A stretch of 64,000 bases of DNA from Nanoarchaeota archaeon SCGC AAA011-G17. Lineage in GTDB: Archaea > Nanobdellota > Nanobdellia > SCGC-AAA011-G17. The stretch's first letter is position 1, and every line of letters starts with the position of its first letter. This document shows, piece by piece, positions 1 through 64,000 of the stretch. The position numbers and the translations under genes were made by a program. Below the pieces are notes generated by a model. The model was not told the DNA's origin. It ran no database searches and worked only from the letters and a program-made list of their open reading frames with translations. The stretch covers positions 37,344-101,343 of the forward strand of contig AQRL01000038.1 in the NCBI GenBank assembly GCA_000402515.1, written 5' to 3'.

Positions 1-1248
1 AAGGTTCAGTGTTATGATAAGGTTGGGAGGGTAAATATTTCTGAGGAGAGGCAGGTTAAGGTAACTTGTACTGAGGATTGGACTTGTGGTTCTTATGGAG
101 ATTTTGGTTCTTGTAGCAGTGGAACAAAAACAAGAACGAGAAGCTGTACAGATAAAAATAATTGTGGAAGAGTAAGTGTTAGTGATACTGATAGTGATAG
201 TTGTAGTACAACCAGTACTAGTTCCAGTTCAAGTGGTGGTTCAAGTTCATCAAGCAGTGTTGAGGATATTGGCTCTTCTGTGACTTTCAGCGGAGATGCT
301 GGGGATGAAAAGAAATACAGCTTTAGTGATGATATTGGGTTGACTGGAATGGAGATTACACTAAGGACAGCTGTGGCTGGAGGTACTATTGATGTTGAAA
401 AGATTTCAAAACCAAGTGATGTCAGTGCCCCTAATGGAATTGTTTATACCTATGTAAAAATAGATAAGGTTGATATAACTGATGATAATATTGATGAGGT
501 TCTTTTAAAATTCAGAATAGGAAAACCCTGGCTGAATGAGCATATTGGGGATGTTGTACTTAAGAGATATAATGATGGATGGAAGGATTTGCCAACATTG
601 AAGGCAAGTGATGATGATAATTATGCTTATTATGAGGCAATAAGCCCTGGATTTTCTGTATTTGCAATTGCAATCAGCGGAGAGGTATCTGTTAAAGATT
701 TAGAAAACAAAACAAGCGGGAATAAAACATTAAACGAGAGTAAAAGCGGATTAATTACAGGATTTTTTGGAAAGGATTTGCCTAGTGCACTAACTGGCTG
801 GATTAAGGATGTAAATAAATATGTCTGGATAGCTGGAATGCCTTTTGTTGTATTACTTATTATTGGGATTGTTTACAGGGAGAGAATATTCAGCAAAGCA
901 AGCAAAGAAGAAAGAGAGTTTGATAAGCACTTAAGAGAGAGAGCAAAATTAAAGGAGAGAGAGGAAAGAGACAGGGAAAAAAGACTTAAGGTTGAGCAGG
1001 AGATTAGAGAGGAAAAAGAGAGAATGGAGAAAAAAGATTTGGATGGTGCTATGAATAGGGCATTTAAAGACAAAAGAGGTATTTTTAGCAAAATAAAGGG
1101 GAAAGAAATTAAAGAAGAAGTGCCAAAAGCAGATAAAGTAGAAATTGTACATGAAGAGAAAAAGGGAATGTTTGGATTCTTTAAGGGATATAAAGAAAGA
1201 AGAGAAGAGAAAGAGAGAAGATTTGAATTTAAGGATATAAAGAAGTAA
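1..1248 (+). CDS. Surface protein, 5'-truncated at the window edge, with a PGF-pre-PGF-like motif, C-terminal TM helix and K/E/R-rich tail
   Basis: Frame 1 stays open from nt 1 up to the listed GTG at 280. The translation contains 'AISPGFSVFAIAISGE' (a PGF-pre-PGF-like motif). Upstream are Cys-Trp modules ('CTEDWTCGSYGDFGSC'). A hydrophobic helix 'IAGMPFVVLLIIGIVY' is followed by a highly charged KE-rich tail. Confidence 0.5.
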   Translation, partial: KVQCYDKVGRVNISEERQVKVTCTEDWTCGSYGDFGSCSSGTKTRTRSCTDKNNCGRVSVSDTDSDSCSTTSTSSSSSGGSSSSSSVEDIGSSVTFSGDAGDEKKYSFSDDIGLTGMEITLRTAVAGGTIDVEKISKPSDVSAPNGIVYTYVKIDKVDITDDNIDEVLLKFRIGKPWLNEHIGDVVLKRYNDGWKDLPTLKASDDDNYAYYEAISPGFSVFAIAISGEVSVKDLENKTSGNKTLNESKSGLITGFFGKDLPSALTGWIKDVNKYVWIAGMPFVVLLIIGIVYRERIFSKASKEEREFDKHLRERAKLKEREERDREKRLKVEQEIREEKERMEKKDLDGAMNRAFKDKRGIFSKIKGKEIKEEVPKADKVEIVHEEKKGMFGFFKGYKERREEKERRFEFKDIKK

Positions 1249-1285
1249 ATAAATATTTATATACTAGTTGATTTTAGTTAATAAA

Positions 1286-1705
1286 ATGGATGAATACACC
1301 CGTGATAATTTTTTGCATGACCTTCTCAATGATATGCATGACCTTTTAGGTGAACCAGAACAAAGACCATTTAGCGGACCAAGAAGGATTTATGGTGCTG
1401 AATATGAATTTTATGGTGATGTGGAATATCCCACTCTCAAAAGATTAGAAGGAAAGGTTCTTAATAGTGAGGTTCAGGAGATGCTAAAATTGAAGAATGG
1501 CAAGATTGAGGAATGTAAACAGAGAGGACACCATGATGTTGAGTTTGTTTATTCTTGTTCAATAGGAGATAAGGATTATATTACTGGGTTATGTAGCTCT
1601 TGTAATGTTATTGTAGCAAAAGAAAAGACAGAACCTATTCGTAAAAAAATTGCAGAATATTTCAAGACACAGAAAAGAATTAGGCATATGCCTTGCACTA
1701 TTTAA
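1286..1705 (+). CDS. Hypothetical protein with CxxC pair
   Basis: ORF only; the start is probably the internal ATG (MDEYTRD). It contains 'CSSC'. Confidence 0.3.
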   Translation: MDEYTRDNFLHDLLNDMHDLLGEPEQRPFSGPRRIYGAEYEFYGDVEYPTLKRLEGKVLNSEVQEMLKLKNGKIEECKQRGHHDVEFVYSCSIGDKDYITGLCSSCNVIVAKEKTEPIRKKIAEYFKTQKRIRHMPCTI

Positions 1706-1786
1706 AAAGTAAAACGCAACATTTATAAATACTTAATCTATATTTTTATTTTGTGAGAGAGAAAAAATCTGTTAAAATCTTTTTTA

Positions 1787-2152
1787 TTGAAAAAAAAGGA
1801 CTTTTTTCTCAGTTTGATGAAGATATTGCCTAGTTTAAGGGAAAAGAAAAGGTATTTGGTATTTGAAGTACTGAGTGAGGATAAGGTTAAAGACTTTAGA
1901 ATCATAAGAAGCGAAATACTAAATAATGTACATAGCTTTTTAGGGCAAGTAGATGCTGGAAAGGCAGGGGCAATGTTTTTGAAGGATTTATGGTTTAAGG
2001 ACAAACAAAAGGGAATATTAAGCATAAATAATAAATATGTGGATAAGGTTAAGATGTCTTTAATGCTAATAAAAAAATTAGAAGGAAAAGATGTTATTTT
2101 GAACAATATTGGATGCAGCGGAATACTAAATAAAGCTAAAAAATATATCTAA
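1787..2152 (+). CDS. rnp2: RNase P protein component Pop5 (Rpp14 family)
   Basis: Translation 'LREKKRYLVFEV' matches the Pop5 N-terminal signature. Length is ~120 aa. It sits first in the conserved Pop5-PsmA-exosome superoperon. Confidence 0.7.
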   Translation: MKKKDFFLSLMKILPSLREKKRYLVFEVLSEDKVKDFRIIRSEILNNVHSFLGQVDAGKAGAMFLKDLWFKDKQKGILSINNKYVDKVKMSLMLIKKLEGKDVILNNIGCSGILNKAKKYI

Positions 2153-2170
2153 AAAGGAGGATCATAAAAA

Positions 2171-2890
2171 ATGGAACAAACAATGTCACATCAGATGATG
2201 GGGTATGACAGGACTAGCACAATGTTCAGTCCTGATGGAAGATTATTACAGGTAGAGTATGCTAAAAAAACAGTAAGACAGGGAAGCACAGCAATAGGGA
2301 TAGTATGCAAAGACGGTGTATTATTAGTTACAGACAGAAGAGTAGCTGACAAATTAATTGTAGCAGAATCTGTTGAGAAATTATTTAAGGTAGATGATCA
2401 TATCGGCGCTGCTGTTTCTGGATTTATTAGTGATGGCAGAGTGCTAATTGAAAGAGCAAGAGTAAAGGCACAGCAATACAGAGTTACTTATGACGAGCCT
2501 ATAGATGTTCAGGAATTAGTCAAGGAAATTTCTGATGTCAAGCAGGCCTTCAGCCAGTATGGCGGTGCAAGACCTTTTGGTGTTTCAATATTATTTGCAG
2601 GAATTGATGAGAGCGGAATCAAGTTATTTGCTACAGAGCCAAGCGGGATTTTTTTCCAGTACAGAGCAACTGCCATTGGTGAAGGGGAAGTGGAGATTAC
2701 TGCTTTCTTGAATGAGGAATACAAGGATGGAATGAGTTTGGATGACGGATTGAAATTGGCTATTAAGGCTTTCAAAAAGATTCTTGGAAAAGATTTTGAT
2801 ATAAACAGGATGACTGGCGGGTATATTGATAATAATGAGAAAAAATTCACCAAATATGACATAAACCAAATCAGAAAAATAGCAAAGTAA
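2171..2890 (+). CDS. psmA: Proteasome alpha subunit
   Basis: 'GYDRTSTMFSPDGRLLQVEYAKK' is the classic alpha-subunit N-terminus. A strong SD (aaaggagga) precedes the ATG. Confidence 0.9.
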   Translation: MEQTMSHQMMGYDRTSTMFSPDGRLLQVEYAKKTVRQGSTAIGIVCKDGVLLVTDRRVADKLIVAESVEKLFKVDDHIGAAVSGFISDGRVLIERARVKAQQYRVTYDEPIDVQELVKEISDVKQAFSQYGGARPFGVSILFAGIDESGIKLFATEPSGIFFQYRATAIGEGEVEITAFLNEEYKDGMSLDDGLKLAIKAFKKILGKDFDINRMTGGYIDNNEKKFTKYDINQIRKIAK

Positions 2891-2891
2891 A

Positions 2892-3578
2892 ATGGATTTT
2901 AATAAAGCAGTTGTTGCAAAACTGAAGAAGGATGGAGAAAATTTTGAGATCTTAGTAAATTGCGACAAGGCAATTGATTTCAAGAAAGGAAAAGGAACTA
3001 TTCAGGATGCTGTTGTTGCCGAATATATCTACAAGGACAGCAAGAAGGGAGATAAGGCTTCTGAGCACGAAATAGAGAAATATTTTGAAACAACTGACTT
3101 TTATGAGGTTGCTGAAATAATTCTTAAACATGGAGAGATCCAATTAACTGCAGAATACAGGGGCAAGCTTAGAGAAGAAAAGAGGAAAAAGATTCTTGAA
3201 TTAATACATAGAAATGCTATTGATTCTCAGACAGGCTTTCCACATCCGGTAATTAGAATAGAAAAGGCTATGGAAGAGGCTAAAGTAAAGATTGATGAAT
3301 TCAAAAATGCCGAGGAGCAGATTGAGGATATTTTAGAAAAAATAAAAGAGATTATTCCAATCAAATTTGCAGTAAAAGAATTTTGGGTCAGAATACCTGC
3401 ACAGTTTGGGGGACAGGCTTATGCCATTTTCAAGAAATTCGGAAAGATTTTGAAAGAGGATTGGGGTGATGGCTTGGCTATCACTATTGAAATTCCCGGT
3501 GGAATGACAGAGGAATTTTTCAGCAAACTAAACAGCTTAACTCATGGTGATGTAGAAAGCAAGGAGATCAAGAAATGA
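2892..3578 (+). CDS. sdo1: Ribosome maturation protein SBDS/Sdo1
   Basis: 'VVAKLKKDGENFEILVNCDKAIDF' matches the SBDS N-terminal domain. The canonical position after psmA supports the call. Confidence 0.8.
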   Translation: MDFNKAVVAKLKKDGENFEILVNCDKAIDFKKGKGTIQDAVVAEYIYKDSKKGDKASEHEIEKYFETTDFYEVAEIILKHGEIQLTAEYRGKLREEKRKKILELIHRNAIDSQTGFPHPVIRIEKAMEEAKVKIDEFKNAEEQIEDILEKIKEIIPIKFAVKEFWVRIPAQFGGQAYAIFKKFGKILKEDWGDGLAITIEIPGGMTEEFFSKLNSLTHGDVESKEIKK

Positions 3579-4096
3579 ATGGAATATTTGTAAGACCAGA
3601 AACATTAGAAGAGGCATTAATGAATGAGGGATTATATTCAGGGATATTACAAGGGCTGGTTGATTCCTTTAGCGAGGATAGGAATCAGTTTGTTTTTGAT
3701 GAAATAATGGAATCTAACAAATCTGAAGAGGAAAAACTAAATATATTATCAAAAAAAGAATTTATTTTTAAAAAAGATTATAGTTTATTAAAAAGAAGAA
3801 TTAGTTATGAAGAGACAATACCTAGAAAGATATTGGTTAGTTATCCAAAGAGGTTTCTTGATAAACACTTTGGTCCAATAATTGATAAACACTTTGGTCC
3901 ACTAACATTACAGCAAGCAGTATATGCCTTTTGTAATGATAGGAATGTTTTAAGAGAATATGAAAGAGAGAAGGTAGTTGGTTCTTATTGTACTGAACAT
4001 GAGCTTTTGGAATTAGTAAAAAATAAAATGAATCCGTATGAGTATTTACTTGTTTTAAAGAATATAGGGAGGAAAAATGGGAAAAATATTAATTGA
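3575..4096 (+). CDS. Hypothetical protein embedded between SBDS and Rrp4 (overlaps both neighbours)
   Basis: It overlaps sdo1 by 4 nt and rrp4 by 20 nt. I recognise no family. It contains the internal tandem repeat DKHFGPII/DKHFGPLT. Confidence 0.4.
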   Translation: MNGIFVRPETLEEALMNEGLYSGILQGLVDSFSEDRNQFVFDEIMESNKSEEEKLNILSKKEFIFKKDYSLLKRRISYEETIPRKILVSYPKRFLDKHFGPIIDKHFGPLTLQQAVYAFCNDRNVLREYEREKVVGSYCTEHELLELVKNKMNPYEYLLVLKNIGRKNGKNIN

Positions 4097-4793
4097 GGAT
4101 AAAAGTATTGCAGTTCCTGGTGAAATATTAGCAGAGGGAATGGATTTTCTGCCTGCTGGCGGGGTATTCAGAGAGAATGACAAGATTATAGCTTCACAGA
4201 TTGGAATTGTTAATATTGATAATAGATTAGTTAAATTAATACCTTTGAACGGGCGTTACAGCCCTAAGAAGAGTGATATGGTTATTGGGGATGTTGTTAA
4301 TATAACTTTCAGCGGCTGGGTTATTGATATAGGATGCACAAATTTTGCAGTATTGCCAATAAGAGATGCAACCAGTGATTTTATTGATAAGGGTGAGGAT
4401 CTTAGCAGATATTATGGATTTAAGGACATTGTAGTTGCCAAGATATCCAATGTAAGCAAAACAAATCTTATTGACCTGACAATGAAGGGCCCCGGGCTTA
4501 TGAAAATTAAGGGGGGAATGCTGATTGATGTTACTCCTTCAAGAGTTCCAAGAATAATTGGAAAACAGGGAAGCATGATTTCTCTGCTGAAAGAGAGAAC
4601 AGGGTGCAAAATAATTGTCGGCCAAAATGGCAAGGTTTGGATCAAGGGAGAAAATTTTGAGAGTGAAAAGAAGGCAATTGATGCTATCAGGATGATTAAT
4701 AATCTGGCGCATACTACCGGACTTACTGATAAAATTTCTGAATTTTTGGGAGGAAGTGAAAATGTACAAAAGAAAGAGCAGGAAACTGGATGA
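4077..4793 (+). CDS. rrp4: Exosome complex RNA-binding protein Rrp4 (S1+KH)
   Basis: S1-like region plus KH motif 'IIGKQGSMISLLKERTGCKIIVGQNG'. The operon context supports the call. Confidence 0.85.
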   Translation: MGKILIEDKSIAVPGEILAEGMDFLPAGGVFRENDKIIASQIGIVNIDNRLVKLIPLNGRYSPKKSDMVIGDVVNITFSGWVIDIGCTNFAVLPIRDATSDFIDKGEDLSRYYGFKDIVVAKISNVSKTNLIDLTMKGPGLMKIKGGMLIDVTPSRVPRIIGKQGSMISLLKERTGCKIIVGQNGKVWIKGENFESEKKAIDAIRMINNLAHTTGLTDKISEFLGGSENVQKKEQETG

Positions 4794-5463
4794 GCCAAGG
4801 GAGATGGAGGCTAAGGTCGGAATTATAAAGAGAGCTGACGGCAGTGCGATGTTTAAGATAGGAAACACAATTGCTATGGCTGCTGTTTACGGCCCCAGGA
4901 ATTTATATCCTAAATTTATGCAAAATCCTGAAAAGGGAATTTTACGAGTTAATTATAATATGTTTTCTTTTTCAGTCAGCGAAAGGATAAGACCCGGACC
5001 AAGCAGAAGAAGCAAAGAAATCAGTTTAGTCAGCGAGAATGCTTTATTGTCCTGCCTGAACTTAGAGGAATTTCCGAATTCAGTTATAGATGTTTATATT
5101 GAAATCTTGCAGGCTGATGCCGGCACGAGATGTGCGGGTATTTGTGCTGCTTCAATGGCTCTTGCTGATGCAGGCATACCAATGAGAGATTTGGTCAGCG
5201 CTATCAGTGTCGGCAAAGTTGGGGATGCTATTGTTGTTGACCTGGATAAAGAGGAAGAGGATTATGAAGGAGGCAGTACGGACATGCCTATTGCAATGAT
5301 GCCAAGAAATGGAAAAATATCTCTGCTACAAATGGATGGAAACATGAGCAAGGAAGATATAAAGAAGGCTTTGGAGCTTGGAAGAAATACCTGTAATAAA
5401 ATTTATGAGCTGCAGAAAAGAACCTTGAAAGAGAAGTATATGGTGGAAGTTGAAAATGAATAA
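4756..5463 (+). CDS. rrp41: Exosome complex exonuclease Rrp41 (RNase PH-like)
   Basis: RNase PH domain: 'RADGSAMFKIGNTIAMAAVYGPR' and 'DAGTRCAGICAASMALADAGIPMRD'. The true start may lie downstream of 4756. Confidence 0.85.
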   Translation: MKMYKRKSRKLDEPREMEAKVGIIKRADGSAMFKIGNTIAMAAVYGPRNLYPKFMQNPEKGILRVNYNMFSFSVSERIRPGPSRRSKEISLVSENALLSCLNLEEFPNSVIDVYIEILQADAGTRCAGICAASMALADAGIPMRDLVSAISVGKVGDAIVVDLDKEEEDYEGGSTDMPIAMMPRNGKISLLQMDGNMSKEDIKKALELGRNTCNKIYELQKRTLKEKYMVEVENE

Positions 5464-6223
5464 TGTCAGCAAAGAGTATCTTCTTAGCCTATTACAGAGC
5501 GGAAGGAGATTAGATGGAAGAAAATTAAATGAATACAGAGATATTAAAATTGAATTAAATGTCAGCAAGAATGCAGAGGGCAGTGCAAGGGTTAAGTTGG
5601 GGAATAGTGAGGTTATAGTTGGTGTTAAGCTAGAGGTTGGAACACCTTTTCCTGATATGCCTGATGAGGGGAGCATTATTGTTACTGCTGAATTATTGCC
5701 TTTCTCAAATCCTGAGTTTGAATCAGGACCACCAAATTCACAGAGTATTGAATTGGCAAGGGTTGTTGACAGGGGAATCAGGGAGAGCAAGGCGCTTGAT
5801 TTCAAAAAATTGTGCATTGTAGAGGGAGAGAAGGTCTGGCTTGTACTAATTGATATTTATACTATTAATGATGAAGGGAATTTACAGGATGCTGCTGCTC
5901 TTGCTGCAATGGCTGCTTTAATGCATGCAAAGATTCCAAAGTATGATGGAAACAAGGTTGATTATCATGAGCATAGTGGAAATCTTCCATTAACAAGAAA
6001 ACCTCTTGAGTGCACTGTAATGAAGATAGGAGAGCATTTTATAGTTGATCCTGTTAAGGAAGAGGAGGCTTTTGTTGATGCCAGATTAACTGTTGCGGTA
6101 ATAGAGGACGGGAATGTCTGTGCAATGCAGAAGGGCGGAGAGAAAGCCTTAAGTATTGAAGATGCAGAAAAAATGATTGAAATTGCTATTGAAAAGACAA
6201 ACGAGATGAGGAAGAAACTATGA
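5450..6223 (+). CDS. rrp42: Exosome complex component Rrp42 (inactive RNase PH-like)
   Basis: 'LDGRKLNEYRDIKIELNVSKNAEGSARVKLGNSEVIVGVK' has the RNase PH fold. It directly follows rrp41. Confidence 0.85.
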   Translation: MKMNNVSKEYLLSLLQSGRRLDGRKLNEYRDIKIELNVSKNAEGSARVKLGNSEVIVGVKLEVGTPFPDMPDEGSIIVTAELLPFSNPEFESGPPNSQSIELARVVDRGIRESKALDFKKLCIVEGEKVWLVLIDIYTINDEGNLQDAAALAAMAALMHAKIPKYDGNKVDYHEHSGNLPLTRKPLECTVMKIGEHFIVDPVKEEEAFVDARLTVAVIEDGNVCAMQKGGEKALSIEDAEKMIEIAIEKTNEMRKKL

Positions 6224-6465
6224 GCTTTGGAACAGATAAATATGAAAGATATGAAGATTGTTCTAGACGTTGTGGTATACCTTTTCCGGAAAGTAGACAA
6301 ACACAACTTAGGAATATACCTATAGGTGAGTCATTTGTAAAGGATGGTAAGTTATACTACAACAATGGAGATGGTACAGCTGAACCAGCAATAGGTCCTA
6401 GAGTTAATTGTGGTGATGATACTTCAGAAAATTTTTCATTAGACACAATAGTAAAAAGAAGGTGA
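6220..6465 (+). CDS. Hypothetical small protein, translationally coupled to rrp42
   Basis: 4-nt overlap with rrp42. No zinc-ribbon typical of L37ae, which normally occupies this slot. Confidence 0.35.
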   Translation: MSFGTDKYERYEDCSRRCGIPFPESRQTQLRNIPIGESFVKDGKLYYNNGDGTAEPAIGPRVNCGDDTSENFSLDTIVKRR

Positions 6466-6477
6466 GCGGGGGAGAAA

Positions 6478-6699
6478 ATGAATGAAACTATTGAAAAGTG
6501 TTTAGAAGATGCTCAAACAGACAGAAAAATGGCAGAAAAAGAGTTTAGGGATACGTCTGATGGTAATTATAAAGGGGATATAGGTACTGAATTAAAAATG
6601 CATAATGCCTTAAATGGTATTTATTATATGTTGGGTGCTTTATACCATCAGCAAGAAGCAATTATTGCTCAAAATGAGGAAAGAAGTGGAAAAAAATGA
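6478..6699 (+). CDS. Hypothetical small protein, translationally coupled to rpoK
   Basis: RBS gggggag upstream. The stop overlaps the rpoK start. Confidence 0.35.
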
Positions 6700-6908
6700 A
6701 TTATACAAAATATGAAAAGGCAAGGATAATCGGGGCAAGGGCTTTGCAGATTTCAATGGGCGCTCCTTTGTTACTGAAATTAAAGAAAGAAGACTTTGAA
6801 AAAATAAATTACAGGCCTGTAGAGATTGCAAAGATGGAGTTTGAAAAGGGGATAATTCCAATTACGGTAAGGAGACCTATGCCTAACAAAGTAGCTGGAA
6901 AAGAATAA
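6696..6908 (+). CDS. rpoK: DNA-directed RNA polymerase subunit K (Rpb6 homolog)
   Basis: '[23 protein letters not shown]' is the RpoK/Rpb6 signature. Confidence 0.8.
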
Positions 6909-6944
6909 TAAAATTTATAAGGCTGACTTCTTTTTCTTTTAGTT

Positions 6945-8129
6945 ATGAAGATTAAAGGCATTAAAGCGCGAAAGATATTAAATTCTAAGGGTGAATTAAC
7001 TATTGAGATAGAGGTTGACGGCTTTAGGGCTTCTATCGGCAATGGAACAAGTGTCGGAAAATTTGAGGTTGTTGCACTGCCTCCTGATTTAGATAAACTA
7101 GTTGAATTGGTTAATCACAAATTGAACAAAGAGCTTGGAGGCTTGTCTATTAATTCTTTTGATGACCTTGATAAGATTGAAAGGGCAATAAAGACAATAG
7201 ACGCAAGCAGTAATTTCAAGGAAATAGGGGGAAATATTCTTGTTAATTTAGAGCTTGCTTTGCTAAAGGCTGCGAGTGAGAATAATGTGTGGAAGTTTTT
7301 AGATCCTAAGGTTAAAAAGATGCCAATACCAATTGGGAATATTGTTGGAGGGGGAAAGCATTCTGGAGCAAACTGCCCGGATATCCAGGAATTTTTAATT
7401 ATACCAAAAACTAAGGATATTTTTGAGGCGGTATTTGTAAATGCCAAATTTCATGAATTAATAAAAGATGATATAATCAAGAGAGACAAGAATTTTAATT
7501 TTGGCAGGAATATTGAGGGTGCATGGTGCCCTAACCTGAATAATTATGAAGTGCTTGACATGCTGAACAAATTCAGAGAGAGAATTGAAAAGGAGTTCAA
7601 GGTTAAAGTAAGTCTTGGAATTGATTTAGCTGCCTCTGGATTATGGAACGGGAGGAAGTACCAGTACAGGAATTATTCAAGGTTCAGGCAGAAGAGAGTT
7701 TTATCCAGAGAAGACCAGATTGGTTTTGTTAAGAAGTTAATAGCTAATTATGATTTGAAATATGTTGAAGACCCATTACAAGAGGAGGATATTGAAGGGT
7801 TTAAGGAATTAAAAGGAGATTGTATGATTGTTGGTGATGATTTGATTGCTACAAACTTAGACAGAATAAGACTGGCGCAAGAGGCTATCAATGGGGTAAT
7901 TATAAAACCAAACCAAATTGGAAGCCTTTTGAAAGCAAAGGCGGTAGTTGACTTTGCTAAGAGCAAGAAAATGAAAATAATTGTAAGCCATAGAAGCGGC
8001 GAGACAGAGGATAATGTTCTTGCTCATTTAGCTGTCGGCTGGGAGGCTGATTATATCAAGACAGGGATTGTTGGGGGAGAGAGGACAAGCAAGCTGAATG
8101 AGTTGTTGAGGATTAGCGAGAACTTGTAG
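6945..8129 (+). CDS. eno: Enolase (divergent)
   Basis: Exact enolase motifs 'IIKPNQIGSL' and 'SHRSGETED'. The canonical rpoK-eno-S2 neighbourhood supports the call. Confidence 0.85.
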   Translation: MKIKGIKARKILNSKGELTIEIEVDGFRASIGNGTSVGKFEVVALPPDLDKLVELVNHKLNKELGGLSINSFDDLDKIERAIKTIDASSNFKEIGGNILVNLELALLKAASENNVWKFLDPKVKKMPIPIGNIVGGGKHSGANCPDIQEFLIIPKTKDIFEAVFVNAKFHELIKDDIIKRDKNFNFGRNIEGAWCPNLNNYEVLDMLNKFRERIEKEFKVKVSLGIDLAASGLWNGRKYQYRNYSRFRQKRVLSREDQIGFVKKLIANYDLKYVEDPLQEEDIEGFKELKGDCMIVGDDLIATNLDRIRLAQEAINGVIIKPNQIGSLLKAKAVVDFAKSKKMKIIVSHRSGETEDNVLAHLAVGWEADYIKTGIVGGERTSKLNELLRISENL

Positions 8130-8183
8130 AAAAGTATATAAATAAATAATCTATATTAAATAATATATAAAGGAGGTGTTTGA

Positions 8184-8849
8184 ATGAATTTTATTGATAC
8201 TGGGAGTGCAATTCTTAATCCGTTTCAAAGCATCTGGATTAGTTTTGTGGGGATATTACCCTCATTAATTGCTGCCCTGCTTTTGATTATACTTGGTTAT
8301 TTATTGGGGACTGTTTTGGGGCATATTCTAAAATTAGCATTAGAGAAGATTGGCGTTGAGAAGAAATTACAGAAAATAGAGCTGACAAGAAATATCGGCA
8401 AGATGCATTTCTCTGCAATATGCGGTGAATTATTGAAATGGTATGTATTAATTATATTTTTGCAGGCAGGCGTTGATTTATTAAATCTTGGAACTTTATC
8501 TGATGTCCTGACAACCTTTGTCAACTGGATGCCACAGCTTATTGTTGGTGTAATCGTAATATTATTCGGAATGCTAATTGCACATTATGTTGAATTGAAA
8601 ATCAGAGAGAACAGCGATGTTAAGGGAGTAAGACTAAGTGCAGTTGCCCTGAAATGGGTAATTGTATTTGCGGTTATATTGACTGCATTAAAACAAATCG
8701 GTCTTGATATCAGCTTGTTTGAGAATGCGTTCTATCTAGTCTTTGGTGCAATAGCAATAGGTCTTGCTCTGGCTCTTGGAATAGGATTGGGATTAGGAAT
8801 GAGAAAGGGTGGAGAGAAATTTATAGACAAGATAATGAATAACTTTTAA
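8184..8849 (+). CDS. Multi-pass membrane protein (unknown function)
   Basis: Several hydrophobic helices. SD aaaggagg upstream. The stop lies inside the 35-bp direct repeat. Confidence 0.5.
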   Translation: MNFIDTGSAILNPFQSIWISFVGILPSLIAALLLIILGYLLGTVLGHILKLALEKIGVEKKLQKIELTRNIGKMHFSAICGELLKWYVLIIFLQAGVDLLNLGTLSDVLTTFVNWMPQLIVGVIVILFGMLIAHYVELKIRENSDVKGVRLSAVALKWVIVFAVILTALKQIGLDISLFENAFYLVFGAIAIGLALALGIGLGLGMRKGGEKFIDKIMNNF

Positions 8850-8871
8850 TTCTTTTTTTTCTTTTATTTTT
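8837..8871. repeat. 35-bp perfect direct repeat, copy A (copy B at 10199..10233); spans the stops of the converging genes and a T-tract
   Basis: gaataacttttaattcttttttttcttttattttt is identical at both sites. Confidence 0.8.
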
Positions 8872-9619
8872 TTGATATTTTCCATAAAGTATAAAAGTAT
8901 TGTTTGAATCCTTCTGCAAGTGTTTTGCTTCTAATAAAAATTGTGATTTCTTTTTCTTCTTTTTTTAGAATTGGGATGATTGTGATGTCTTTGTAAATAT
9001 TTATAGGAATTGCGCTTGTTTGATCTAAGAATCTTTCTTCGTTATATTTGTTTATTTTTTGGTGGTGCTCTTTTACACCCCTTAAGTTTTTTGTAAAAAT
9101 AACCTTTGTTCTTATCTTTGCGTTTATTCTTTTTTTATGGAAGTTTAGGAAAAAATTTAATTGCTGTTTATTTAGCGTATCGTCAACACCAAATACAAGA
9201 AATTCTTCTTCTTGATTGAATTCATTTTCTACTATCTGGAAGGCATTTTTTAAACCCCGAAATCCTTCAAAGATTTCTGTTCTTTGTTTTTGTATATTTG
9301 AAGATTGAATATTCATGAGAGTTGGTAATAATTCTGAAATTTCTTTTTCCTGTTCTTTTATTTTTTCTTGTTTTTTATGGAGTAAATCCAATAAAAAATT
9401 TGGCGGAGAAGCATTGTAATGTCTAACTTTATTTTTAAAAGAGATTGAAACTAATCCTTTTTGAACTAGTTTATCAAGAATGTCATATATTTTTGATTTT
9501 GTCACCCCGGATTCCTTAACTATACCCCCTATAGATGATTGCCCTATTTTTAATAAAGCAAGATATGCTTTTACTTCTCCATTTGTTAAACCTATTTCAT
9601 ATAGAATCTCTTTGTTCAT
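8864..9619 (-). CDS. TrmB-family transcriptional regulator (paralog 1 of 3)
   Basis: N-terminal wHTH 'YEIGLTNGEVKAYLALLKIGQSSIGGIVKESGVTKSKIYDILDKLVQKGLV' is TrmB-like. It has a C-terminal sensor-like domain. Paralogs at 15977 and 19211 share the 'LWKISKK' C-terminus. Confidence 0.7.
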   Translation of the reverse strand: MNKEILYEIGLTNGEVKAYLALLKIGQSSIGGIVKESGVTKSKIYDILDKLVQKGLVSISFKNKVRHYNASPPNFLLDLLHKKQEKIKEQEKEISELLPTLMNIQSSNIQKQRTEIFEGFRGLKNAFQIVENEFNQEEEFLVFGVDDTLNKQQLNFFLNFHKKRINAKIRTKVIFTKNLRGVKEHHQKINKYNEERFLDQTSAIPINIYKDITIIPILKKEEKEITIFIRSKTLAEGFKQYFYTLWKISKK

Positions 9620-9739
9620 ATTATTTCAAGAGTATCATTACTTATAAATCTTATTATAGTATCCCCCTTAGGGGAAGGATATATTTATAAACGTATAATT
9701 TTATGATACTACTATATAATAAGTAATGGATGTAATAAA

Positions 9740-10204
9740 GTGAAAATAATAAAGAATATAGCAAAGGGAGTATTAATGGGTAGTTTAGGTGCAATTATCT
9801 TTGGGTATTTATCATATATGCCACCTAATTCAAGCAAACAGTTAGAACAACAAAGGATAGAAAAAATTAAATCTGTAATAGAACCATATCATGGAAAAAT
9901 GCTTGAAGTAACAGTTACCGGACTTGATTTTGGTCGTGGTCGTTATGGTGGTCATGGTCTAGGGATTAGATTCTATGATGTTGATGGTGATGGTAAAACC
10001 GTAGAACAGTATGTTAGATCTATTGAAACAAATACTCTACCCCCTTACTGTTATAGGTATGTTGAAACAGATTTAATAAGACAAGGTCAAAAACCAGAGT
10101 TTAACCCACAAAATATTAATAATGTAAGAAGAGAGATGACAAAAACAGAAGCAGCAATTTTGGATAAAGAGTATCAAGGTCTTTTAGGCAAGTTTAAAGA
10201 ATAA
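9740..10204 (+). CDS. Hypothetical protein with N-terminal TM anchor
   Basis: ORF with a hydrophobic N-terminus. The stop lies inside repeat copy B. Confidence 0.4.
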   Translation: MKIIKNIAKGVLMGSLGAIIFGYLSYMPPNSSKQLEQQRIEKIKSVIEPYHGKMLEVTVTGLDFGRGRYGGHGLGIRFYDVDGDGKTVEQYVRSIETNTLPPYCYRYVETDLIRQGQKPEFNPQNINNVRREMTKTEAAILDKEYQGLLGKFKE

Positions 10205-10233
10205 CTTTTAATTCTTTTTTTTCTTTTATTTTT
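10199..10233. repeat. 35-bp direct repeat, copy B
   Basis: Identical to 8837..8871. Confidence 0.8.
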
Positions 10234-10276
10234 ATCGAGAGTAAGCTTTATAAATGGAGTTTTTCTGATTCTTATC

Positions 10277-10873
10277 ATGGCTACAGAAAATCAAGAAACA
10301 TTATTAGTTCCCTTGGATAATTACCTAAAGGCAGGGTTACATATTGGGACAAAGTTCAGGACCAAATATATGGCTCCTTTTATTTACAAGGTTAGGAATG
10401 ACGGTTTAAGCGTATTAAATGTACAAGAGGTAGATAACAGGATTAATATTGCTTCTAAGTTTTTAAGCCAGTATGCTCCTGAGGACATTTTAGTTGTCTG
10501 CAGGAGAGAGAATGGGTGGCAGGCTGTAAGGCTTTTTTCCAAGGCTACAGGGGTTAGGGTTTTTGCTGGGAGATATACACCAGGGGCACTGACTAATGCA
10601 AACCTGAAGGAATTTTTTGAGATTAAATTATTGATAGTAACTGATCCATGGCCTGACAAGAATATTGTTGATGATGCCTTAACATTGGGAATTCCGGTAA
10701 TTGCCCTATGCGACACAAACAATACAAGCAACGGCATTGACTTTGTTGTTCCATGCAATAACAAGGGAAAGAAGAGCCTGGGATTGATATTCTGGATATT
10801 TGCTAATGAGTATTTGAAGAACAGAAAACTAGGAATATTAAAGGCAACTATAGAAGATTTCTGCGCTGATTAA
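10277..10873 (+). CDS. rps2: 30S ribosomal protein S2 (uS2)
   Basis: 'LLVPLDNYLKAGLHIGTKFRTKYMAPFIYKVRNDGLSVLNV' and a C-terminal 'VIALCDTNN' region are typical of archaeal S2. The position after eno supports the call. Confidence 0.85.
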   Translation: MATENQETLLVPLDNYLKAGLHIGTKFRTKYMAPFIYKVRNDGLSVLNVQEVDNRINIASKFLSQYAPEDILVVCRRENGWQAVRLFSKATGVRVFAGRYTPGALTNANLKEFFEIKLLIVTDPWPDKNIVDDALTLGIPVIALCDTNNTSNGIDFVVPCNNKGKKSLGLIFWIFANEYLKNRKLGILKATIEDFCAD

Positions 10874-11558
10874 GATTTTTCAACTTTCCAAAATTATAAA
10901 TTTTGTCCTCTATTACATAGACTTCAAAATTAGAGATATTTTTTAAGAAAGGGGATAATAATCTTTGGCTTGCTATATCTGTCCCTTCTGTTAGTTGATT
11001 AAATGATGGCATTACGATTATATTCTTATTTTTCCATTTTCCTTTCAGGAAGCACTTGTATTTCTCTTTTCTTATCTTATCTGATATTGTTATTGCCGGA
11101 TGCTCATGTCCAATAATTATTGTTTTTGTTTTTATTTCTTTTAGCTTGTCTCCGTGAAGGATTGTTATTCCTTTTGTTTTGTAAGATTCAAGAATCTGGA
11201 CATTTCTTTTATTAGCAATCGGCCCTATTATTTTATCATGATTACCTCTGATTAGTATTACTGGTGCATAATTTAAACATAAATCAAGAATCTTTAAGGT
11301 GTTTCTCCATTCCTGCTCTGAGATAATCCCGAATTCGTGCTTTAAATCTCCGTTGATTATTATTCTTTTTATTTCTAACTTATCTAAAATATTTTTTAGT
11401 CTTTTTTCAATCTCTTTAAACTGAAATCTTGGAATCAGAATTCCCTGCTTGTTCATTGCTTCTTCCTGCCCGATATGCAGGTCTGCTATAATTAGTATTT
11501 TTTCTTTTTTCAAGTACAAAGCCAAATCTACAATTTCTATATTTTTTAGGATTTCCAT
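10848..11558 (-). CDS. Calcineurin-like metallophosphoesterase (Mre11/SbcD-type motifs); Lhr-associated MPE-like
   Basis: Motifs D-x-H 'IADLHIG', GD 'INGDL', 'GNHD', and GH-x-H 'IGHEH'. It lies immediately downstream of the Lhr helicase on the same strand, as in Lhr-MPE operons. Confidence 0.7.
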   Translation of the reverse strand: MEILKNIEIVDLALYLKKEKILIIADLHIGQEEAMNKQGILIPRFQFKEIEKRLKNILDKLEIKRIIINGDLKHEFGIISEQEWRNTLKILDLCLNYAPVILIRGNHDKIIGPIANKRNVQILESYKTKGITILHGDKLKEIKTKTIIIGHEHPAITISDKIRKEKYKCFLKGKWKNKNIIVMPSFNQLTEGTDIASQRLLSPFLKNISNFEVYVIEDKIYNFGKLKNLNQRRNLL

Positions 11559-11559
11559 T

Positions 11560-14500
11560 TTAGATTATATGCTCTTTTCCTATCTTTGCCATAACTAAGT
11601 TATGCATCCTTTGTATGAATTCCTGTTTGTCTTCTATTTTATAGATATCTGTATGCGCCTGTATTATTAAGTTGAATGCAAATGGAGAGGGTATTGTTGT
11701 ATTTATTTCTTTTATTTTTATTTTTTCATCTTCAATCTGTTTCAGAACTAATTCTGCATTATTAATGTCCATCAGGTCTTCAAAAACCTCCCTCTTTGTT
11801 TCTTTTATTAGTGAGAAATTTGGAGAGATTCTTTTTAATGCGTTCATCAAAATCATTGAAGAGACCTGCTGCCTTCCAACTCTTTTTTTATAACCCTTAT
11901 ACTCCCTTAAAATCATTAAAGAGCGAGTTGCTACATGCCTAAACCTTCTTGAAAGAACCTGTGTTTTATCTATTGCCAGTTCCATTATTTTCTGCAGTTC
12001 AGATGATTTTATTTTTGAAAGGGCCTGTGTTGCCTGAATATTTGTTTCAGAAGAAAGATAAAAACCATTGTCGTTTATTCCTATTTCAACGTCTTTGTGC
12101 TGAAACCTTGAGATTGCATAGGCTAATGCCCTTGATAATACATCATTTACCCTCCTTCCGTATAATGAATGGAAGATTACGTATTTTTTTTTGTCTCCTG
12201 CATAGCAGTATTCAATCACGATTTTTTTATCATTTGGAATCTCTTTTTTATAGAGGAACTGCTCCCTAAAATATTCATAAATTGCATTTGCTGCATTTTC
12301 ATCTATGTAGAGATAATCGAGAATGAACTTAATAATCTCCTCTTTATTTCTTTTTGCCAGCATTTTTTCTTCAACTAACCTCCTGAATTTTCCTATTTCT
12401 AATGCCAAATCAAAGGATAAAGGAAGCATTTCTGAGAACCAGGAGGGGATTGTTGGAAGTTTGCTGACTGTTGCCTGGACTTGGGCGGTCATTCCACGAC
12501 TGAATAGGAAAATGTATCTATTTCCTCCCAATATGAAAACATCTCCTCTTTTTAGCTTCTCAAGAAATAATTCATCTATATGGCCTACAGTCTGCTCTCC
12601 TATTTTTACTGAGATAAAGGATTCATCTGGAATTGTTCCTATATTGGTCATGTAAATCATTCTTGCTAGTTTTCCCTTTTTTCCAATCATGCCTGTTTCT
12701 TTGTCATACCAGATTTTTGCATAGATATGGCGGTCTTCTAGGCTTGAATATTCCCCTGATAGATATTCTATTATTTCCCTGAAGTCTGTCATTGACAAAT
12801 CTTTATATGGGTAAGCCTGCCTTACTAGATTGTATAACTCTTTATAGCTAATCTGATTTGAGATTGCTATTCCGTAGATCTGCTGGGCAAGAACATCGAG
12901 GCAGTTTTTTGGAATGTGAATCTTGTCTATTTTTTTTTCTATTGCTGATTTTAAAAGTACAGAGCACTCTACTAAATCATCCCTGTCTAATACTATAATC
13001 CTTCCTTTTGATGTTTCATGCAGCTTGTGCCCTGACCTGCCAATTCTCTGAATCGCTCGAGCTATACTTTTAGGACTTCCCAATAGAATTACTAAATCAA
13101 TATAACCAATATCCAAACCTAACTCTAATGATGTACTACAAACAACTACCTTTAATTTTCCTTCCCTTAGTTTTTGCTCTATGTTAAAGCGGTGCTCTTT
13201 TGACAGAGAGCCGTGATGGGCTCCAATATTTTCTGTATAATTCTGGGGGAATTTATCTTTAAGATGATAGACTACTCTTTCTGTTGCTGAACGTGTGTTT
13301 GTGAATATCAGGGTTGTTTTATGTTGCTGTATCAAGGAATCAATTAAGTTATACATCTCGGTATGGAGCTTTTCTGGTTCAATATTAATTATGTCGGGCA
13401 CTGGAGAAAGAACTTTTAGATCCATTTTTTTGATAAACTGAGAATCAACTATTTTACATGGTCGTGTTTTTCCATTTTCCAGTCCTACTAAGAATTGCGC
13501 TATTTCTTCTAATGGCGAAATTGTAGCTGAAAGGCCTATTCTTGTTAGTGGTTCTTTTGTTAGGGCTTGTAATCTTTCTAGAGATAGTGATAAATGAGTG
13601 CCTCGTTTCGAATCTGCTAAGGCATGAATCTCGTCTATTACCAGATATCTTGTACTTTTTAGATGTTCTATGAATTTTGTTGAGGTCAAAACAATTGCCA
13701 ATGATTCCGGAGTACAAAGAAGAATATGGGGAGCTTTGTTGGACATCTTTTGCTTTTCAGATGCTGTTGTATCTCCTGTTCTTACTGCTATTCTTATCCC
13801 AAATTTCTTTTCTGCTAATTTTTCTATTTCTTCCAGTGGTGTTTTTAGATTAACTTCTATATCCCTTGTTAATGCCTTAAGCGGAGAAACGTAAACAGCG
13901 TATGTTTTGTCTTCCAACATATTATTTTCTGAGAGATTTATTAATTCATTTAGGATTGAGAGAAATGCTGTTAAGGTATTATGCAGGTATATTCCCCCAT
14001 ACCCTCCAACGAAATTATGTATATCTGGAACTGTTAAATCAATAACTTTTCCATTATATTCAAACTCCTTAATTTCTTTTACTTTAAGCCAACAAATATT
14101 TTTATTTAACAACTCGTCAATTTCTTTAAATAAACCATTTAAATTTTTATTATTAAACTTTATAATTTTGTTTTTTAAATTTGTTAAAGCAATTTCAGTT
14201 ATATAACCTGTTCTTCTTACTACTTCATAAATAGTTCCAAATTCTTTATTAAATTCTATATCATTTTTACATAGTTTTGACAAGTTTCTAATCTTTTTGT
14301 AATCAAATTTATGTTTTAAAACACATTCTCCGTTAGATTTTTTTAGTATTTGTTTTTCTAATAAAAAATGGTTTGGATGATCTATATCTACTTCTTCTAA
14401 GAATAATTTAATATTTTTTATTTTTCTAATAATCAAGGAATAATATTCTCTTCTAGTTTTATTTATTGTATTTGAAGCATACCTTATTGGCTTGTTTATG

Positions 14501-15858
14501 GAGGAAAATATACCCAATGATAATAGTAAATAATTGATAATTTCAATCTTATTTTTATTAGATTGATGTAAGATAATCTCTCCACCTTCTTTTGAAATTG
14601 TAGATTCCAAAGAAAAAAATACATTTAGAAAATTAGTTTTTATATCTTTCTTTGCATCAAGAAGCCAGTTTGGTAAAGAAACATATCTTCCTCTTCCGAT
14701 TTTTATTTCTAATAAATCTCTTAAAAAATAACAAAATAATGTAAAATCTACAGAATAATCTTTTTCATTTTTTTGTTTGAACTTCACATCAAATAGTTTT
14801 TTGCTATTCTTAAAAAATTCTTTTAACAAATATTTTCTATTCTTTTGTGAAACAGCTAAGTGAGTTCCCCTTTCATAATCCCCAATAAACCCCTCTGCAA
14901 GAACAAATGATAACCACCTTGCTAACTTTATATCTACTTTTTTAGGATATCTAAAAGAGAAAGTATTATTCCCCTTGTTTTTAACAATTATCCTGTTTTT
15001 TTCAAATTTAACTTTTTTACATTCTTTTTTAAATAAATTAAATAATAATTCTTTTTTATAATTTGTTTGCTTGTTGAATAAATTATATACCTGGCTTATT
15101 GATAATCCTATTTTATTCCCTAAGTCAGCAAAGGATGTTTTTTGTAAGGTCTTAATTTCATACAGTTCTTTGATAGTTAAATTATTAAAATTGTTAAAAT
15201 TATTTGTTTTCTTTTTTAATCTTAAATAATCTTCATAAATAATGGATATTCCAGCTTTATCTTTTAAATTTTGTATTGCTAGCTTGTAATCCAGAAAAAT
15301 CTCTCTCTCAGGCAATTTAATTGTTTTTGGTACAGCTATTTTATCTTCTTTTTTGATATCTTTTGCAGGAACCCATCCTTTTCCTTCAACGAGTAATGGA
15401 TGATCTTTGCTGAGTTTTATTTCCCGACCATATTCTGTCCTTATTTTCAATAATGTATCTTTGGTGTCTTCAAAATAAACTAATGCCTTTGTCTTTTTAA
15501 TTTGATTTTCGTCCAATGAAAAACTTTTTAGAGATGATAGACTGTATAACTCTCCTGTTTTATCAATATTTGTTATTTTTTTACCTTTCTTTTTTGCTAT
15601 TTCCATTAATTCTTCTGCCTTTAGCAATTTTGTACGACCATCTAACTCTAATAAAATATTTGTATCTGGAGTTATGCATTTTGTTGCTCCTGTTGGTGCT
15701 GATATTAGAATGTTATTTTCATTATGAATTTCCATTACGCCATATAGCTGTGGGAGTGAAAACTCCTTAAACTTTGTAAAGAACCACTGCTTTACTATTG
15801 GGTTTAGGATTTTCTCTATCTGCTCTTTTGTGTGAGGTTTTTCCAAATAGGTTATCAT
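11560..15858 (-). CDS. lhr: Lhr-type ATP-dependent helicase (DEAH/DExH box) interrupted by an in-frame intein
   Basis: The extein reads 'SAPTGATK|TLTAFLSIL', 'YVSPLKALTRD', 'RTGDT', 'LLCTPESL', 'LVIDEIHAL'. These are Lhr-core motifs. The extein is ~865 aa. Confidence 0.8.
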   Translation of the reverse strand: MITYLEKPHTKEQIEKILNPIVKQWFFTKFKEFSLPQLYGVMEIHNENNILISAPTGATKCITPDTNILLELDGRTKLLKAEELMEIAKKKGKKITNIDKTGELYSLSSLKSFSLDENQIKKTKALVYFEDTKDTLLKIRTEYGREIKLSKDHPLLVEGKGWVPAKDIKKEDKIAVPKTIKLPEREIFLDYKLAIQNLKDKAGISIIYEDYLRLKKKTNNFNNFNNLTIKELYEIKTLQKTSFADLGNKIGLSISQVYNLFNKQTNYKKELLFNLFKKECKKVKFEKNRIIVKNKGNNTFSFRYPKKVDIKLARWLSFVLAEGFIGDYERGTHLAVSQKNRKYLLKEFFKNSKKLFDVKFKQKNEKDYSVDFTLFCYFLRDLLEIKIGRGRYVSLPNWLLDAKKDIKTNFLNVFFSLESTISKEGGEIILHQSNKNKIEIINYLLLSLGIFSSINKPIRYASNTINKTRREYYSLIIRKIKNIKLFLEEVDIDHPNHFLLEKQILKKSNGECVLKHKFDYKKIRNLSKLCKNDIEFNKEFGTIYEVVRRTGYITEIALTNLKNKIIKFNNKNLNGLFKEIDELLNKNICWLKVKEIKEFEYNGKVIDLTVPDIHNFVGGYGGIYLHNTLTAFLSILNELINLSENNMLEDKTYAVYVSPLKALTRDIEVNLKTPLEEIEKLAEKKFGIRIAVRTGDTTASEKQKMSNKAPHILLCTPESLAIVLTSTKFIEHLKSTRYLVIDEIHALADSKRGTHLSLSLERLQALTKEPLTRIGLSATISPLEEIAQFLVGLENGKTRPCKIVDSQFIKKMDLKVLSPVPDIINIEPEKLHTEMYNLIDSLIQQHKTTLIFTNTRSATERVVYHLKDKFPQNYTENIGAHHGSLSKEHRFNIEQKLREGKLKVVVCSTSLELGLDIGYIDLVILLGSPKSIARAIQRIGRSGHKLHETSKGRIIVLDRDDLVECSVLLKSAIEKKIDKIHIPKNCLDVLAQQIYGIAISNQISYKELYNLVRQAYPYKDLSMTDFREIIEYLSGEYSSLEDRHIYAKIWYDKETGMIGKKGKLARMIYMTNIGTIPDESFISVKIGEQTVGHIDELFLEKLKRGDVFILGGNRYIFLFSRGMTAQVQATVSKLPTIPSWFSEMLPLSFDLALEIGKFRRLVEEKMLAKRNKEEIIKFILDYLYIDENAANAIYEYFREQFLYKKEIPNDKKIVIEYCYAGDKKKYVIFHSLYGRRVNDVLSRALAYAISRFQHKDVEIGINDNGFYLSSETNIQATQALSKIKSSELQKIMELAIDKTQVLSRRFRHVATRSLMILREYKGYKKRVGRQQVSSMILMNALKRISPNFSLIKETKREVFEDLMDINNAELVLKQIEDEKIKIKEINTTIPSPFAFNLIIQAHTDIYKIEDKQEFIQRMHNLVMAKIGKEHII
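13978..15678 (-). mobile_element. Intein (567 aa) with LAGLIDADG homing-endonuclease domain, inserted between Lys and Thr of the Lhr Walker-A motif
   Basis: It starts with Cys ('CITPDTNILLELDG') and ends 'VGGYGGIYLHN', followed by Thr+1. DOD motifs are 'WLSFVLAEGFIGD' and 'FLNVFFSLEST'. Confidence 0.8.
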
Positions 15859-15976
15859 TATAAAATATTAATAAATTAGATTTATAAAGGCTACGAGGGC
15901 ATGTCAAGTGTGTCAAGTGAATGGAAGATATATATTGTAGTATATACTTTAATGTCTAAAATTTCTTTTAAAAAGC

Positions 15977-16720
15977 TTACTTTTTAGATATTTTCCATAA
16001 CAATTCAAAATGCTTTCTTTGAGTTTCTGCTATTTCTCTGCTTTTTATTAAAATCCCAAAAGGTTGTGAGCCCCACATTATAATTGATACTTTTTCCCCA
16101 TAAATGTTTGTTGAGGAATTAGAAGTAAATTCTTTTGATAGTATCCTTGCTTCTGTATGTTTTAGTTTATTCAGCTCTTTAACTCTTTGTCTTAAATCTT
16201 CAGATAATAAAATTTTATAGTATATTTTCTTTTTTTCTCTTATCTTATGAAATTTTGGAAGATTAAATTGTAGATGATATTGGAATGCTTCTGCTTCTAT
16301 TTCTGATGCCCCTATTGTAAGAATCTCATCTTTTTGATTTAACATATCATCTAATAATGATTTTATCCCCCTATTCCCCTTAAAAATAGTTGCTTCCTGC
16401 TCTTCTTTCTGTCTTTTTTCTTTTAATTCTGGGAGTATTTTCTTAAATTCCTCTTCCTGCTGCTTTATTTTTTCTTTTTCTTGACTAAAATAATCTAAAA
16501 ATTGCTCTGGATTAGAAGCCTTGAAATATTTCCTATTTGCCTGTATTACATATGAAGCCAGACCCTTTTCTATTAACTTATTTAAAGCATCATAGACTAT
16601 TTGCCTGTGCAATCTCGTTTTTTCTATAACTGCTTTTGCTGATGTTAGCCCTATTTCCAGCAATGCAAGATAAACATCAGACTCATTCTTTGTTAATCCC
16701 AACTTCTCTAGTTCTTTCAT
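15977..16720 (-). CDS. TrmB-family transcriptional regulator (paralog 2 of 3)
   Basis: 'LGLTKNESDVYLALLEIGLTSAKAVIEKTRLHRQIVYDALNKLIEKGL' is a TrmB HTH. The C-terminus 'LLWKISKK' is shared with the other paralogs. Confidence 0.7.
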   Translation of the reverse strand: MKELEKLGLTKNESDVYLALLEIGLTSAKAVIEKTRLHRQIVYDALNKLIEKGLASYVIQANRKYFKASNPEQFLDYFSQEKEKIKQQEEEFKKILPELKEKRQKEEQEATIFKGNRGIKSLLDDMLNQKDEILTIGASEIEAEAFQYHLQFNLPKFHKIREKKKIYYKILLSEDLRQRVKELNKLKHTEARILSKEFTSNSSTNIYGEKVSIIMWGSQPFGILIKSREIAETQRKHFELLWKISKK

Positions 16721-16833
16721 AAATTTTGATTGATTTTTTGTTATATAAATCTTACTATTATCGTCATTTATTTGATGACAATATTTTAAATATACTATTT
16801 GTAAAAACTAGCTAGTAATGAATAAGGAAAAAA

Positions 16834-17355
16834 ATGATAGGGAAAGATGGAAGAGATTATACCTCCACGGATGCTAAAAATGCTGAATCTAGAGGAGATT
16901 ATGAAAAAGCATTTGAGATATATAAACTTGGGTGGGATAATCATGGATTAGAGCTAGCTATAAGAATAAATGATTCTAATAGGTTTAAGGAGTTTTATGA
17001 TGAAGGATTGACAATAATGATGCTTGAGAGTGAATATTTAAGGGCTCTTGAAATTGCTAAGAATAATGGAGATACAAAAAGATTAAAAGAAATTTATAAT
17101 GCAGGGTTAAATCATTTTAGTAATATAAGTTATTTTAATGAAGCAATAAAATTAGTTGAATTTATGGGTGATGACCCTAAAAGAGAGACTCTTTATCAAA
17201 AAGCAGAAGATGAAGCAAATCTGAGATTGAGTTCTTACGAGAAACAATTAAAAAAAATGTTAATGAAAGTAGGAGTATGGACTAAAATAAGAGATGCTTG
17301 TAGAGAAAGAAGTAATGTTCTCGATGATTTACTTAAAATTGAGAATAAAATATAA
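16834..17355 (+). CDS. Hypothetical protein
   Basis: ORF only, helical-repeat-like. Confidence 0.35.
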   Translation: MIGKDGRDYTSTDAKNAESRGDYEKAFEIYKLGWDNHGLELAIRINDSNRFKEFYDEGLTIMMLESEYLRALEIAKNNGDTKRLKEIYNAGLNHFSNISYFNEAIKLVEFMGDDPKRETLYQKAEDEANLRLSSYEKQLKKMLMKVGVWTKIRDACRERSNVLDDLLKIENKI

Positions 17356-17356
17356 A

Positions 17357-17716
17357 ATGGCATTTAAGAGATATGAACTAAAACTTGAAAATCGTATGGA
17401 TGAAGTATCCTGTTTATCAGACGAGAAGAAATTATTTGATAAGCAAATTAGAGATAGTTATTCTAATTGTCAGGTAAAACTTTATCCTTCTACTTATGAT
17501 ATAAATGGAAATACAATAATTATGAGGGGGGAAGAAATAAGTGATGGATATGGATATATAGATGGTCGGCTTAGATTAACAGCATTGATTATTGGAAAAT
17601 CCAAAGAAATTCTTAATGTTAAATCACGCTTGGAAAAAAAGACTTCATTTAAACTTAAAGAGTTAGAATACGATCATCGAATGAATAATCCAGAAGCTAC
17701 GATAAAACCACTATAA
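17357..17716 (+). CDS. Hypothetical protein
   Basis: ORF only. The ATG at 17357 immediately follows the upstream stop; the listed 17294 start would overlap. Confidence 0.35.
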   Translation: MAFKRYELKLENRMDEVSCLSDEKKLFDKQIRDSYSNCQVKLYPSTYDINGNTIIMRGEEISDGYGYIDGRLRLTALIIGKSKEILNVKSRLEKKTSFKLKELEYDHRMNNPEATIKPL

Positions 17717-17831
17717 CACAATCAACAAAATAAGATTAATAGAGAAAAGTAAGTTATCATTTTCTTATACAAAATAGGAAGTTATTTAAGGCTGATTAGC
17801 ATAATTATTAAAAAATAAATGGGGTGATAAA

Positions 17832-18095
17832 ATGGTTGGTTATGGTGGATCTTTGTTACCATATTTCGGTCTGAGCTTTCTTATTTTTTTAGCAGTTGCC
17901 ATGATATGGGAATTAATCTGGAAGGGCATTGCTCTCTGGAAGGCAGCGAGGAATAAAGATAATATATGGTTTATATTCCTTTTGGTATTAAATACATTAG
18001 GGATATTGCCGATAATATACATTGCTTTCTTTTCCAAGAAAAAGCCAGCAGTTGCTAAAACAGCTCCTGTTAAAAAGGCTAAGAGGAGAAGATAG
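17832..18095 (+). CDS. Small two-TM membrane protein with basic C-terminal tail
   Basis: Two hydrophobic segments, then 'KKKPAVAKTAPVKKAKRRR'. Confidence 0.4.
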   Translation: MVGYGGSLLPYFGLSFLIFLAVAMIWELIWKGIALWKAARNKDNIWFIFLLVLNTLGILPIIYIAFFSKKKPAVAKTAPVKKAKRRR

Positions 18096-18103
18096 TTTTC
18101 TTT

Positions 18104-18505
18104 TTATTTATATTTTTTAAAGAGAGTTACCAAAGAATGACCATTATATATTTTTCTTAATTTTAGTTCTGGAAAAAATTTCATTGCATCTTCATCTGCT
18201 TTTTGAGCTGATTTATATGCCCAGTGTTTTTTATTATTACATTCTTTTTTCCAGCTGCATTCTTTACATACTGAATCTATTCCTTGGACTAATCTAACCT
18301 CTAGATTAAGGTTTTCATGAAGTTTTTTGATAGTATCTCTCCAATGAAGGATTAGCTTGTCAGAATGAAAATCCTCCTTTTGCTGTCTAAATCTTTTTAT
18401 ATATTCTTCATCAGACAGATAGTAGAATTCTGGCTGTTTTTCATGCAGATAGAACCCATAAATATGGTGGGGTCTAAGTTCCAAATCAATTTTTTCTTTT
18501 TTCAT
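18104..18505 (-). CDS. Hypothetical protein with Cys cluster (CKEC...C)
   Basis: ORF only. 'RPHHIYG' and 'CKECSWKKEC' are present. Confidence 0.35.
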   Translation of the reverse strand: MKKEKIDLELRPHHIYGFYLHEKQPEFYYLSDEEYIKRFRQQKEDFHSDKLILHWRDTIKKLHENLNLEVRLVQGIDSVCKECSWKKECNNKKHWAYKSAQKADEDAMKFFPELKLRKIYNGHSLVTLFKKYK

Positions 18506-18557
18506 ATTTTTTATTTATAAAGTAAAATATATAAAGATATATGAAAGAGGTAAGTAA

Positions 18558-19214
18558 ATGTTAATCTGCGGTATTGATGAAGCTGCGAGAGGGCCTATCG
18601 TCGGTTCACTATTCATAGCAGGAGTTGTATTTGAAGAGGGAGATGTAGCTAGTCTGCAGACTGATGGTGTTAAGGATTCTAAATTACTTACACATAAGAA
18701 GAGAGAGCATCTATGCGGGATAATAAAGAAAAAGGCTGTTAGATGGAAGATAATACAAATAAAGCCTGCTGAGATTGACGAGGCTGTTGATGGAAATAAT
18801 GCTCTTAATTTAAATTGGCTAGAGGCTAACAAGACTGCTGAACTGATTAATAGTTTGAAACCTGATATGGCTATTGTTGATTGCCCGAGCCCTAATATTG
18901 AGAAGTATACTGCTTATTTAAGAAAATTATTGGATAATAAAGATGTTAAATTAGTAATTGAGCACAAGGCTGATGTTAAATATTTTCCTTGTTCTGCTGC
19001 TTCTATTATTGCTAAATGTGCAAGAGAGGATGAAGTGAAGGAGATTGAGAAAAAAATTGGGGAGAGCATTGGAACTGGATATATGAGCAATCCTATTTGT
19101 GTTGAATTTCTTAAGAATAATTGGGAGAGGCATTCTGGCTTATTCAGGCACAGCTGGCAGCCATTTAAAGACCATAAAGCCGGGAAAAAACAGAAGAGTT
19201 TGGGTGAATTTTAG
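18558..19214 (+). CDS. rnhB: Ribonuclease HII
   Basis: 'ICGIDEAARGPIVGSLFIAG' is the RNase HII active-site signature. Confidence 0.85.
   Translation: MLICGIDEAARGPIVGSLFIAGVVFEEGDVASLQTDGVKDSKLLTHKKREHLCGIIKKKAVRWKIIQIKPAEIDEAVDGNNALNLNWLEANKTAELINSLKPDMAIVDCPSPNIEKYTAYLRKLLDNKDVKLVIEHKADVKYFPCSAASIIAKCAREDEVKEIEKKIGESIGTGYMSNPICVEFLKNNWERHSGLFRHSWQPFKDHKAGKKQKSLGEF
19184..19214. repeat. 31-bp direct repeat, copy A (3' end of rnhB; copy B at 21464..21494)
   Basis: gaaaaaacagaagagtttgggtgaRttttag with one synonymous mismatch. Both copies encode ...KQKSLGEF*. Confidence 0.8.
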
Positions 19215-19963
19215 GGCTTTGCTATCTTCCATAGAAAATTGAAATACTGCTTAAAACTTTCTGCAATTTTTTCATTCTTGATCATAAAGACAAAGGGTTT
19301 TTCTTCCCATAAAAATATATAAACATAGTCTTGAAAGATATCAATGGCTCCTGGGCTAATGTATCCCTTAGGCATATATCTTACTTCACTATATTTTTCT
19401 TTTTCTCTATCTTTCCCTAATGTTTCTTTTATAGAGTTGTCTAAGATTATTTTTAATCTTTGTCTTTTCTGAGCACTTTTTAGATTCATATTTTTAAGAA
19501 AGAGCTGTAAGGATTTAGTTTCATACTGCTGTTCGGAAAACCCCAAGATGTGAATTGTTTCTTTATTAGGGCAATCATCTATTATTTTTTTGAATGCGGT
19601 CTTAAATCCTTCAAATCCTTCAAAAACGGCGGTGTTGGTTTTAAATTCTTTTTGGGTCTTTATTTTTTTTAATTCTGGTACTATTTCTTCAATTTGTTTT
19701 CTTCTTTCTTCTTCTTTTTCAAGAAACTTTTCTGGAGGAGAGGCATCGAAATATTTTCCATCTTTTTGGATAACATAAGTTACCAGCCCCTTAGAAATCA
19801 AGGAATTTAGAGATTCATAAACTCTAGAATTTGAGATTCCTGTCTCTTTTATTATTAATCCGGTAGTAATATTTGGGTTTTTCAGCAGGAATAAGTAAAT
19901 CGTTGCTTCATTCTTTGATAATCCTAATCTGATGAGTTTTTCTTTCATAATTTTGTTAACCAA
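19211..19963 (-). CDS. TrmB-family transcriptional regulator (paralog 3 of 3)
   Basis: 'LGLSKNEATIYLFLLKNPNITTGLIIKETGISNSRVYESLNSLISKGLV' is a TrmB HTH. Confidence 0.7.
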   Translation of the reverse strand: MVNKIMKEKLIRLGLSKNEATIYLFLLKNPNITTGLIIKETGISNSRVYESLNSLISKGLVTYVIQKDGKYFDASPPEKFLEKEEERRKQIEEIVPELKKIKTQKEFKTNTAVFEGFEGFKTAFKKIIDDCPNKETIHILGFSEQQYETKSLQLFLKNMNLKSAQKRQRLKIILDNSIKETLGKDREKEKYSEVRYMPKGYISPGAIDIFQDYVYIFLWEEKPFVFMIKNEKIAESFKQYFNFLWKIAKP

Positions 19964-20034
19964 TATAACTATTTAAATGTTTCTCCTTAACGGGAGAAAT
20001 AATTATTATATCTCTATTTTTATGTAGTCACTTT

Positions 20035-20733
20035 ATGATAAATACAAAACCTCAACTTTCACAAGACTTTGTGAAAATGATTAAGGGAAAGGCCAATGAA
20101 GGAACGTATAGAGTAAATGTAGATGGGATACTAATAGATGTTTTTCCTTATATATTCCCCCCAGAGTCTCCTTTCTCTGAAAGCACTCACACAGTTTATG
20201 ACCATTTTGGACGATTAAATGGAAATAGGGTTTTAGATATTGGAACGGGCACAGGAATACAAGCGATTCAAGCAACCTTAGCGGGTGCTGATGAAGTTGA
20301 TGCTGTAGATATTTATGATAAGGCAGTAGAATGTGCAGATCATAATATAAATTTGAATAGATTAGAAGGTAAAATAAACGTTTGGAAAAGTGATTTATTT
20401 AACAATGTTCCAAAGAAAGAGTATGATTTAATTATAGCTAATTTACCTATTGTTGAGGCTAAGGAAACAGATATTAGATTACATTCTTTATTTGACCCAA
20501 ACTTTGCTTATCATGAAAGATTATTTCAAGATTCTCCAGCATATCTTTCAAATTCAGGAAGAATAACTCTTTGTCATGCTAATCTCCAAAATCAAGGGTT
20601 TGAAAAATTAGAAAAAATAGCCGAAAGATATGGATTTATTCCAAATATTAAAAAATCAGTTAATTCTTTAGGTTATGAATGGAGAAATTATGATTTTATA
20701 AGCACTAAATATACTGGAGATAAAAAACAATGA
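20035..20733 (+). CDS. Class I SAM-dependent methyltransferase
   Basis: Motif I 'VLDIGTGTGIQAI', acidic 'DAVDI', motif IV-like 'IIANLP'. Confidence 0.6.
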   Translation: MINTKPQLSQDFVKMIKGKANEGTYRVNVDGILIDVFPYIFPPESPFSESTHTVYDHFGRLNGNRVLDIGTGTGIQAIQATLAGADEVDAVDIYDKAVECADHNINLNRLEGKINVWKSDLFNNVPKKEYDLIIANLPIVEAKETDIRLHSLFDPNFAYHERLFQDSPAYLSNSGRITLCHANLQNQGFEKLEKIAERYGFIPNIKKSVNSLGYEWRNYDFISTKYTGDKKQ

Positions 20734-21434
20734 ATCCTTTATTGCTAATCTTATGGATTGGAATTATTACGGCATTCTCACTTTTTGGGTCATGGTATGC
20801 TAGGAAATATAATAAACCTGACGCCCTTATTGGGTTATATGTTGCTTTTGTTTTAATAAGTAATATTATCGCTTATAAGATTGTAACTTTTGATTTTGGA
20901 TTTATCACATTTTATGCAACTTCTGCAACTTTAGTTTTTTCAGTTACTTTTCTTTTAACAGATATTGTAAATGAGAAATTTGGAAGAAAAGAAACCCATA
21001 AAATGATTTTTATAGCATTTATAACCCAATTAGCTGTTGCGCTCTTTATTCTGTTGTCTATCTATTTAAAACCCGCACCTTTTTTTACTGACCAAGAAAT
21101 TTTTGCTAAAATATTGGGATTTGCCCCAAGAATTATGATTGCATCATGGATTGCATTTTTAATAAGTGAAAATGTGGATGCTTATATTTTTGCTTGGTTT
21201 AAAAATCTCACAAAAGGAAAACACTTATGGACAAGAAATATTTTTAGTTCTATACCATCAATGGCTTTAGATACCTTAATATTTGTAACAATTGCCTTTT
21301 ATGGTGTGCAGCCCCTTTCACCCCTAATTACTGGGGTTCTTGTAATAAAATGGCTTGTGGGAATTGTTGATATCCCCTTTATGTATTTAAATAGATGGAT
21401 AATAAATTTGAAAATAAAACAAATTCTAGAATAG
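20730..21434 (+). CDS. VUT/YhhQ-family membrane protein (queuosine-precursor transporter-like)
   Basis: ~230 aa with 6 TM helices. 'FLLTDIVNEKFG' resembles the YhhQ 'ATDLTVRIFG' core. It is translationally coupled to the MTase. Confidence 0.5.
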   Translation: MNPLLLILWIGIITAFSLFGSWYARKYNKPDALIGLYVAFVLISNIIAYKIVTFDFGFITFYATSATLVFSVTFLLTDIVNEKFGRKETHKMIFIAFITQLAVALFILLSIYLKPAPFFTDQEIFAKILGFAPRIMIASWIAFLISENVDAYIFAWFKNLTKGKHLWTRNIFSSIPSMALDTLIFVTIAFYGVQPLSPLITGVLVIKWLVGIVDIPFMYLNRWIINLKIKQILE

Positions 21435-21463
21435 AAACTTTAAGGGAGCAGTATTCTCTTTTA

Positions 21464-21494
21464 GAAAAAACAGAAGAGTTTGGGTGAGTTTTAG
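21464..21494. repeat. 31-bp direct repeat, copy B (relic duplicate of the rnhB 3' end)
   Basis: Matches 19184..19214. Confidence 0.8.
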
Positions 21495-21507
21495 AAAGAT
21501 TAGTAAA

Positions 21508-21870
21508 TTACTTAATGTTTCTCTGTCTTTCTTCTAACAATAATTTGTCTGCTTTATCAAAATCTGATTTATTAGTTAGAGAATCGGATGTCCTTGTGAG
21601 AATCTTTTCTAATTTAAATATATCTCTTACCACTAATTTATCTACTCTTATCCTATCAATTGTGTTATTTCCATCAAAATTCTGATATCTGGAAACTTTT
21701 CTTCCATTTCTAGTTAATATTTCTTCGGAACCATCTTTTAGTTGAGTGTATTCAATTTTATTTCCAATACGAAAGTACCCTGTGGCTCTTGAGTTTGAAG
21801 TGAAGTTTGGATTATCAATTTTGTAATTATTAAGACTTCTCACACCAAATGTTAAAGCAGAAATCGTCAA
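21508..21870 (-). CDS. Hypothetical membrane-anchored protein (TTG start; the frame is open further upstream through a hydrophobic helix)
   Basis: ORF. The frame upstream reads '...YYQYVGLWVTGIALTISALTFGV'. Confidence 0.35.
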   Translation of the reverse strand: MTISALTFGVRSLNNYKIDNPNFTSNSRATGYFRIGNKIEYTQLKDGSEEILTRNGRKVSRYQNFDGNNTIDRIRVDKLVVRDIFKLEKILTRTSDSLTNKSDFDKADKLLLEERQRNIK

Positions 21871-22056
21871 TGCTATACCTGTAACCCAAAGTCCAACATA
21901 TTGATAATATTTTATACTACTTATTAGTGATTAAACTATATATAAAGGTTTCTTTTTTACACTAATTAAAATTTATACCATAAATCTATTATTTGATTTG
22001 CGTTTATCAAGCGATTTTTTAGAAATGTTTAAATATCTCTGTTTACCAATTTTGGA

Positions 22057-25000
22057 GTGATGGCAGTAATAGAAAAGATTAAGATGCAGGGATTTAAGTC
22101 CTTTGCCAAGTCTACTGAAGTTCCTTTAGGCAAGGATTTTAGTGTTATACTAGGCCCTAATGGCTCTGGTAAATGCCTAATTGGCAGTTCTTTAGTACAG
22201 TTAAATGATGGCTCCTTGGTTGAAATAGGTAAAATAGTTGAGGATAAATTGAAGACCAACTCTATTAAAAAAATAGATGATGGCTTTATAGCTGAAGGGG
22301 ATGATACTAAGATTATTTCTTTAAATTTAAATAACCTGAAAAATGAGGCTAAAGAGATTAAGGCTTATGTTAAAAGGGAATCTCCTGAATATTTATTAAG
22401 AATTAAGACAAGAAGCGGCAGGGAAATTACCAGTACAGAATATCATCCTTTATTTGTTTTTGAGGAGAATAGGATTAGGGCTGTTAAAGCTGACGAACTA
22501 AAAATAGGGGTTAAAATAGCTGTTCCGAGGCAGATTAGTATTGGAAAAAATAATTATTTTTATGAGTTAATTGATTTAATTGACAAAGGTGATAGAATTT
22601 ATGTTTCTTATAATGAAGAGTTTATTTGTATTTTAAATAAGTTAAAAAAATCTACATGGAAAGACTTGGCTAATGAGATAGGAATTCCTTTGAATGCTAT
22701 TAAGGGACTATTAGATAAACAGGCTATTAATTTTGCTTATTTAATTAAACTACTTAAACACTCTAAATTAAGTAATCAGGAAATAATAAAACTCATTCCT
22801 TATGTTAAATCAAAAGGCATTGAAAGAAAATATAAAGTTCCATGGTGTAATTCCAGAGAATTTTCAAGATTTTTTGGATATTTAATTGCTGAAGGAAGGT
22901 TACCAGAATCAAGTAATCAAATATGGTTTACAAATGGGGATGAGGAGATTGTTAGTGATTATGCTAATCTAGTCGCTCATTTGTTTGAAGTTAAGCCAAG
23001 CATTAATGAATATAAAGAGGGATGCTGGGATGTTTTGTTTTATTCTGTTCCAATAAGACAGATTTTAGATAAATTTGGCATGCATGTTGGTGGAAAAACC
23101 GAAAATAAAGAACTAACTAATTTATTTTTAAAAAACAGTTCTGATATAGAATTGGGAGAATTTTTATCCGGACTTTATTCCGGGGATGGCTATGTGGGAA
23201 AAAGCAGCATTGATATAATAACCAAGAGCAGAAAGTTGGGTTTTAATATTGAGAATATTTTGGTAAGATTGGGCATATTATTTAGCTCAAGATATAAAAT
23301 TAAAATTGCTACCAACAGTGGTTTTAGCGGGATTTATAGAGAAATTTCAGTATATGGCGTTGAGAATTTCTTAAAGTTTAAAAAATATGTCAATATAGTC
23401 CATAATTCAAAGAGAGAAAGGCTTGATAATCTTTTGGGCGTTAAGTCAAATCCAAATTTAGATGTTATAGATGTTAATAATTTAATAAGGAAGGTTGTTA
23501 AAGAGTTTAATATAAAAATAAAATCAAATAAGAAAGAATTTCCAAGATTAGGTGCCTATTGTTATAAACAATGTTTACCGAGCAGGAGCGGTATAAACTA
23601 TTTGATTGATAATTTGTTTTCTAACTCTAATGAACATGAGAATTTATTACTGTTAAAACAAATAGCTAACTCTGATATTTATTGGGATGAAATTATTGAG
23701 ATTGAAAAGATAAAAAGCAATGAGAAATGGGTTTATGACCTATGTATTGAAGATAATCATAATTTTATTGCGAATAATATATTTGTACATAACAGCAACA
23801 TTACAGATGCAATATGTTTTGTTCTCGGAAGATTGAGCGCCAAAAGCCTTAGAGCAGACAAGAGCGCTAATTTAATCTATAATGGGGGGAAAAAGGGGGA
23901 GCCTGCAAAAGAGGCAGAGGTAAGCATTTTGTTTGATAATTCTAATAAGTTATTTCCATTAAATGTCAGCAAGATAAAGATTACAAGAAGCGTCAGAGAA
24001 AACGGGCAGAGCAAGTACAAAATAAATGATGAAATCAGGACAAGGCAGCAGGTCATAGATTTATTGGCTGCTGGAAAGATAAATCCAGATGGGTATAATA
24101 TTGTTCTGCAGGGAGATATTACACATGTTACTGAGATGCCTACAGAGGAGAGGAGAAAGGTTATTGAGGATATTTCCGGCATTGGTGTTTATGAGGAAAA
24201 AAAAGAAAAGGCAATTAATGAATTAACAAAGGTTGATGTGAAATTAAATGAGGCAAGCATTGTTCTGAAGGAGAGAGAAACCTATCTTAGTGAGCTAAAA
24301 AAAGACAGGGATCATGCTGCTAAATACAAGGATCTTGAAGGCAATATCAAGAGGAATAAGGCTACCTTTTTGCATGTTCAGATTAATGACAAACAAAAGA
24401 AGAGGGAAGAGTTTGAAGGCAAGATTAATAAAAATCAGGAAGAGGCTGATAAGATAAGAAAGACGGTTGATGAATTGAGAGAGGAAATTAACAAAAATAA
24501 GGAAGAGATTAGTTCTATCAGCAAGGAAATAGAGGAGAAGGGAGAGAAAGAGCAGGTTAATCTTCACAGAGAGATTGAAACTGTTAAAGAGCAGAAGGCC
24601 AGAGACCAGGCAAGAATGGAGGGTTTGGGCAATGAGCTTAACAGGATTAATGAGAGAAAGAAACAATTAGAGATTGATTTAAGAGAAATAACTGAAAAGA
24701 TAAAACAACTGGAAAATGAGAGAAATAATTTAACAAAAAGAAGAAAGATTATTGTTGAAAAAGAGAGCATCATTGAAAAGAAATTAGGAGGAAAAAGAGG
24801 AGATAACAAGGAAGAGAGGGATTTAGACGAGATTGAAAAAAAGCTGGATGAAAAACAATTTATCCTGGATGAATTAAATAACAAGAAAACAATTTTGTTA
24901 AGGGATAAAGACAGATTAGACACACAGATAAATTCTCTGAATAAATTAAGCGGCGGAGATGAATTAAAAAAATTAAAAGAGTTTAAAGAGAAATTTAAAG

Positions 25001-27072
25001 AGGTTTCCAGTAATCTTAATAGTTCTTTAAAAGATAATGATAATATTGTTTCACAGCTTTCCAAGGCAAGAAGCAAATTAAGAGAGATAAGCGAGGAGCA
25101 GGCCAGATTAAGCATAAGAGAGGTTAGTTTCAAAGAAGGGGCTTATGGCGACCTTGCTTTAAACAAGATAAAAGAGCTTAGAATGAATGGGGTGTATGGG
25201 ACAATAGCTGAGCTTGGTGAGGTTGACAAGAAGTTTTCTATGGCTTTGGAGGTTGCTGCCGGCTCCAGAATAAAAAGTATTGTTGTTGAGGATGATTCTA
25301 TTGCTGCCAAGTGCATCAAATATTTAAAAGACAATAAACTAGGTGTTGTTACTTTCCTGCCTTTGAACAAAATAAAGGCTCCTGAAGCAATTGATAAAAA
25401 AGTGGGTTATGGCATTGCCCTGAATCTAATAAAATTTGACAACAAATTCAGCAGGGCATTTGGCTATGTTTTTGGAAATACAATTGTTGTTGAGAATATA
25501 AACCAGGCAAGAAATATCGGCATTGGAAAGGACAGGATGGTTACTTTAGATGGGGATTTAGTTGAGGGCTCTGGAGCAATGATTGGTGGTTTCAGAAGGC
25601 AAAAAACAGGATTTAAACAGATGGATTTTACAAAGAACCTTGAAGAGCTTAATAATGAGATTGGAAGATTAAGAGAGATTGTAGATAGTTTAGAGAAGAA
25701 AAAATTAGAGAATGAGGATAATGTTTATCTGTTAAGAAACGATAAGTCTGAATTAGAGGGAGAGATTATAAAACTGGAGAAGAGCTTTGGCGGGGAAGAA
25801 GAGAAAAATGAAAGAGAATCAGCTGTTAAAAATCTAAATAGTGTTGAAAGGGAATTAAATAATGCTGAAGCAAATTACAATAAATTGCTTAAGGATGTTG
25901 AAGAATTAAAAAATAAAAAAAGCTCTTTGAGAGAGAGTGTAAGCAAGATAAGAGGAAACAAAGAAACTGATAAAATAGATTCTGAGTTCAGGCAGATTAG
26001 AGAAGAAAGAATTGTTTTGGAGAATGAATTAAAAAATATTGAGATACAGATAAGAGACGGATTAATTCCAGAAAGAGAAAATATAATCAGGATTATTAAA
26101 GAGCATGAAAAAGAGATTTTAGAATTCCAGAAAGAGAGCGAGGATATCAGTGATAGACTTCTTAAAAATCTTAATCTTTTAAAAGATAAGGAGAGGAATG
26201 AAAAGGAATTTTATTCTAATTTCAAAAATTTATTTAACAAGAGAAACAAATTAAGCGATGAAATACAAAAGAGGGAATTAAAGAGTGTAAGTGAGTATAG
26301 CAGAGTTAGGGCAATTGAGGACAGAACTAACAGCCTGAATATTGATAGGGCAAAGGTATGTGCTGAATTAGAAGGTCTTAATGCTGAATATGAGCAGTTT
26401 AAGGAAATTCAATTAAGAAAAGGAATTGAAATGGATAAATTAAAAGAGGAAATCAGAGATTTTGAAAAGATGATGAATAATCTTGGGAATGTTAATCTAA
26501 GAGCCTTGGAGATTTATGATGAGATTGAAAAGGAGTATAATTCTTTACAGGACAAGGCTGCTACACTAAAATTAGAGAAAGAGGATGTACTAAAGATGAT
26601 TAGTGAGATAGAAAGCAAGAAAGGAGATATGTTTATGAAGAGCTATTCTGAGATAAGCAGGAATTTTGAGAGAATCTTTTCCGAATTGACTGACAAGGGA
26701 ACTGCACATCTTATTTTGGATGATAAGGACAATCCATTTAACGGCGGATTGAAGATTATGGTAAGGATTGCTAAAGGGAAATATCTGGATATCAAGAGCT
26801 TATCCGGGGGAGAAAAGACTCTGACTGCCTTGGCTTTCATATTTGCTATACAGGAATATGACCCTGGGCATTTCTATGTCTTTGATGAGGTTGATGCGGC
26901 TCTGGACAAGACTAATTCCTCTAAATTAGCTAAATTGTTAAGAAAGTACAGCGATAAGGCGCAGTATATTGTTATAAGCCATAATGACAATTTGATTTCT
27001 GAGGCTAATCAGCTATACGGCGTTAGTATGACTGAGAATGGAATGAGCAAGGTTATCAGCTTAAAGGTTTAA
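22057..27072 (+). CDS. smc: Chromosome segregation protein SMC interrupted by an in-frame intein
   Basis: The extein reads 'FKSFAKSTEVPLGKDFSVILGPNGSGK|SNITDAICFVLG' (SMC N-terminal Walker A). It has long coiled coils. C-terminal 'LSGGEKTLTALAFIFAIQ' (signature motif) and 'FYVFDEVDAALD' (Walker B) are present. Confidence 0.85.
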   Translation: MMAVIEKIKMQGFKSFAKSTEVPLGKDFSVILGPNGSGKCLIGSSLVQLNDGSLVEIGKIVEDKLKTNSIKKIDDGFIAEGDDTKIISLNLNNLKNEAKEIKAYVKRESPEYLLRIKTRSGREITSTEYHPLFVFEENRIRAVKADELKIGVKIAVPRQISIGKNNYFYELIDLIDKGDRIYVSYNEEFICILNKLKKSTWKDLANEIGIPLNAIKGLLDKQAINFAYLIKLLKHSKLSNQEIIKLIPYVKSKGIERKYKVPWCNSREFSRFFGYLIAEGRLPESSNQIWFTNGDEEIVSDYANLVAHLFEVKPSINEYKEGCWDVLFYSVPIRQILDKFGMHVGGKTENKELTNLFLKNSSDIELGEFLSGLYSGDGYVGKSSIDIITKSRKLGFNIENILVRLGILFSSRYKIKIATNSGFSGIYREISVYGVENFLKFKKYVNIVHNSKRERLDNLLGVKSNPNLDVIDVNNLIRKVVKEFNIKIKSNKKEFPRLGAYCYKQCLPSRSGINYLIDNLFSNSNEHENLLLLKQIANSDIYWDEIIEIEKIKSNEKWVYDLCIEDNHNFIANNIFVHNSNITDAICFVLGRLSAKSLRADKSANLIYNGGKKGEPAKEAEVSILFDNSNKLFPLNVSKIKITRSVRENGQSKYKINDEIRTRQQVIDLLAAGKINPDGYNIVLQGDITHVTEMPTEERRKVIEDISGIGVYEEKKEKAINELTKVDVKLNEASIVLKERETYLSELKKDRDHAAKYKDLEGNIKRNKATFLHVQINDKQKKREEFEGKINKNQEEADKIRKTVDELREEINKNKEEISSISKEIEEKGEKEQVNLHREIETVKEQKARDQARMEGLGNELNRINERKKQLEIDLREITEKIKQLENERNNLTKRRKIIVEKESIIEKKLGGKRGDNKEERDLDEIEKKLDEKQFILDELNNKKTILLRDKDRLDTQINSLNKLSGGDELKKLKEFKEKFKEVSSNLNSSLKDNDNIVSQLSKARSKLREISEEQARLSIREVSFKEGAYGDLALNKIKELRMNGVYGTIAELGEVDKKFSMALEVAAGSRIKSIVVEDDSIAAKCIKYLKDNKLGVVTFLPLNKIKAPEAIDKKVGYGIALNLIKFDNKFSRAFGYVFGNTIVVENINQARNIGIGKDRMVTLDGDLVEGSGAMIGGFRRQKTGFKQMDFTKNLEELNNEIGRLREIVDSLEKKKLENEDNVYLLRNDKSELEGEIIKLEKSFGGEEEKNERESAVKNLNSVERELNNAEANYNKLLKDVEELKNKKSSLRESVSKIRGNKETDKIDSEFRQIREERIVLENELKNIEIQIRDGLIPERENIIRIIKEHEKEILEFQKESEDISDRLLKNLNLLKDKERNEKEFYSNFKNLFNKRNKLSDEIQKRELKSVSEYSRVRAIEDRTNSLNIDRAKVCAELEGLNAEYEQFKEIQLRKGIEMDKLKEEIRDFEKMMNNLGNVNLRALEIYDEIEKEYNSLQDKAATLKLEKEDVLKMISEIESKKGDMFMKSYSEISRNFERIFSELTDKGTAHLILDDKDNPFNGGLKIMVRIAKGKYLDIKSLSGGEKTLTALAFIFAIQEYDPGHFYVFDEVDAALDKTNSSKLAKLLRKYSDKAQYIVISHNDNLISEANQLYGVSMTENGMSKVISLKV
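22174..23793 (+). mobile_element. Intein (540 aa) with LAGLIDADG homing-endonuclease domain, inserted between Lys and Ser of the SMC Walker-A motif
   Basis: It starts 'CLIGSSLVQLNDG' and ends 'NFIANNIFVHN', followed by Ser+1. DOD motifs are 'FFGYLIAEGRL' and 'FLSGLYSGDGYV'. Confidence 0.85.
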
Positions 27073-28083
27073 TCTTTTTTCTGCTGTATTTAGTATCATA
27101 TGGAGCATTTCTGGATAAGAGTATTTTGCGAATGAAGCAGCTCTTGCAAGATGCCCGTCCCAGCACCATCCAGGATTTGGGTTTATTTCAAGAAGTTTTG
27201 GAATTCCCTTTGAATTTAAACGCCAGTCAAATCTTGCATAGTCTCTGCATTCAAGAGCTTCAAATAAAGTTAAAGAGCCATTAACAATTTTTTTTCTTGT
27301 CTTATAATGAAGGTTTGCTAAAACAGGACGAATGCTATAATATGGTGAGCTCTCATCCCATTTTGCCTCTCTTCCGCAAATATGTGGTGAATCTTTCGGC
27401 AAACCAGAGTAATCTTCTTTTATTAGTGGAAGAAGTTCAAATAAACCTGGATTTCCAATAATACCCAAGGTTATATCATCACCCTGCAAAAATTCTTCAA
27501 TCAGGATTGGATCTTCAGAAACCCGGCAAAGCTCTGAAACTGCCTGCTCGAGCTCTGATAAATTATTAGCAACGCTTTTTTGATTTATATTAAGGCTTCC
27601 ATCACCATAATTTGTTTTGACAATGACTGGGTAATTTTCAATAGATAGTTTTTCAAGATCTTTTCTTTTATTTATCATTACTCCTTCTGGAATCTGGATC
27701 TTACGTTCTTTTGCTATATTTTTTACAAGAGATTTATCATAACAGTTAACCATACACATTTTTCCGGCGCCAGTATAGTGAATACTAAAAAAATCTAACA
27801 TCACTGGGATACGATCTTCTTGTTTGGGGTCGTTCATATAACCCTCATCGCATAAATTAAATGCAAGGTATATTTCTTTTCTTTGAAAGAACAAAGAATA
27901 GAATAAGTTTTCATGATCGTCAAAATAATCAAATTGATAGCCTTCTAGTGTAGCAAGGGCCTCTTTAAGTCTTTCAACAGTCTCTTTGTCATCTTGATCA
28001 AATTTATTTCCCGGCTTGATTGGGTCAGGCTTGGTAGGATCACCTAAGATAACTGCTATTCTTTTTAGGTTTATGTCTGTCAT
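27061..28083 (-). CDS. ATP-grasp family protein (D-Ala-D-Ala ligase-like)
   Basis: 'IAVILGD', 'YPVIVKTNYGDGS' and 'LLEINPNPGW' resemble the Ddl/ATP-grasp core. It is convergent with smc and overlaps it by 12 nt. Confidence 0.5.
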   Translation of the reverse strand: MTDINLKRIAVILGDPTKPDPIKPGNKFDQDDKETVERLKEALATLEGYQFDYFDDHENLFYSLFFQRKEIYLAFNLCDEGYMNDPKQEDRIPVMLDFFSIHYTGAGKMCMVNCYDKSLVKNIAKERKIQIPEGVMINKRKDLEKLSIENYPVIVKTNYGDGSLNINQKSVANNLSELEQAVSELCRVSEDPILIEEFLQGDDITLGIIGNPGLFELLPLIKEDYSGLPKDSPHICGREAKWDESSPYYSIRPVLANLHYKTRKKIVNGSLTLFEALECRDYARFDWRLNSKGIPKLLEINPNPGWCWDGHLARAASFAKYSYPEMLHMILNTAEKRLNL

Positions 28084-28156
28084 TTTTTAGTTAGCTGTTA
28101 AAAAGGAAACTTTTGTTTTTATAATGTTCTCTCTAAGATGTTATAAAAAGAAAAAA

Positions 28157-28924
28157 TTATTGAAGATATATTTCTACTTCATTCCCAGTTAGCATTTCTA
28201 CAATCCCATCTAGATTTCTTGGGTCTACTTCTTTAACAAGATCTGTTCTACCAGGATACACATATTTTGCATCTGCTCCTGCTCCGTATAAAACATCTCC
28301 TTCTTTTATATCAGTTATGGATTTTAATAAAGGGTAACCAGTTATTCCAGCAATTTCTCCTAAATCGAAACCAGAAACTTCTGTTGCAATCCAATAACGT
28401 AATGCAAAATTATCCTGCCATGTTGCAGGTCTAGCATCTCCATACCAATAGGTGGGGAAATTACCAGAACCAATAGGAAATTGTATATCACTTGTCCAAT
28501 ATTGACCTACCCCCAGTTCTGCCCATTTATTATAGTTTCTTTGCAATAATGAATCTCTTCTTTCGATTAAATTAGCATCAACAGTTACTGGTGTTTTTAA
28601 GATAAAATCTACCCCTATCCTATAAACAATATCATTGTATTCAAAAATTCCCTTATAAATATCAAAAGCACCTATCTTTACTGAATCTATTTTTGATGGG
28701 AGGGTTGTATCTGAACCATAAGGTGGAAATGGATATATACCTATTTTTTTAAGAGTTGTTGAATCTAGGGTAAGTATTATTGGGTCATTAGGAATGTTAT
28801 TGGTTGGCAGTTGATTTTCTGTAGAAGGAAGGTTGTTAGGTCCTGTAATACTTAATAAATTGTTTCTATCTTCAGAGCAAGCTAAGGCACTAATAAATGC
28901 TAGTGGAATAATTAATCTTTTCAT
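28157..28924 (-). CDS. Secreted/lipoprotein-like protein (signal peptide with 'LAC' lipobox-like site)
   Basis: N-terminus 'MKRLIIPLAFISALACSED'. No recognisable domain. Confidence 0.4.
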   Translation of the reverse strand: MKRLIIPLAFISALACSEDRNNLLSITGPNNLPSTENQLPTNNIPNDPIILTLDSTTLKKIGIYPFPPYGSDTTLPSKIDSVKIGAFDIYKGIFEYNDIVYRIGVDFILKTPVTVDANLIERRDSLLQRNYNKWAELGVGQYWTSDIQFPIGSGNFPTYWYGDARPATWQDNFALRYWIATEVSGFDLGEIAGITGYPLLKSITDIKEGDVLYGAGADAKYVYPGRTDLVKEVDPRNLDGIVEMLTGNEVEIYLQ

Positions 28925-28936
28925 CTTATTTCTTCC

Positions 28937-29278
28937 TTATCCTTCTCTTTTATCCTTGTAGCTTTTTATTCTATCTTTATATATTATGTATTGATGTATA
29001 AAATCTCTATATAATGGTCTAATAATACTGGATAACATTAATAATGTACTAAAATCAAATTCTGTTTTATTAAAATATTCTGTTGTATTTATTCCTAAGT
29101 AAGAATGTATTGGTCTATCCATCCATGGGTTTGCATCTATTGCACCTGTAAATCCTATCAAACCAATAAGTAATTCAGAACCGGAAACTATTAATTCTAC
29201 ACCATCTCTACCAATTTTTTTGTTCATTATTGTTTTTAATTTATTTTTAATGTTCATTTTTAATATGGTTCCCCCCAA
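28937..29278 (-). CDS. Hypothetical protein
   Basis: ORF in the operon context of the surface cluster. Confidence 0.3.
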   Translation of the reverse strand: MGGTILKMNIKNKLKTIMNKKIGRDGVELIVSGSELLIGLIGFTGAIDANPWMDRPIHSYLGINTTEYFNKTEFDFSTLLMLSSIIRPLYRDFIHQYIIYKDRIKSYKDKREG

Positions 29279-29327
29279 GGTTTATAAGTTTTTTTAAAAA
29301 AAATAAAAAAAAGAAAAAGGGTTTTTC

Positions 29328-30587
29328 TTAGTAATAAGTCTGTCCTGCAGATGGCTCTTCTATTGATTCCTCGCCTTCATCTTCTTTTAACTTTTTGAAA
29401 GCAATGATTAATCCTAGAACAACCAAGATTATTGCTAATACTGCAAATCCTATCTGCAATACACTCTTCAAGCTGCCCATACTGGAAGCCTGAGCTTGAA
29501 CATCTGCTTCTAGATTCAACTCTTTAACAGTCTTGCCGTTTGATTTTATCTTAACAGTGAATGCGTGTTTTCCTGCCTCTGCGTTTGCATTAGCAGTTAA
29601 TTTAACATACATTTCACCTGTCTCGTCAGGCATAATTGTTACAATTGCTGGATCTACTCTTGCAGCTGCGAAAGCACCTACACCGGTTACTTCTGCTGAA
29701 TAAACTGCTTTTTCAGCTTCAAAGTTAGCAAACATCAACTTGTATACAACTTCACTTCCTGGAGCTACTGCTTTAGATGCTGCATCTACACTTATCATTG
29801 AATTTGATAATTCTGCGGATACAATACCTTTTACGTGAAGTGTCTTTGTTTCTTTCAGTGTTGAATGACCGTTGTTATAGGTAACTTCAACTTCAGCCTT
29901 GTAATCTCCTGTCTTGGCATCAGCAGGTATTCTTGCGAATAACTCTACCTGAGCTGAGGATTCATCATCGTTATTAGTATCTTCTGCATTTTGAGTTATT
30001 AACTCAGCTAAATAATCGGATGTTGAAACTCCAAGGTCTGGAATTGTCAAGCTTACTTTGATGTCTTCTTCTTTCTTGTAACCTATGTTCTCAAGCCTTA
30101 CTGAAACAAATAAAGCTGAATCAGCATCTATTGAGCTTGAAGGCCTGAAGATTACGTCTTGGATTGACAATGAATGCCTTGATTCTTTGACTCTTACATC
30201 AAAGTCTTTTTCTTCAGAATCTGTTTTGTCTGATACCTTAACAGTTAGTGTGTAGGTTTCAGAAGCGTCTAAGTCTGATGGAATGTCTAAGGTAAGTGTT
30301 TTCTTGTATGTAACACCTGATTCAACTTCAAATACATCTGATACATCTGAAATTGAGCCGTATTCATAACCATCTATCTCTGCTCTTACTTTAACGTTGT
30401 CTTTGTTTCCAGTAGCTTTAATCCATACTTCTACTGGTAATTGTTCCCCTCTTACAACATCCACTACACTTCCTGTAGCTGAGACGTCGTCTATTTTTAC
30501 ATCTGCTATTCCATAATTACTAGAACTAGCTGATACTGTTGTTAGCACCAGTAATAGTGCAAATAACATTGCTAATATTTTCTTCAT
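29328..30587 (-). CDS. Surface protein: signal peptide, beta-rich repeat domains, C-terminal TM anchor with acidic tail
   Basis: 'MKKILAMLFALLLVLTTVSASS' signal peptide. C-terminal 'IGFAVLAIILVVLGLIIAFKKLKEDEGEE'. Confidence 0.5.
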   Translation of the reverse strand: MKKILAMLFALLLVLTTVSASSSNYGIADVKIDDVSATGSVVDVVRGEQLPVEVWIKATGNKDNVKVRAEIDGYEYGSISDVSDVFEVESGVTYKKTLTLDIPSDLDASETYTLTVKVSDKTDSEEKDFDVRVKESRHSLSIQDVIFRPSSSIDADSALFVSVRLENIGYKKEEDIKVSLTIPDLGVSTSDYLAELITQNAEDTNNDDESSAQVELFARIPADAKTGDYKAEVEVTYNNGHSTLKETKTLHVKGIVSAELSNSMISVDAASKAVAPGSEVVYKLMFANFEAEKAVYSAEVTGVGAFAAARVDPAIVTIMPDETGEMYVKLTANANAEAGKHAFTVKIKSNGKTVKELNLEADVQAQASSMGSLKSVLQIGFAVLAIILVVLGLIIAFKKLKEDEGEESIEEPSAGQTYY

Positions 30588-30646
30588 TTTTTTAACCCCC
30601 CATCAAAGTGGTATTATTATGTTGTTATTTTGTAGTTAATACTCAT

Positions 30647-33073
30647 TTATAAACCTTTCTGTTGGTTCTTTAGGTCAATAAAAAAGTATTTTGTCTCGGT
30701 ATCCTTGTTATTACTTACAGTTACAGCAATTACTTCCTGTTTCCTATCTGTATTCACTGGCAGTTTAAACATGAAGGTCTGTGTCTTTACTTCTTTTGGA
30801 TTTAGGTCAAAGCTTGATGAATATTGTATCTGGTTAAGCTCTGGCAGGGATATTGTTACTCTAACATCCTTTTCCTTTAATCCTGCAAAATTTGCTGCAA
30901 ATACTGTTACTGGGAAATACTCTCCAGGAACTACATTTTTCATGCTGTTAACTATTACTCTTTCGATTCCAATATCATGCTTTGTAGCTCTTAGTGACTT
31001 TGCTTCTTCTGTTACTGTAATCACTGCTGTTTTTTTAGATTCTAAAACACCATCTGTAACTTTGAAAATTAGATTATAGTTACCTAGTGAGCCTGGCACC
31101 CAGGTGAATAACTGATTGTTAAATGCTGCTCCCTCTGGCTTGTTTTCTGCACTGAAGGTTAGTTCATTACTGCCATCATACTGTGCTGAAATTGTGAACT
31201 CTACTTTCTGCCCTAATTTTATTTCCTGTGATGGAATATCATTCAGGCTTAAGTGGAATTCTACTGGCTCTGTGTATTTTGGAAGAACCTTGATTAGTAT
31301 TTCCTGCGTTGCTTCTGCCATGCCATCAGATGCTATTATTATTGAGATGTATTCTCCTGCATCCCCTACTCTTGTCTGCCATTCACCATTCTGGTTTAAT
31401 GGAGAGGTGTAGGAATAGGTTAATTTGTCAAAGTCCAAATCTGTAAATGAATTTCTTGGAACTATCTTTACCAAGTCTCCCTCTGTTACTATAATCGGAC
31501 CTATTGGATTAACTATATGCGGCAATCTGTTAACATCCTTTACTGAGATTATTACTTCCTGCTGGGCATTCAAACTTCCTGCAGATGCCTTGAATGTTAG
31601 TTTAAACTCACATTTTCCGTCATTTCTGCACTGCTTCCCATTTGTGAAATAGTTTGTTATGAATATCTTTATTGTGTCAATAAATGTCCTTTCATGGCTT
31701 ACTGTGTTGTAATCAGGAGTCCAAGCGAATTTATAGCCCAGTAATGGGGCTGGATAATTTAGTACTCCTGGGCCATAGACTGGCTCAAAGGCTGCTCCAC
31801 TTGGCAGGTTTTCTGCAGAATAGTCTATCTTTTGATTTCCATTATAATAAGATGGAGTTACAAAGAAGGTTAATTCTGAGCCTTCATTTACACCCTGATT
31901 AGGTATGAATTTCAAGTCTAGTACTTGTTCTGTTGGAGTTGTTTTTTCGTGAACGGTTAATGGAATTGTCAATACTTGTGATGGATAGTTGCTTATTCCA
32001 TTACATTTTGGATCCTCTGGCATTCCTTCTACTCTTATTGTGTAATCCCCTGCTTTATTTGGTGTCCATGTAAATGAAAACTCTTTTGTATTCTTTAGAT
32101 AGTAATAGGTGTAAGTATAAGCTACTTTCCCGCTTGAATCTTTTACTGTTAGCTTAACTTTATCTTTTACAGGCTCTGTATTCTGGTAGTTATCAATGTA
32201 ATAGGATGATTTATCCCCTGTGATTGTTATTAATTCTCCTACTTCTGCATCAATTGGATTTGATGTTCCTGGTCTATTTAGAATGGTGTAGCAGGCATTT
32301 TGCGGAACATTTTCATGAACCTTGAATTCTGCACTAGCTGTATTTGTTTTTGAAGATGAGCATTTTGAATCAACTACATCTGTTGTTATAAACGCTACAT
32401 AATCATCCTCTAGTGTTGGTGTCCATGTAAATTCAACTGATTGTGAAGAATCCATGAAGATATTTAGTGTCTTTGATTCTTTATATTCATAAGTTGAAAT
32501 ATTGAGATTAGATTTCTTGTAAATCCATAGTGTTACTTTTGTTTCAGCTGAATAGAAATCCCTGTACTCTGCTGGTATGAAAGCAGGTGTATTGCTATTT
32601 GAATGTAATGCTGAATAGGTATCTGCATCTAGTGAAGCTGGAACTTTGATTATTAATGGGATGTTCGGTCTTACATCATTTAGAACTTCAATATGGTCAA
32701 TAGGTGCTGAGCACTGGGCTTTCTTCTCTAGAGTAACTAGTTCAGTTGATTCACCATTTCCATAAACACTCTTGAATGCTTCTTTTCCAAGATATCCCTG
32801 CTTAAAGGCATAAACAGCATATCCGTATTGTGTTGGCAGATTTGTTGGGTACCATACTTTTATATCATAATTTGGATCATTGGCATTTGTATTCCCATTT
32901 GCATGAGGCGTTACAGAACTACAAGATGCATCATTACAAGTATAGGCTAGAAAATTAACATTGTCTAATTTATTCCCATCTTTATTCTGAAATTCATAAG
33001 TCATAATTACCTGAGCACTAGCTAGACTTATTAAAAATACAAATAAGATAGGGATTAAAAGTAATTTTTTCAT
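30647..33073 (-). CDS. Large secreted adhesin-like protein (808 aa) with multiple Ig/cadherin-like repeat modules
   Basis: Signal peptide 'MKKLLLIPILFVFLISLASAQ'. Repeated '...FTWTP...' beta-sandwich-like modules. No TM. Confidence 0.5.
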   Translation of the reverse strand: MKKLLLIPILFVFLISLASAQVIMTYEFQNKDGNKLDNVNFLAYTCNDASCSSVTPHANGNTNANDPNYDIKVWYPTNLPTQYGYAVYAFKQGYLGKEAFKSVYGNGESTELVTLEKKAQCSAPIDHIEVLNDVRPNIPLIIKVPASLDADTYSALHSNSNTPAFIPAEYRDFYSAETKVTLWIYKKSNLNISTYEYKESKTLNIFMDSSQSVEFTWTPTLEDDYVAFITTDVVDSKCSSSKTNTASAEFKVHENVPQNACYTILNRPGTSNPIDAEVGELITITGDKSSYYIDNYQNTEPVKDKVKLTVKDSSGKVAYTYTYYYLKNTKEFSFTWTPNKAGDYTIRVEGMPEDPKCNGISNYPSQVLTIPLTVHEKTTPTEQVLDLKFIPNQGVNEGSELTFFVTPSYYNGNQKIDYSAENLPSGAAFEPVYGPGVLNYPAPLLGYKFAWTPDYNTVSHERTFIDTIKIFITNYFTNGKQCRNDGKCEFKLTFKASAGSLNAQQEVIISVKDVNRLPHIVNPIGPIIVTEGDLVKIVPRNSFTDLDFDKLTYSYTSPLNQNGEWQTRVGDAGEYISIIIASDGMAEATQEILIKVLPKYTEPVEFHLSLNDIPSQEIKLGQKVEFTISAQYDGSNELTFSAENKPEGAAFNNQLFTWVPGSLGNYNLIFKVTDGVLESKKTAVITVTEEAKSLRATKHDIGIERVIVNSMKNVVPGEYFPVTVFAANFAGLKEKDVRVTISLPELNQIQYSSSFDLNPKEVKTQTFMFKLPVNTDRKQEVIAVTVSNNKDTETKYFFIDLKNQQKGL

Positions 33074-33082
33074 TTGAACCCC

Positions 33083-33883
33083 CTAATAAGTGTTATTGCT
33101 CCAGTCGCCTGTGTTGTATACCTTTTCCTTTCCGCCCTTTCTTTTAGTAATCAAATATGTTGCTGTTCCTACTGCTGCAGTTGCTGGTACAGTGAACTTC
33201 CAATTTTTGTACCATGATGTCTTTAATGCCTGAGCAACTGCTGCTTGAGTAATGTCTGTTACTCTGTCTATATAATTATTGAAATTATTCTGTGCTGAAA
33301 GTATCAAGTCATATGAATCTTTAGGCAGTGATTCTTTCAATCTGTTAAGGTCTGCAGTTGGAAGAGCATATTTTGGCTGTAATAGATTTGAAATTTCTTC
33401 AGATGTTAGTTTTCCATCTTTTACCATTCCATTATATGATTTTACAGCATCTTCTATACTTTTTCTTATTCTATATACTTCAAAGTTTATTAACTTCTTT
33501 TCTTCAGCATTTAATGAATCAAATTCTATTGTATATGCTACTGCCCTGTCAATAACATCTAATACATCTAATGAATCTTCAACAGTCATATCAAATGCAT
33601 TTGAATTTACAGAAATCCCATCTGGATATTTTTTGTTTAATGCTTTAATCTGCTTTGCTGTCAAACCCCTTACTGTTGTTTGTCTTATTGGTGCAGCATC
33701 ATATAATGAATCTGTTCCTGTGTATTTAACTGGCAATAGTGGAACTGAGGTTGTATCTTCTGCTACCTGTTCTTGAACTGATAAAGAAGTTGTTGGAACC
33801 TCTCTTAATTCCTGTGCTTTTGCTGTGCTGAATAATAAACCTCCAGCAAGCAATCCTGTTGCTAAAATATGATTTGTTTTCAT
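33083..33883 (-). CDS. Secreted protein with C-terminal TM anchor
   Basis: Signal peptide 'MKTNHILATGLLAGGLLFSTAKAQE'. C-terminal hydrophobic helix plus 'KRKGGKEK'. Confidence 0.4.
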   Translation of the reverse strand: MKTNHILATGLLAGGLLFSTAKAQELREVPTTSLSVQEQVAEDTTSVPLLPVKYTGTDSLYDAAPIRQTTVRGLTAKQIKALNKKYPDGISVNSNAFDMTVEDSLDVLDVIDRAVAYTIEFDSLNAEEKKLINFEVYRIRKSIEDAVKSYNGMVKDGKLTSEEISNLLQPKYALPTADLNRLKESLPKDSYDLILSAQNNFNNYIDRVTDITQAAVAQALKTSWYKNWKFTVPATAAVGTATYLITKRKGGKEKVYNTGDWSNNTY

Positions 33884-33898
33884 TTTAATCCTCCATGA

Positions 33899-34948
33899 TT
33901 ATTTTTTTTGATAACTTTGCATTTTTCTCCAACCACTTGGAATATTTATTTTTCCAATTTTCTGCTTTATTTCTTCTTTGCTTGGTCCTGTGTATGTAAC
34001 ATTCTGTCTTGCTAATTCATCAAGCCCAATTACTTTACCATTTTGTGATTTTACACCATATAATATTCCATCTTTTGCATTTACTTTGTATAATGTTCTT
34101 ACGTCTTCTCCTAAAATGTCTCCTCTATATGTATCATATTTTCCATTAAAGAATTCATCTATTGAACTTTTTGGTACATAACTACTATCTCCAAGTGCTT
34201 TTATTCTTAGGTAGTCACTAATGTTCTTTGTAGGACCTGTTGCATAATTCACAAATTCTTTGTTATCTAATGATGGTTTCCATGGTAATTGTTTTGCACT
34301 GAAACTTCTTTGTCCATCGATTATATAGTCTATTAATACGTTAAATCCTGGATAATTTAGTTCATGATTTGCTTTTATAGTTAGTATTGTTTCTCTTTCT
34401 GTTATTTGTGCTTCTCTTGTTGTTTTTTGTGCATGAGCAATAGCTGCATTTTTTTCCTTTGTAGCTTTTTCAGCTTCTTTGACTTTTTCTTCTTTTTCTT
34501 TAACTGCAACGTTCTTTCCCATTTCTGCAATATTCTTTGCTTCTCTTGCTTTCTTAGCCAAATCAAAAGTTATTTGGGCTGATTGTGAAGCATATTGCGC
34601 TGATTTAAGGCTTGATTGTGCTATGTCTTCTTGATTTTTTGTAGACTTCCAAGAATATGCTGTGTAGATTGGAATCCCAATTAATGCTGAGAATAATGCA
34701 CCCCTTAGTATTTGTGTTCCATAATTAACAATCTTTCCTCTTATTGTATGGTCTGTTTCTGTAACATGTACTTCTCCATTGTCTTTTTGTTCTGTTGGAT
34801 TATCACTTCTTTCCAAACCAAATTTAAGTACTTCTTTTGCTGGTATTTGTCCATTTCCTACTCTCTTTTGAAAACCTTTTTTTGGATCTTTGAAATCCAT
34901 TCCTCTTTCACTTTGGTTTCCTTCTGATTCTGATTTTTCATTTGCCAT
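33899..34948 (-). CDS. Single-pass membrane protein with cytoplasmic N-terminus and extracellular coiled-coil/globular domain
   Basis: TM 'LRGALFSALIGIPIYTAY'. K/E/A-rich coiled-coil region. 2-nt gap to the upstream ATPase gene. Confidence 0.4.
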   Translation of the reverse strand: MANEKSESEGNQSERGMDFKDPKKGFQKRVGNGQIPAKEVLKFGLERSDNPTEQKDNGEVHVTETDHTIRGKIVNYGTQILRGALFSALIGIPIYTAYSWKSTKNQEDIAQSSLKSAQYASQSAQITFDLAKKAREAKNIAEMGKNVAVKEKEEKVKEAEKATKEKNAAIAHAQKTTREAQITERETILTIKANHELNYPGFNVLIDYIIDGQRSFSAKQLPWKPSLDNKEFVNYATGPTKNISDYLRIKALGDSSYVPKSSIDEFFNGKYDTYRGDILGEDVRTLYKVNAKDGILYGVKSQNGKVIGLDELARQNVTYTGPSKEEIKQKIGKINIPSGWRKMQSYQKK

Positions 34949-34949
34949 T

Positions 34950-35939
34950 TTATTTACTCTCCCTTTCTTGCTTTTGATAGTTTATAGCATGTGATATGAT
35001 ATCTGCAACAAGATTTTGTGTTGTTGATTTAAACTGCCTTATCCCATCTTCATTTAGAGACATTATGTTTCCAGGACCTGTTGCTTTTTCTATTTCTGGT
35101 CTTTCTTGAATGAAATAAACATATTCCCCAAAGAAATTTTCTTCTGGTAAGAGTGGTTTTAGTCTTTCAAACTCTCTTTTTGCTTTATCTATTTTTAGTT
35201 CATCAAGCGGTCTTGCTAGAATTCTTTTCAGTGTGCTGCTTTCTTCTTCTATTCTATTTATTATTAGTAATTTCTGTTTTTTTGTTTCTTCATAGTAATC
35301 TCTTTCCTTTGTTAGTTCTATTATTTCTTTCACTATTTTTGGGATAGTGCTCATTGATGCATCCCCTCTTTGACTTACTATTACCCTGTTATCTGTTTCT
35401 ATTAATGGCTCTAAACCCATTTGTTTGGAGGCATAGTTCGGAAAGTCATAAATAACCACCCCATAACTGCTATTCTTTAAACCTTCTATAATTTTCATTT
35501 GTGCATTTAATGTTTTTTTATCGTTATCAATGGTTATCCCATTTATCCAATCATCATTTCTTATTAAAAAATAAGATAAGTTAGGACAGCTAATACTTTG
35601 AGAATATAATGATGGGTCGATACCTTTTTTTGTGACAAAGGACCTGATTCTATTTTTTTCTTTTATATCCTGGAAAACTATTGAAACAAGATTTGGATTA
35701 TTGATCCAATTAAATTCTACTGCTGCTGTTTTTAATCCTGATTTTGCAGATAAGTAGGCAAGCCATGCTGCTAGTGTTGTTTTTCCTACCCCCCCTTTTG
35801 CAGATGAAATACCCACTTGAATTGGTCTGTATAATCCTTGTTCTTTATACCAAATAGTTCCATCAGTGTTTGGATCAGAATTTCTTTGCTGTGATAACAT
35901 ATGTTGTAATACTTTTGTTCTTACATTATAGTCTGGCAT
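34950..35939 (-). CDS. ParA/MinD-family P-loop ATPase (deviant Walker A)
   Basis: 'GISSAKGGVGKTTLAAWLAYLSAKSG' is a deviant Walker A of the SIMIBI ParA/MinD class, with a ~45-aa N-terminal extension. Confidence 0.65.
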   Translation of the reverse strand: MPDYNVRTKVLQHMLSQQRNSDPNTDGTIWYKEQGLYRPIQVGISSAKGGVGKTTLAAWLAYLSAKSGLKTAAVEFNWINNPNLVSIVFQDIKEKNRIRSFVTKKGIDPSLYSQSISCPNLSYFLIRNDDWINGITIDNDKKTLNAQMKIIEGLKNSSYGVVIYDFPNYASKQMGLEPLIETDNRVIVSQRGDASMSTIPKIVKEIIELTKERDYYEETKKQKLLIINRIEEESSTLKRILARPLDELKIDKAKREFERLKPLLPEENFFGEYVYFIQERPEIEKATGPGNIMSLNEDGIRQFKSTTQNLVADIISHAINYQKQERESK

Positions 35940-36014
35940 ATCATAACCCCCAACACTATTTTTAAAATGTTATCATTATATAAAGGTTTCGGTAAAGTTA
36001 CTATTTTATAATGA

Positions 36015-36668
36015 TTAACGTATTGGTCTCATGCTTCTCCAATTTTTCTTTTTTGGAGCTGACAGCTTAAATTCTGTAGAATCTTTTTTTGTTTCAGTTG
36101 ATATAGAATCTTTTTCGGCATAGGATAAATCTGAGCTAAATATTAAAATCTGGGGATACCAGACATAAGCATCTTTGCCATTAAAACTTTTATCTGTCGG
36201 CACTTTTTCTTTTGTAAAATAGGCTATTGCTGTTTTTTCTTTTAGTAGTGAACGAAGCGTTGAAAATTCTGCTGGCTCTAACATGTTATCACTGAAACAG
36301 ATATCAAAGCAATCAAGTAATACAGGATCAGTAGTAATAATGTTTTTCAGAGTATCTTCCAATGCCCTTCTTTTTTCATTTAAGGTATCCTCTCCAAAGA
36401 GATTATTTAAGATTGGAGTTAATACTTCTCCCTTTATTCTCTTTTTAACTGATTCTATGCATACTTCTGAACTGTCTGAATAGTCATTCAATGGAAGGAT
36501 TAGATATTGTGCTTTGTATATTTTTCCTATCCTGTCTGTTTTGTAAGGATATGAGATAGTATCATTAGATGCTGGATCCGGCCTTAACCCATAATTTCTT
36601 GAGTCTGCATTTAATCTTGTTAGTAAAAATGGGATGGATGCAATCGTCAATAAATTTCTTAGTTTCAT
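36015..36668 (-). CDS. Secreted hypothetical protein
   Basis: Signal peptide 'MKLRNLLTIASIPFLLTRLNA'. Confidence 0.4.
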   Translation of the reverse strand: MKLRNLLTIASIPFLLTRLNADSRNYGLRPDPASNDTISYPYKTDRIGKIYKAQYLILPLNDYSDSSEVCIESVKKRIKGEVLTPILNNLFGEDTLNEKRRALEDTLKNIITTDPVLLDCFDICFSDNMLEPAEFSTLRSLLKEKTAIAYFTKEKVPTDKSFNGKDAYVWYPQILIFSSDLSYAEKDSISTETKKDSTEFKLSAPKKKNWRSMRPIR

Positions 36669-36715
36669 AATAATTTTTACTTTAAAGTAGTTATATAAAT
36701 CTTTTGATAGAAATT

Positions 36716-36828
36716 TGGGAACGTGGGGATTTGAACCCCAATCAACTGGTGTCTTCTAAATCACAGCCGAAGCTCATCACTCCAAACACTGGAGCCAGTT
36801 ACACTAAACCAGGTTGTGCTACGCTCCC
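36716..36828 (-). tRNA. tRNA-Trp (anticodon CCA) containing a 38-nt intron at the canonical 37/38 position
   Basis: Reverse complement folds as a cloverleaf. Acceptor GGGAGCG/CGTTCCC. D-arm GCAC..GTGT with GG in the loop. Anticodon stem ACTGG/CCAGT. Loop CUCCAG|A. T-arm TGGGG-TTCAAAT-CCCCA. Discriminator A73. No encoded CCA. Confidence 0.7.
36751..36788 (-). other. tRNA intron (bulge-helix-bulge type)
   Basis: The intron TGTTTGGAGTGATGAGCTTCGGCTGTGATTTAGAAGAC pairs TGGAG with the anticodon-loop CUCCA. It contains a box-C-like GTGATGA. Confidence 0.6.
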
Positions 36829-36864
36829 TATAATTAAAAATTGAAGATTTTGAGTATTTAAATA

Positions 36865-37386
36865 TTACTTGTATATTATATATAGGTAGAGCTCTTCAAA
36901 AAAGAACTTTTGTTTTTCCAATTCTTTGAATTTCAGATTATTTTTTTTAATTAAAGAATTTATTTTCTTCTTATTTGTTAGTGAGGAGAAGATTAAGAGG
37001 ATTTTTCCATTCTTGTTCAGATGAGAATTAACTTGATTAAGGAATCTTTCAATTAGCTCATATCCTTTTTTTCCTCCATCCAGTGCCTTGTCTTTTACTA
37101 ATTGATCATTTGGAAGATAGGGGGGATTAAAGATAATTAAATCAAACTTTCCTTTTACATTTGAAAATAGATCTGATAGCTTGAATTTTATATTTTTTCT
37201 TTTAATATTTTTTTTACAATAATCAATTGCTTCTTTATCAATATCAACAGCAAGAACTTTTTTGCAGTAGTTTGATGCTTCGAGTGCAAGAATTCCTGTA
37301 CCTGTTCCTATTTCCAAGCATGAATCTGATGGATAGTTTTTGATATGTTTTTCAATAAGATAAGAATCTTCTTCCGGCTCGTACAT
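36865..37386 (-). CDS. HemK/Mtq2-family protein (release factor glutamine) methyltransferase
   Basis: 'CLEIGTGTGILALE' (motif I), 'LAVDID', and 'NPPY' in 'IIFNPPYLP'. ~170 aa, as in archaeal Mtq2. Confidence 0.7.
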   Translation of the reverse strand: MYEPEEDSYLIEKHIKNYPSDSCLEIGTGTGILALEASNYCKKVLAVDIDKEAIDYCKKNIKRKNIKFKLSDLFSNVKGKFDLIIFNPPYLPNDQLVKDKALDGGKKGYELIERFLNQVNSHLNKNGKILLIFSSLTNKKKINSLIKKNNLKFKELEKQKFFFEELYLYIIYK

Positions 37387-37452
37387 GAAAAAATAGAAAT
37401 CTTTTTATATTATTAAGTTATCTAAATTTTACAAATTTATGGGGGTGCATAA

Positions 37453-37932
37453 ATGAAAAAAGGATTAGTTCTAGGATTAATTGCAGTGATGCTGTTAGCA
37501 ACAGTGAGTGTAGTATTTGCAGCTGGTGGTTTTGATAAATTTGGGTATAACTATCAGGCAAGAGTTTTTGTAGGGGCTGCTGATGGTGTAGATAGAGTAC
37601 TCGATGGAAAAGTTTGGGGGGACTCAACATATGCCAAAGACCATTTAGTTATGAAATGGAGCAAGGGATGGGATGATGCAAGATTCCATGGAGCAGCTTG
37701 GACACCAGAGGCATGGGAAGACAATGAATGGAATGGAGCAGTTCCTGGTGGTTCAGGAGAGGTCTGGCATTATAAAATAATATGGGTTGGACCACAATTA
37801 GAAAATAGTCCCTACTGGAGAGAAGGCGGATACCCTGTCTGGGGTCAGTTTGAGGTAATTATGGACCAAGGAACTTCGCAGGGAGAACATTTATGGTTTA
37901 CTCATGCAATTCCAACAGGATACGGCAAATAA
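37453..37932 (+). CDS. Secreted Trp-rich hypothetical protein
   Basis: Signal peptide 'MKKGLVLGLIAVMLLATVSVVFAAGG'. Confidence 0.4.
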   Translation: MKKGLVLGLIAVMLLATVSVVFAAGGFDKFGYNYQARVFVGAADGVDRVLDGKVWGDSTYAKDHLVMKWSKGWDDARFHGAAWTPEAWEDNEWNGAVPGGSGEVWHYKIIWVGPQLENSPYWREGGYPVWGQFEVIMDQGTSQGEHLWFTHAIPTGYGK

Positions 37933-37954
37933 ACTTTTTTTTATTTTTTCTTTT

Positions 37955-38647
37955 TTAGAATCCTTCTGCTTTTTCTGCCTGCTCTATCTCTTCCTGGGAT
38001 ATTGCACAGCCATTAAGCTTCAAGCCCCATAGAATCCCATCCACAAGCTCATGCTTAAGATTATAATTTGTCAAATGGTCTTTCTGCACCAGATTTTTTA
38101 ATATTCCAAGAGAGTAAGCCACTAAACCAAGTTCAGATGAGCGAATTATATTAACGTTTATCTCTTTTTTCAGCTCTTTTAAATTTTCTTGGTTGATTGT
38201 TATTTTTGTGTGCAGTTTTCTTTCAAAAAGGTTTTTCAGCTCATTTGGATTTTCTATTATCATTCTTATTGTTCTCTCATCAACTACATAGGTTGCTTTC
38301 AATAGATTTGCTAATGCCAGTGATTCCACTTCTGCCGGGTCTACTAACTTAATAAAATGGTTTTCTGCTTTGAAGAGATTGTTAATGAGATTTAATAAAT
38401 TCTGTGTCTGCTTTTCCAACTGCTGGCCATAAATCTCTAAGGTGTTATCCAGAATTAATTGGTGGATTTGGAGTGCTTCTAATTTGAATTTCTTTGACTG
38501 TATTGGCTTGTCTATTATTTCTTTTTTTACTTCATTTGTTATAAAGAACTGCCCATTGAATCTGTGCTTTAGCTCTGGGAGCAAGTAGAGCAGATTATTT
38601 AGAGATAAACTGATTATTGTTGAGCTATCAAATACCATGGATTTCAT
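37955..38647 (-). CDS. Hypothetical protein
   Basis: ORF only. Confidence 0.35.
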   Translation of the reverse strand: MKSMVFDSSTIISLSLNNLLYLLPELKHRFNGQFFITNEVKKEIIDKPIQSKKFKLEALQIHQLILDNTLEIYGQQLEKQTQNLLNLINNLFKAENHFIKLVDPAEVESLALANLLKATYVVDERTIRMIIENPNELKNLFERKLHTKITINQENLKELKKEINVNIIRSSELGLVAYSLGILKNLVQKDHLTNYNLKHELVDGILWGLKLNGCAISQEEIEQAEKAEGF

Positions 38648-38681
38648 AAAATTGATAATACAATTTAGTATATATTAATTT

Positions 38682-39242
38682 CTATTCAAATAAAGATTTA
38701 GCGAATTCAATTCTCTTTTTTATGTCTTTTGTAATCCCCTTTTCCGATATTCCTGTCTGCCCTGTGTATTTCTGCAATTCCCATGGAGAAACTTTTAATG
38801 TAGATGCTGCCTGGCCAAGAGAAATTCCATGCTCTGTAATTCTTGAGGCCTTTGCTATTTTTGATTCTTCAAATACTTCCTTTAATGCATCCTGTATTTT
38901 TGGGTCCAGAAGATTAATTGATTTTTGAATTTTGGTCAAAGAATTTGTGTACTGGTCAACTTCATCGTTTTCTAAATATGATTTTGCCATACTAAGGTCT
39001 TCCAATATAGTTGAGTAGAATTTATCCCAGCCTTTTTTTTCAAAATAATCTGTTCTTCCTAATATCTTGAATAATGAGTAAGTCATTACTGCTATATCTC
39101 TTGACAGATTGTCCTGAAAGATTGTCAGAGAGTGGATTGTCTGATTGCTCAATTCTTTTATCTGAACCAGATCTTTTTTTTTTACTGCCTCTACCAACTG
39201 AGAGATAATATCCAATAGATGATCCTTGAAACCTGACTGCAT
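38682..39242 (-). CDS. Hypothetical protein
   Basis: ORF only. Confidence 0.35.
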   Translation of the reverse strand: MQSGFKDHLLDIISQLVEAVKKKDLVQIKELSNQTIHSLTIFQDNLSRDIAVMTYSLFKILGRTDYFEKKGWDKFYSTILEDLSMAKSYLENDEVDQYTNSLTKIQKSINLLDPKIQDALKEVFEESKIAKASRITEHGISLGQAASTLKVSPWELQKYTGQTGISEKGITKDIKKRIEFAKSLFE

Positions 39243-39338
39243 AATATTAATTTATTCTTTCAATATAAATAGTTTGTTCTAATTAGTTTCAATTTTAAAG
39301 TAGTAACAAATAGAAAGGTTTATAAAATATCTCTTACT

Positions 39339-40142
39339 ATGAAAATTATGGCTATACAAATTCCAGTTGGAAGAGAAGTATTAAATGAAGAAGAAGTTTA
39401 TGTGCGCAGAGGCAGTGGAAAATATTATGCTTATCCCAAGAAGATAGAATCCTTTACAACTAATGCTATTATTTCTCCTGAAGATTGTGCTTTGGTGCAG
39501 GAAGGAAATCAAGCAAGGTATGCTATATCTATGAAGCAAATGTATGGTGGCTCTAATTTCATTTCTGTGAGTGTAGAAGGCTTGAATAATGGATTGTTTA
39601 TCCCAACGCTAGCTATTTTTATGCCTCATTATATAAATGTTAATGAAGCCAGTCAGGGAAAGAATGTTTTGTATGACGCTAATGGAGAGGTGATAGAGAA
39701 AGAAAGATTACATGAATATGCAGCTAAATTAAATCGTGGTTGCTGGGTTTGGATAAATGCCATGTTTCCAAAAGAAAAGACTAAAGATACTGGATTTAAA
39801 GGATTAGACTTAGCTATTATTAATGGATTTGAAGAAGAGCAGCCGATATTTAAAAGAGAGCCATTAGAAAGATGCTTGGAAGATGACAGCTGGGCAGATT
39901 TGGAATCATTAAACAGACAAGGGTTTCCAACAGAAAAAGCAAAAATAGGAAAATATGAGCCAGGCAAAACAATTTATTTTTTGGCACCTTTTTTAAGAGA
40001 AGATGATCCTGAAGTTGGATTTGTCGCGTGGTTCTTCGCCAATTCCGGCAGGGCGGTCCTCAATTGCTTCTGGAATCCTCAGTACTCGTATGCCGGCCTC
40101 GGGGTATTTTTGTGTGCCGAAGGCACCGCGCAAAAAAGTTAA
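39339..40142 (+). CDS. Hypothetical protein; the last ~45 codons lie in an anomalously GC-rich segment
   Basis: ORF. The local GC spike at 39990..40140 is visible by eye. Confidence 0.35.
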   Translation: MKIMAIQIPVGREVLNEEEVYVRRGSGKYYAYPKKIESFTTNAIISPEDCALVQEGNQARYAISMKQMYGGSNFISVSVEGLNNGLFIPTLAIFMPHYINVNEASQGKNVLYDANGEVIEKERLHEYAAKLNRGCWVWINAMFPKEKTKDTGFKGLDLAIINGFEEEQPIFKREPLERCLEDDSWADLESLNRQGFPTEKAKIGKYEPGKTIYFLAPFLREDDPEVGFVAWFFANSGRAVLNCFWNPQYSYAGLGVFLCAEGTAQKS

Positions 40143-40197
40143 TACCTCATGCTGAGAGTTATGTACAGATCAAAAATCAAAAAATAAATATTTTACT

Positions 40198-40923
40198 ATG
40201 AGAAGAAGACTTTTTTGTATTGGATTTGGTGCATTTGCTTATTCCTTGTTAAATGCAGAAGATAGGAAATTTTCTGATCTAAATGACAGTGAGAAAAAGG
40301 ATGTTTTATTTGATATTGTCAAGGAGATGGATGGAAAATATACATTTCCTGTTCCTATGGCTTCTGGTTTAGAAAAGAAACAGGCATTATCTGTGAATAA
40401 ATCTTTGTTTGAATTTGGTGCGGGAAGACCGTATGGCCAAAAACATAAGGGCATTGATGTATATGGCTTTGGCAAAGATGTTGTTTATTTTGCTGATGGT
40501 AAAATTGAGGAAGCAGGAAGGAACATCAACAGCTTTGACCATGGAAATATTGTTGTTGTGAATCATGGAGATATTAATGGATATAATTTATGGAGCTATT
40601 ATCTACATATTGGCGGGATTAATGGAATTAGGGAGGGAGATAGTGTAAAAATTGGAGATGCTTTTGCCAAGATTGATTGTACTGGGATAAGCCCTGATAG
40701 TAGAAGATTGTATAACCCAGGCTCTAAAGATTGCAAGAGAGTAGCACATTTACACTTCCAGATAAGAATAGGGGACATGCATGTCAATCCGAATTATTTT
40801 TTTCCAGAATATTCAGAAAACTCTTTACCAAACTTAAAGAGATGGAGATTGGCTATAAAGGCTAGCTCTTTAGAGGATAATATTGCTGGATTCAAAGGCA
40901 AACAGAGTCGCGGCTCTTTCTGA
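40198..40923 (+). CDS. Secreted M23-family (LytM-like) metallopeptidase
   Basis: Signal peptide, 'KHKGIDVYG' (HxxxD) and 'AHLHFQI' (HxH) zinc motifs. Confidence 0.65.
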   Translation: MRRRLFCIGFGAFAYSLLNAEDRKFSDLNDSEKKDVLFDIVKEMDGKYTFPVPMASGLEKKQALSVNKSLFEFGAGRPYGQKHKGIDVYGFGKDVVYFADGKIEEAGRNINSFDHGNIVVVNHGDINGYNLWSYYLHIGGINGIREGDSVKIGDAFAKIDCTGISPDSRRLYNPGSKDCKRVAHLHFQIRIGDMHVNPNYFFPEYSENSLPNLKRWRLAIKASSLEDNIAGFKGKQSRGSF

Positions 40924-40959
40924 GGTTATATTTATAAACCTTTTTTAATTTAAGTATTT

Positions 40960-42810
40960 ATGAACAAGAAGGATATTTTATTTCCCTATGATGAATTGAG
41001 GAAGGGGCAGGAGGATTTTATTGTTGATGTAAATAATTCTATTTTATTCGGTGGAAAATTAATTGGAAGTGTTCCTACTGGTGTTGGAAAGACTGTTTCT
41101 GTTTTAAGCCCTCTGGTTTCATTTGTTCTTGACAGGAATTACTGCGGTTTTTTTCTTACTCCAAAACATACACAGCATAAACTTGCTATTAATACTTTAA
41201 GACTGATAAAAGAGAGATATAAAATTAAATTTAATGCTGTTGATTTTATCGGCAAGAGGTTCATGTGCGGGCAGGAGGGGGTGGCTGTTCTGAGCAATGG
41301 TGAGTTTCATGAATACTGCAGGGATATTAGAGAGAAGGGAACATGCGACTTTTATAACAACTGTACAAACAAGAAGAGCAGTGCTAAAAAAGAATTATTA
41401 ATAGAGAGATTAAAGGAATTGGGTCCTTTGCATGTTGAGGATGTGTGCAAGCTTTGCATTGATGAAGGATTCTGCCCGTTTGAGATAAGCTGTATGATTG
41501 CCAAAGAGTCCAAAGTTATTATCGGGGATTATTACCATATTTTAAGCACTGGAGTAAGGGATGCTTTGTTTCTTAAGATTAATAAAAGTCTTGATAAGAG
41601 TATTTTGATATTTGATGAGGGGCATAATCTGATCAGCAGAGTAAGGGATTTAATGACTGTCAATCTAAGCAGTTTTATCCTGGACAATGCAATCAAAGAG
41701 GCTAATAATTTTCATTATGATGAGTATGCTGATATTTTAAATGAATTAAAAAACAAATTAGAGAATCTGAATAAAGATAAATTAAGTGTTGAGATTAATG
41801 AGGGTTTGGTCAAGAAACAGGATTTTATTTTTAATGAGCAGTATATCCAGGACTTTTCTATAATAGCTGATGAGGTCAGGGAAGTAAAGAAGAGGAGCTT
41901 TATCGGACTAGTTGGAGGTTTTTTAGAGGCATGGCTCGGGGGTGAAACAGGCTATGCAAGAATATTACAGCGTGGATTTTTAAAATCAGGAAAAGTAAAT
42001 ATCAGCCTGAGCTATAGATGTTTAGACCCTTCTTTAATTACAAAGAAGATAATTGACGAGGCCTATTCTGTAATTGTGATGAGCGGAACTTTACTGCCAT
42101 TAGAGATGTACAGGGATTTATTAGGATTTTCAGATGTTAAGATGAAGGAATATGATAATCCGTTTCCTGTTGAGAATAAATTAAGTTTAATAGTCCCTAA
42201 TATCAGCACTAAATTTACAAAGAGGAATGAGGAGATGTACAAGAGGATTGCAAATGAGGTTTCAGAGATAGTAAATAATGTTCCAGGCAATGTTGCTGTT
42301 TTTTTCCCAAGCTATAATATTCTGAAAGATGTTGACAGGTTTACTGTTATTAAAAAAACAGGATTTTATGAAAGGCAGGGGTTGACCAAAGAGGAGAGGG
42401 ATGAGGTAATTGAGAAATTCAAGAGCCATAAAGATCATGGGGGAGTATTATTTGGGGTTTCTGGCGGAAGCTTTTCAGAGGGGATTGATTTAATCGGGGA
42501 TTATCTGAAGGGAGTAGTTGTTGTTGGACTGCCGTTATCAAGACCTGATGTTGAGACAAAAGAATTGATAAAATATTATGATGATAAATTTTCTAAGGGA
42601 TGGGATTATGGATATATATTACCGGGAATGACGAAGGCAATACAGGCTTCTGGAAGATGCATTAGGTCAGAGACTGACAAGGGAGTAATTATTTTCCTAG
42701 ATGAGAGGTATACCTGGGATATGTATCACAGATGCTTTCCAAAAGACTGGGATATTAAAATAAGTAAGCTACCTGTTGAGAGAATAAATAGATTTTTTAC
42801 TTCAAAGTAG
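40960..42810 (+). CDS. xpd: XPD/Rad3-family 5'-3' DNA helicase with 4Fe-4S domain
   Basis: Walker A 'SVPTGVGKT'. Four Cys in 'FMCGQ...EYCRDIREKGTCDFYNNC'. DEAH box 'IFDEGHNL'. ~616 aa. Confidence 0.8.
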   Translation: MNKKDILFPYDELRKGQEDFIVDVNNSILFGGKLIGSVPTGVGKTVSVLSPLVSFVLDRNYCGFFLTPKHTQHKLAINTLRLIKERYKIKFNAVDFIGKRFMCGQEGVAVLSNGEFHEYCRDIREKGTCDFYNNCTNKKSSAKKELLIERLKELGPLHVEDVCKLCIDEGFCPFEISCMIAKESKVIIGDYYHILSTGVRDALFLKINKSLDKSILIFDEGHNLISRVRDLMTVNLSSFILDNAIKEANNFHYDEYADILNELKNKLENLNKDKLSVEINEGLVKKQDFIFNEQYIQDFSIIADEVREVKKRSFIGLVGGFLEAWLGGETGYARILQRGFLKSGKVNISLSYRCLDPSLITKKIIDEAYSVIVMSGTLLPLEMYRDLLGFSDVKMKEYDNPFPVENKLSLIVPNISTKFTKRNEEMYKRIANEVSEIVNNVPGNVAVFFPSYNILKDVDRFTVIKKTGFYERQGLTKEERDEVIEKFKSHKDHGGVLFGVSGGSFSEGIDLIGDYLKGVVVVGLPLSRPDVETKELIKYYDDKFSKGWDYGYILPGMTKAIQASGRCIRSETDKGVIIFLDERYTWDMYHRCFPKDWDIKISKLPVERINRFFTSK

Positions 42811-42860
42811 TTATAAACAGAAAAGTTTTTAAATATAGATTTTTGTTATGATATCAAAAA

Positions 42861-44123
42861 ATGGCAAAATCAAAATCTTCACAAATATCTATCTCTGCTA
42901 GAGAAGCACGAAAAGCATCTCAGAATTTTAGTAGAATTCATGGAGAAACACCAATTGTTCCTTTAGAAGAAATAGAGAGAGATGGAGTTAAATTGAACAT
43001 CTATGGTAAATTGGAAAATGTTCAATCTGTTTTTACTTTCAAAGCAAGAGGTGCCGAACATTTTGTTTATCTTCTTATGGATCAATATCATAATAAAAGG
43101 GGTATGTTTAGGAATGTTGAGAAAAAACCTGAATTGGTAACTGCTTCTGCTGGAAATCATGCACAGGGACTTGCATTAGCAGCAAATAGATATGGTTTGT
43201 ATGCAGTTATTTTTGTTCCTGAAGAAACTCCTGAAGTAAAATTAAATAGAGTCAAGGAGTTGGGTGGAAATATAGAAGTTCAAGGTATAATTTTTGATGA
43301 AAGTTTGGAAGCTGCTTTACAATATAGCAAGGGAAAACAAAATAGGATATTTGTTCCTCCTTTTGAGAGTCCTCATATTATGGCTGGTCAAGGTGGAGTT
43401 GCTGTGGAAATTTTTTCAAGAACTTGTCCTTATCATTCTGAGTATTGGAGATTAAATGGTATGAAGTGGAATGCTCCGGATGTTATTATTGCTGGATTGG
43501 GGGGAGGAGGACTTGTTAGCGGAATGGGGGCTGTGGTTGAAGAGTTCAATGAAATAACTGGTAATAAAACTAAAGTTATTGGTGTACAATCAGAAGCTGC
43601 GGATTCTATGTATAGATCTGTAAAGGAAGGTAAGTGTCTTCCGAGTACCAACATGAATGCAAAAACTTGTGCAGATGGAATTAATGTAAAACAAGCATCA
43701 CAAAGGATGATTAATACTGTAAGAAAATATGTGCATCAAGTAGTTAGAGTACCAGAGGAGAGTATTATTGAAAGTATTGTGCATATAGCAGAACATCCAG
43801 AACTTATTGATAAAAGATGGCATACTAATGAATGGTATGACCTTATGATTCCATTTAGAATATTACCTGGAGGGACACATCATGTTCATGAATATAGAAG
43901 AATGAATAGAGTAGAGGGAGCTGCGGCTGCTCCATTTGCAGCTGTTTTTTATGGAGATTTAGATGGAGAACTTGACTGGAGAAAAATAGCTGATGGTAAA
44001 AAAGAACTTGATGTCTATTGTGTCTTTACTGGCGGGAACATACCTAATGATAAATGGGTATCTTTAATAAATAAATATGGGAATGTATTTGTAGATGGAA
44101 CAACTATGAGGAAAAGAAAATGA
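42861..44123 (+). CDS. PLP-dependent threonine/serine dehydratase (threonine ammonia-lyase family)
   Basis: PLP-lysine motif 'FTFKARGA', 'SAGNHAQGLALAA', Gly-rich 'GLGGGGLVSG'. Confidence 0.7.
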   Translation: MAKSKSSQISISAREARKASQNFSRIHGETPIVPLEEIERDGVKLNIYGKLENVQSVFTFKARGAEHFVYLLMDQYHNKRGMFRNVEKKPELVTASAGNHAQGLALAANRYGLYAVIFVPEETPEVKLNRVKELGGNIEVQGIIFDESLEAALQYSKGKQNRIFVPPFESPHIMAGQGGVAVEIFSRTCPYHSEYWRLNGMKWNAPDVIIAGLGGGGLVSGMGAVVEEFNEITGNKTKVIGVQSEAADSMYRSVKEGKCLPSTNMNAKTCADGINVKQASQRMINTVRKYVHQVVRVPEESIIESIVHIAEHPELIDKRWHTNEWYDLMIPFRILPGGTHHVHEYRRMNRVEGAAAAPFAAVFYGDLDGELDWRKIADGKKELDVYCVFTGGNIPNDKWVSLINKYGNVFVDGTTMRKRK

Positions 44124-44668
44124 ACTTGTTAGAAAGAGCATGCCTGAAAATTAAACATAAAACTATTAAATGTTTAATTGGATATATATCATTAAATAAA
44201 TCTAGATACCTCAATAATAATATTGCTGATATTTCTGATGGCTACAGTTTGGTTCTGGAATTTGGATTTGGTCGTAGACTGTATGGGTATATATACAGGG
44301 ATGCAGTGAATTCTTTGGTTCTTTATAACGGAAGCCCAAAAGAGGATGCTGTTCTTGGATTTGATGCTGTTGGTAATTCTTTGAGTGTGGTTCAATTACA
44401 AGCAAGAAAGGGGATTGGTAAAGAAAATTTGCCGTATAAATGGGAAAAAATTTTATTGGAAGCAGGAATTGATTATGCTAGGGAAACTGGGTTTAAACAA
44501 ATACATGTTCAGAGAGCAAAGAATAATAAGTGGTTCTGCAAGCATGAATCTAACTCTAATGAATCTGAAAGGAACAAAAGATTAGAGATAAGATATGATG
44601 TAACTGCAAAAAGGAGAGGATTTAGTTTAGATGAAAAGTTAGATGCTTGGGTTTTGAATTTAAAATAA
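44120..44668 (+). CDS. Hypothetical protein, possibly GNAT-fold acetyltransferase
   Basis: Motif-A-like 'QARKGIGKE'. Overlaps the dehydratase by 4 nt. Confidence 0.3.
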   Translation: MNLLERACLKIKHKTIKCLIGYISLNKSRYLNNNIADISDGYSLVLEFGFGRRLYGYIYRDAVNSLVLYNGSPKEDAVLGFDAVGNSLSVVQLQARKGIGKENLPYKWEKILLEAGIDYARETGFKQIHVQRAKNNKWFCKHESNSNESERNKRLEIRYDVTAKRRGFSLDEKLDAWVLNLK

Positions 44669-44748
44669 CAAAAGAGATAGTTATAAATTTTTTTGGAAAA
44701 TCTTTATAGTACAATAATATTTATAAGTTTTATTGATATGTTATTGTT

Positions 44749-45819
44749 ATGCAAACTTCCCGCTTTATGCAACCTGGTAAAGAAGGAGTGGTTATAGCTA
44801 CCCATAATATGTATCAGGATTTTGGTAGATTATTCTTATGGTACTATGACAGACCCAGGAAATTTTATAAGGGAAATCCAGTGCATAAGCTAGTTTATCA
44901 CGATGGAAAACTTCTTGGTATGCAATTTTATAATAACCATGGTGGTTACACTAAATATGGTTTAAAGGATATTCTTGAGAACAGAGTTGTTTTTGAATCT
45001 TGTTTTAAGCATTTATATTCTGATGGAGAGAATTTATACGGTGCAAGAGAATCTGAAAAGATGATTGATGTTCATGAAGATAGTTCTTTTTATGGATATA
45101 ACCCTATAGAGATAGGGAAAATTTTTGATAATGAATTTGAAACTGATATTGTAAGACATATGTTTGTTAAATCTATTGCTAGTGAAAGTGAGAATGTATT
45201 TTTATCTGAAAGAAAATTTCCCATAGTTAGATTATCTACAGATCTTGGAGCAAGATGTGTAAGAATTTCTAAGGGGAATGAGGAAACTCTTTTGGATCTT
45301 GGAAATATCCCCCCTCCTTATTGTCTTCTTCCTACTAAAGGGGGTTTGCTTGCGGGTGTTGAGTTTGGGATATGGAATGTTACTGAAAAAAAATCTGTGA
45401 AACACTTTTCTGAGTCCCATAGATATTTTAGGGATTTGAGAGAATTAGATGGCTATAAATTAGACGGAGGAGATGTTGAATTAATAAATGATGCTCGAGA
45501 CTTTTTGAAGGAAAATGGCCTCCCATTAAACAAAGAGAGAAGCCAAAGAATCGATGACTGCTTAGTTGGAATATTAAGATATGAATTTGATGTTAGACAT
45601 ATGGTTGAATTTCAGGGTAAATTAGTTTTTTCTACCTTTCATAATTTGTATATCTCTGGAACAGAAAATCCTGTTTGGAGGTTTAGAGATTATATTGTTG
45701 GATTAGTCAGAGTGGATGATGAAGATTTGTTAAGAAAACTTAAAGGAGAAACAAATGTTAGAGGAGCTAAAAATGCCGAAGTTGTTAGCCTTCTTACAAG
45801 TATTAAATTAGCAGCATGA
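44749..45819 (+). CDS. Hypothetical protein
   Basis: ORF only. Confidence 0.35.
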   Translation: MQTSRFMQPGKEGVVIATHNMYQDFGRLFLWYYDRPRKFYKGNPVHKLVYHDGKLLGMQFYNNHGGYTKYGLKDILENRVVFESCFKHLYSDGENLYGARESEKMIDVHEDSSFYGYNPIEIGKIFDNEFETDIVRHMFVKSIASESENVFLSERKFPIVRLSTDLGARCVRISKGNEETLLDLGNIPPPYCLLPTKGGLLAGVEFGIWNVTEKKSVKHFSESHRYFRDLRELDGYKLDGGDVELINDARDFLKENGLPLNKERSQRIDDCLVGILRYEFDVRHMVEFQGKLVFSTFHNLYISGTENPVWRFRDYIVGLVRVDDEDLLRKLKGETNVRGAKNAEVVSLLTSIKLAA

Positions 45820-45900
45820 TTTGAAAATATTTATAATTCCCCTTTGGAATATAATTCAGACAATCTAAATGCTTAAGAATATTATTTTTTTTTAATAATT

Positions 45901-46653
45901 ATGAAAACTGCTTTATTATTAGCTGCTTTGACTGCTTTTAATTTGAATGCAGAAGAAACTGCTCCACTTAGTATTGCCACAAACGGAGTACATCCTTTAG
46001 AGCAGAAAATTTTAGAAAGCTCTACTAATCCTCATGGTTTTTTATTTGATGTATACTATGATAATCTTTTTTTAGATCATTCAGGATGGCTTTTGTTTAC
46101 TACCTTTAATAAAGCAGATAGCTCAAGAGTATCAATGGAATTTTCTCTGTCTTGTCCTGGTATTTTGGGATATTTTTTTGATAATATTAATAGGAATTAC
46201 AGAAGCGTAACCACAAGCGAGGATAGCTTATTCTGTGCAACAGAGAACAGCTATAATATTGGTGGAGAGAATATTATCAGTTTTTTTGAAAACCTAAGAG
46301 TATCATTGGCTGAAAAGCCATTGCAGAGCTATGATGGAGCACTGCCAGTAATTCACTACAATGTTCTGAAAGAGGTTAATAAGAAGAAATACCATTATGA
46401 ATTAAAGAGAATAGATTTGGGGTATGAATTTAAAAAAGTTGAGAAGATTTATGACAGTGATTATCTACTTGTTTCTATTCTTCCCATGAATTCTGACCAT
46501 TTCAAATCACTCTCTTTTTTTATTTCTCAGGACGTGATTATTCCGTGGATGTATGCTGATGCTGTTTTTAAATTAAGATTAGTTAACAGGGATTTTAAAG
46601 AGAAAGTATCTAAAAAAGATGAATTCTATAAATTCTTTAAGAGATTTAAGTGA
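45901..46653 (+). CDS. Secreted hypothetical protein
   Basis: Signal peptide 'MKTALLLAALTAFNLNA'. Confidence 0.35.
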   Translation: MKTALLLAALTAFNLNAEETAPLSIATNGVHPLEQKILESSTNPHGFLFDVYYDNLFLDHSGWLLFTTFNKADSSRVSMEFSLSCPGILGYFFDNINRNYRSVTTSEDSLFCATENSYNIGGENIISFFENLRVSLAEKPLQSYDGALPVIHYNVLKEVNKKKYHYELKRIDLGYEFKKVEKIYDSDYLLVSILPMNSDHFKSLSFFISQDVIIPWMYADAVFKLRLVNRDFKEKVSKKDEFYKFFKRFK

Positions 46654-46696
46654 TTATTACATAAGACAAATGCTTAAATATCTATCTTAAGATTTT

Positions 46697-47047
46697 ATGA
46701 TGATGGATAAAAATGATTATTTAACATTTGTTTGTTACCCTTCTGAATTTCTTTTAGATATCCCAAGACCAAAAGAGGCTGATAGATTGTTGCGTGGGAT
46801 TATCATAGGCCAAAGACCATTTGTAGTTATTTTTGATTACGATGGAACTGGAAAATTTAAATATAGAAGAGCCAAGACATATTTTGAATCCAAAGAAGCT
46901 TTAGAAAATATAACTGACCTAAAACTAAGAAGGAGATACGGATTTAGGATAGAGGTTAAAGAAGGGATAGTTTATCTAAATGGAGAAGAAATGAGAGTAT
47001 TTGTTGATAAGCATAGATTAGAAAGGATTGTTGAAGAAAAGTCTTAA
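46697..47047 (+). CDS. Hypothetical protein
   Basis: ORF only. Confidence 0.3.
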   Translation: MMMDKNDYLTFVCYPSEFLLDIPRPKEADRLLRGIIIGQRPFVVIFDYDGTGKFKYRRAKTYFESKEALENITDLKLRRRYGFRIEVKEGIVYLNGEEMRVFVDKHRLERIVEEKS

Positions 47048-47066
47048 ATAGTATTTTTTTATTTTT

Positions 47067-47627
47067 ATGAAAAAAGATATTAAAAAACTGGAAGAGGTAT
47101 TAATACAGGTTGGATTGAGAATTGCTAAAAGAGGAGAGGGGGCTTTATTTGTTGTTGGTGATGCAGCATACAAACCCCTTGTTGATCAGTCTGTTCCTCC
47201 TTTTATGGTTGTAGATAATCCCAAATTGCTTGAGTCCTTAGCATTGATGGATGGTGCGGTTGTTATCGACCAAAAAGGGATGCTTGAAGCTTATGGAGCA
47301 ATGATTGAATCTACTAAAACTTTCAAGAATTTCGGCACAAGGCATAGTGCTGGGATGAGTGTTTCTGAGAAAAAAGGCAATCTTGTAGTTGTTGTTTCTG
47401 AAGAAGACAGGAAAATAAGAATATTAAAAGAGGGAAAGATGATTATGCAGATTGATGCTCTGCAAAAAAATGTTGAGGGTTCTGTTGATGAGGCTGTAAA
47501 TATACTTGAGTCTGTTGGTGCTGGATTATTAGTTCCCGCACTTGGTGTAACACTATTACCCGGAATTGTAATATTCGGCTCTGCCTATTATCTTACAAAA
47601 TTATTACATAAAAAGTTTAAAGAATAG
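47067..47627 (+). CDS. Diadenylate cyclase (DAC/DisA_N domain; c-di-AMP synthase) with C-terminal TM helix
   Basis: 'GALFVVGD', 'DGAVVID', 'GTRHSAGMSVSEKKGNLVVVVSEEDRKIRILKEG' match the DAC motifs (DGA, RHR, VSEE). C-terminal 'LLVPALGVTLLPGIVIFGSAYYL'. Confidence 0.7.
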   Translation: MKKDIKKLEEVLIQVGLRIAKRGEGALFVVGDAAYKPLVDQSVPPFMVVDNPKLLESLALMDGAVVIDQKGMLEAYGAMIESTKTFKNFGTRHSAGMSVSEKKGNLVVVVSEEDRKIRILKEGKMIMQIDALQKNVEGSVDEAVNILESVGAGLLVPALGVTLLPGIVIFGSAYYLTKLLHKKFKE

Positions 47628-47639
47628 GTTTGTATAAAT

Positions 47640-47873
47640 TTATTTTTCTTTTATAATCTGTTCCATGGCTTTTTCTATTTTTGCACTCATATTATATCCT
47701 TTTTCCCTGCAGAATTTCTTAAATTTTGAGGCTATTGATTTGTCTATTGTGAAATTCAGCTTTGTTTTTGTTCTTATTTTTTTTGTTTTTTCGAATTCCA
47801 TTAGATTATTAAACAGCTCAGGGTTATTTTTTACTGTTCTCTTTGCTATTTTCAGCAGTTTATTTGATGGCAT
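47640..47873 (-). CDS. Small ribbon-helix-helix (CopG-like) protein, putative antitoxin/regulator
   Basis: 'KLNFTIDKSIASKFKKFCREKGYNMSAKIEKAMEQII' is an RHH pattern. Confidence 0.4.
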   Translation of the reverse strand: MPSNKLLKIAKRTVKNNPELFNNLMEFEKTKKIRTKTKLNFTIDKSIASKFKKFCREKGYNMSAKIEKAMEQIIKEK

Positions 47874-47909
47874 CTTTTTAGGTATGTATTTATACGTATA
47901 AATGTGTAT

Positions 47910-48185
47910 CTATTTTTTATAAACGCATTTTCCCAAGAAGGAATAGTTAACTGCTTCTTCTATAGCTATCGGCCAGCTCATAATGCTGAAGCTTTCTCTT
48001 GTTTTTCTGAAAAGCCTTAATTCCAAATCAGCTAGCTCTTCCTCAAATTCAATATTAAATTTATAATTCGGTGAAATAAAATAATAGGTTAGATAGTTTT
48101 TTTCTTCTGGATTATGGCCCTTGTAAACTGCACTAATTATTGGATATTTATCAGCAAACTTAATTAGTTCCTTTAGAATATTCAC
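47910..48185 (-). CDS. Hypothetical protein, translationally coupled to the upstream AAA ATPase
   Basis: 4-nt overlap with 48182..48994. Confidence 0.3.
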   Translation of the reverse strand: MNILKELIKFADKYPIISAVYKGHNPEEKNYLTYYFISPNYKFNIEFEEELADLELRLFRKTRESFSIMSWPIAIEEAVNYSFLGKCVYKK

Positions 48186-48994
48186 AATCTTGACCTGTTT
48201 ATTGTTCTTTTTTTAAGCGGAAATCTTGATGGAGAAATTGGAAGTTTTGGGGCTTCTAACCCCAGTTTTCTTACATCCTCGATTTTTATTTCTTTTTCAT
48301 GCTTCTCTGCTGCTTCTTTGCATAATCTGTCCAGGTTCTGAAGCATTCTTCTTGGGTTGTAATCAGACAAAATAAATACTTTTTTTACTAATTCATCTGA
48401 GATTAATTCTAATTCCCCCACCCTGTTTCTTACCAAGTCAACTGCCTCTTCTTCTGACAATTCCTTTACCTTGAATAGATTAGTTCCTATCCTTTCTTTG
48501 ATAGACTGATGGAGATTAACTTCTCTATAGTTTGTTGCTGTAAAGACAACTGATTTGATATTGCCCTGGTCAAAGAAATATTTTATTCTTTCTGTGTTTA
48601 CCGGTGTTAAATCCTGGACCTCATCAAGGAGAACAATCATGTCCTTTGGCATCATTCCGAATAATCTTCCCCAGAAGCCGTATCTTCCACGTAATAATTC
48701 CTCTATGTTTAAGTCCTGGTCTATCCTGTTGCAGGAAAAGAAGATTACCCTCTTCTGGCCCCTGTATTTAGTTATTAAGTGATGCAGAACAGAGGTTTTT
48801 CCTGTTCCTAATGGGCCTTCTATGAAATTCATTGTTCCTGCTGGAAGCTGGTAAAACAATGATTCTAATAATTTATCCTGGCCAAAGATCTTATTATCAA
48901 ACTGGCCCGGCTTTATGCTGAAGGGACTATTAAAAAAACCGTATTTTCTAAACCATAAATCCTCTTCGTGAGCTTCTTCATCAGTATCTTTCAT
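48182..48994 (-). CDS. AAA+ ATPase (archaeal ATPase/ORC-like P-loop NTPase)
   Basis: Walker A 'GPLGTGKTS', Walker B 'VLLDEVQD'. N-terminal 'KYGFFNSPF' is typical of the Arch_ATPase family. Confidence 0.55.
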   Translation of the reverse strand: MKDTDEEAHEEDLWFRKYGFFNSPFSIKPGQFDNKIFGQDKLLESLFYQLPAGTMNFIEGPLGTGKTSVLHHLITKYRGQKRVIFFSCNRIDQDLNIEELLRGRYGFWGRLFGMMPKDMIVLLDEVQDLTPVNTERIKYFFDQGNIKSVVFTATNYREVNLHQSIKERIGTNLFKVKELSEEEAVDLVRNRVGELELISDELVKKVFILSDYNPRRMLQNLDRLCKEAAEKHEKEIKIEDVRKLGLEAPKLPISPSRFPLKKRTINRSRL

Positions 48995-49009
48995 ATTTCT
49001 AATCCTCCT

Positions 49010-49462
49010 TTATAATGTTGCTTTTATTTCCCTGGCTTTCTGCCTGAATTTTTCTGCTTTTTTATGCGTTTTTTCTGCAAGGGCAGGGAATCCATCCTGG
49101 TGATATTCTTCTGCTGTTTTATGCATTTCTTCTGCCTTTTTGTAGTATTTTTCTATGTCTTTTTCAGAGTCTTTTTCCAATAATAAGTAAATGAAGTAGA
49201 TTACTAAAATGAATACAACTAAACCAATTATGTATTTTATCGGGTTCTGGATGATATTATCTTTTATTTTCTGGAAAGATGTCCTTGCTGCGTCTGTTAT
49301 TCCCGGGATTGTCTGTGCGGTTATATTGGTGTTGTTTTCTATTGAATTAACTGTCTGATTTGTTGTGTTTCCTATTAGATTAACTGTCTGATTAGTTATG
49401 TTTTCTGCATAGACCAATGGGATAAGAAAGATAAGTAATGTTAATAATAGTATTTTTTTCAA
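49010..49462 (-). CDS. Membrane protein with N-glycosylation sequon repeats (NQT/NTT/NIT) and charged C-terminal tail
   Basis: Signal/TM. 'NITNQTVNLIGNTTNQTVNSIENNTNIT'. Confidence 0.35.
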   Translation of the reverse strand: MKKILLLTLLIFLIPLVYAENITNQTVNLIGNTTNQTVNSIENNTNITAQTIPGITDAARTSFQKIKDNIIQNPIKYIIGLVVFILVIYFIYLLLEKDSEKDIEKYYKKAEEMHKTAEEYHQDGFPALAEKTHKKAEKFRQKAREIKATL

Positions 49463-49544
49463 GTTTATTCCTCCTTTTTGTTTTAATAAAAGGCTCTTAT
49501 TGTGTATTTAAATATTATTGTAGTAGAGTAATAAAATAGAAGTG

Positions 49545-49961
49545 TTATGTATGAGTAGTACTTACTTTTATTTTTGAGATAAATTCCCTTACATCCTTTT
49601 CTAATTCTTCTGTTATTGATTCAAAGACTATGGTATCATTAATTTCTCCATACTGGTGGGCAAGAATATTCCTCATCCCCTTTGCTTCTCTTAATTTTTG
49701 GCATAGTGCTTCATGAATTATTTTGTGGTCAAATAGTATTCTAAAAGCGTCAATATCATCTTCTGGGATCTCGAATTTTTTTTGTTTTATAACCATAAAG
49801 GCTAGATCTGTTATTCCTTCAATTATTTTTTCAGTGTACCTTTCGCATGCAGCTTTTAATATCTTATTTGATTTATATTCTTCAATGGTGTTAGGTATGA
49901 TTTCTTCTAGGTCTGTCAATAAACCTTCAATTTCATTTATTTTATCCTTTAATCTGCTCAA
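49545..49961 (-). CDS. HEPN-domain toxin (HepT/DUF86)
   Basis: Rx4-6H motif 'MRNILAHQYGEI'. Downstream of, and overlapping by 4 nt with, the MNT gene. Confidence 0.65.
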   Translation of the reverse strand: MSRLKDKINEIEGLLTDLEEIIPNTIEEYKSNKILKAACERYTEKIIEGITDLAFMVIKQKKFEIPEDDIDAFRILFDHKIIHEALCQKLREAKGMRNILAHQYGEINDTIVFESITEELEKDVREFISKIKVSTTHT

Positions 49962-50548
49962 GCAGCTTCACCCATTATCTTTTTCATTCTTATAAAATAA
50001 TCATTATCCTTTAAATATTTTATACTGAATGATAGGTTATCAAAACTTCCTTTTTTATATAGTATCTTGTGGTTTCTTGCTATTTCCCTTTTTATTTTCT
50101 GAGGCAGAATGTTAAATACCTGTATATCTACATTTTTAGGCAGCTCTCCTGATATTCTTATTCTAAATCTTGTTGCTTCTTCTACAGAAATATCCCTGAA
50201 TATAACACAGATGTCAATATCTGATCTTTTTGTAACTATACCCTTAACATGAGAGCCAAATAACAGTATTGCTTTAATTTCCTCTTTTAATTTATCCTTA
50301 AGCATTAATTCAACAGCCTTTTTGATTAATTTTTCAATTCCTGCTCTTTTTTTTAAATTAAATTCTTCTTTGAATGCTGAAATTTCAGAAATGAATTCCA
50401 GTTTTTTTCTTATATCTCTTGAGAGCCTGTTTTTTTCTGATTGAGTCAAGCTGATTCCGAGTAATTGTTTTTCTATTATTTTTAGCTCTCTCTCTCCAAA
50501 TATTTTTCTTGCTTTTTCATTATTCCTTAGAAAGTTTAGTAATGACAT
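49958..50548 (-). CDS. Minimal nucleotidyltransferase (MntA-like antitoxin)
   Basis: 'LLFGSHVKGIVTKRSDIDICVIF' is the NTase GS...DxD motif. Confidence 0.7.
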   Translation of the reverse strand: MSLLNFLRNNEKARKIFGERELKIIEKQLLGISLTQSEKNRLSRDIRKKLEFISEISAFKEEFNLKKRAGIEKLIKKAVELMLKDKLKEEIKAILLFGSHVKGIVTKRSDIDICVIFRDISVEEATRFRIRISGELPKNVDIQVFNILPQKIKREIARNHKILYKKGSFDNLSFSIKYLKDNDYFIRMKKIMGEAA

Positions 50549-50652
50549 CTTAAAATAACCTAAATTATGGTTATATTTAAACTTTTCTATTAATAATAAT
50601 TAGCTTTTGTCTGATTACCTTTACGAAATATTTATCTAAACTTGGGTGGTTG

Positions 50653-51312
50653 TTACCCGATTTTGTGCTTCTTCTCACAGTCATTAAGATACTTATTTCT
50701 CATCTTGTTGATTTCACGCATGATAGGCATTTCAAGACCCCTTTCTTCCAGTAAATCAAGCCTTTCTCCTATCCAGGTTATCCATACATCTTGTTTGCTC
50801 TCTTTAATCTGGTTTTTTAGTTCTTGAAGGATTGTTTTCCATTTTACTCCTATAGATACAAGGCTTTCACAGTCTTCTAAGTCGCCAGCTCTTTCAGTTA
50901 TTGTCTTGAATAAAAAAACATCTTCATTTGAACAGAGAAATAATGTTATATGCCTGAGATTAATCATTTTTCTTGCTCTTTGCATCATATCTTCTGATAA
51001 TGAAAATTTTCCGCAGACCTCCCTTTCAAAAAGGTCAATTCTATGGTCTCCTTTTTGGAATATTTGATTAAGGTTCATGTGCCTGTATTCTCTTCCGGGA
51101 ATTTTTAGTGAGAAGCCAAGTTGTTCCAATGCTCTCTGAAGCTCGATGAATTCTTTTTTTGTCGCCACAACAATATCAATGTCTTTAGTTGCCGCTTTAA
51201 TCCCCTGTTCAAGAAGCACTGTTCCCCCTATTGTATAGATATTAACTTTTTTGTACATGACCTTATCTATCTCTTTAAATAGCTCTTCAATCTGTTTAAA
51301 TTTTGATATCAT
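50653..51312 (-). CDS. Nucleotidyltransferase-fold protein (AbiEii-like)
   Basis: 'IYTIGGTVLLEQGIKAATKDIDIVV' resembles the AbiEii GGTAL...DxD motif. Confidence 0.45.
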   Translation of the reverse strand: MISKFKQIEELFKEIDKVMYKKVNIYTIGGTVLLEQGIKAATKDIDIVVATKKEFIELQRALEQLGFSLKIPGREYRHMNLNQIFQKGDHRIDLFEREVCGKFSLSEDMMQRARKMINLRHITLFLCSNEDVFLFKTITERAGDLEDCESLVSIGVKWKTILQELKNQIKESKQDVWITWIGERLDLLEERGLEMPIMREINKMRNKYLNDCEKKHKIG

Positions 51313-52187
51313 CTTATCTTTATCTTATATACAGCTGCCCTATCTTTTATCTCCTGATAGGTTGGATACCCCTTTATTGTTTTACCATCAAAAACAGCAT
51401 CTAAATTTGTGAGTATCTGATGCTTTATCTTAAATTCATTCCTGAATTTTGCATAGAACAGGGATATAAATATCAAATTTTTTATGCCCATATCTTTTTC
51501 TACGATATAAAGCGAGTGCTTTAATATGTCTTTCTTTGTAAGCTTCTTTTTTGGAAGATAATAATAATTAGTTATAGTGAGGATTTCTATTTTATAATCC
51601 TTATATGCTGAGAAAGCTGTTTTTGTAGCATCAAGCTCCTCTTTGTTTGAAAAAATAATCTCATCATTCTTTTTATAGTAAATTATTGAGCTTGCAGGAA
51701 TCCTTTCATCTATTTTAGCTTCATATTTTTTTAGCTCTTCCAAGAATTCCTTTAGTGAAGACCAGAGCTTATCATTTATCTCAAATGTCGACATATTTTT
51801 TCTTATTAAACTTCTTTTCTTTGCCTGCTCAAGCTTCTTGTATATTACTGTTTTTTTAAAACCTGTCTCATTCATTATATTTTTAATTGTTACTGGCTTT
51901 AGCATTGCTGTAAATATTGCTATTCCTGAATTAGAAAGCACAGGAGCCAGATTTGGCGTTTTTGCCAGCATTTGAAGGAGAAGAGAGATACAGGTTGTTT
52001 TTTTGGATTCATTGCCTCTTTCAATAATTTCTTTGTCTTGAAGCCTTTTAGTTGTAACATATATCTGCTTATCACTTTTTTTTAGGGCTTTCGCTAGTGA
52101 TTTTATGGATTTATTGCCATTTGCTATCTGTTCAAGCACCAATATTTCTGTTTTTGATAATTGCATAATTCCGTTAAAACGTAACAA
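51309..52187 (-). CDS. wHTH-containing protein (AbiEi-like antitoxin/regulator candidate)
   Basis: N-terminal 'LSKTEILVLEQIANGNKSIKSLAKALKKSDKQIYVTTKRL'. 4-nt overlap with the downstream NTase gene. Confidence 0.4.
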   Translation of the reverse strand: MLRFNGIMQLSKTEILVLEQIANGNKSIKSLAKALKKSDKQIYVTTKRLQDKEIIERGNESKKTTCISLLLQMLAKTPNLAPVLSNSGIAIFTAMLKPVTIKNIMNETGFKKTVIYKKLEQAKKRSLIRKNMSTFEINDKLWSSLKEFLEELKKYEAKIDERIPASSIIYYKKNDEIIFSNKEELDATKTAFSAYKDYKIEILTITNYYYLPKKKLTKKDILKHSLYIVEKDMGIKNLIFISLFYAKFRNEFKIKHQILTNLDAVFDGKTIKGYPTYQEIKDRAAVYKIKIR

Positions 52188-52409
52188 CTATATAAATCTT
52201 TCTAATTTTAGCGGAATAAATAAAAAAGAAATTATTTGTATCTGATAGTTGGCAGTTTGATAGATGAACTTACCCTCTAAAATCAAATTTTTTAAATAAA
52301 GGGTAAAGGGGAATTTATTCAAAACAAGCGTTTTTATCCCCCAGAATTGTTTGGTGCTTCATATCCCAAAATACATAATTTATATAAAGAAAAGTTAGAA
52401 TAAGATATT

Positions 52410-53024
52410 ATGGAATTAATTAAAACAATAAAAACAATCTCAAATATAATTTATATCTATAAAATAGATAATGATTTATTAGCCTTTAAACCCAGCAAAA
52501 ATATAGAAAAAGAGATATTAGCAAACAAACTGGCCAAATTGTTTAATATAGATACACTAGACATAAGGCCTGCTGAGATAAATAATAAGGAAGGAATTTT
52601 AATGCCTTACCTGAAAGACAGCAGCCTATTGATGCTTTACAAAAGGGAGCTGGATAAAAAACAAATAAGGCAGTTAAAAAGAATAATCCTATTTGATATA
52701 TGGATAGGGAACAAAGACAGGCATACAGCAAATATTTTTGTTAATCATAACTTAACTATATTTGACCATGAGAAGATATTCCAAGGCGGAAATGCAAGAA
52801 ATTTCATTAAGCTGGATATAGGAAGAAAGTTAGATAAAGATTATGTCAGCATAATTGAAAATCTGCTGGACAAGGATTTAACAGCAATGCAGGCCTTAAA
52901 AAGACTTAACTTTGGAAAAGAAGATTTTGTAAATATAAATGATGAGGATATTAAGAATATAACACAAGATGAAGAAATAAGTAATTTTTTAATTTCAAGA
53001 AAAAACTTTGATATTAGGTTCTAA
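52410..53024 (+). CDS. HipA C-terminal-like kinase-fold protein (short)
   Basis: 'ILFDIWIGNKDRHTANIFV' and 'IFDHE' resemble the HipA catalytic and DFG-like motifs. Confidence 0.4.
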   Translation: MELIKTIKTISNIIYIYKIDNDLLAFKPSKNIEKEILANKLAKLFNIDTLDIRPAEINNKEGILMPYLKDSSLLMLYKRELDKKQIRQLKRIILFDIWIGNKDRHTANIFVNHNLTIFDHEKIFQGGNARNFIKLDIGRKLDKDYVSIIENLLDKDLTAMQALKRLNFGKEDFVNINDEDIKNITQDEEISNFLISRKNFDIRF

Positions 53025-53495
53025 ATCTTTAAAAACAGCCATCAAAGCATCATCCTCTCTGCCATCCCCGATAAACCAAGATTTTATTTTAATAATTTTT
53101 TCCTGCTCTAAAAAAGATTCTGGAATATCATCGATTGCAGTAATATTATTTATATCTACATTTAAATCATCTGCTATTTTTTTAAGAGACTTTTTTCCGT
53201 TCTGCAGGTCCTCTTTCCCATATATCTTGATGAAATTGTCTAAAATATTCAATGCTTTTAATTTCCTGATAGTTATTTCTTTACTTACTACAGAAAAAGC
53301 AATCAATTTAAAGTGTTTTTTTGCCTCTCTAATGAATTCACCCACTCCAGGCCTTGGGCTAAGATAGTATTTATCAAATATTAATTTTCCTGCGTAATCC
53401 TTATAATTTTTTTTGAATTTCTCCAGAAAGAATAGCGGTTCTATATTCAGCAGGGTTTCATCAACATCCAGGACAAGAAACTTTTCTGAACTCAT
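52995..53495 (-). CDS. HAD-superfamily hydrolase (NIF/FCP1-like small phosphatase?)
   Basis: Motif I 'LVLDVDETLL'. Confidence 0.5.
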   Translation of the reverse strand: MSSEKFLVLDVDETLLNIEPLFFLEKFKKNYKDYAGKLIFDKYYLSPRPGVGEFIREAKKHFKLIAFSVVSKEITIRKLKALNILDNFIKIYGKEDLQNGKKSLKKIADDLNVDINNITAIDDIPESFLEQEKIIKIKSWFIGDGREDDALMAVFKDLEPNIKVFS

Positions 53496-53543
53496 AGATT
53501 TAAATATAGATTAATATGTTTATATAGTTAACTATAAAATAAG

Positions 53544-54893
53544 TTATTCGTATCTTGCAGATGGTTGATATTTTTTACCCTTGCCTTTTCCGAATGGGTT
53601 CTTTATAGAAACTCTTGTTAAAATTAAGATTACTAAAACTACTGATACTATGACTATTAATACTGTACTGTTATTCTTTGCTGCCCCTATAACTGCACCT
53701 GTAATTCCTGCTAATCCTCCTGTTGTTGGTGTTACTGTTTCAGTTGGTGCTACTTCTGTTGGTGTTACTGGTGTTTCTTCAGTAGTTGTTTCTGCTGGTG
53801 TTACTCCAACTCGTGTTCCACCTGCACCACCTGCATTTGTTGTTGTACTTGATGATGGTGTTGAAGTTGTTGTTGTACTTGTATCTGCTAATAATGTGAA
53901 TTTTGTAAAGTGGGACACCTTGAACTCTATTTTGTTATTTGCAGGATCTCTTACTATCTCTGTTATTCCTGCATTTGTCCAATCATTAGATGCTACATCA
54001 AAGAAGTATGGGCTTATTTTGCTTTCATCTGTAATTCCTGCTAAAGCAAGTTCTTCATCAGTATAAGTAATGGTTAATGTTACTGGCTCATTAAATACAT
54101 TTGTTGTTCCGCCATCTATCTGGAATTCAAATATTTTTGATAATACCTTTAATGTAACTGTTGTTGGGGCTGCTACAGCATTCTTTGCTATTTGCTGTAC
54201 TTTAATCCCGGTTGCTCCTGCTGGTAGTGCATTTGCTGGGATTTTAATTTCTGAACTACCTAAATTAATAGTATTTTCTACTCTCTTGTCTGTAACTGTG
54301 ACTGGTGTTTCTGGGGCGGTTACTTCAAAATTTGAAGGGCCTCTGAAATTAGCTTGGTTATCATCTGTTCCGCCATAAACTCTTGCTTCTACTTCTACAC
54401 TTTGATCAACAAATGTTCCTGGAAGCTTTGACTGGTCAATTATTAGTGTGTAGGTGATAAAGCCTGAGCCTTGATTTGGTATTGCTCCATAGCCATAACC
54501 ATATCCAAAGTTCTGATATCCATACCCATTTCCATAGCCGTAGCCATAACCATAATCCTGTTTATAATTCAAATTACTAACATCTGTTTGTACTGATGTT
54601 ATAAAGTCACAATCTGACTTATCATCTTGTATTCTACATGTAAGTTTATTATCCCCATCATTGAAGATTAAATCTGTGTATTGTATTGGAAGGAATTCTC
54701 CATCATTTATTGTTACACTAATAGTAAATGTGTATTTTGTTGGATTTCCATTCCCATCCTTAGAAAAAACATTAATATCTGGTGTTGTCAGAGAAACGTC
54801 AATTGCTCGTGCTGGACCTGAGAAAATAAGTAAGGAAATAACTGCAATTGTCAAGAAAATACTGATTATATTCTTTTTTGCATTAGTGTTCAT
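53544..54893 (-). CDS. Surface protein: signal peptide, YG-repeat domain, Thr/Pro-rich stalk, C-terminal TM anchor
   Basis: 'YGYGYGYGNGYGYQNFGYGYGYG'. 'STTTTSTPSSSTTTN...TPTEVAPTETVTPTTGG'. C-terminal TM plus 'KGKGKK'. The N-terminal domain is paralogous to 55710..58787. Confidence 0.5.
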   Translation of the reverse strand: MNTNAKKNIISIFLTIAVISLLIFSGPARAIDVSLTTPDINVFSKDGNGNPTKYTFTISVTINDGEFLPIQYTDLIFNDGDNKLTCRIQDDKSDCDFITSVQTDVSNLNYKQDYGYGYGYGNGYGYQNFGYGYGYGAIPNQGSGFITYTLIIDQSKLPGTFVDQSVEVEARVYGGTDDNQANFRGPSNFEVTAPETPVTVTDKRVENTINLGSSEIKIPANALPAGATGIKVQQIAKNAVAAPTTVTLKVLSKIFEFQIDGGTTNVFNEPVTLTITYTDEELALAGITDESKISPYFFDVASNDWTNAGITEIVRDPANNKIEFKVSHFTKFTLLADTSTTTTSTPSSSTTTNAGGAGGTRVGVTPAETTTEETPVTPTEVAPTETVTPTTGGLAGITGAVIGAAKNNSTVLIVIVSVVLVILILTRVSIKNPFGKGKGKKYQPSARYE

Positions 54894-54974
54894 CAGAATC
54901 TTTTTAGAAACTCAAACTTTATAAATATTCCTACTAATCTTTAGATAGTTAAAAATATATATTTGAGTATATAA

Positions 54975-55295
54975 TCAAGCAGGAATTGAAATTTTTTCCT
55001 TTAAGAGTTTTTCTGCTTCTATATTAACAACAGACCAATAATAATCTATAAACTTCTCTACCAAGGGATTATCCCTGTTTAACTTATACATCTTAGCTTT
55101 CCCAACATCCCTTGTATGTATAACTATCTCTCTTTTAATCAATTCTTTCCAGATTTCCTTTAGAGCAGTATAACTTACTTTTGAATATCCTGCAATGTCT
55201 TTCATTGAATAGTCAAATTCAGAATGAACTATCAAAAAATTCCAAATCCTATTTTTTACATTATTCCCTTCAATTTTTAAAAATGCAGATACCAT
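54975..55295 (-). CDS. Small winged-helix DNA-binding protein
   Basis: ~106 aa. 'MKDIAGYSKVSYTALKEIWKELIKREIV' has a wHTH-like layout. Confidence 0.35.
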   Translation of the reverse strand: MVSAFLKIEGNNVKNRIWNFLIVHSEFDYSMKDIAGYSKVSYTALKEIWKELIKREIVIHTRDVGKAKMYKLNRDNPLVEKFIDYYWSVVNIEAEKLLKEKISIPA

Positions 55296-55398
55296 ACATT
55301 ATTCAGTAATTTAGTTATTTATAAATGTTTCTTTTTTGACTCTTAAGGGCCATAAAAATGGCTAAATATTTATATTGTTAAAATTATTTGATCATTAT

Positions 55399-55708
55399 AT
55401 GAAGATAAAGAAGAGCGAATATATTATAATAAGCAGAACCTTAATAAGAAAATTATATGATGAAACCTGTTTTGGCAAGGGTTCCTTATATGCTGAAAAT
55501 CTAAGGGGGGGGCATTCCAAATAACTATATTGATAAGATGGAAATTGTTCTTGATGCTTTAGTTAAACAGAATATCTGTGGAAGAAAAAAGAAAGAACAT
55601 GGCTGGAAATATTTTTTAAATATAAAAAGAATGGATAAAATAAAAGAGATAATAAAAGAAAAAGGGGATAACTCGATAATTCCTATTTTGTTAATTTTAG
55701 AGATTTAG
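55399..55708 (+). pseudogene. ~104-aa ORF split by a +1 frameshift in a G8 homopolymer (55505..55512)
   Basis: Frame 1 ends 'LRGGHSK*'. Removing one G fuses it to the downstream frame 'IPNNYIDKMEIVLDALVKQNICGRKKKEHGWKYF...ILEI*'. Confidence 0.35.
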
Positions 55709-55709
55709 A

Positions 55710-58700
55710 TTATACACATTCCTCTGTGCTGAGATAATTAAGGAGCTTTATCATGTCGTGTATATCTGTTTTACCGTCCTGATTTACATCTGCCTTATTA
55801 TCCTCTGTGTTTAGTATCTTTAGTATTTCAAGCAAATCATAGACATCTACCTTATCATCCTTTGTTATATCTGCATACTGCTTACAGCTTGGGTTAATAA
55901 TCAAAACTGTCTTTGCTGCTGCTGCTGTTAGTGTGGCTTTTGATACCTCCAAGGTTATTCTCTGCTGCCCTGTTGTTGTGTAAAAGTGTGTTGTTGCTGG
56001 TGTATCAAGATAAGGTGTATCAAATGCGCCATCATTATTGAAGTCCCATCTGTATCTTAGTTTCTCATCACATCTCTTTGTATCAAGTAATTTTGTCAGC
56101 TTGTAAATGTCTATAGCATCAATCTTTCCGTCAGCATTTAAATCTCCCTTCTTAACAGGGGATTGTTTCGTCAAGGATAGTAATTCGATAAGGTCAAAAA
56201 TATTTATTTTATTATTTGAATCCAGATCAGCGTTCTTACACTCTGGGTCGTAACTTGAATCTGCATTTAATGTGAAATTTAATCCTATTCCTCCCTTATC
56301 CGGGGTTGATGTGAAGCTTGCTAGTATTGAGGAGAAGGAAACATCGAATCCTTCATCTATCTGTCCATCACAATCATTGTCTTTTCTATCAAAGATTTCT
56401 GTTGCTCCTGGATATGATTCTTTATTAAGATCATCACAGTCATTTGTCTTTCTTGCTGTGTAATAGCCTTCTGATTTTTCTAATTCCTTGAATCTGGAGG
56501 TTCCGTAGCCATCCTTATCAAAGTCGTAATAGAACTTGAATAATTCTACTGGCTTTACCTCTGTTTTCTTTCCCATTGTGAACAGGGATAAGTGATTAGT
56601 AATTGCCCATACATAATTCTCCTCTGTGTTTACACCTGAGTTTGGCTCCTGGACCCAGTCTTTCAGATCTTCATTATAGTAATACATACGTAATTCTGAT
56701 TCTGGAGTAGTTCCAAGATCTTCTGGATCTCTGTAATGCATCTTTAATAATGCCTGCTTGATGTCATTCTCTATCTGTGCTTCTGGTTCTATAACCATGA
56801 ATTTTTGATTTGTTAATCCGGGTAGTGTAAAGCTCTGCTCTGCTGGCATTTCATCGTATACCTTTACAGTAATGCTTCCTGATTGTTGCTCATTTGTTGA
56901 TATGCTTAATTCAAATCCTGTTTCATCTTCATTTGTTTCTATCTTTGATAGTGTTTGTTCAGCTTGTTGCAGTGTTTCTACGATTGTTGTTATTAATGGG
57001 ACTAGAACATCCTGCTTTGTTTCCATCTTTGGTGGCTCTGAGCCTATGCATGTTCCCCAAACACCTGTTGACTGACATGTCTTTGTTCCTCCGACTCCGC
57101 AGATATTTGTTGCTGCCGGCTTACAATCTTGCAATGAACCGGATTCTGAATTATCTGTTAGACTTGAGCAGTCAAGGTCGTTAAGATCTGAAAATCCGTC
57201 ATTATCATTATCTAGATTATCATTACACTGGTTTGGTGTTTCTGGGATTGGGATGATACAATTATTTCCTGATTTTACATAGCCAACGTCACAGGTGTAT
57301 TCACACTTTTGAGAAGAGCATGAAGATACTAAATTTCTTGATGCATCTGCTGTTAAACCCTTATTATCGTCTGTGCATAATCCAGAATTTGCTGGGATTA
57401 ATCCTGTACATAGTGGAGGAAGTTGTAAGGTACAACTATTTCCTGATTTTGTATAGCCAGAAGGACATATATATTCACACTTATTAGCATCAGTACAACT
57501 GTTTGCCAGACTTCTTGTTGTGTCTACTAGTAAATTCTTATTATCATCTGCACATAACTGGGCATTAGATATAGTTGCTCCTGTACATGAGAAGGTTGGT
57601 GGGATAACTGCACACTCATTTCCTGATTTTGTAAATCCTGATGAACAAGTATATTCACATTTTACAGTTGTACATGAGGATGTTAAACTTCTTGTTGTGT
57701 TTGCTGTTAATCCAGTATCATCATCTGCACATAACTGGGCATTAGATATAGTTGCTCCTGTACATGAGAAGGTTGGTGGGATAACTGCACAGACATTATT
57801 TTCATCAATCAAGTTATTACAATTATTATCTATTCCATCACATATTTCTGTTGATGGTGTGCATGTTGGCTGACAGATGTTTCCTTCATCTACATTTCCA
57901 TCACAATCATTATCTATATCATCACATTTTTCAATTCCAGGCTCTATCTCAGACTGAGTAAGCGACCATGAGCCTGAAACACAGGTGTTTATTTCTTTTC
58001 TGCATGCCCCTTCATCTGTTCCTGTTTCTGCTGTTAAATCCTCATCTATTATATTATTACAATTATCATCCTTGTTATTACAGACTTCTGCTGCTGATGG
58101 TTTTTCTCCTATACAGGCAGACCATTTTCCAGCTGTACAGGTTTGAGTTCCAAATTTACACTCTCCTGTATTTGAAGAACCACATGGCTTTGTATCCCCA
58201 CTCTGGCATTCACCAACTGTAAATGTGCTTGAATCTTTTGCATATTCAAAGGAGTTTATTTCCCCGACTGAATTTACCTTTAGCGTTGCCTTGAAATTTC
58301 CAGCTGTCAGTGATTCTGAAGAAACATCCCATGTAATTGTGTATGATAAAATACCTGTGAAGCCAAATCCGGTTCCTCCGTAGCCATAGCCATAGCCGAA
58401 TAGAGTTCCCTGGTAATTATTATTTGCACCATAGCCATAACCATATAATTGTTCACTTGTTCCATAATCCCCTGAATTTGTTCTGGTTATTGTCAGGTAA
58501 TCACAGCCTGAAACCTTTGTGCCATCTGGGTAAAAAACACATTCTTTTAAAAATGGAAGAGAATTATCATAAATCTGCAACTTTAAGGTCTGAATAGGAA
58601 TTCTTTCATTAGCTGGAATATCTATCCCTACATTGAAATTAATTGTTTCTGTTTTCAGATAACTTGCTTTGTTTGTTGTTATGCTCAAGTCTACTGCATT

Positions 58701-58787
58701 TGCAATTCCGGTGAAAAGCAGGATAATTATTATAGAAACAGTAAGAATACTACTAACTAAAGTTTTTCCCCTCTTGTTCAATTTCAT
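55710..58787 (-). CDS. Giant surface protein (1025 aa): signal peptide, YG-repeat domain, Cys-rich EGF-like modules, two C-terminal dockerin-like modules
   Basis: 'YGYGYGANNNYQGTLFGYGYGYGG'. Repeated 'CAVIPPTFSCTGATISNAQLCADD' modules. Ca-binding-like 'DLDSNNKINIFDL', 'DLNADGKIDAIDI', 'DITKDDKVDVYDL', 'DVNQDGKTDIHDM'. Confidence 0.6.
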   Translation of the reverse strand: MKLNKRGKTLVSSILTVSIIIILLFTGIANAVDLSITTNKASYLKTETINFNVGIDIPANERIPIQTLKLQIYDNSLPFLKECVFYPDGTKVSGCDYLTITRTNSGDYGTSEQLYGYGYGANNNYQGTLFGYGYGYGGTGFGFTGILSYTITWDVSSESLTAGNFKATLKVNSVGEINSFEYAKDSSTFTVGECQSGDTKPCGSSNTGECKFGTQTCTAGKWSACIGEKPSAAEVCNNKDDNCNNIIDEDLTAETGTDEGACRKEINTCVSGSWSLTQSEIEPGIEKCDDIDNDCDGNVDEGNICQPTCTPSTEICDGIDNNCNNLIDENNVCAVIPPTFSCTGATISNAQLCADDDTGLTANTTRSLTSSCTTVKCEYTCSSGFTKSGNECAVIPPTFSCTGATISNAQLCADDNKNLLVDTTRSLANSCTDANKCEYICPSGYTKSGNSCTLQLPPLCTGLIPANSGLCTDDNKGLTADASRNLVSSCSSQKCEYTCDVGYVKSGNNCIIPIPETPNQCNDNLDNDNDGFSDLNDLDCSSLTDNSESGSLQDCKPAATNICGVGGTKTCQSTGVWGTCIGSEPPKMETKQDVLVPLITTIVETLQQAEQTLSKIETNEDETGFELSISTNEQQSGSITVKVYDEMPAEQSFTLPGLTNQKFMVIEPEAQIENDIKQALLKMHYRDPEDLGTTPESELRMYYYNEDLKDWVQEPNSGVNTEENYVWAITNHLSLFTMGKKTEVKPVELFKFYYDFDKDGYGTSRFKELEKSEGYYTARKTNDCDDLNKESYPGATEIFDRKDNDCDGQIDEGFDVSFSSILASFTSTPDKGGIGLNFTLNADSSYDPECKNADLDSNNKINIFDLIELLSLTKQSPVKKGDLNADGKIDAIDIYKLTKLLDTKRCDEKLRYRWDFNNDGAFDTPYLDTPATTHFYTTTGQQRITLEVSKATLTAAAAKTVLIINPSCKQYADITKDDKVDVYDLLEILKILNTEDNKADVNQDGKTDIHDMIKLLNYLSTEECV
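57543..57614. repeat. 72-bp perfect direct repeat inside the giant surface-protein gene (second copy at 57720..57791, period 177 bp)
   Basis: Identical DNA at both sites. It corresponds to the duplicated Cys-rich module. Confidence 0.8.
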
Positions 58788-58877
58788 TACAGCTAAAAAG
58801 AAAGAAGAGATTATATATAAAGTTAATGGGAATAGAGTATATATTTAGGAATAGCTCTTAATCTTGTTTTTTCTTTT

Positions 58878-59420
58878 TTACGCATTTATACCCACTTCAA
58901 ACGGCTCTATATTTTCTTTTATATAGAATCCCTTAATAATGTTTGGGATTAATTTTGGATCCAACTCTTTTTTGATTTTTTTCGGGTCTTCATAACTTAA
59001 AACCTGTATTTCTCTATTTAGTTTTGTTTCGAATTCTGCTTCGTAAAATTCTTTGTCATCCCCGTATATAAAAATATCTATATCACTTGATTTGCTCCAA
59101 TCCCCTCTTGAAAAACTTCCGAATAAAATAGCTGTTTTTATCTTTTTAATATTACTGAGATGCTCAAATAAACCACTTTTTTCCAGAATTGAAAGCCCAT
59201 AGAGCCTTTTTTCATTTCTGAATTTTGGCAAATCCCTATTAGCTGTGTAATAAGGCATCCTGCCTCTTTTTTTATTTTTTTTAATGAAATCTTCCTTTAG
59301 CAATTCTTTTAAGAAATGATTAGTTCGTTCTCTACTAATTCCTGCTTCCTTTACAATCTCTTCAAAATGCCATCTTTTTAATGATTCATTGAAGAATAAT
59401 ACTTTGATTTTTTCTTTCAT
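58878..59420 (-). CDS. Nucleotidyltransferase with N-terminal HTH
   Basis: 'AILFGSFSRGDWSKSSDIDIFIY' is an NTase motif. N-terminal 'WHFEEIVKEAGISRERTNHFLKELLKEDFI' is HTH-like. Confidence 0.55.
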   Translation of the reverse strand: MKEKIKVLFFNESLKRWHFEEIVKEAGISRERTNHFLKELLKEDFIKKNKKRGRMPYYTANRDLPKFRNEKRLYGLSILEKSGLFEHLSNIKKIKTAILFGSFSRGDWSKSSDIDIFIYGDDKEFYEAEFETKLNREIQVLSYEDPKKIKKELDPKLIPNIIKGFYIKENIEPFEVGINA

Positions 59421-59548
59421 ATTTAGTATGAAAAATCATACTATTTATAAGTGTTTTGGTATGGAAATTATACTGATTCTAAAATCTATGAAAAGCTAAA
59501 GAGTAAAGAGAGGAAAGATTTATTAATCGACAAAGAGATATATAAAAT

Positions 59549-59737
59549 ATGGAAGATAAGAAAGCCAAATTTATGAGAATTTTTGCCAATATCCCCGATA
59601 AGGTTAGAAATGAGGATATAATCGCTGTTATTGATAATAAGCCATATACGTGGAATGCTGCGATGATTGAGATTAAAAATAATTCTGAACTTGGCAAGAA
59701 AATTATAAAAAAATTAGGAGAAATGGAAATAATATGA
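59549..59737 (+). CDS. Hypothetical small protein (first of a 3-gene coupled operon)
   Basis: 4-nt overlap with the next ORF. Confidence 0.35.
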   Translation: MEDKKAKFMRIFANIPDKVRNEDIIAVIDNKPYTWNAAMIEIKNNSELGKKIIKKLGEMEII

Positions 59738-59970
59738 TAAAGGGGAAAATCAATAAGGAAGTCAAGGAGCTTGTTTTGTGGCGTTTAGAAACAAGCGTAC
59801 CAGAGCATTTTAAATTATCTGTAGGGGGGAAGGGATCTTTTAACAAAGAAGAGCTGAAAAAGGCTGTTGAAGAAGAGACTGATGTTGGAATAGCCTTTAT
59901 AGATATGCAGCTTAATTTTATTAAAGCACTAACCAGCGGCAAGTTTTATAAGATTCCAATATCAGAATGA
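59734..59970 (+). CDS. Hypothetical small protein (second of the operon)
   Basis: 4-nt overlaps on both sides. Confidence 0.35.
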   Translation: MIKGKINKEVKELVLWRLETSVPEHFKLSVGGKGSFNKEELKKAVEEETDVGIAFIDMQLNFIKALTSGKFYKIPISE

Positions 59971-60629
59971 GAAAAGCAATTTTGGTAACAAGACCCAGAT
60001 ATGATGATGCAACAGAATATCTTTTTTGTTATGCTAAAAAAGCAATAGACTTTGCAAAAGAAAAAAATATTGAAGTTCTTGATTTAATAAGGTCACGCTT
60101 AACCCAGAAAAATTTTTCAGATTTAATTTCCAAGAAAGACCCTCTTTTAGTTTTCTTTAATGCACATGGAGATGAAAACACAATATATGGAGATAAGATT
60201 AAGGGTGAAGAAGAGGCATTAATCAAGGAGGATAAAAATCATAATCTTCTAAATAAAAGAATTGTTTATGCCCGTGCCTGTTTGTCTTCAGCTTCTTTGG
60301 GGCAAAAGGCATGTAAGGACGGCTGTTTTATTGGTTATAGAATGCCCTTTAGTTTTTGGGTTGATAATAGGTGGTCTGCCAAGCCATTGAATGATAACAC
60401 AGCAAAATTATTCCTTGAGCCTTCAAATCTAATTATCATTTCTTTATTGAAGGGAAATAGCGCCAAGGAGGCACATGAGAAATCATTGAAAATGGCAAGC
60501 AGGAACATCTTGGAATTATTGAAAAATAAAGACGAGCCAGGGGCAATGGCATCTATTATGCTGTTATGGAACAATATGCAGTATCAAGAAATTCTTGGAA
60601 ATGAAGATATGGCTTTTGATGTTCTATAG
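59967..60629 (+). CDS. Hypothetical protein with a caspase/CHAT-like His...Cys arrangement
   Basis: 'FFNAHGDENTIYG' (His-Gly) and 'VYARACLSSAS' (Cys) are spaced ~38 aa apart. The assignment is speculative. Confidence 0.3.
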   Translation: MRKAILVTRPRYDDATEYLFCYAKKAIDFAKEKNIEVLDLIRSRLTQKNFSDLISKKDPLLVFFNAHGDENTIYGDKIKGEEEALIKEDKNHNLLNKRIVYARACLSSASLGQKACKDGCFIGYRMPFSFWVDNRWSAKPLNDNTAKLFLEPSNLIIISLLKGNSAKEAHEKSLKMASRNILELLKNKDEPGAMASIMLLWNNMQYQEILGNEDMAFDVL

Positions 60630-60870
60630 GTTAAGCTTAAATATTTTTTTAATATGGAAATCATATGGTTTGGGGGTTTTAATGATAAATTTAGAAGATA
60701 AATGCAGCTATGGTAAATTATCCAGTATAGTACCAATCGGATCTTGGAAGAACAAAACCCTGGCCGGGTATTGTGTTTCTTGTTCCAGAGAGGTTATAAT
60801 TGATTATCATTATTTTGTAGTGTTTAACAGGGCGTATAAGATATTCGGGAGGAAGAATGGTAAATGTTGA
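60595..60870 (+). CDS. Hypothetical Cys-containing protein
   Basis: ORF; 'CVSCSRE'. Confidence 0.3.
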   Translation: MEMKIWLLMFYRLSLNIFLIWKSYGLGVLMINLEDKCSYGKLSSIVPIGSWKNKTLAGYCVSCSREVIIDYHYFVVFNRAYKIFGRKNGKC

Positions 60871-60997
60871 TATTGATTCTAAAATATACGAGAAGCTGAA
60901 GGAAAAAGTGAAAAATGATAAAGTAAAGTATCCTTCTGTGAAATTTCTTGTTCATAAACTGATAATGGAGAAGATGGATGAAACCAAAGGATTGTGA
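60857..60997 (+). CDS. Small RHH-like protein (46 aa)
   Basis: 'MVNVDIDSKIYEKLKEKVKNDKVKYPSVKFLVHKLI' is an RHH pattern. Not in the ORF track because it is under 60 aa. Confidence 0.35.
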   Translation: MVNVDIDSKIYEKLKEKVKNDKVKYPSVKFLVHKLIMEKMDETKGL

Positions 60998-61118
60998 ATA
61001 TGCAATAGCTGTAAAGTGGTCAGATGTGGTTTATAAGTGCGAGAATCTGGATAAATGCGAGTTTGAACTGAAACGTACTGAAGCTAAATACTGCATGCTG
61101 AAGGAGAAAAAGGAATGA
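60978..61118 (+). CDS. Cys-rich mini-protein, paralog 1 (46 aa)
   Basis: 'MKPKDCEYAIAVKWSDVVYKCENLDKCEFEL'. The stop overlaps the next start (ATGA). Confidence 0.4.
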   Translation: MKPKDCEYAIAVKWSDVVYKCENLDKCEFELKRTEAKYCMLKEKKE

Positions 61119-61309
61119 CATGCAAATATCTTAATGGGTTTAACTGCTCTTTGAGAAAGGACAGCTGTCTTGGCTATTACAAAACTGAAAATGGGGAAGG
61201 ATTGGATGAACTGACTATAAGGAGAATGGAGTGCTTTGACGGGAGCAGCTATCTTGATGGATTGTTATTACAAAACCAGTTACAAAGAGGATTTAGGTGG
61301 GAAGAATGA
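61115..61309 (+). CDS. Cys-rich mini-protein, paralog 2
   Basis: 'CKYLNGFNCSLRKDSC...ECFDGS'. Confidence 0.45.
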   Translation: MTCKYLNGFNCSLRKDSCLGYYKTENGEGLDELTIRRMECFDGSSYLDGLLLQNQLQRGFRWEE

Positions 61310-61316
61310 AGCTAGC
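61254..61316. repeat. 63-bp direct repeat (2 mismatches), copy 1; copy 2 at 63729..63791
   Basis: ttgatggattgttattacaaaaccagYtacaaagaggatttRggtgggaagaatgaagctagc. It encodes the '...DGLLLQNQLQRGF(R/G)WEE*' tail plus 'ATGAAGCTAGC'. Confidence 0.75.
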
Positions 61317-61328
61317 GGGGGAATTAAA

Positions 61329-61535
61329 ATGAAATGTGAATATATGAATGGATATGACTGTGTAAAGTATGGTAAAAAATGTCGGGCTCATTTCAAAACT
61401 GAGAGAGGGAATGAGGGAATAAATGATGGTGTTTTGAGAATTTTGGACTGTTATGATGGACCGGATAAAGTAGTATTTCAAGGGGCATTCAAAAGGGGTT
61501 TGGAGAGTGTTTCCAGTGCTTTATCAAAAGAATAA
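61329..61535 (+). CDS. Cys-rich mini-protein, paralog 3
   Basis: 'MKCEYMNGYDCVKYGKKCRAHFKTERGNEG...LDCYDGP'. RBS ggggga upstream. Confidence 0.45.
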   Translation: MKCEYMNGYDCVKYGKKCRAHFKTERGNEGINDGVLRILDCYDGPDKVVFQGAFKRGLESVSSALSKE

Positions 61536-61759
61536 TTGCCAAAAAAACAAGAATAATAAGGAAATAGTCAAGCTTTAAAATGGAAAAATTAAAAATAGAC
61601 AGGGCAAGAACTAATATGATGAAAACTACCAATAATTTATCAAAGGTATCTTTGAGCATGATTTTCTTAATAAAAAACAATTTATAAAATAGCTGGTTGA
61701 GAAGAATATTCTAAGTTTAGTTGTTAGTGTTAATTCTAAGTAAACAAGACAGTTAATTG

Positions 61760-61809
61760 GAAACTTTTAGGAAAAGTTTCATCAAAAAATCTTGAAAAAT
61801 AAATCAGAG
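61760..61809 (+). promoter_or_regulatory. Conserved hairpin motif, copy 1 (gaaactttt-agg-aaaagtttc + atcaaaaaatcttgaaaaataaa), ~85 bp upstream of hicA
   Basis: Perfect 9-bp inverted repeat plus a conserved tail. A second copy lies at 62656..62702. Confidence 0.45.
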
Positions 61810-61892
61810 AAACAGAATCATTTAAAATATCTTTAAATTTATTAAATAATACAAAATGCTTATAAATAAATAATTTAATAATAATATAAAAA

Positions 61893-62099
61893 ATGTCAAA
61901 ACTTCCCAAGGTCGTTAAAGGTAAAGAGATTCTCAAAGTACTTGTTAAACATGGTTATGAAATTAAAAGGCAAAAAGGAAGTCATGTTTCTCTTTCAAAT
62001 AAAGAGATTAATATTACTGTTGTTCTTCCACTAACAACCATTGGAGTCTACAGGCAAATTTCTAAAAAAACAGGGATTCCTGTTGAAGAGTTTTTATAA
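61893..62099 (+). CDS. hicA: HicA-family (YcfA-like) mRNA interferase toxin
   Basis: 'KVLVKHGYEIKRQKGSHVSLSNKEINITVVLP...IGVYRQISKKTGIP' is the HicA pattern with the conserved GSH. Confidence 0.55.
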   Translation: MSKLPKVVKGKEILKVLVKHGYEIKRQKGSHVSLSNKEINITVVLPLTTIGVYRQISKKTGIPVEEFL

Positions 62100-62384
62100 G
62101 AATATTTTTGTTAACATTGGCATTTCAAACTTTTCTTCATCAGATTCTATAAGAGAGCATCTCTCTTCCGGAAAACTTTCTAGATGAAATCTTGCTCCTT
62201 CAGTAAATTTATTAACTGCCTCATCTATTGTTTTTCCTTCTGCAAAAACATTAATATCCGGGCTAGTAGCTATAAACATAGTACTATCTTTAACTTTTCC
62301 CTTTTCTATAACAATATTTAAACCAATCTTTTCCATTTTAACACCCTTAAAAATGAATACCTGCTCCTTTTTAAAACTTTCCAA
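62094..62384 (-). CDS. hicB: HicB-like (UPF0150) antitoxin-domain protein, convergent with hicA
   Basis: 'IVIEKGKVKDSTMFIATSPDINVFAEGKTIDEAVNKFTEGARFHLE' matches the UPF0150/HicB N-domain pattern. Confidence 0.45.
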   Translation of the reverse strand: MESFKKEQVFIFKGVKMEKIGLNIVIEKGKVKDSTMFIATSPDINVFAEGKTIDEAVNKFTEGARFHLESFPEERCSLIESDEEKFEMPMLTKIFL

Positions 62385-62655
62385 AACCCCTATTAAATAT
62401 GAAGATTTGCTAGAAAAATTTAGAAGTTAATTTAAATTATAAATTTTAGTTGTTGCTTTTATGAATCTGTCTATTTCTTTTATAAATTCTGGATCTTTCT
62501 GGGCTTGTTTTATAGTTAATTCTTTCATATTTGTTTAGTTAAATTAGATTAGATATAAGCCTTTCTGTTAAAAAAATATTTCTTAAAACAGTTTTATCAG
62601 AAGAAATCTCCAAGATTAATCAGTTGTTTATCTGTAAGCAATCTCTAAGCCTTAG

Positions 62656-62702
62656 CCGAAACTTTTAAGAAAAAAGTTTCATCAAAAGACTTAAATAGAA
62701 AA
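62656..62702 (+). promoter_or_regulatory. Conserved hairpin motif, copy 2 (gaaactttt-aagaa-aaaagtttc + atcaaaagacttaaatagaaaa)
   Basis: Same 9-bp stem and similar tail as 61760..61809. It lies ~125 bp upstream of the 62827 ORF. Confidence 0.45.
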
Positions 62703-62826
62703 GGGTATTAAAAAATATATCAAAAAACGGAGGGATAGTAATGGATAATAAACAGTTTGGTCTTTCTAATTCTAAAACAAAACTCTTAAATATCTATTCC
62801 AAAACAGCAATCTTGGAGGGATTAAT

Positions 62827-63060
62827 ATGACTAGTGAAATGCTTTTATTAAATAGATTAGATGGAGATATAAACTGGTTTAAAGAACATCAAACAGAGTT
62901 AGAAGAGAAATATGATAACCAATTCATAGCTATTGAAGATGAAGAGTTAATCAGCACTGATAAAAATCTAGACATTCTTATTACTAAATTAAAAAAAATG
63001 GGCAAAGATCCAGCAGGTGTATTAATTAAATTTGTATCAACAACAATAATTATACTTTAA
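62827..63060 (+). CDS. Hypothetical small protein, coupled to the downstream aspartic protease
   Basis: The stop is 1 nt before the next start. Confidence 0.35.
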   Translation: MTSEMLLLNRLDGDINWFKEHQTELEEKYDNQFIAIEDEELISTDKNLDILITKLKKMGKDPAGVLIKFVSTTIIIL

Positions 63061-63061
63061 T

Positions 63062-63508
63062 ATGGTTAAGATCCCCTTAAAGGTCACAAAAGACCGTATT
63101 TTTTTAGCATCTGTAATCTGTGCATTGAAATATAAAATTCCATTTAGACCAATAGAGTTCTGTGTTGATACTGGGAGCCCAGAAACCTATATCAGCTATG
63201 GCATTGCAAGAATTCTTAACCTTCCATTAGGATCGCTATCTGAAAGCGAAAAGATAATCTGTATAGGCGGCATAAAATGCAAGCCCCTGGTTATGAAAAA
63301 TGTCTCTCTTTATCTTAAAGAAGAGAGTGGAAAAAGCGTTAAATTTGATATTCCTGAAATCTATGTGCTAAATCCCACAAGCAAAAAACAGGATTCCTTG
63401 AATCAGGCACAATCAATATCTTCTATTTTAGGGTTAGACTTTTTGAGAGAGAGAAAATTCAAGTTTTTTTGTGATATGGCTAATGATATATCTTATTTAG
63501 AGGATTAA
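63062..63508 (+). CDS. Retropepsin-like (clan AA) aspartic protease
   Basis: 'FCVDTGSPETYIS' has the DTG(S) catalytic motif. ~148 aa. Confidence 0.5.
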   Translation: MVKIPLKVTKDRIFLASVICALKYKIPFRPIEFCVDTGSPETYISYGIARILNLPLGSLSESEKIICIGGIKCKPLVMKNVSLYLKEESGKSVKFDIPEIYVLNPTSKKQDSLNQAQSISSILGLDFLRERKFKFFCDMANDISYLED

Positions 63509-63666
63509 ACTTAACCCAAAAAATCTTCTATATTCTGCTGTTAGGCAACTAATTTTTATGCTTCATGTGATATTTGATGGAAAATCTTCCTCCTTGGGCA
63601 ATTGTAATGATTTTTAAAAAAGATTAGTTTTAAATAGCTTTTTAATTTATTACTTATAGGTTAAAA

Positions 63667-63850
63667 TGATATCTGTTATAATTCCTGCATATAATGAAGA
63701 AGGGAATGTTGCTGTTTTATTTGAGAGAGATAGTTATTTTGATGGATTGTTATTACAAAACCAGCTACAAAGAGGATTTGGGTGGGAAGAATGAAGCTAG
63801 CTGTTGTAATTCCTGCTTATAATGAGGAAGTTAGTATTGGAAGAGTCTAA
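63667..63850 (+). pseudogene. Two remnant N-termini of a family-2 glycosyltransferase ('MISVIIPAYNEEGN...', 'MKLAVVIPAYNEEVS...') fused to a 63-bp repeat
   Basis: The GT2 N-terminal signature 'VIIPAYNEE' appears twice. Each fragment terminates after fewer than 45 codons. Confidence 0.4.
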
Positions 63851-64000
63851 ATGAGAACATTTATATCAGAGCAATTAAATAAGAATGACAATCTGTTGAG
63901 GCATAGCTTGTTTATTTTGGTTGCAGCCTTTATTGTCAATATCTTAAATTATGCTTTTCAATTATACATGGGTAGGGTTTTGGGTCCTATTGATTATGGT
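63851..64000 (+). CDS. Wzx/PST-family oligosaccharide flippase, 3'-truncated at the window edge
   Basis: 'LFILVAAFIVNILNYAFQLYMGRVLGPIDYG' matches the N-terminal region of polysaccharide-biosynthesis flippases ('R.LGP.DYG'). Confidence 0.45.
   Translation, partial: MRTFISEQLNKNDNLLRHSLFILVAAFIVNILNYAFQLYMGRVLGPIDYG

Follow-up and report, generated by a model that had tools for sequence, protein, structure and literature searches.

The minus-strand gene cluster analysed here, carried by an archaeon with a small genome, has a conserved core of four genes, G2, G3, G4 and G5 in that order, followed by the S-layer-like gene G6, and on a reading that we favour only tentatively, the ParA/MinD-type ATPase G2 and the membrane protein G3 could be a cognate pair that organises an envelope complex. 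The same core order recurs in nine distinct loci, all related, from SAGs and from metagenomes of groundwater or lakes, so that the objection of a non-conserved ATPase neighbourhood, which the preliminary description of this DNA had raised against itself, does not hold.

Gene order and transcription signals

In the window, which is the whole 64,000-nt stretch of DNA analysed, all eight minus-strand reading frames of the preliminary description were recovered in place (Table 1), separated by 75 (G1/G2), 1 (G2/G3), 15 (G3/G4), 9 (G4/G5), 59 (G5/G6), 49 (G6/G7) and 12 nt (G7/G8). Because of these measured gaps, the distance between the ATPase and G3 is 1 nt rather than the 2 nt first given. Signal-peptide-like N-termini, judged like the anchors by eye and hydropathy, occur in G1, G4, G5, G6 and G8, in agreement with the five signal peptides expected, and none of the eight proteins is a component of an archaellum, pilus or Tad system, as had also been proposed. 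The claim of one eight-gene unit did not survive: G7 and G8 are missing in the close relative L037, G1 is missing in L035 and L049, and a T-run lies between G6 and the G7-G8 pair. The functional unit is therefore smaller than eight genes.

G1, a 217-aa secreted-type protein with zero Pfam or NCBIfam matches and a TATA-like motif of its own, is present in L037 (53% identity), L039 (83%) and L044, with a dN/dS of 0.49 against L037; judged from this distribution and divergence, it evolves fast and is an optional part of the locus. G7 (a 113-aa small TM protein) and G8 (a 255-aa lipoprotein-like protein, ALAC) likewise match no Pfam or NCBIfam family, and in L037 a Ddl-like gene directly follows G6. 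By this comparison, G7-G8, which follows a T-rich stretch, is an insertion specific to this strain and lies outside the conserved unit.

A TATA-box-like TTTATATA is the candidate promoter of the G2-G6 unit, a type of motif that occurs 22 times in the window where 12.8 occurrences would be expected. Upstream of G2, G4, G5 and G6 lie SD-like sites (GGGGG or GGAGG), with GGAGG before the ATG of G4, and along the G2-G6 unit no T-run was found before the one 3′ of G6, which is the probable terminator of the transcription unit. Upstream, the locus is bounded by a tRNA-Trp(CCA) gene (anticodon stem ACTGG/CCAGT, loop CTCCAGT), which was missed by ARAGORN and keeps its place ahead of the ATPase in relatives, as in L035, where it lies on the same strand.

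A tRNA gene adjoining the locus, together with divergent alleles, the G7-G8 insertion and a ParA-like PHROG match of the ATPase (35 bits), could suggest a remnant mobile element or a defence/conflict island in which ParA served as the partition gene. We regard this as hardly credible, given that no integrase or replication gene was found, PADLOC gave no matches, IMG/VR contained no relatives of G3, G5 or G6, the GC content is not distinctive, and all relatives carry the locus at one and the same chromosomal site between core genes.

Table 1. Coordinates of the genes and other features of the locus in the window
Feature	Position	Strand	Remark
G1	36015-36668	-	ORF confirmed
G2	34950-35939	-	ORF confirmed
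G3	33899-34948	-	ORF confirmed
G4	33083-33883	-	ORF confirmed
G5	30647-33073	-	ORF confirmed
G6	29328-30587	-	ORF confirmed
G7	28937-29278	-	ORF confirmed
G8	28157-28924	-	ORF confirmed
tRNA-Trp(CCA) with intron	36716-36828	-	Rfam tRNA 49.3 bits
TATA-like TTTATATA of G1	36692-36699		motif match
TATA-box-like TTTATATA	35977-35984	-	~40 nt upstream of G2 start; motif match only
Exchangeable cassette (ATPase ORF + G3 codons 1-156)	34481-35956	-	blastn breaks 35957 and 34480
G3 cytoplasmic tail (predicted), residues 1-79	34712-34948	-	hydropathy
G3 hydrophobic segment, residues ~80-98	34655-34711	-	hydropathy
G3 long helix (predicted), residues ~98-198	34355-34657	-	AF2 secondary structure, low confidence
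G3 C-terminal domain (predicted), residues 199-349	33902-34354	-	
T-run	29296-29318		3′ of G6
G7 + G8 insertion	28157-29284	-	missing in L037

The ATPase and its probable membrane partner

G2 is a 329-aa protein of the ParA/MinD superfamily, termed class A here, with an N-terminal extension of ~40 aa and the deviant Walker A motif KGGVGKTT that had been read from it before. It stands narrowly above the Pfam thresholds for CbiA (32.3 bits) and AAA_31 (32.4 bits) and far below the cutoff of every named NCBIfam subfamily (scores ~10-20% of cutoffs); the closest NCBIfam match is BcsQ, the closest PDB match is E. coli MinD (E ~1e-3), and only 3 homologues at E<=1e-5 were found among 5.8 billion proteins. 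By these scores, G2 is a very divergent deviant-Walker-A ATPase outside any named subfamily. Its motif residues K48, K53, P82-N83, D165, D183 and N228 (Walker A, switch and Walker B) are conserved, its switch region has the distinctive sequence NWINNPN, and its dN/dS of 0.05 against L043 indicates strong purifying selection, which together with the intact motifs predicts an active enzyme. Neither a membrane-targeting helix, terminal or MinD-like, nor a C-terminal tyrosine cluster is evident in G2. Two ATPase classes alternate at this one locus, homologous (hhalign probability 96%) yet only ~18% identical, and some class B members (L039 and L044) lack the signature lysine and read GGGVGKTT.

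G3, with 349 aa, is predicted to be bitopic. It had been described as a single-pass protein with an extracellular coiled coil, of which the single hydrophobic segment was recovered, with no more than moderate hydrophobicity in the allele of the window; a helix of ~100 residues follows it in an AF2 model of low confidence (pLDDT 53; a second AF2 model reached 34). G3 is an orphan, for which 1.84 billion representative proteins yielded only 7 relatives, and its dN/dS is 0.5-0.66. The tails of class A G3 proteins share F.[ED]RV and N[GS]E.HV.E.D, and those of class B share [NG]FW directly before the TM segment.

The ATPase had been called wired to the TM protein, and this coupling is seen throughout: the two genes lie 1-2 nt apart or share 4-8 nt in every locus found (window, L035, L036, L037, L039, L044-47, L048 and L049-51), and they are inherited together as a cassette that spans the G3 cytoplasmic tail, the TM segment and the first third of the stalk. 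Compared with the same position in L037, the cassette has zero DNA similarity with sharp breakpoints in blastn synteny, and its protein similarity is limited to the P-loop; L037 carries the other ATPase class there, whereas identity outside the cassette is 86-98% for the housekeeping neighbours and 99% for G6. When 9 loci were compared in pairs, ATPase identity rose and fell with tail identity in G3 (Spearman 0.84, n=31) but was uncorrelated with the identity of the G3 ectodomain (-0.06), G4 (-0.11) or the G5 N-terminus (-0.28), and G3 ectodomain identity goes with G4 identity (rho 0.66). Since the ATPase and the G3 tail were swapped together between strains, the two are probably matched in function; adjacent segments can co-inherit by physical linkage alone, so that the co-variation is no proof of contact.

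An ATPase followed by a translationally coupled, fast-evolving partner also characterises ParA-ParB, SegA-SegB and McdA-McdB, and the G3 N-terminal tail, probably disordered, is likely an ATPase-interacting peptide that co-varies with G2. It could be argued that G2 binds the nucleoid non-specifically and that membrane-bound G3 acts like ParB or SegB, coupling chromosome and envelope in a ParA-type segregation or tethering system. The superfamily of G2 (with the PHROG match and weak matches to partition ParA and Soj), the partner gene directly downstream as in parAB or segAB, the SMC gene close by and the lack of a visible MinD-like helix are consistent with it. We consider it quite unlikely, since Pfam and NCBIfam gave no DNA-binding domain and no ParB, HTH or RHH match in G3, which is membrane-anchored with the bulk of the protein beyond the membrane segment and has no cargo-shell-binding domain, the ParA partition model scored G2 at 27 against a cutoff of 180, and the G3 ectodomain co-varies with the extracytoplasmic G4.

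In the split BY-kinases of Firmicutes (PCP-2b; CapA/CapB, TkmA/PtkA), a MinD-like P-loop protein is activated by the cytoplasmic tail of an adjacent membrane protein. The two-gene layout, the predicted topology, with a helical extracytoplasmic domain on the membrane neighbour, and an envelope-related setting are shared with G2-G3, so G3 might activate G2 through its tail and thereby control glycan or surface-layer assembly; G2 would perhaps phosphorylate tyrosines that lie in the short tails of G4 (…KVYNTGDWSNNTY) and G6 (…GQTYY) on the cytoplasmic side. A weak TIGR01007 match and a glycosyltransferase upstream of G5-G6 in the more distant relative L052 agree with such a regulator, which is nevertheless very improbable here: the TIGR01007 score of 13.6 bits is far from the cutoff of 108, the tyrosine cluster is missing from G2, G3 has one TM segment rather than two and an N-terminal rather than a C-terminal tail, G4 tail variants do not follow the class of the ATPase, and no polysaccharide genes, export genes among them, lie in the cluster.

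Surface proteins and the place of the ATPase

G4 (266 aa) has a signal peptide, a helical ectodomain of two types that track the G3 ectodomain, a C-terminal anchor formed by a weaker hydrophobic segment, and a short cytoplasmic tail. G5, directly after G4 in every locus long enough to show it, is an 808-aa secreted-type, multi-Ig-like surface protein without an anchor, at most a putative adhesin; its 55 homologues, where named, come from 'Nanoarchaeota archaeon' MAGs. The 419-aa G6 has a signal peptide, Ig/CARDB-like domains and a strong TM segment at residues 379-397, which bears out the C-terminal anchor assigned to it earlier. That none of the non-ATPase proteins belongs to a recognisable family was too strong a statement: G5 exceeds the threshold for He_PIG (26.4 bits, with weak PKD and Ig matches), and G6 matches NCBIfam NF033506 'putative S-layer protein' with 76 bits, under the curated cutoff of 110, besides FixG_C and NPCBM_assoc. 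G6 thus looks like an ordinary S-layer-type protein, which weakens the earlier reading of an undescribed machine. G6, together with G5 as its large unanchored multi-Ig partner, resembles two-component archaeal S-layers of the SlaA/SlaB type, a function predicted from sequence, and no S-layer operon with a ParA-type ATPase was found in the literature searched.

In L052, a G5-G6 pair conserved to at least 33-39% identity adjoins SMC without the ATPase or G3. G5 and G6 can therefore exist without G2, and the ATPase is a lineage-specific add-on rather than the hub around which the cluster was said to be built. G5 and G6 may accordingly be nothing other than surface-layer genes, with G2-G3, with or without G4, an independent lineage-specific module inherited upstream and functionally unlinked to them. 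L052, the S-layer match of G6, a TATA-like element (TTTATAAA) at the G5 stop codon that may be the promoter of G6 itself, and the independence of G5 types from ATPase class all fit such independence, and the system as a whole occurs in a single narrow lineage only, within which synteny could be simple inheritance. We consider it somewhat unlikely all the same: the G3/G4/G5 gaps of 9-22 nt with SD-like sites and no T-run between them point to co-transcription, the order survives many recombination events that shuffle every component, and the G3 ectodomain and G4 are predicted to be extracytoplasmic, as are G5 and G6.

A possible trans-envelope module

Given the matched inheritance of the ATPase and the G3 tail, it is reasonable to suggest a cognate pair, for which we infer contacts of G2 with G3 and of G3 with G4, the topology and a role in positioning; any part in contact with a host would be conjectural. 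The cytoplasmic tail of G3, with its short conserved motifs, would be the partner peptide of G2; G3 would then cross the membrane once, continue as a helical stalk of ~100 residues (~15 nm) under the surface layer and end in a small domain acting jointly with the G4 ectodomain. G2, G3 and G4 could in this way form a three-protein trans-envelope module that is co-transcribed with the unanchored multi-Ig G5 and the anchored S-layer-type G6.

MinD/ParA positioning ATPases, such as Haloferax MinD4 and MinD2 (for the archaellum and chemosensory arrays), FlhG, TadZ/CpaE and BcsQ, have in common with G2 the deviant Walker A KGGxGK[ST], the Walker B Asp, further conserved motifs, a dedicated partner gene next door and, as we infer for G2, an envelope-organising role. 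G2 differs from them in its N-terminal extension, its NWINNPN switch, its lack of an evident terminal membrane-targeting helix and the alternation of two classes at its locus, and its partner is bitopic and predicted to lie mostly outside the cell. The positioning of envelope machines by ParA/MinD ATPases is an established principle, as with archaeal MinD4 and MinD2. By analogy with these systems, ATP-dependent dimerisation of G2, with the G3 tail stimulating it, would control the position or number of G3-G4 complexes, and their placement may in turn determine the local organisation of the surface layer, for example as a specialised patch.

Gene layout and conservation across related loci

Eight minus-strand ORFs (G1 to G8, numbered from upstream to downstream) occupy window positions 28157-36668, precisely as the preliminary description had given them, with successive gaps of 75, 1, 15, 9, 59, 49 and 12 nt. 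An Rfam match identifies the tRNA-Trp(CCA) gene preceding them, which ARAGORN did not detect (0 tRNAs in the entire window); on the 3′ side they are followed by a Ddl-like ATP-grasp gene and an intein-bearing SMC gene. SD-like GGGGG or GGAGG motifs stand ahead of G2, G4, G5 and G6, TATA-like TTTATATA elements lie 5′ of G1 and of G2, the TATA-like TTTATAAA is located at the G5 stop codon, and the earliest long T-run comes only past G6. The genome is that of a DPANN-type archaeon, with a tRNA intron, intein-bearing SMC and Lhr genes, and genes for TrmB regulators and an XPD helicase; the closest contigs belong to the single-cell assemblies GCA_000402735.1 and GCA_000380905.1.

Window coordinates of the genes and segments discussed
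Feature	Position	Strand	Description
G1	36015-36668	-	ORF
G2	34950-35939	-	ORF, ParA/MinD-type ATPase
G3	33899-34948	-	ORF, bitopic stalk protein
G4	33083-33883	-	ORF, C-terminally anchored protein
G5	30647-33073	-	ORF, multi-Ig protein
G6	29328-30587	-	ORF, S-layer-like protein
G7	28937-29278	-	ORF
G8	28157-28924	-	ORF
tRNA-Trp(CCA)	36716-36828	-	Rfam match and sequence read; intron ~38 nt; directly upstream of G1
G4 tail	33083-33160		short cytoplasmic tail (predicted)
T-run	29296-29318		earliest long T-run
G7-G8 segment	28157-29284		insertion relative to L037
G5(3′)-G6-Ddl-SMC	27061-33073		coordinates of the region with mosaic dS vs L037; recent recombination or transfer of the named segment
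SMC	22057-27072		with intein
SMC intein	22183-23805		Intein_splicing and LAGLIDADG
Lhr-type helicase	11560-15858		with intein (Intein_splicing and LAGLIDADG)
Segment not in L037	37387-37954
Secreted protein	37453-37932		159 aa, in the preceding segment
Segment not in L037	39251-40925		267-aa protein and M23 peptidase
M23 peptidase	40198-40923		murein-type
Surface-type protein	55710-58787	-	1025 aa; MopE metal-binding motifs, dockerin, PKD domain

Searching outward from G3 and the ATPase recovered nine distinct loci from single-cell genomes, groundwater and other metagenomes (the window, L036, L042, L043, L037/38, L039-41, L044-47, L048 and L035/L049-51). Datasets in which relatives occur include Hainich H51 groundwater (ERZ1292623/27/43) and SRR22388054. 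A G3 homologue follows the ATPase by 1-2 nt, or overlaps it by 4-8 nt, in all nine, and in every locus where the contig continues, homologues of G4 and G5 come next in that order. Loss of the ATPase neighbourhood in related genomes had been named beforehand as evidence against the proposed machine; instead, the order is kept. The distribution is narrow: a set of 5.8 billion proteins yielded only three G2 relatives at E<=1e-5, and HMMER, run exhaustively over 1.84 billion representative proteins, gave a G3 family of only 7 members. No exact copy of the window's G2 or G3 turned up in the contig index. Scans of GTDB genomes and JGI metagenomes with the ATPase alignment returned just generic P-loop relatives, and no matched locus had G1 or G3-G8 in common with the window.

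The extent of the unit is smaller than the eight genes first proposed. In L037, a close relative, the Ddl-like gene directly follows G6 with no G7-G8 between, and the 1.13-kb G7-G8 segment is an insertion in the window genome. The L035/L049 lineage has no G1, and tRNA-Trp lies immediately 5′ of its ATPase. Because the T-run follows G6, G7-G8 are inserted and G1 is missing in L035/L049, the conserved unit is G2-G3-G4-G5(-G6); this operon stands, while the two ends fall away. Judged by its gene order, it is a real, conserved, lineage-restricted operon within an S-layer gene cluster.

Several further differences were seen around the locus. The G7-G8 insertion has T-rich borders and a CTTA micro-repeat as its sole junction repeat, and two more window segments are not in L037, one of them encoding an M23 peptidase that is noteworthy for a DPANN archaeon. 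The SMC intein is missing in the otherwise 98% identical L037 orthologue, yet found in the distant locus L052. In the L049 lineage, the gene 5′ of tRNA-Trp (L049:129-1091) encodes a protein of 320 aa in which HTH-like modules are repeated and the C-terminal region is nuclease-like; the window has a methyltransferase gene in its place. A further large surface-type protein is encoded elsewhere in the window (table).

The ATPase and the envelope proteins

Two ATPase types, class A (which includes G2) and class B, occur at this locus. G2 has a deviant Walker A motif with the signature lysine (S46-A-K48-G-G-V-G-K53-T-T) that is invariant within class A, and D165 (hhhhDxP), P82-N83, D183 and N228 are invariant in class A, class B and one outgroup MinD. 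It passes the Pfam thresholds narrowly (CbiA, 32.3 bits, cutoff 25.4; AAA_31, 32.4 bits, cutoff 27), its closest solved relative is E. coli MinD (E ~1e-3), and no other such ATPase is present in the window. Class-B members from Hainich groundwater (L039:1001-2077 and L044:429-1499) read S[PA]GGGVGKTT, without the signature lysine, which the L037 class-B member retains.

Against each of the named subfamily models (BcsQ, partition ParA, bacterial and archaeal MinD, CpaE-like, BY-kinase, ArsA/Get3), G2 reached just a fraction of the cutoff score. MinD proper was rejected (bacterial TIGR01968, 25.8 vs 212.9 bits; archaeal TIGR01969, 18.3 vs 201.75 bits), and the charged C-terminus, YQKQERESK, gave no convincing signal of a MinD-type amphipathic membrane-targeting helix. 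BcsQ (34.7 vs 157.85) and CpaE homology (18.5 vs 154.45) were likewise far under cutoff. Neither the eight proteins nor those encoded right beside them matched T2SSE, TadB/C, prepilin, BcsA or flagellar families, so that an organiser of the BcsQ, TadZ/CpaE or FlhG kind was rejected, in agreement with the view that the cluster is not archaellum-, pilus- or Tad-like. The Dip divisome-positioning system is unrelated, since it is GTPase-based.

Partition ParA also failed (NF041546, 27.2 vs cutoff 180), and a ParABS arrangement was rejected since the downstream G3 is a membrane protein without ParB, HTH or RHH match. A ParA-type nucleoid-membrane tether formed by G2 and G3 is a reading we consider unlikely. 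A CapA/CapB-like regulator would be a different kind of ATPase/membrane-protein pair, and is quite improbable: G2 scored 13.6 vs 108 against the BY-kinase/PCP-2b model TIGR01007 and has 1 Tyr in its last 30 residues, and G3 has one hydrophobic segment where a two-TM modulator is expected.

Signal-peptide and TM assignments for G1-G8 were made by hydropathy heuristics. G3, which has no family match, is predicted to have an N-terminal tail of ~80 residues, one moderately hydrophobic segment (~80-98) and, at low confidence, a helix of ~100 residues and a C-terminal domain of ~150 residues. Since the alignments held just 4-5 sequences, the AF2 models were unusable, with pLDDT 34 for G2 (4 sequences) and 53 for G3 (5 sequences), in which only the long helix 98-198 is credible. 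The VirB10/TraB/TrbI match of G3 (15.2 bits vs cutoff 400) is confined to the low-complexity stalk and was rejected. G4 has a predicted signal peptide, helical ectodomain and C-terminal anchor; its short cytoplasmic tail occurs in two variants among the homologues (GKEKVYNxGDWxNxT and G.EQK..GG..G), which assort independently of G4 ectodomain type and of ATPase class.

None of the non-ATPase proteins had been assigned to a recognised family, which remains so for G1, G3, G7 and G8. It does not for G5, a secreted multi-Ig protein with He_PIG (26.4 bits) and weak Ig and PKD matches, nor for G6, whose best match, below cutoff, is NCBIfam NF033506 'putative S-layer protein' (76 bits, cutoff 110; profile positions 223-623 of 627). 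The G6 orthologues in L037 and L052 score 71-74 bits against this model, and, besides its Ig/CARDB-like domains, G6 has a predicted signal peptide and, at 379-397, a strong TM segment near the C-terminus. G7 is a small TM protein, and the 255-aa G8 has a lipoprotein-like N-terminus.

Another archaeal example, unrelated to the present locus, lies at L005:25-8262 (CAIVED010000011.1, uncultured archaeon AlinenSediments_bin-0934), where a giant envelope protein and a MinD-like ATPase are translationally coupled. There, a surface protein of >2264 aa, with many N-glycosylation sequons and C-terminal TM segments, has a 4-nt overlap with a canonical 268-aa MinD-type ATPase (ISIKGGVGKTT), which is followed by a 122-aa single-TM protein.

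Cassette exchange, selection and recombination

DNA synteny with L037 breaks sharply at 35957 and 34480, enclosing the ATPase ORF and G3 codons 1-156. Between window and L037, amino-acid identity is 98% for SMC, 93% for XPD, 89% for the Ddl-like protein, 86% for the methyltransferase, 99% for G6, 82% for G5, 83% for G4, 71% for G3 residues 157-349 and 53% for G1, and the ATPase plus G3 residues 1-156 show no identity beyond the P-loop. The ATPases at this position in L037, L039 and L044 are class B; by profile-profile comparison, they are homologous to class A over 240 columns (18% identical, probability 96%), a distance as great as that to generic archaeal MinD.

G3 tail class matches ATPase class in every locus, with the tail motifs F.[ED]RV and NGE.HV.E.D in class A and FW in class B. 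By type, G1, G4 and G5 assort independently. The L039/40 locus, for example, shares 83% identity in G1, 88% in G4 and 96% in the G5 N-terminus with the window, but its ATPase is class B. Spearman correlation of pairwise identities over the nine loci gave rho 0.84 (n=31) for ATPase vs G3 tail, vs -0.06 with the G3 ectodomain, -0.11 with G4 and -0.28 with the G5 N-terminus; the G3 ectodomain correlated with G4 (0.66). Adjoining parts of G3 correlate poorly with each other (0.29 and -0.06), so that breakpoints concentrate in the stalk and there are two co-inherited modules: an inner module, which is the ATPase with the G3 tail and TM segment, and an outer one, which is the G3 ectodomain with G4.

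Within class A (window vs L043), dN/dS of the ATPase is 0.05, comparable to the 0.05-0.07 of housekeeping genes, which marks it as a functional enzyme under constraint whose divergent alleles are ancient. The fastest-evolving members of the locus are G3 (0.5-0.66) and G1 (0.49), followed by G4 and G5 (about 0.3-0.35) and G6 (0.14), a pattern that suits proteins which are exposed or shaped by conflict. In Nanoarchaeota populations, predicted surface proteins are reported to show elevated non-synonymous variation (PMC6142677). Against L037, dS is strongly mosaic: the G5 C-terminus and G6 stand at 0.03, Ddl and SMC at 0.11-0.13, and the XPD side, G1 and the G5 N-terminus at 0.7-0.9; therefore recombination is pervasive in these genomes and not limited to the cassette. 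The low values along the G5(3′)-G6-Ddl-SMC segment indicate recent recombination or transfer.

A mobile or defence island could also underlie such a locus, but this is highly improbable: no integrase, replication-gene or defence-protein Pfam matches were found, PADLOC gave no matches, and IMG/VR scans for G3, G5 and G6 found no relatives on viral contigs. The sole match in a PHROGs search was a generic ParA-like PHROG.

A possible trans-envelope organiser

The wider G5 family comprises 55 homologues, of which the named ones come from 'Nanoarchaeota archaeon' MAGs. The distant comparison draws on one locus, L052, which encodes a full-length G5 homologue (33% identity) in the order glycosyltransferase, 417-aa signal-peptide/C-terminal-anchor protein, G5 and G6 (39% identity), with an intein-bearing SMC some genes beyond G6 and with neither ATPase nor G3. 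The 417-aa protein resembles G4 in topology alone (hhalign probability 0.5%). Since L052 keeps G5-G6 in this way, the two are an old conserved envelope pair, and ATPase-G3(-G4) is a lineage-specific addition rather than a hub needed by the surface proteins. The cluster is thus not built around the ATPase, and of the suggested eight-gene host-attachment machine there remains a conserved operon with an ATPase/partner pair, without the eight-gene extent or the ATPase as hub. L052 would also suit a reading in which G2-G3 and G5-G6 are merely syntenic neighbours, a doubtful but appreciable alternative beside the order kept in the nine loci.

In ParA/MinD systems, the ATPase forms ATP-dependent dimers, which an N-terminal peptide of a partner protein recruits and stimulates; by analogy, the G3 N-terminus would act in this way on G2 dimers. 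Archaeal MinD proteins are reported to position envelope machines. We regard G2 and G3 with fairly high confidence as a cognate ATPase/membrane-partner pair, which is new relative to the ParA/MinD-plus-partner theme in that the partner spans the membrane. With lower confidence, G2-G3-G4 may form a trans-envelope module co-expressed with G5 and G6 and organising them locally. The full explanation, in which the cognate pair and G4 would act in such a module to organise G5 and G6, is put forward tentatively, at somewhat less than an even chance.

A more elaborate and speculative version, which we think rather improbable, is an undescribed polymorphic DPANN trans-envelope organiser, in which the ATPase would read the G3 tail, and the G3 outer domain and G4 would dock G5 into the S-layer as a localised host-contact patch. 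In this elaborate version, recombination under host or virus selection would shuffle the inner module (ATPase and tail) and an outer one comprising the G3 ectodomain and G4, and the G5 N-terminus. We know of no account of how DPANN host-contact structures are built and placed, and the literature searched describes neither a ParA/S-layer system nor a cytoplasmic organiser of the DPANN surface layer.

The system is restricted to one narrow lineage, with a function that is predicted throughout, and the candidate is small: an ATPase with its membrane-spanning partner, an anchored co-factor and a pair of envelope proteins. Its most interesting feature is the exchangeable ATPase/tail cassette, a direct experimental handle; the natural 'swap' alleles predict cognate vs non-cognate specificity. 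Our results show that, among closely related genomes, a single chromosomal site can hold cytoplasmic ParA-type ATPases whose allelic classes have diverged deeply (~18% identity), which is unusual for the ParA/MinD superfamily.

Follow-up and report, generated by a model that had tools for sequence, protein, structure and literature searches.

Ten genes, A to J, occupy a 5.9-kb stretch (47640-53495) of the window, which is the whole 64,000-nt segment analyzed from contig AQRL01000038.1 of Nanoarchaeota archaeon SCGC AAA011-G17 (contig positions 37,344-101,343, forward strand). Gene I is encoded on the forward strand and all the others on the reverse strand. A sequence-only reading of this DNA preceded the present analysis. 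The open reading frames it named all exist, with coordinates, strands, couplings, and motifs as given, and its domain guesses (RHH, AAA+, MNT-HEPN, wHTH followed by NTase, a kinase catalytic loop, and HAD) were right and pass profile searches. The pairs it described co-occur in other contigs.

MntA adenylyltransferase F (49958-50548, reverse strand, 196 aa) and HepT HEPN RNase E (49545-49961, reverse strand) are the predicted antitoxin and toxin of one pair. The mnt gene lies upstream of hepT, and the stop of F overlaps the start of E by 4 nt. Both families score above cut-off: E matches PF01934 (2.2e-27) and NF047751 (94.5 bits, cut-off 60), and F matches NF047752 (60.4 bits, cut-off 60), Polbeta (6.9e-15), and NTP_transf_2 (5.8e-10). 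The motifs that define type VII HepT and MntA (PMC7641770) are both present, RX4HXY as RNILAHQY at residues 97-104 of E and GSX10DXD as GSHVKGIVTKRSDID at residues 98-112 of F. In these respects the pair resembles HepT/MntA of Shewanella (SO_3166/SO_3165) and Thermococcus cleftensis (CL1_0071/0070; PMC7641770). Judged by profiles and motifs, F-E (49545-50548) belongs to the type VII toxin-antitoxin systems as a canonical class I pair, and the sequence-only reading had already seen a canonical MNT-to-HEPN pair here. F differs from described MntA proteins, which are <150 aa (PMC7641770), and has an N-terminal extension of ~85 aa without a domain match. Related contigs contain recurring wHTH-MNT fusions followed by 130-147-aa ORFs. 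RNase E would be kept inactive through AMPylation of the RX4HXY tyrosine by the upstream GSX10DXD nucleotidyltransferase F.

Gene C (48182-48994, reverse strand) encodes a 270-aa AAA+ ATPase (AAA_14 1.6e-8, above cut-off) with motifs GPLGTGKT at residues 60-67 and IVLLDE at 120-125. It is of the initiator/clamp-loader type, with a P-loop base, a lid, and a conserved N-terminal W..K.GF..NPFSIKP motif. Its family profile matches DnaA (1.5e-5), RFC3 (5e-5), and, more weakly, Cdc6/Orc1, and C matches a clamp loader in PHROGs (2e-7). Base and lid align with DnaA, RFC3, and Cdc6 over 184-210 residues, and one homologue was named 'Cdc6-like' by JGI annotators. Unlike Orc1/Cdc6, DnaA, and RFC, C lacks a winged-helix or DNA-binding domain at its C-terminus and has a unique N-terminal W..GF..NPF motif; its gene is often tandemly duplicated and follows one for a membrane protein whose tail is TPR-like. 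The 84 homologues, from Nanoarchaeota/Woesearchaeota MAGs, are 34-99% identical, and W14, P24, P29, G63, G65, K66, D124, and R191 are invariant in the family.

The conserved partner of the ATPase is that membrane protein, D (49010-49462, reverse strand, 150 aa), which the sequence-only reading had missed. D is a type-I membrane protein with a signal peptide, an N-X-S/T-rich ectodomain (six sequons), one TM helix (~residues 75-96), and a single cytosolic TPR-like helical hairpin. The tail matches consensus TPR proteins, HOP, and Pfam TPR_2 (8/14 members) and DUF1771 (9/14). D homologues lie directly upstream of the ATPase in three related loci (L007, L008, and L009). With a tail HMM, a same-strand D-like gene was found ahead of the ATPase in 57 of the 65 metagenome loci with enough upstream sequence to test, and it lies within 60 nt in 55 of them. 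Two tandem ATPase paralogues follow D in 33 loci. XPD adjoins the module where the ATPase is ~46-66% identical and lies 5 kb away in the window; D-C and XPD form a conserved chromosomal neighborhood. D would be a glycosylated single-pass protein whose cytosolic hairpin tethers or regulates C at the membrane. The ATPase in the window lacks the acidic-aromatic C-terminal tail present in many homologues, so a clamp between TPR and tail cannot be general.

Two small genes follow C. B (47910-48185, reverse strand, 91 aa) overlaps the stop of C with its start by 4 nt (GTGA) and is annotated as a gene in the NCBI record, with no match in Pfam, NCBIfam, PADLOC, or PHROGs. The sequence-only reading was right about the ATPase and had taken B as its partner, a role that B does not hold across the family. 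B occurs only where the ATPase is at least 70% identical (L007/L020, L018, and L019); L021, L008, and L009 lack it. Identity in B is 70% where that in the ATPase is 98%, and L019 carries a tandem duplication of B. B is a fast-evolving, lineage-specific accessory add-on restricted to close relatives. A (47640-47873, reverse strand, 77 aa), the last gene of the D-C-B-A string, encodes an RHH/Arc-like DNA-binding protein with the beta-strand motif KLNFTID at residues 38-44. Its profile matches are weak: a PHROG Arc-like repressor at 3.8e-5, and DUF6364 (6e-4) and RelB/ParD (0.016), both below cut-off. No toxin gene follows A, no homologue was found in any of 102 related loci, and in L007 its position is taken by a DUF7557 and ParE pair. 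A is a solo RHH-type regulator, possibly the remnant of a toxin-antitoxin pair.

Genes H and G are translationally coupled in that order, with a 4-nt overlap. H (51309-52166, reverse strand, ORF to 52187) encodes a 285-aa protein whose predicted model shows two winged-helix domains; its conserved C-terminal domain is alpha/beta plus helical. The longer ORF, from which the sequence-only reading started H at 52187, does exist. The start was revised because homologues are 285-288 aa (97% query cover) and a TATA-like box (52190-52197) lies within the longer ORF; the ATG at 52166 is most likely the start. The divergent H/I intergenic region (52190-52388) holds this box and a second at 52379-52388 for I, each a predicted promoter element ~26-28 nt from the ATG of its gene. 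G (50653-51312, reverse strand, 219 aa) is a DUF6036 nucleotidyltransferase (1.8e-8, above cut-off) with no PDB relative by sequence. Its catalytic signature is intact, GG-x13-DID (GGT..x..DID) at residues 29-46 with K..R..D..D at 136-147, and G29, G30, D44, D46, D93, K136, R141, D144, and D147 are invariant in four homologues. Like AbiE (AbiEi/AbiEii) and MenAT type IV systems, H-G has an NTase gene that follows and overlaps the gene of a wHTH protein whose C-terminal domain is large, and G shares the hG[GS]x9-13DxD signature of their nucleotidyltransferases. The suggested AbiEi/AbiEii pair stands only as a likeness of layout; homology to AbiEi or AbiEii was not detected (hhalign probability 0.4% for G against true AbiEii). 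The pair is AbiE/MenAT-like in logic, not ancestry. Most likely, H, a DNA-binding protein, autoregulates the operon, and its C-terminal domain would bind or control G.

Gene I (52410-53024, forward strand) encodes a minimal protein-kinase-like enzyme of 204 aa in the PI3/4K-AFK-CtkA-HipA structural group. It carries DRHTAN at residues 103-108, its catalytic residues are invariant in the family, and it is predicted to be an active kinase. Its best structural matches are CtkA and AFK, and no PDB chain matches significantly by sequence (E 0.47). It differs from CtkA (H. pylori, 3akj), actin-fragmin kinase (1cja), and PI4K type II (4pla/4hnd) in its small size (275-480 aa in those enzymes) and is 15-16% identical to them; none of the three is known to be paired with an FCP/SCP phosphatase. 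J (52995-53495, reverse strand, 166 aa) is the HAD phosphatase that had been predicted, specifically of the FCP/SCP (NIF) family (PF03031 2.3e-16, 60.3 bits, cut-off 21.8). It also matches TIGR02251 dullard-like (4e-12) and CTDNEP1 (8ujl, 3e-4), with DxDxT, S/T, DD, and KSWF aligned, so that it has all the HAD motifs of the FCP1/SCP/Dullard (CTDNEP1) phosphoprotein phosphatases. DVDET lies at residues 10-14, and the HAD motifs are invariant in eight homologues. I and J converge and their 3' ends overlap by 30 nt (52995-53024). All eight independent contexts examined showed convergent pairing, the lowest kinase identity among them being 40%. Six of the eight loci (the window, L001, L003, L011, L012, and L013) have overlaps of 30-33 nt and L005 has one of 11 nt; in L014, the most divergent, the two genes are 31 nt apart. 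Adjacent genes for a kinase and a phosphatase that act on shared substrates are known from bacterial Ser/Thr systems such as PrkC/PrpC. The known prokaryotic pairs combine a Hanks kinase and a PP2C phosphatase in one operon, whereas I/J combines a PI3/4K/AFK-like mini-kinase and an FCP/SCP HAD phosphatase in convergent, overlapping genes in DPANN.

H-G could instead be a DPANN housekeeping regulator-enzyme operon, for example a dedicated transcription factor controlling an NTase that modifies an RNA or a protein, and this is a substantial possibility, somewhat short of even odds. H has >232 homologues of near-constant length and 47-99% identity across Nanoarchaeota, Woesearchaeota, Diapherotrites, and Nanobdellota, and both genes are intact and coupled in 7/7 contexts, which include Diapherotrites and identities as low as 48%. 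This conservation (uniform length, ~50-65% identity across orders) is unusual, so a housekeeping role fits as well as a toxin-antitoxin role, and the lack of detected AbiE homology also favors it. A separate DPANN MNT-HEPN family, toxin-antitoxin-like, is unusually conserved too and found in housekeeping contexts (PMC6393860). However, the flanking genes of H-G differ in each context, as with mobile modules, the pair adjoins bona fide toxin-antitoxin genes in four contigs, and its gene order and 4-nt overlap are those of AbiE/MenAT. For I/J, an enzymatic toxin-antitoxin system is unlikely. In such a system a HipA-like kinase toxin would phosphorylate something essential, for instance an aminoacyl-tRNA synthetase, and a phosphatase antitoxin would reverse this. 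The kinase catalytic loop that had suggested HipA is real, but I falls short of the HipA Pfam cut-offs and has a fold more like those of CtkA, actin-fragmin kinase, and PI4KII. The smallest Hip kinases are 279-321 aa, and the Hip family survey mentions no phosphatase partners. Unlike HipBA and HipBST, I has no HipB- or HipS-type antitoxin upstream, and the genes are convergent and form no operon. This small family occurs only in DPANN MAGs, at a steady 40-70% identity with both genes intact at every locus. Action on a lipid or small molecule, as in a membrane inositol-lipid kinase/phosphatase cycle, is similarly improbable: CtkA and AFK are protein kinases, characterized members of the FCP/SCP (NIF) family are phosphoprotein phosphatases, and neither I nor J shows an evident membrane-binding segment.

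The sequence-only reading treated the stretch as one toxin-antitoxin or defense-like island. Such an island would be a single horizontal acquisition whose components cooperate in anti-virus defense or addiction. One true toxin-antitoxin pair (MntA-HepT) is present, beside an RHH protein and a wHTH-NTase pair that is toxin-antitoxin-like. In several other contigs H-G also has HepT/MNT-type pairs nearby, so toxin-antitoxin-like genes do cluster locally to some extent. PADLOC gave weak matches for the ATPase, MNT, and kinase (AbiO/Nhi 5e-6, PDC-S09 3e-10, and PDC-M66A 3e-7), but these are P-loop or catalytic-loop fragments, and PADLOC returned no complete defense system in the stretch. When all ten proteins were searched by tblastn against 102 related DPANN loci (561 kb), I+J, H+G, and D+C(+B) were found only as separate pairs, and the four modules were never combined, barring abundant MNT/HepT-type genes. 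Other DPANN contigs carry each module by itself in unrelated surroundings, and the synteny of D-C with XPD extends across lineages. The pairings are far above chance (I/J in 8/8 independent contexts, H-G in 7/7, and D-C in 57/65), in neighborhood samples that are small for H-G (n=7) and I/J (n=8). The stretch has no compositional (GC) shift, tRNA, integrase, flanking repeat, or mobile-element border, and the kinase, ATPase, and H family profiles found no copy on the viral contigs scanned. A single island is very improbable. We favor, with a probability of roughly 70%, a series of four small modules, each inherited independently, in a low-GC DPANN (Nanoarchaeota/Woesearchaeota-type) archaeal chromosome.

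The four modules are one ordinary toxin-antitoxin pair and three conserved, uncharacterized pairs. Among the latter, I is a miniature kinase that always faces the eukaryote-type phosphatase J. The kinase probably adds to some target a phosphorylation mark, most likely on Ser/Thr, that the phosphatase removes, and the conserved convergent 3' overlap of the two genes could, by antisense control, make their expression levels reciprocal.

Read from the sequence alone, the region at 47640–53495 had appeared to be one toxin-antitoxin/defence-like island. The ORFs, overlaps and motifs behind that reading are all present and its domain guesses are backed by profile searches, but the single-island interpretation was only partly supported. 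In tblastn searches of the ten encoded proteins against 102 related loci (561 kb), the pairs recur apart and never together, abundant MNT/HepT-type genes excepted. The PADLOC check proposed with the island was run on all ten proteins, and PADLOC-DB v2 returned no complete defence system. Matches were partial, low-scoring and to single components, with none for the 91-aa ORF product B, the HepT toxin E, the nucleotidyltransferase G, the Arc-like protein A or the phosphatase J. A search for repeats at the island borders gave AT-rich chance matches only, and an Rfam scan of 47000–54000 gave nothing above noise. GC content is low throughout the window (about 30–35%), with no compositional break at 47.6–53.5 kb and no tRNA. 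Viral contigs scanned with the family profiles of the kinase I, the ATPase C and the winged-helix protein H held no copy of any of the three. The region's proteins have their homologues in MAGs of Nanoarchaeota, Woesearchaeota, Diapherotrites and Nanobdellota, which places the host among the DPANN archaea. Local clustering of toxin-antitoxin-like genes is real around the H-G pair, which HepT/MNT pairs adjoin in L015, L017, L099 and L100. Several coupled pairs side by side need not amount to a defence island, and the region is described here as four modules. The MntA-HepT module is already known. The other three vary on known kinds, and no description of them was found in literature searches on DUF6036, PF20613/PDC-M66/PDC-M03, archaeal PF03031 and DPANN kinases and phosphatases.

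The genes flanking the region were also annotated. Abutting it at 47067–47627 (+) is a gene whose 186-aa product has a hydrophobic C-terminal segment and a domain of the DAC (diadenylate cyclase) type (1.5e-19); this domain predicts a c-di-AMP synthase, which would here belong to a DPANN archaeon. A PLP enzyme gene is also among the neighbours, and between it and the DAC gene lie four consecutive ORFs (44120–47047, +; 182, 356, 250 and 116 aa) with no Pfam match at E≤0.001. On the other side, 53544–54893 (−) and 55710–58787 (−) encode large secreted or anchored proteins that have GYGYGYG-type repeats and an N-terminal region in common; the 1025-aa member of the pair has Cys-rich repeated modules. 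The 449-aa member and a 106-aa ORF between the two genes (54975–55295) had no Pfam match.

The known module comprises the MntA antitoxin F and the HepT toxin E (49545–50548). F lies upstream of E with a 4-nt overlap. E matches PF01934 (95.6 bits, cut-off 23.5) and NF047751 (94.5 bits, cut-off 60), and F matches NF047752 (60.4 bits, cut-off 60) and PF18765 (55.4 bits). Both signature motifs, as defined in PMC7641770, are present: RX4HXY at E residues 97–104 (RNILAHQY) and GSX10DXD at F residues 98–112 (GSHVKGIVTKRSDID). With both NCBIfam equivalogs at or above cut-off, the proposed MNT-HEPN pair is upheld, and by sequence criteria F-E is assigned as a textbook class I type VII HepT/MntA pair. 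Its sole peculiarity is an N-terminal extension of about 85 aa in F; in related contigs, wHTH-MNT fusions occur ahead of 130–147-aa ORFs. A second MNT-type nucleotidyltransferase of 180 aa, with an HTH-like N-terminal region, is encoded at 58878–59420 (−); its NTase core shares 39% identity with that of F. It lacks a downstream HEPN partner ORF, and the gene that comes next encodes the 1025-aa surface protein.

The D-C-B-A module (47640–49462, −) encodes a membrane protein, an AAA+ ATPase, a 91-aa ORF and an RHH protein. The ORF of D (49010–49462, −) was left out of the sequence-only reading, which had made B the partner of ATPase C. That pairing was not borne out: D is the conserved upstream neighbour, and B is confined to loci whose ATPase is 70% identical or more, being absent from L021, L008 and L009. 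In three divergent contigs a D homologue is always 1–16 nt upstream of the ATPase on the same strand. A metagenome scan with the ATPase gave 80 further loci, and groundwater samples from the Hainich (Hain-H41/H43/H51) were the source of several loci with a close ATPase. Sequence upstream of the ATPase extended for 300 nt or more in 65 of the 80; a D-tail HMM found a D-like protein upstream of the ATPase in 57 of these 65, no more than 60 nt away in 55 of the 57. In 33 of the 80 loci, from more distant relatives, D is followed by two tandem paralogous ATPases (L049, L054, L058, L061, L075, L076, L084, L091, L095 and L097 among them). D combines a signal peptide, six N-X-S/T sequons and a single transmembrane helix with a cytosolic tail of 45 aa; this tail gave matches to single consensus TPR repeats, to HOP, and to Pfam TPR_2 and DUF1771. 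Its ectodomain is marked by a 33-nt tandem duplication (49325–49390, 82% identical) encoding repeated N-X-T sequon-rich segments. D may tether ATPase C to the membrane or regulate it.

C matches AAA_14 (1.6e-8) and is clamp-loader-like by PHROGs. Across base and lid, a family profile built from 25 sequences could be aligned to DnaA (1.5e-5) and RFC3 (5e-5), and more weakly to Cdc6 and Orc1; as a single-sequence query against PDB, C gave P-loop matches only. The family has 84 matches at 34–99% identity. An Orc1/Cdc6 initiator was considered and rejected for C: the AAA+ part aligns, but the lid is followed by a low-complexity tail in which a winged-helix domain was not detected, whereas Orc1/Cdc6 proteins continue into a C-terminal winged-helix DNA-binding domain. 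The N-terminus of C has a family-specific W..K.GF..NPFSIKP motif, for which an ExeA/GspA-like reading was considered as a mere possibility; one homologue carries an ExeA/GspA-type name in JGI annotation. Many ATPase homologues have an acidic C-terminal tail that finishes in aromatic residues (...EEDLY, ...AEKYY); because C has no such tail, an HbYX/TPR-clamp role is inapplicable to it. A few homologues in more distant relatives have C-terminal zinc ribbons.

B evolves far more quickly than the ATPase (about 70–76% versus 91–98% identity); where the ATPase reaches 98% identity, B is at 70%. Searches of Pfam, NCBIfam, PADLOC and PHROGs gave no family match for B. In L019 the ATPase is 91% identical and is followed by a tandem pair of small B-like ORFs (957–1535). 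Protein A is Arc/RHH-like by PHROGs, and tblastn found no homologue in any of the 102 related loci. Since a DUF7557 (RHH-like) and ParE toxin pair occupies A's position downstream of D-C-B in L007 (7097–7577), A may be the leftover of a toxin-antitoxin pair. XPD is convergent and immediately downstream of the module in many loci with an ATPase about 46–66% identical; in the window an XPD-type helicase lies at 40960–42810, 5 kb away. The module and XPD form a chromosomal neighbourhood that is conserved, and they are no mobile island; in this neighbourhood a membrane-anchored TPR hairpin and one or two Cdc6/RFC-like ATPases stand beside XPD.

The H-G module (50653–52166) encodes a double-wHTH protein, H, and a DUF6036 nucleotidyltransferase, G. 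The probable start of H is the ATG at 52166, because its homologues are 285–288 aa long and the longer ORF contains a TATA-like box (52190–52197). Homologues of H number more than 232, with nearly constant length and 47–99% identity. In an AF2 model (pLDDT 87), H has a pair of winged helices and, at its C-terminus, a domain of alpha/beta-plus-helical build. Six other independent contexts, Diapherotrites among them, show the same arrangement: a DUF6036-type gene of 218–222 aa comes directly after the H homologue in every case and is coupled to it, and the flanks are otherwise unrelated. G has an invariant GG..DxD (GG-x13-DID at residues 29–46), a third Asp and a K..R..D..D motif. G matched only the DUF6036, DUF2204 and GrpB families, and its family profile had no match among PDB sequences. 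The divergent H/I intergenic region contains an inverted repeat (52271–52305; TACCCT ... AGGGTA, 23-nt A/T-rich loop) that could be an operator or hairpin; Rfam gave nothing there.

H-G had been likened to AbiEi/AbiEii. The layout holds, as both have a wHTH gene followed by an NTase gene, a 4-nt overlap and an hG[GS]x9-13DxD signature, but membership of the families does not. G has no match to AbiEii (PF08843/DUF1814) or in PADLOC, and H matches AbiEi_2 only at E=0.021. A Diapherotrites contig, L016, carries a bona fide AbiEii (PF08843, 370 aa) and an upstream 268-aa gene at 7172–9087. In hhalign comparisons of the G and H families with this genuine AbiEii and AbiEi-like pair, probabilities were below 1%, with 0.4% for G against the PF08843 protein. 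The L016 pair lies 0.6 kb from H-G homologues, and therefore both NTase pair types coexist. As judged by these profile comparisons, the AbiE analogy is architectural only. H-G has the appearance of a toxin-antitoxin pair with the conservation of core genes. This unusual conservation recalls a DPANN MNT-HEPN family, described by Makarova et al. as toxin-antitoxin-like yet housekeeping in context (PMC6393860). For H-G, a toxin-antitoxin-like role is about as likely as one in housekeeping, as a regulator-enzyme pair.

The fourth module (52410–53495) is a convergent pair of a 204-aa kinase, I (52410–53024, +), and an FCP/SCP (NIF) phosphatase, J (52995–53495, −). At 204 aa, I is among the smallest protein-kinase-like enzymes. 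It had been called HipA-like, and the catalytic motif stands. In the family alignment (23 sequences) the HipA-type motif and Mg-binding Asp (D103, R104, H105, N108 and D119, the last in an FDH motif) are invariant, together with an FKP containing the ATP-binding Lys27 and with E35. The scores stay below the HipA gathering cut-offs (HipA_2, PF20613, 24.9 bits against 27; HipA_C, PF07804, 17.5 bits against 30.5) and below that of PI3_PI4 (PF00454). HipA kinases have a Gly-rich loop with an adjacent autophosphorylated Ser; at the sequence level, the N-lobe of I (residues 1–28, MELIKTIKTISNIIYIYKIDNDLLAFKP) shows no glycine-rich segment. Against PDB sequences the I profile gave nothing usable, AFK alone appearing at E 0.47. 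HipA toxins have a co-transcribed HipB- or HipS-type antitoxin, whereas no such gene lies beside I, its upstream genes differ in every locus, and the convergent NIF phosphatase is its only conserved neighbour. A survey of Hip kinases includes none below 279 aa and does not mention a phosphatase partner.

The family of I is small. Among 1.84 billion representatives searched exhaustively by HMM, only 15 clusters reached E≤1e-30, and all further matches were local ones to the catalytic loop. A pattern-seeded scan of GTDB found it in five species genomes only, four labelled DPANN and the fifth Methanosarcinales. In this fifth genome, a MAG labelled 'uncultured Methanosarcinales archaeon', the kinase-phosphatase pair lies on an 8.6-kb contig (L012, CAZFSZ010000045.1); this contig is likely mis-binned, because the pair is 66% identical to the DPANN family.

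The HAD assignment of J is confirmed and refined to FCP/SCP (NIF) phosphatase by PF03031 (60.3 bits, cut-off 21.8). The dullard-like model TIGR02251 is matched at 4e-12, and this match and that to TIGR02250 are both below their equivalog-type cut-offs. J has the nucleophile motif DVDET at residues 10–14, and alignment with CTDNEP1 shows conserved DxDxT, S/T, DD and KSWF; the HAD motifs, including S/T, K and DD, are invariant in eight homologues. To our knowledge, characterised members of the FCP/SCP phosphatases are all eukaryotic. J follows I convergently in 8/8 independent contexts (the window and seven others), down to 40% kinase identity, and all other flanks differ. The two genes overlap at their 3′ ends by 30–33 nt in six contexts and by 11 nt in one, and are separated by a 31-nt gap in the most divergent. 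The pair is not described in the literature searched. The convergent overlap may link the expression of I and J.

The best reading of this conserved pairing is that I writes, and J erases, a phospho-mark on a substrate common to both, probably a protein. Two rival readings are that the pair is an enzymatic toxin-antitoxin system, or that it runs a cycle on a lipid or small molecule. In a more speculative version, the pair would combine a kinase of PI4KII/AFK type with a HAD of CTD-phosphatase type, both of them eukaryote-like parts, and the convergent overlapping genes would give reciprocal, antisense-coupled expression. Such a pair could be a new enzymatic toxin-antitoxin type, with kinase as toxin and phosphatase as antitoxin, or could regulate the life cycle of the symbiont. 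In its fullest form, the proposal that I/J is a new DPANN-restricted, antisense-coupled phospho-switch and that D-C and H-G are two further lineage-wide DPANN modules is speculative, with a probability of roughly one in five.

DPANN archaea are mostly uncultured, and a large part of their small genomes is without annotation. This stretch supplies three strictly conserved, directly testable modules (D-C, H-G and I/J). If I and J regulate a common target, they would offer a compact model of reversible phosphorylation in reduced archaeal genomes and also a source of minimal enzymes.

Follow-up and report, generated by a model that had tools for sequence, protein, structure and literature searches.

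Two genes for secreted proteins with Tyr-Gly (YG) repeats lie close together in the 64-kb stretch of DNA analysed here (the window), raising the questions of how such proteins are built and held at the cell surface, and whether an exact 72-bp repeat within the longer gene records a recent gain of a module. The reading that we favour, with moderate confidence, is that both are paralogous cell-surface adhesins of one plan, comprising a head, a self-cleaving joint and an anchor that is either a membrane helix or dockerins.

The gene pair and its YG-loop heads

55710..58787, minus strand: gene for the 1025-aa secreted protein (ORF; 48 Cys)
53544..54893, minus strand: gene for the 449-aa paralog (ORF list, homolog alignment, structure model)
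54975..55295, minus strand: 106-aa ORF between the paralogs, lacking a signal peptide
58695..58787, minus strand: signal peptide of the 1025-aa protein, aa 1-31, ending in …LLFTGIANA before VD (direct reading; aligns with the paralog signal peptide)
58209..58694, minus strand: N-terminal head domain of the 1025-aa protein, aa 32-193 (BLASTP E=9e-10 to the paralog)
58359..58445, minus strand: Tyr-Gly-rich loop of the 1025-aa protein, aa 115-143 (conserved across the family)
54318..54803, minus strand: head domain of the paralog, aa 31-192 (predicted beta-sandwich)
54486..54554, minus strand: Tyr-Gly loop of the paralog, aa 114-136 (conserved in homologs)

The initial annotation described paralogous secreted surface proteins with a common signal peptide, N-terminal domain and YG stretches, and both ORFs and BLASTP bear this out: the proteins are 34% identical over aa 1-156 (E=9e-10), a match that spans all three elements. 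A second, weaker match (aa 626-738 vs 215-334, E=0.002) closes with NHLSLFTM in the 1025-aa protein and SHFTKFTL in the paralog. The longer protein runs from signal peptide through YG-loop head, Cys-rich modules, GAIN-like domain, MopE motif and a PKD domain with nested dockerin to a final dockerin; the paralog runs from signal peptide through YG-loop Ig-like head, GAIN-like domain and Thr/Pro-rich stalk to a C-terminal membrane helix. L001, assembled independently from a different sample, has a 99%-identical copy of the longer gene, and a further locus (L002) encodes a 78%-identical ortholog. The intervening 106-aa ORF, from its sequence likely a winged-helix protein, matched no family in domain scans and is missing from the corresponding position in L002.

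Both genes belong to a small, low-GC archaeon of DPANN type; the homologs with taxon names are from Woesearchaeota and Aenigmarchaeota. Counted for archaeal origin were the window's GC content (~32%), an intron-containing tRNA, intein-bearing Lhr and SMC genes, and an XPD helicase.

The paralog's family comprised 33 clusters in a first homolog search and 405 representatives at E<=1e-30 in an exhaustive one; motif and helix counts were taken over 167 family sequences. The AF2 model of the paralog head has pLDDT ~90 except in the YG loop (aa 111-139, pLDDT <50), and the head of the 1025-aa protein is probably an Ig-like beta-sandwich too, going by this model. The YG run reads YGYGYG...FGYGYGYGGTGFGF (aa 115-143) in the longer protein and YGYGYGYGNGYGYQNFGYGYGYG (aa 114-136) in the paralog. 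Y116, G117 and Y118 are invariant in 22 homologs and most flanking Tyr and Gly are at least 90% conserved, which rules out free low complexity as an account of the runs; (Y/F/W-G)x3 runs occur in 129 of the 167 family sequences. No Pfam model exists for the YG-loop Ig-like head. Following a Sec signal peptide, this beta-sandwich would present the conserved loop as a contact surface with a presumed binding role, and in the 1025-aa protein MopE motifs, rich in disulfides, would lengthen the head together with three six-Cys modules.

The Cys-rich region and its 72-bp repeat

57792..58208, minus strand: Cys-rich region, aa 194-332, with three MopE-type 'putative metal-binding' motifs (PF11617; 59.2 bits, 3 stretches)
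57261..57791, minus strand: three six-Cys modules (weak, partial Sushi matches)
57720..57791, minus strand: 72-bp exact repeat, copy in module 1 (identical to 57543-57614)
57543..57614, minus strand: 72-bp exact repeat, copy in module 2 (encodes CAVIPPTFSCTGATISNAQLCADD)
57168..57227, minus strand: acidic Cys-bracketed D/N-rich loop CNDNLDNDNDGFSDLNDLDC, aa 521-540 (resembles a Ca-binding loop)
56349..56438, minus strand: fourth MopE motif, aa 784-813 (44.4 bits, HMM positions 1-30 of 30)

The Cys-rich modules had been called EGF-like, but domain scans of the 1025-aa protein gave no EGF family at E<=1; they are instead MopE-type motifs and three old six-Cys modules, at aa 333-391 (59 aa), 392-451 (60 aa) and 452-509 (58 aa). 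PF11617 scores 76.5 bits over the whole protein, in four stretches, and the acidic loop scores 19.9 bits with NCBIfam acid_disulf_rpt, below the cut-off of 41.

The perfect repeat noticed at the outset is real, with a start-to-start spacing of 177 bp. No exact repeat in the window is longer, and only one other, of 35 bp, reaches 30 bp. Sequence flanking the tract within the modules is ~43-65% identical, and we estimate the chance of 72 consecutive matches in such diverged modules to be of order 1e-13 or less. The source data are short-read metagenome assemblies, yet it is highly improbable that the repeat is an assembly artefact, collapsed or chimeric: the copies are identical, in frame and at the same positions in L001, and L002 has a comparable 76-bp tract at another place in the unit. 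Judging by their contig names (k141_…), L001 and L002 were probably assembled up to a k-mer of 141, in which case the final k-mer would be longer than the 72-bp repeat and span it.

A very recent module duplication, with a repeat number that may vary, had been proposed from this repeat, and the comparison supports neither part. Identity is limited to 72 of 177-180 bp, the remainder being strongly diverged and including a 3-bp indel; the modules are one-to-one orthologous between window and L002 (W1-L1 72%, W2-L2 62%, W3-L3 81% aa identity); and the six-Cys modules number exactly three in all three assemblies (window, L001, L002). The identical stretch is a short tract of gene conversion between adjacent modules that are themselves old. 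Such conversion is patchy in this old array: L002 has its own independent 76-bp exact tract in modules 2 and 3, in a different part of the unit, and the three-module array is conserved. For the protein, the 72-bp repeat would be a by-product.

The middle domain and the anchors

56565..56921, minus strand: GAIN/ZU5-like ('MAIN'-type) domain of the 1025-aa protein, aa 623-741 (alignment to paralog family; GPS and ZU5 profile matches)
56586..56594, minus strand: H732-L733-S734, predicted autoproteolytic site, cut between L and S (aligns with family H-F-T)
53880..54308, minus strand: GAIN/ZU5-like domain of the paralog, aa 196-338
53904..53912, minus strand: H328-F329-T330, predicted autoproteolytic site of the paralog

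Common to both proteins is a middle domain that the initial annotation missed and that alters the functional reading. It is predicted to have a GAIN/ZU5-like fold ending in an H-(F/L)-(T/S)-x-F turn. The paralog's domain was modelled at pLDDT ~90 (AF2), with H328-F329-T330 in the turn joining the last two strands (E321-328 and E331-337), and a Foldseek search with the paralog model ranked CD97 GAIN first (E=3.5e-5). Middle-domain-only profiles against PDB gave ADGRF1 and ADGRB2 GPS and ankyrin ZU5 as 8 of the 13 top matches, individually non-significant (E>=0.059; best, ADGRF1 GPS, E=0.059). The family H-F-T falls on the HL/T cleavage site (slash, cut) in the profile alignment, and H732-L733-S734 also aligns with HL/T of ADGRF1. 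Curated GPS, ZU5, GAIN and PGF-pre-PGF models gave nothing at threshold in either window protein; in two family members the sole Pfam match is GPS, below threshold. The domain of the 1025-aa protein is shorter and more diverged than the paralog's, and the AF2 model of aa 586-1025, at pLDDT 30.8, is too poor to show its fold. H[FL][ST]x[FYW] occurs in 121 of the 167 family sequences (HFT 91, HFS 24, HLS 5, HLT 2).

ZU5, GPS and Nup98 autopeptidase domains are one superfamily, present in bacterial surface proteins too (PMC3482391), and microbial GAIN-like 'MAIN' domains cut at HF/S (bioRxiv 10.64898/2026.05.12.724683). By analogy with GAIN and bacterial MAIN, we infer self-cleavage, in which an N-to-O acyl shift, with Thr or Ser attacking the peptide bond before it, would break the chain. 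The cut halves would remain joined because the last strand stays inside the sandwich, and force could then free the head.

It seems unlikely that the domain is a non-catalytic beta-sandwich spacer, like ankyrin ZU5 or PGF-pre-PGF, in which H-F-T is structural only. The GPS and ZU5 sequence matches are under threshold, certain ZU5 domains such as that of ankyrin do not cleave, and the PGF-pre-PGF domain of a relative (P0190) ends in TFSSFAI, with no His. However, the paralog family, at 22-50% identity, keeps His without exception and F/L, T/S and F almost without exception, and the modelled motif occupies the turn ahead of the last strand, the cleavage place in GAIN and MAIN (bioRxiv 10.64898/2026.05.12.724683).

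53616..53669, minus strand: C-terminal transmembrane helix of the paralog, aa 409-426 (ORF, AF2 helix; then a basic tail)
56070..56240, minus strand: dockerin 1, aa 850-906, Cys850/Cys906 bracket (Dockerin_1 29.0 bits, cut-off 22.9)
55887..56336, minus strand: PKD domain, aa 818-967, split by dockerin 1 (PKD and PKD_4 scores)
55716..55886, minus strand: dockerin 2, aa 968-1024, Cys968/Cys1024 bracket, C-terminal (Dockerin_1 29.9 bits)

The predicted joint would be followed by a Thr/Pro stalk and C-terminal membrane helix in the paralog, and by a MopE motif, PKD domain with nested dockerin and terminal dockerin in the 1025-aa protein. Two tandem dockerins had been proposed there. Both modules stand, each above the Dockerin_1 threshold (whole protein 41.5 bits, 2 stretches; Pfam cut-off 22.9) and with the full duplicated loop-helix layout around the four Ca-loop motifs DLDSNNKINIFD, DLNADGKIDAID, DITKDDKVDVYD and DVNQDGKTDIHD; they are not strictly tandem, since a PKD domain separates them and itself holds dockerin 1 as an insert. 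Removal of this insert in silico raised PKD from 25.5 to 30.7-31.1 bits and PKD_4 from 22.9 to 29.7-33.2 bits, and extended HMM coverage from 28-78 to 14-78. The exact borders of dockerin 1 are model-dependent, because one of the dockerin matches in a full-length HMMER scan (aa 880-923) overlaps the PKD 'WDFNNDG' loop. Dockerin 2 scores 20.3 bits with NCBIfam dockerin_GC, below the cut-off of 29.

We consider it rather improbable that the 1025-aa protein is a cohesin-docked, cellulosome-style surface component with a freshly duplicated, copy-number-variable module. The two Dockerin_1 modules, the existence of the exact repeat and the known binding of archaeal cohesin-dockerin pairs (PMC9012536) would fit, but a scan of the 12 window proteins judged likely to be extracellular gave no Cohesin match, and the restricted identity (72 of ~178 bp) and the constant, orthologous three modules of L001 and L002 speak against it. 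Possible, though doubtful, is that the dockerin-like modules are no more than Ca-binding EF-hand pairs with no cohesin partner, which stabilise or cross-link the protein or bind to glycans or the S-layer; the protein itself would then be shed or secreted, as an adhesin or matrix component, and not anchored. The same Cohesin result agrees with this, as do the many further putative Ca- or metal-binding motifs (four MopE, acidic loop) and the unrelated domain that replaces the dockerin/PKD tail in the L002 ortholog, the tail therefore being dispensable for the core protein. Both modules nevertheless have the complete dockerin layout and score, and the post-GAIN-like position holds a hydrophobic membrane-helix anchor in 138 of the 167 family sequences, which fits an anchoring role for the tail. 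For archaeal dockerins, reports often give no clear partner (PMC9012536). As anchors of the adhesin that we favour, the dockerins would dock in a Ca-dependent manner with a receptor, of cohesin type or otherwise, that belongs either to the envelope of the same cell or to a host cell; such partner binding and the lifestyle context of the adhesins we infer.

Comparison with known systems

MAIN proteins such as Bacillus subtilis YfkN (Brogan & Rudner, bioRxiv 2026, 10.64898/2026.05.12.724683), whose family is reported there from archaea as well, have by the preprint's description the domain order of the window proteins (signal peptide, adhesion domains, MAIN, anchor), and likewise an H-x-(S/T) motif in the turn preceding the last strand. 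The motif is H-F-S in MAIN, whereas here it is mostly H-F-T, and H-L-S in the 1025-aa protein. The head here is a YG-loop Ig-like domain, and the anchors are a C-terminal membrane helix or dockerins, where the preprint gives sortase signals, cell-wall-binding domains and SLH domains, with dockerins unmentioned (bioRxiv 10.64898/2026.05.12.724683).

GAIN/GPS (CD97/ADGRE5, ADGRF1, BAI, CELSR) and ZU5 (ankyrin, UNC5, PIDD, CARD8/NLRP1 FIIND) domains are the best structural matches of the paralog model, and in the profile the family W…H-F-T-x-F-[AT]-[VIL]-L aligns on W…C-x-C-x-H-L-T-x-F-x-[IV]-L. Unlike GAIN/GPS, the window proteins lack the GPS cysteines and an evident GAIN_A helical subdomain, and stay under the curated HMM thresholds; unlike adhesion GPCRs, they have no downstream 7TM receptor.

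As in type I cellulosomal and non-cellulosomal archaeal (Archaeoglobus, ANME archaea) dockerins, two F-hand Ca loops are each followed by a helix, in C-terminal modules of a secreted modular protein that pass the Pfam threshold. In contrast to these, the 1025-aa protein has no enzyme cargo and no Cohesin among the window candidates, a Cys-Cys pair brackets each module, and one module sits inside a PKD loop. Hydrophobic residues (IF/AI, VY/IH) take up the recognition positions, where clostridial type I dockerins have a Ser-Thr pair.

The top whole-protein matches of the 1025-aa protein are hundreds of MopE-related (PF11617) giant surface proteins from groups that include Myxococcota and Omnitrophota, with which it shares its four PF11617 motifs; its six-Cys modules are 38-45% identical to Omnitrophota proteins. 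The MopE-related matches cover only 6-39% of the query, however, and these giants have no YG head, HFT domain or dockerin tail.

The individual parts are already known, and their combination is unusual. Two relatives, P0268 (MBI4009847.1, Candidatus Aenigmarchaeota, 1564 aa) and the metagenomic P0234, carry three aBig_2 domains where the 1025-aa protein has six-Cys modules, and no PKD-nested dockerin was seen in either; both otherwise have the same long architecture of signal peptide, YG head, H-F-T domain, MopE motifs and C-terminal Cys-bracketed dockerin(s).

Two paralogous surface proteins and their family

We found both of the open reading frames claimed by the initial annotation, which encode proteins of 1025 and 449 aa (here the large and the small protein). 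The window is archaeal, with an XPD helicase and a GC content of ~32%. The two genes stand among these features of the window:

55710-58787 (-): large protein gene, encoding 1025 aa
53544-54893 (-): small protein gene, encoding 449 aa
11560-15858 (-): Lhr-type helicase with an intein, a LAGLIDADG homing-endonuclease domain inside
22057-27072 (+): SMC protein with an intein, a LAGLIDADG homing-endonuclease domain inside
29328-30587 (-) and 30647-33073 (-): two more secreted Ig-like proteins (FixG_C, NPCBM_assoc, He_PIG, PKD)
36716-36828 (-): tRNA gene, 113 nt, presumably with an intron (Rfam, 49.3 bits; missed by ARAGORN)

The Ig-like proteins make up a second surface-protein cluster (29328-33073); one of the two has a C-terminal membrane helix, and neither has a Cohesin match. 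At 61893-62384 lies a convergent, slightly overlapping pair of small genes, encoding 68 aa (+) and 96 aa (-); judged by sequence, the 68-aa product may be of the HicA toxin type and the pair a candidate toxin-antitoxin pair.

The large and small proteins align with 34% identity over aa 1-156 (BLASTP, E=9e-10), and the signal peptide, N-terminal domain and Tyr-Gly (YG) runs described as common to both are all found within that segment. A second, weaker BLASTP segment pairs aa 626-738 of the large protein with aa 215-334 of the small one (E=0.002), ending in NHLSLFTM and SHFTKFTL, respectively. Homologs of the whole large protein are dominated by MopE-bearing giant proteins (Myxococcota, Omnitrophota and others) that cover small parts of the query. 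Copies identical to both proteins are present on an NCBI contig of 116,957 bp. Named homologs are from Candidatus Woesearchaeota (45% identity), Aenigmarchaeota and one unclassified euryarchaeote. Among the matches listed from a YG-pattern scan of genome contigs, one weak locus was confirmed, in a Nanoarchaeum sp. MAG (28% identity). The window therefore probably comes from an archaeon of the DPANN type.

The small protein has no Pfam match, and no Pfam model exists for its family's head domain. The family is large: an exhaustive profile search yielded 3278 representatives at E<=1e-10, of which 405 reach E<=1e-30. Its plan, for the small-protein type, starts with a signal peptide and the head, whose YG runs contain an invariant Y-G-Y; the middle domain, ending H-F-T-x-F, comes next, and a stalk of low complexity leads to a membrane helix at the C-terminus. 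Among 167 family sequences, 129 have YG runs, 121 have the motif H[FL][ST]x[FYW], and 138 have the C-terminal hydrophobic helix. In one subfamily (P0161 and P0173), two cytoplasmic HTH_3 DNA-binding domains and a membrane helix precede the YG head, the H-F-T domain and the C-terminal helix; this order suggests membrane-tethered regulators bearing the same ectodomain, and hints at a role in signalling. A literature search gave no relevant report of 'YGYGYG' in an archaeal protein; the papers that match the string deal with synthetic amyloid peptides and with D segments of bovine antibodies, and offer no more than analogies.

A GAIN-like middle domain

Both proteins contain a GAIN-like middle domain, a feature that was not among the claims of the initial annotation. 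An AlphaFold2 model of the small protein, built with 22 homologs, has pLDDT ~90 for both domains and <50 in the YG loop (aa 111-139). The predicted fold of the middle domain is a GAIN_B / ZU5-like beta-sandwich, and Foldseek with this model ranked the GAIN domain of CD97 first (E=3.5e-5). The residues H328-F329-T330 lie at the turn that joins the last two predicted strands (321-328 and 331-337); across the family the His of this motif is invariant, and its F, T and F are each at least 90% conserved. In the large protein the same domain spans aa 623-741, with the motif H732-L733-S734.

For profiles of the middle domain alone, the best PDB sequence matches were ADGRF1 (E=0.059) and ADGRB2, each at its GPS motif, and ankyrin ZU5 domains, all at E>=0.059; no sequence match to GPS or ZU5 is significant by itself. 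In the profile alignment H-F-T falls on the HL|T cleavage site and a conserved Trp on the GPS Trp. Neither window protein matches the curated GPS (PF01825), ZU5 (PF00791) or GAIN models at E<=1; for two family members GPS is the sole Pfam match, at E=0.13-0.2 and below the cut-off. The case for a GAIN-like identity is that these non-significant sequence matches agree with the fold result and with the position of the motif. PGF-pre-PGF (TIGR04213) has no match in either window protein, and in the relative P0190 it is a separate domain, downstream of the HFS domain.

ZU5, GPS and the Nup98 autopeptidase domain form one superfamily, and ZU5 domains have been noted in large bacterial surface proteins (Zhang et al. 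2012, PMC3482391). A May 2026 preprint (10.64898/2026.05.12.724683) describes GAIN-like MAIN domains across bacteria and archaea, cleaved at H-F|S with the fragments remaining associated; their near-universal order is signal peptide, adhesion or enzyme domains, MAIN and surface anchor, and shear-triggered release is proposed for them.

Cys-rich modules, a nested dockerin and an apparently exchangeable tail

The MopE-type putative metal-binding motif (PF11617) scores 76.5 bits on the large protein, in four stretches (cut-off 27):

Large protein aa 194-332: three MopE motifs
Large protein aa 784-813: fourth MopE motif

Between these, aa 333-509 form an array of three six-Cys modules, which are 59, 60 and 58 aa long. 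The Cys-rich modules had been called EGF-like, a label we reject: no EGF family matches at E<=1, whether the whole large protein or its Cys-rich fragments are searched. Sushi/CCP (PF00084) gives the six-Cys modules a summed 26.8 bits against a cut-off of 20.7, with the best stretch covering only positions 23-39 of the 56 in the HMM; the modules have six Cys and no Trp, in contrast to the four-Cys pattern and conserved Trp of Sushi/CCP.

The perfect 72-bp repeat is there as described, 57543-57614 being exactly equal to 57720-57791, and is the longest exact repeat in the 64-kb window. The only other exact repeat of at least 30 bp is a 35-bp direct pair (GAATAACTTTTAATTCTTTTTTTTCTTTTATTTTT, 8837-8871 and 10199-10233); its copies, 1.36 kb from one another, each overlap the stop codon and T-rich 3' end of a gene. 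The reading of the 72-bp repeat as a very recent module duplication, with a repeat number that varies, fails on comparison with two other loci. One (L001) is a near-identical locus from a different sample that was assembled independently, with 98.8% identity over 4.5 kb; the 72-bp repeat recurs there at matching positions, which rules out an assembly artefact. The other (L002) is an orthologous locus on a third contig, with 78% identity. Window, L001 and L002 alike have three modules, and those of L002 pair one-to-one with the window's (72%, 62% and 81% aa identity). Within the window, modules 1 and 2 are identical only over their first 24 codons; from there on divergence is strong, with a 3-bp indel between the two. 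L002 has its own exact tract elsewhere, 76 bp that its modules 2 and 3 share at their 3' ends. Its module 2 starts with a different, shorter sequence (CILPPVCTG…), so module 1 overwrote the 5' part of module 2 in the lineage of the window. Since the modules agree in number and in pairing while the exact tracts lie in different places, the array is old and stable in number, and the tracts are short gene-conversion events. The practical point is that an exact internal repeat need not stem from a recent duplication; it can also be left by gene conversion over short tracts of an old array.

Differences between the window and L001 are concentrated: 38 of 42 nucleotide differences, and 12 of 14 amino-acid changes, fall in the 409-bp stretch 57878-58286 (gene nt 502-910, large protein aa 168-304), where divergence is ~9%, against ~0.15% in the rest of the gene. 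The patch lies in the first of the Cys-rich regions and has the look of a tract imported by recombination. Hypermutation of the DGR type was considered for aa 168-304 and rejected, as the exact repeats of at least 30 bp in the window include no second (template) copy of the patch. Adjoining the locus, a 220-aa ORF (window 59967-60629) is split in L001 by a 99-bp inverted repeat (L001 1-99 and 7393-7491, 96/99 identical), with a ~5.7-kb block of glycosyltransferase and polysaccharide-synthesis genes between the halves; the split is either an inversion/insertion variant or a contig-end artefact.

Dockerin_1 (PF00404) scores 41.5 bits on the whole large protein, in two stretches (cut-off 22.9), and when scanned singly both modules pass the cut-off (29.0 and 29.9 bits). 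On direct reading, each dockerin consists of two duplicated segments, in which a helix comes after a Ca-binding loop of 12 residues: DLDSNNKINIFD-LIELLSL and DLNADGKIDAID-IYKLTKLL in dockerin 1, DITKDDKVDVYD-LLEILKIL and DVNQDGKTDIHD-MIKLLNYL in dockerin 2. Cysteines bracket each of them (C850/C906 and C968/C1024), as they do the dockerins of the Aenigmarchaeota relative. Two C-terminal dockerins had been annotated as tandem; the two modules and their C-terminal place stand, but they are not simply tandem, for a single PKD domain spans dockerin 1. Its two parts flank dockerin 1, FSSILASFTSTPDKGGIGLNFTLNADSSYDPE on the N-terminal side and LRYRWDFNNDG…LIINPS on the C-terminal side. On the intact large protein Pfam finds the PKD domain only in part. 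With dockerin 1 removed in silico, the PKD (PF00801) score rises from 25.5 to 30.7-31.1 bits, that of PKD_4 (PF18911) from 22.9 to 29.7-33.2 bits, past its cut-off of 27, and PKD HMM coverage extends from 28-78 to 14-78; the C-terminal PKD part scanned alone scores 26.0 bits (cut-off 23.5). A caveat is that HMMER, run on the full-length protein, sets one of the dockerin matches at aa 880-923 and so takes in the 'WDFNNDG' loop of PKD. AlphaFold2 with a four-sequence alignment gave a mean pLDDT of 30.8 for aa 586-1025, and the C-terminal 213 aa, searched for homologs, matched one fragment of 143 aa and nothing else. The Aenigmarchaeota protein (P0268, MBI4009847.1) and a further metagenomic protein (P0234) share the long architecture, MopE motifs and Cys-bracketed dockerins included.

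In L002 the place of the MopE/PKD/dockerin tail is taken by an unrelated C-terminal domain of 182 aa that contains Cys and has no Pfam match (L002 1437-2272 against window 54906-56570). A 106-aa gene (window 54975-55295) is absent there, and the two loci become similar again at the promoter region of the gene for the 449-aa paralog. The large protein's tail behaves like an exchangeable cassette.

No Cohesin match was found in 12 likely extracellular proteins of the window (an 808-aa protein at E<=0.01; the large and small proteins and nine with hydrophobic N-termini at E<=1). A literature search for dockerins in named DPANN lineages found nothing relevant; archaeal dockerins and cohesins exist outside cellulosomes and can bind specifically, with unclear roles (PMC9012536).

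Proposed heads, joints and anchors

The mechanism that we consider most likely, and hold with somewhat more belief than doubt, is that the two proteins are adhesins built of head, joint and anchor, the GAIN-like joint being predicted to cleave itself. After the predicted cut the small protein would be anchored by its membrane helix, and the corresponding segment of the large protein would comprise MopE, PKD and dockerins. Because these lie downstream of the predicted cut, the dockerins are a candidate anchor, and the docking idea gains a structural rationale.

DPANN archaea are believed to spend their lives attached to other cells, and to our knowledge the proteins that make this contact are largely unknown. 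The locus offers a concrete, testable pair, with the same head and predicted self-cleaving joint on two different anchors. Such a pair would extend the release mechanism recently proposed for MAIN proteins to small archaea and to dockerin-type anchoring. A bolder reading, that YG head and GAIN-like module form a force-sensitive archaeal attachment device with which DPANN episymbionts hold and release their hosts, strikes us as rather improbable when taken whole. The conserved Tyr-Gly loop on the Ig-like head would then serve as a generic sticky contact surface and the joint would give way under load; the anchor would be exchangeable (membrane helix, dockerins, or another C-terminal cassette, as in L002), and relatives of the P0161/P0173 type would couple the device to gene regulation. 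If true, this would be an archaeal counterpart of adhesion-GPCR- or Notch-style mechanosensing. The YG-head family is large, and since some members are fused to DNA-binding domains, it may be a general archaeal surface-sensing module.

All the building blocks are of known kinds. What is new is a conserved family of heads with a YG loop, for which no curated model exists; a tail of dockerins that comes after a GAIN-like domain; and a dockerin set into a PKD loop. A dockerin past the predicted cleavage site would be an anchor type absent from the text of the preprint (10.64898/2026.05.12.724683), which names no dockerins as anchors; in domain order, both window proteins match its MAIN proteins.
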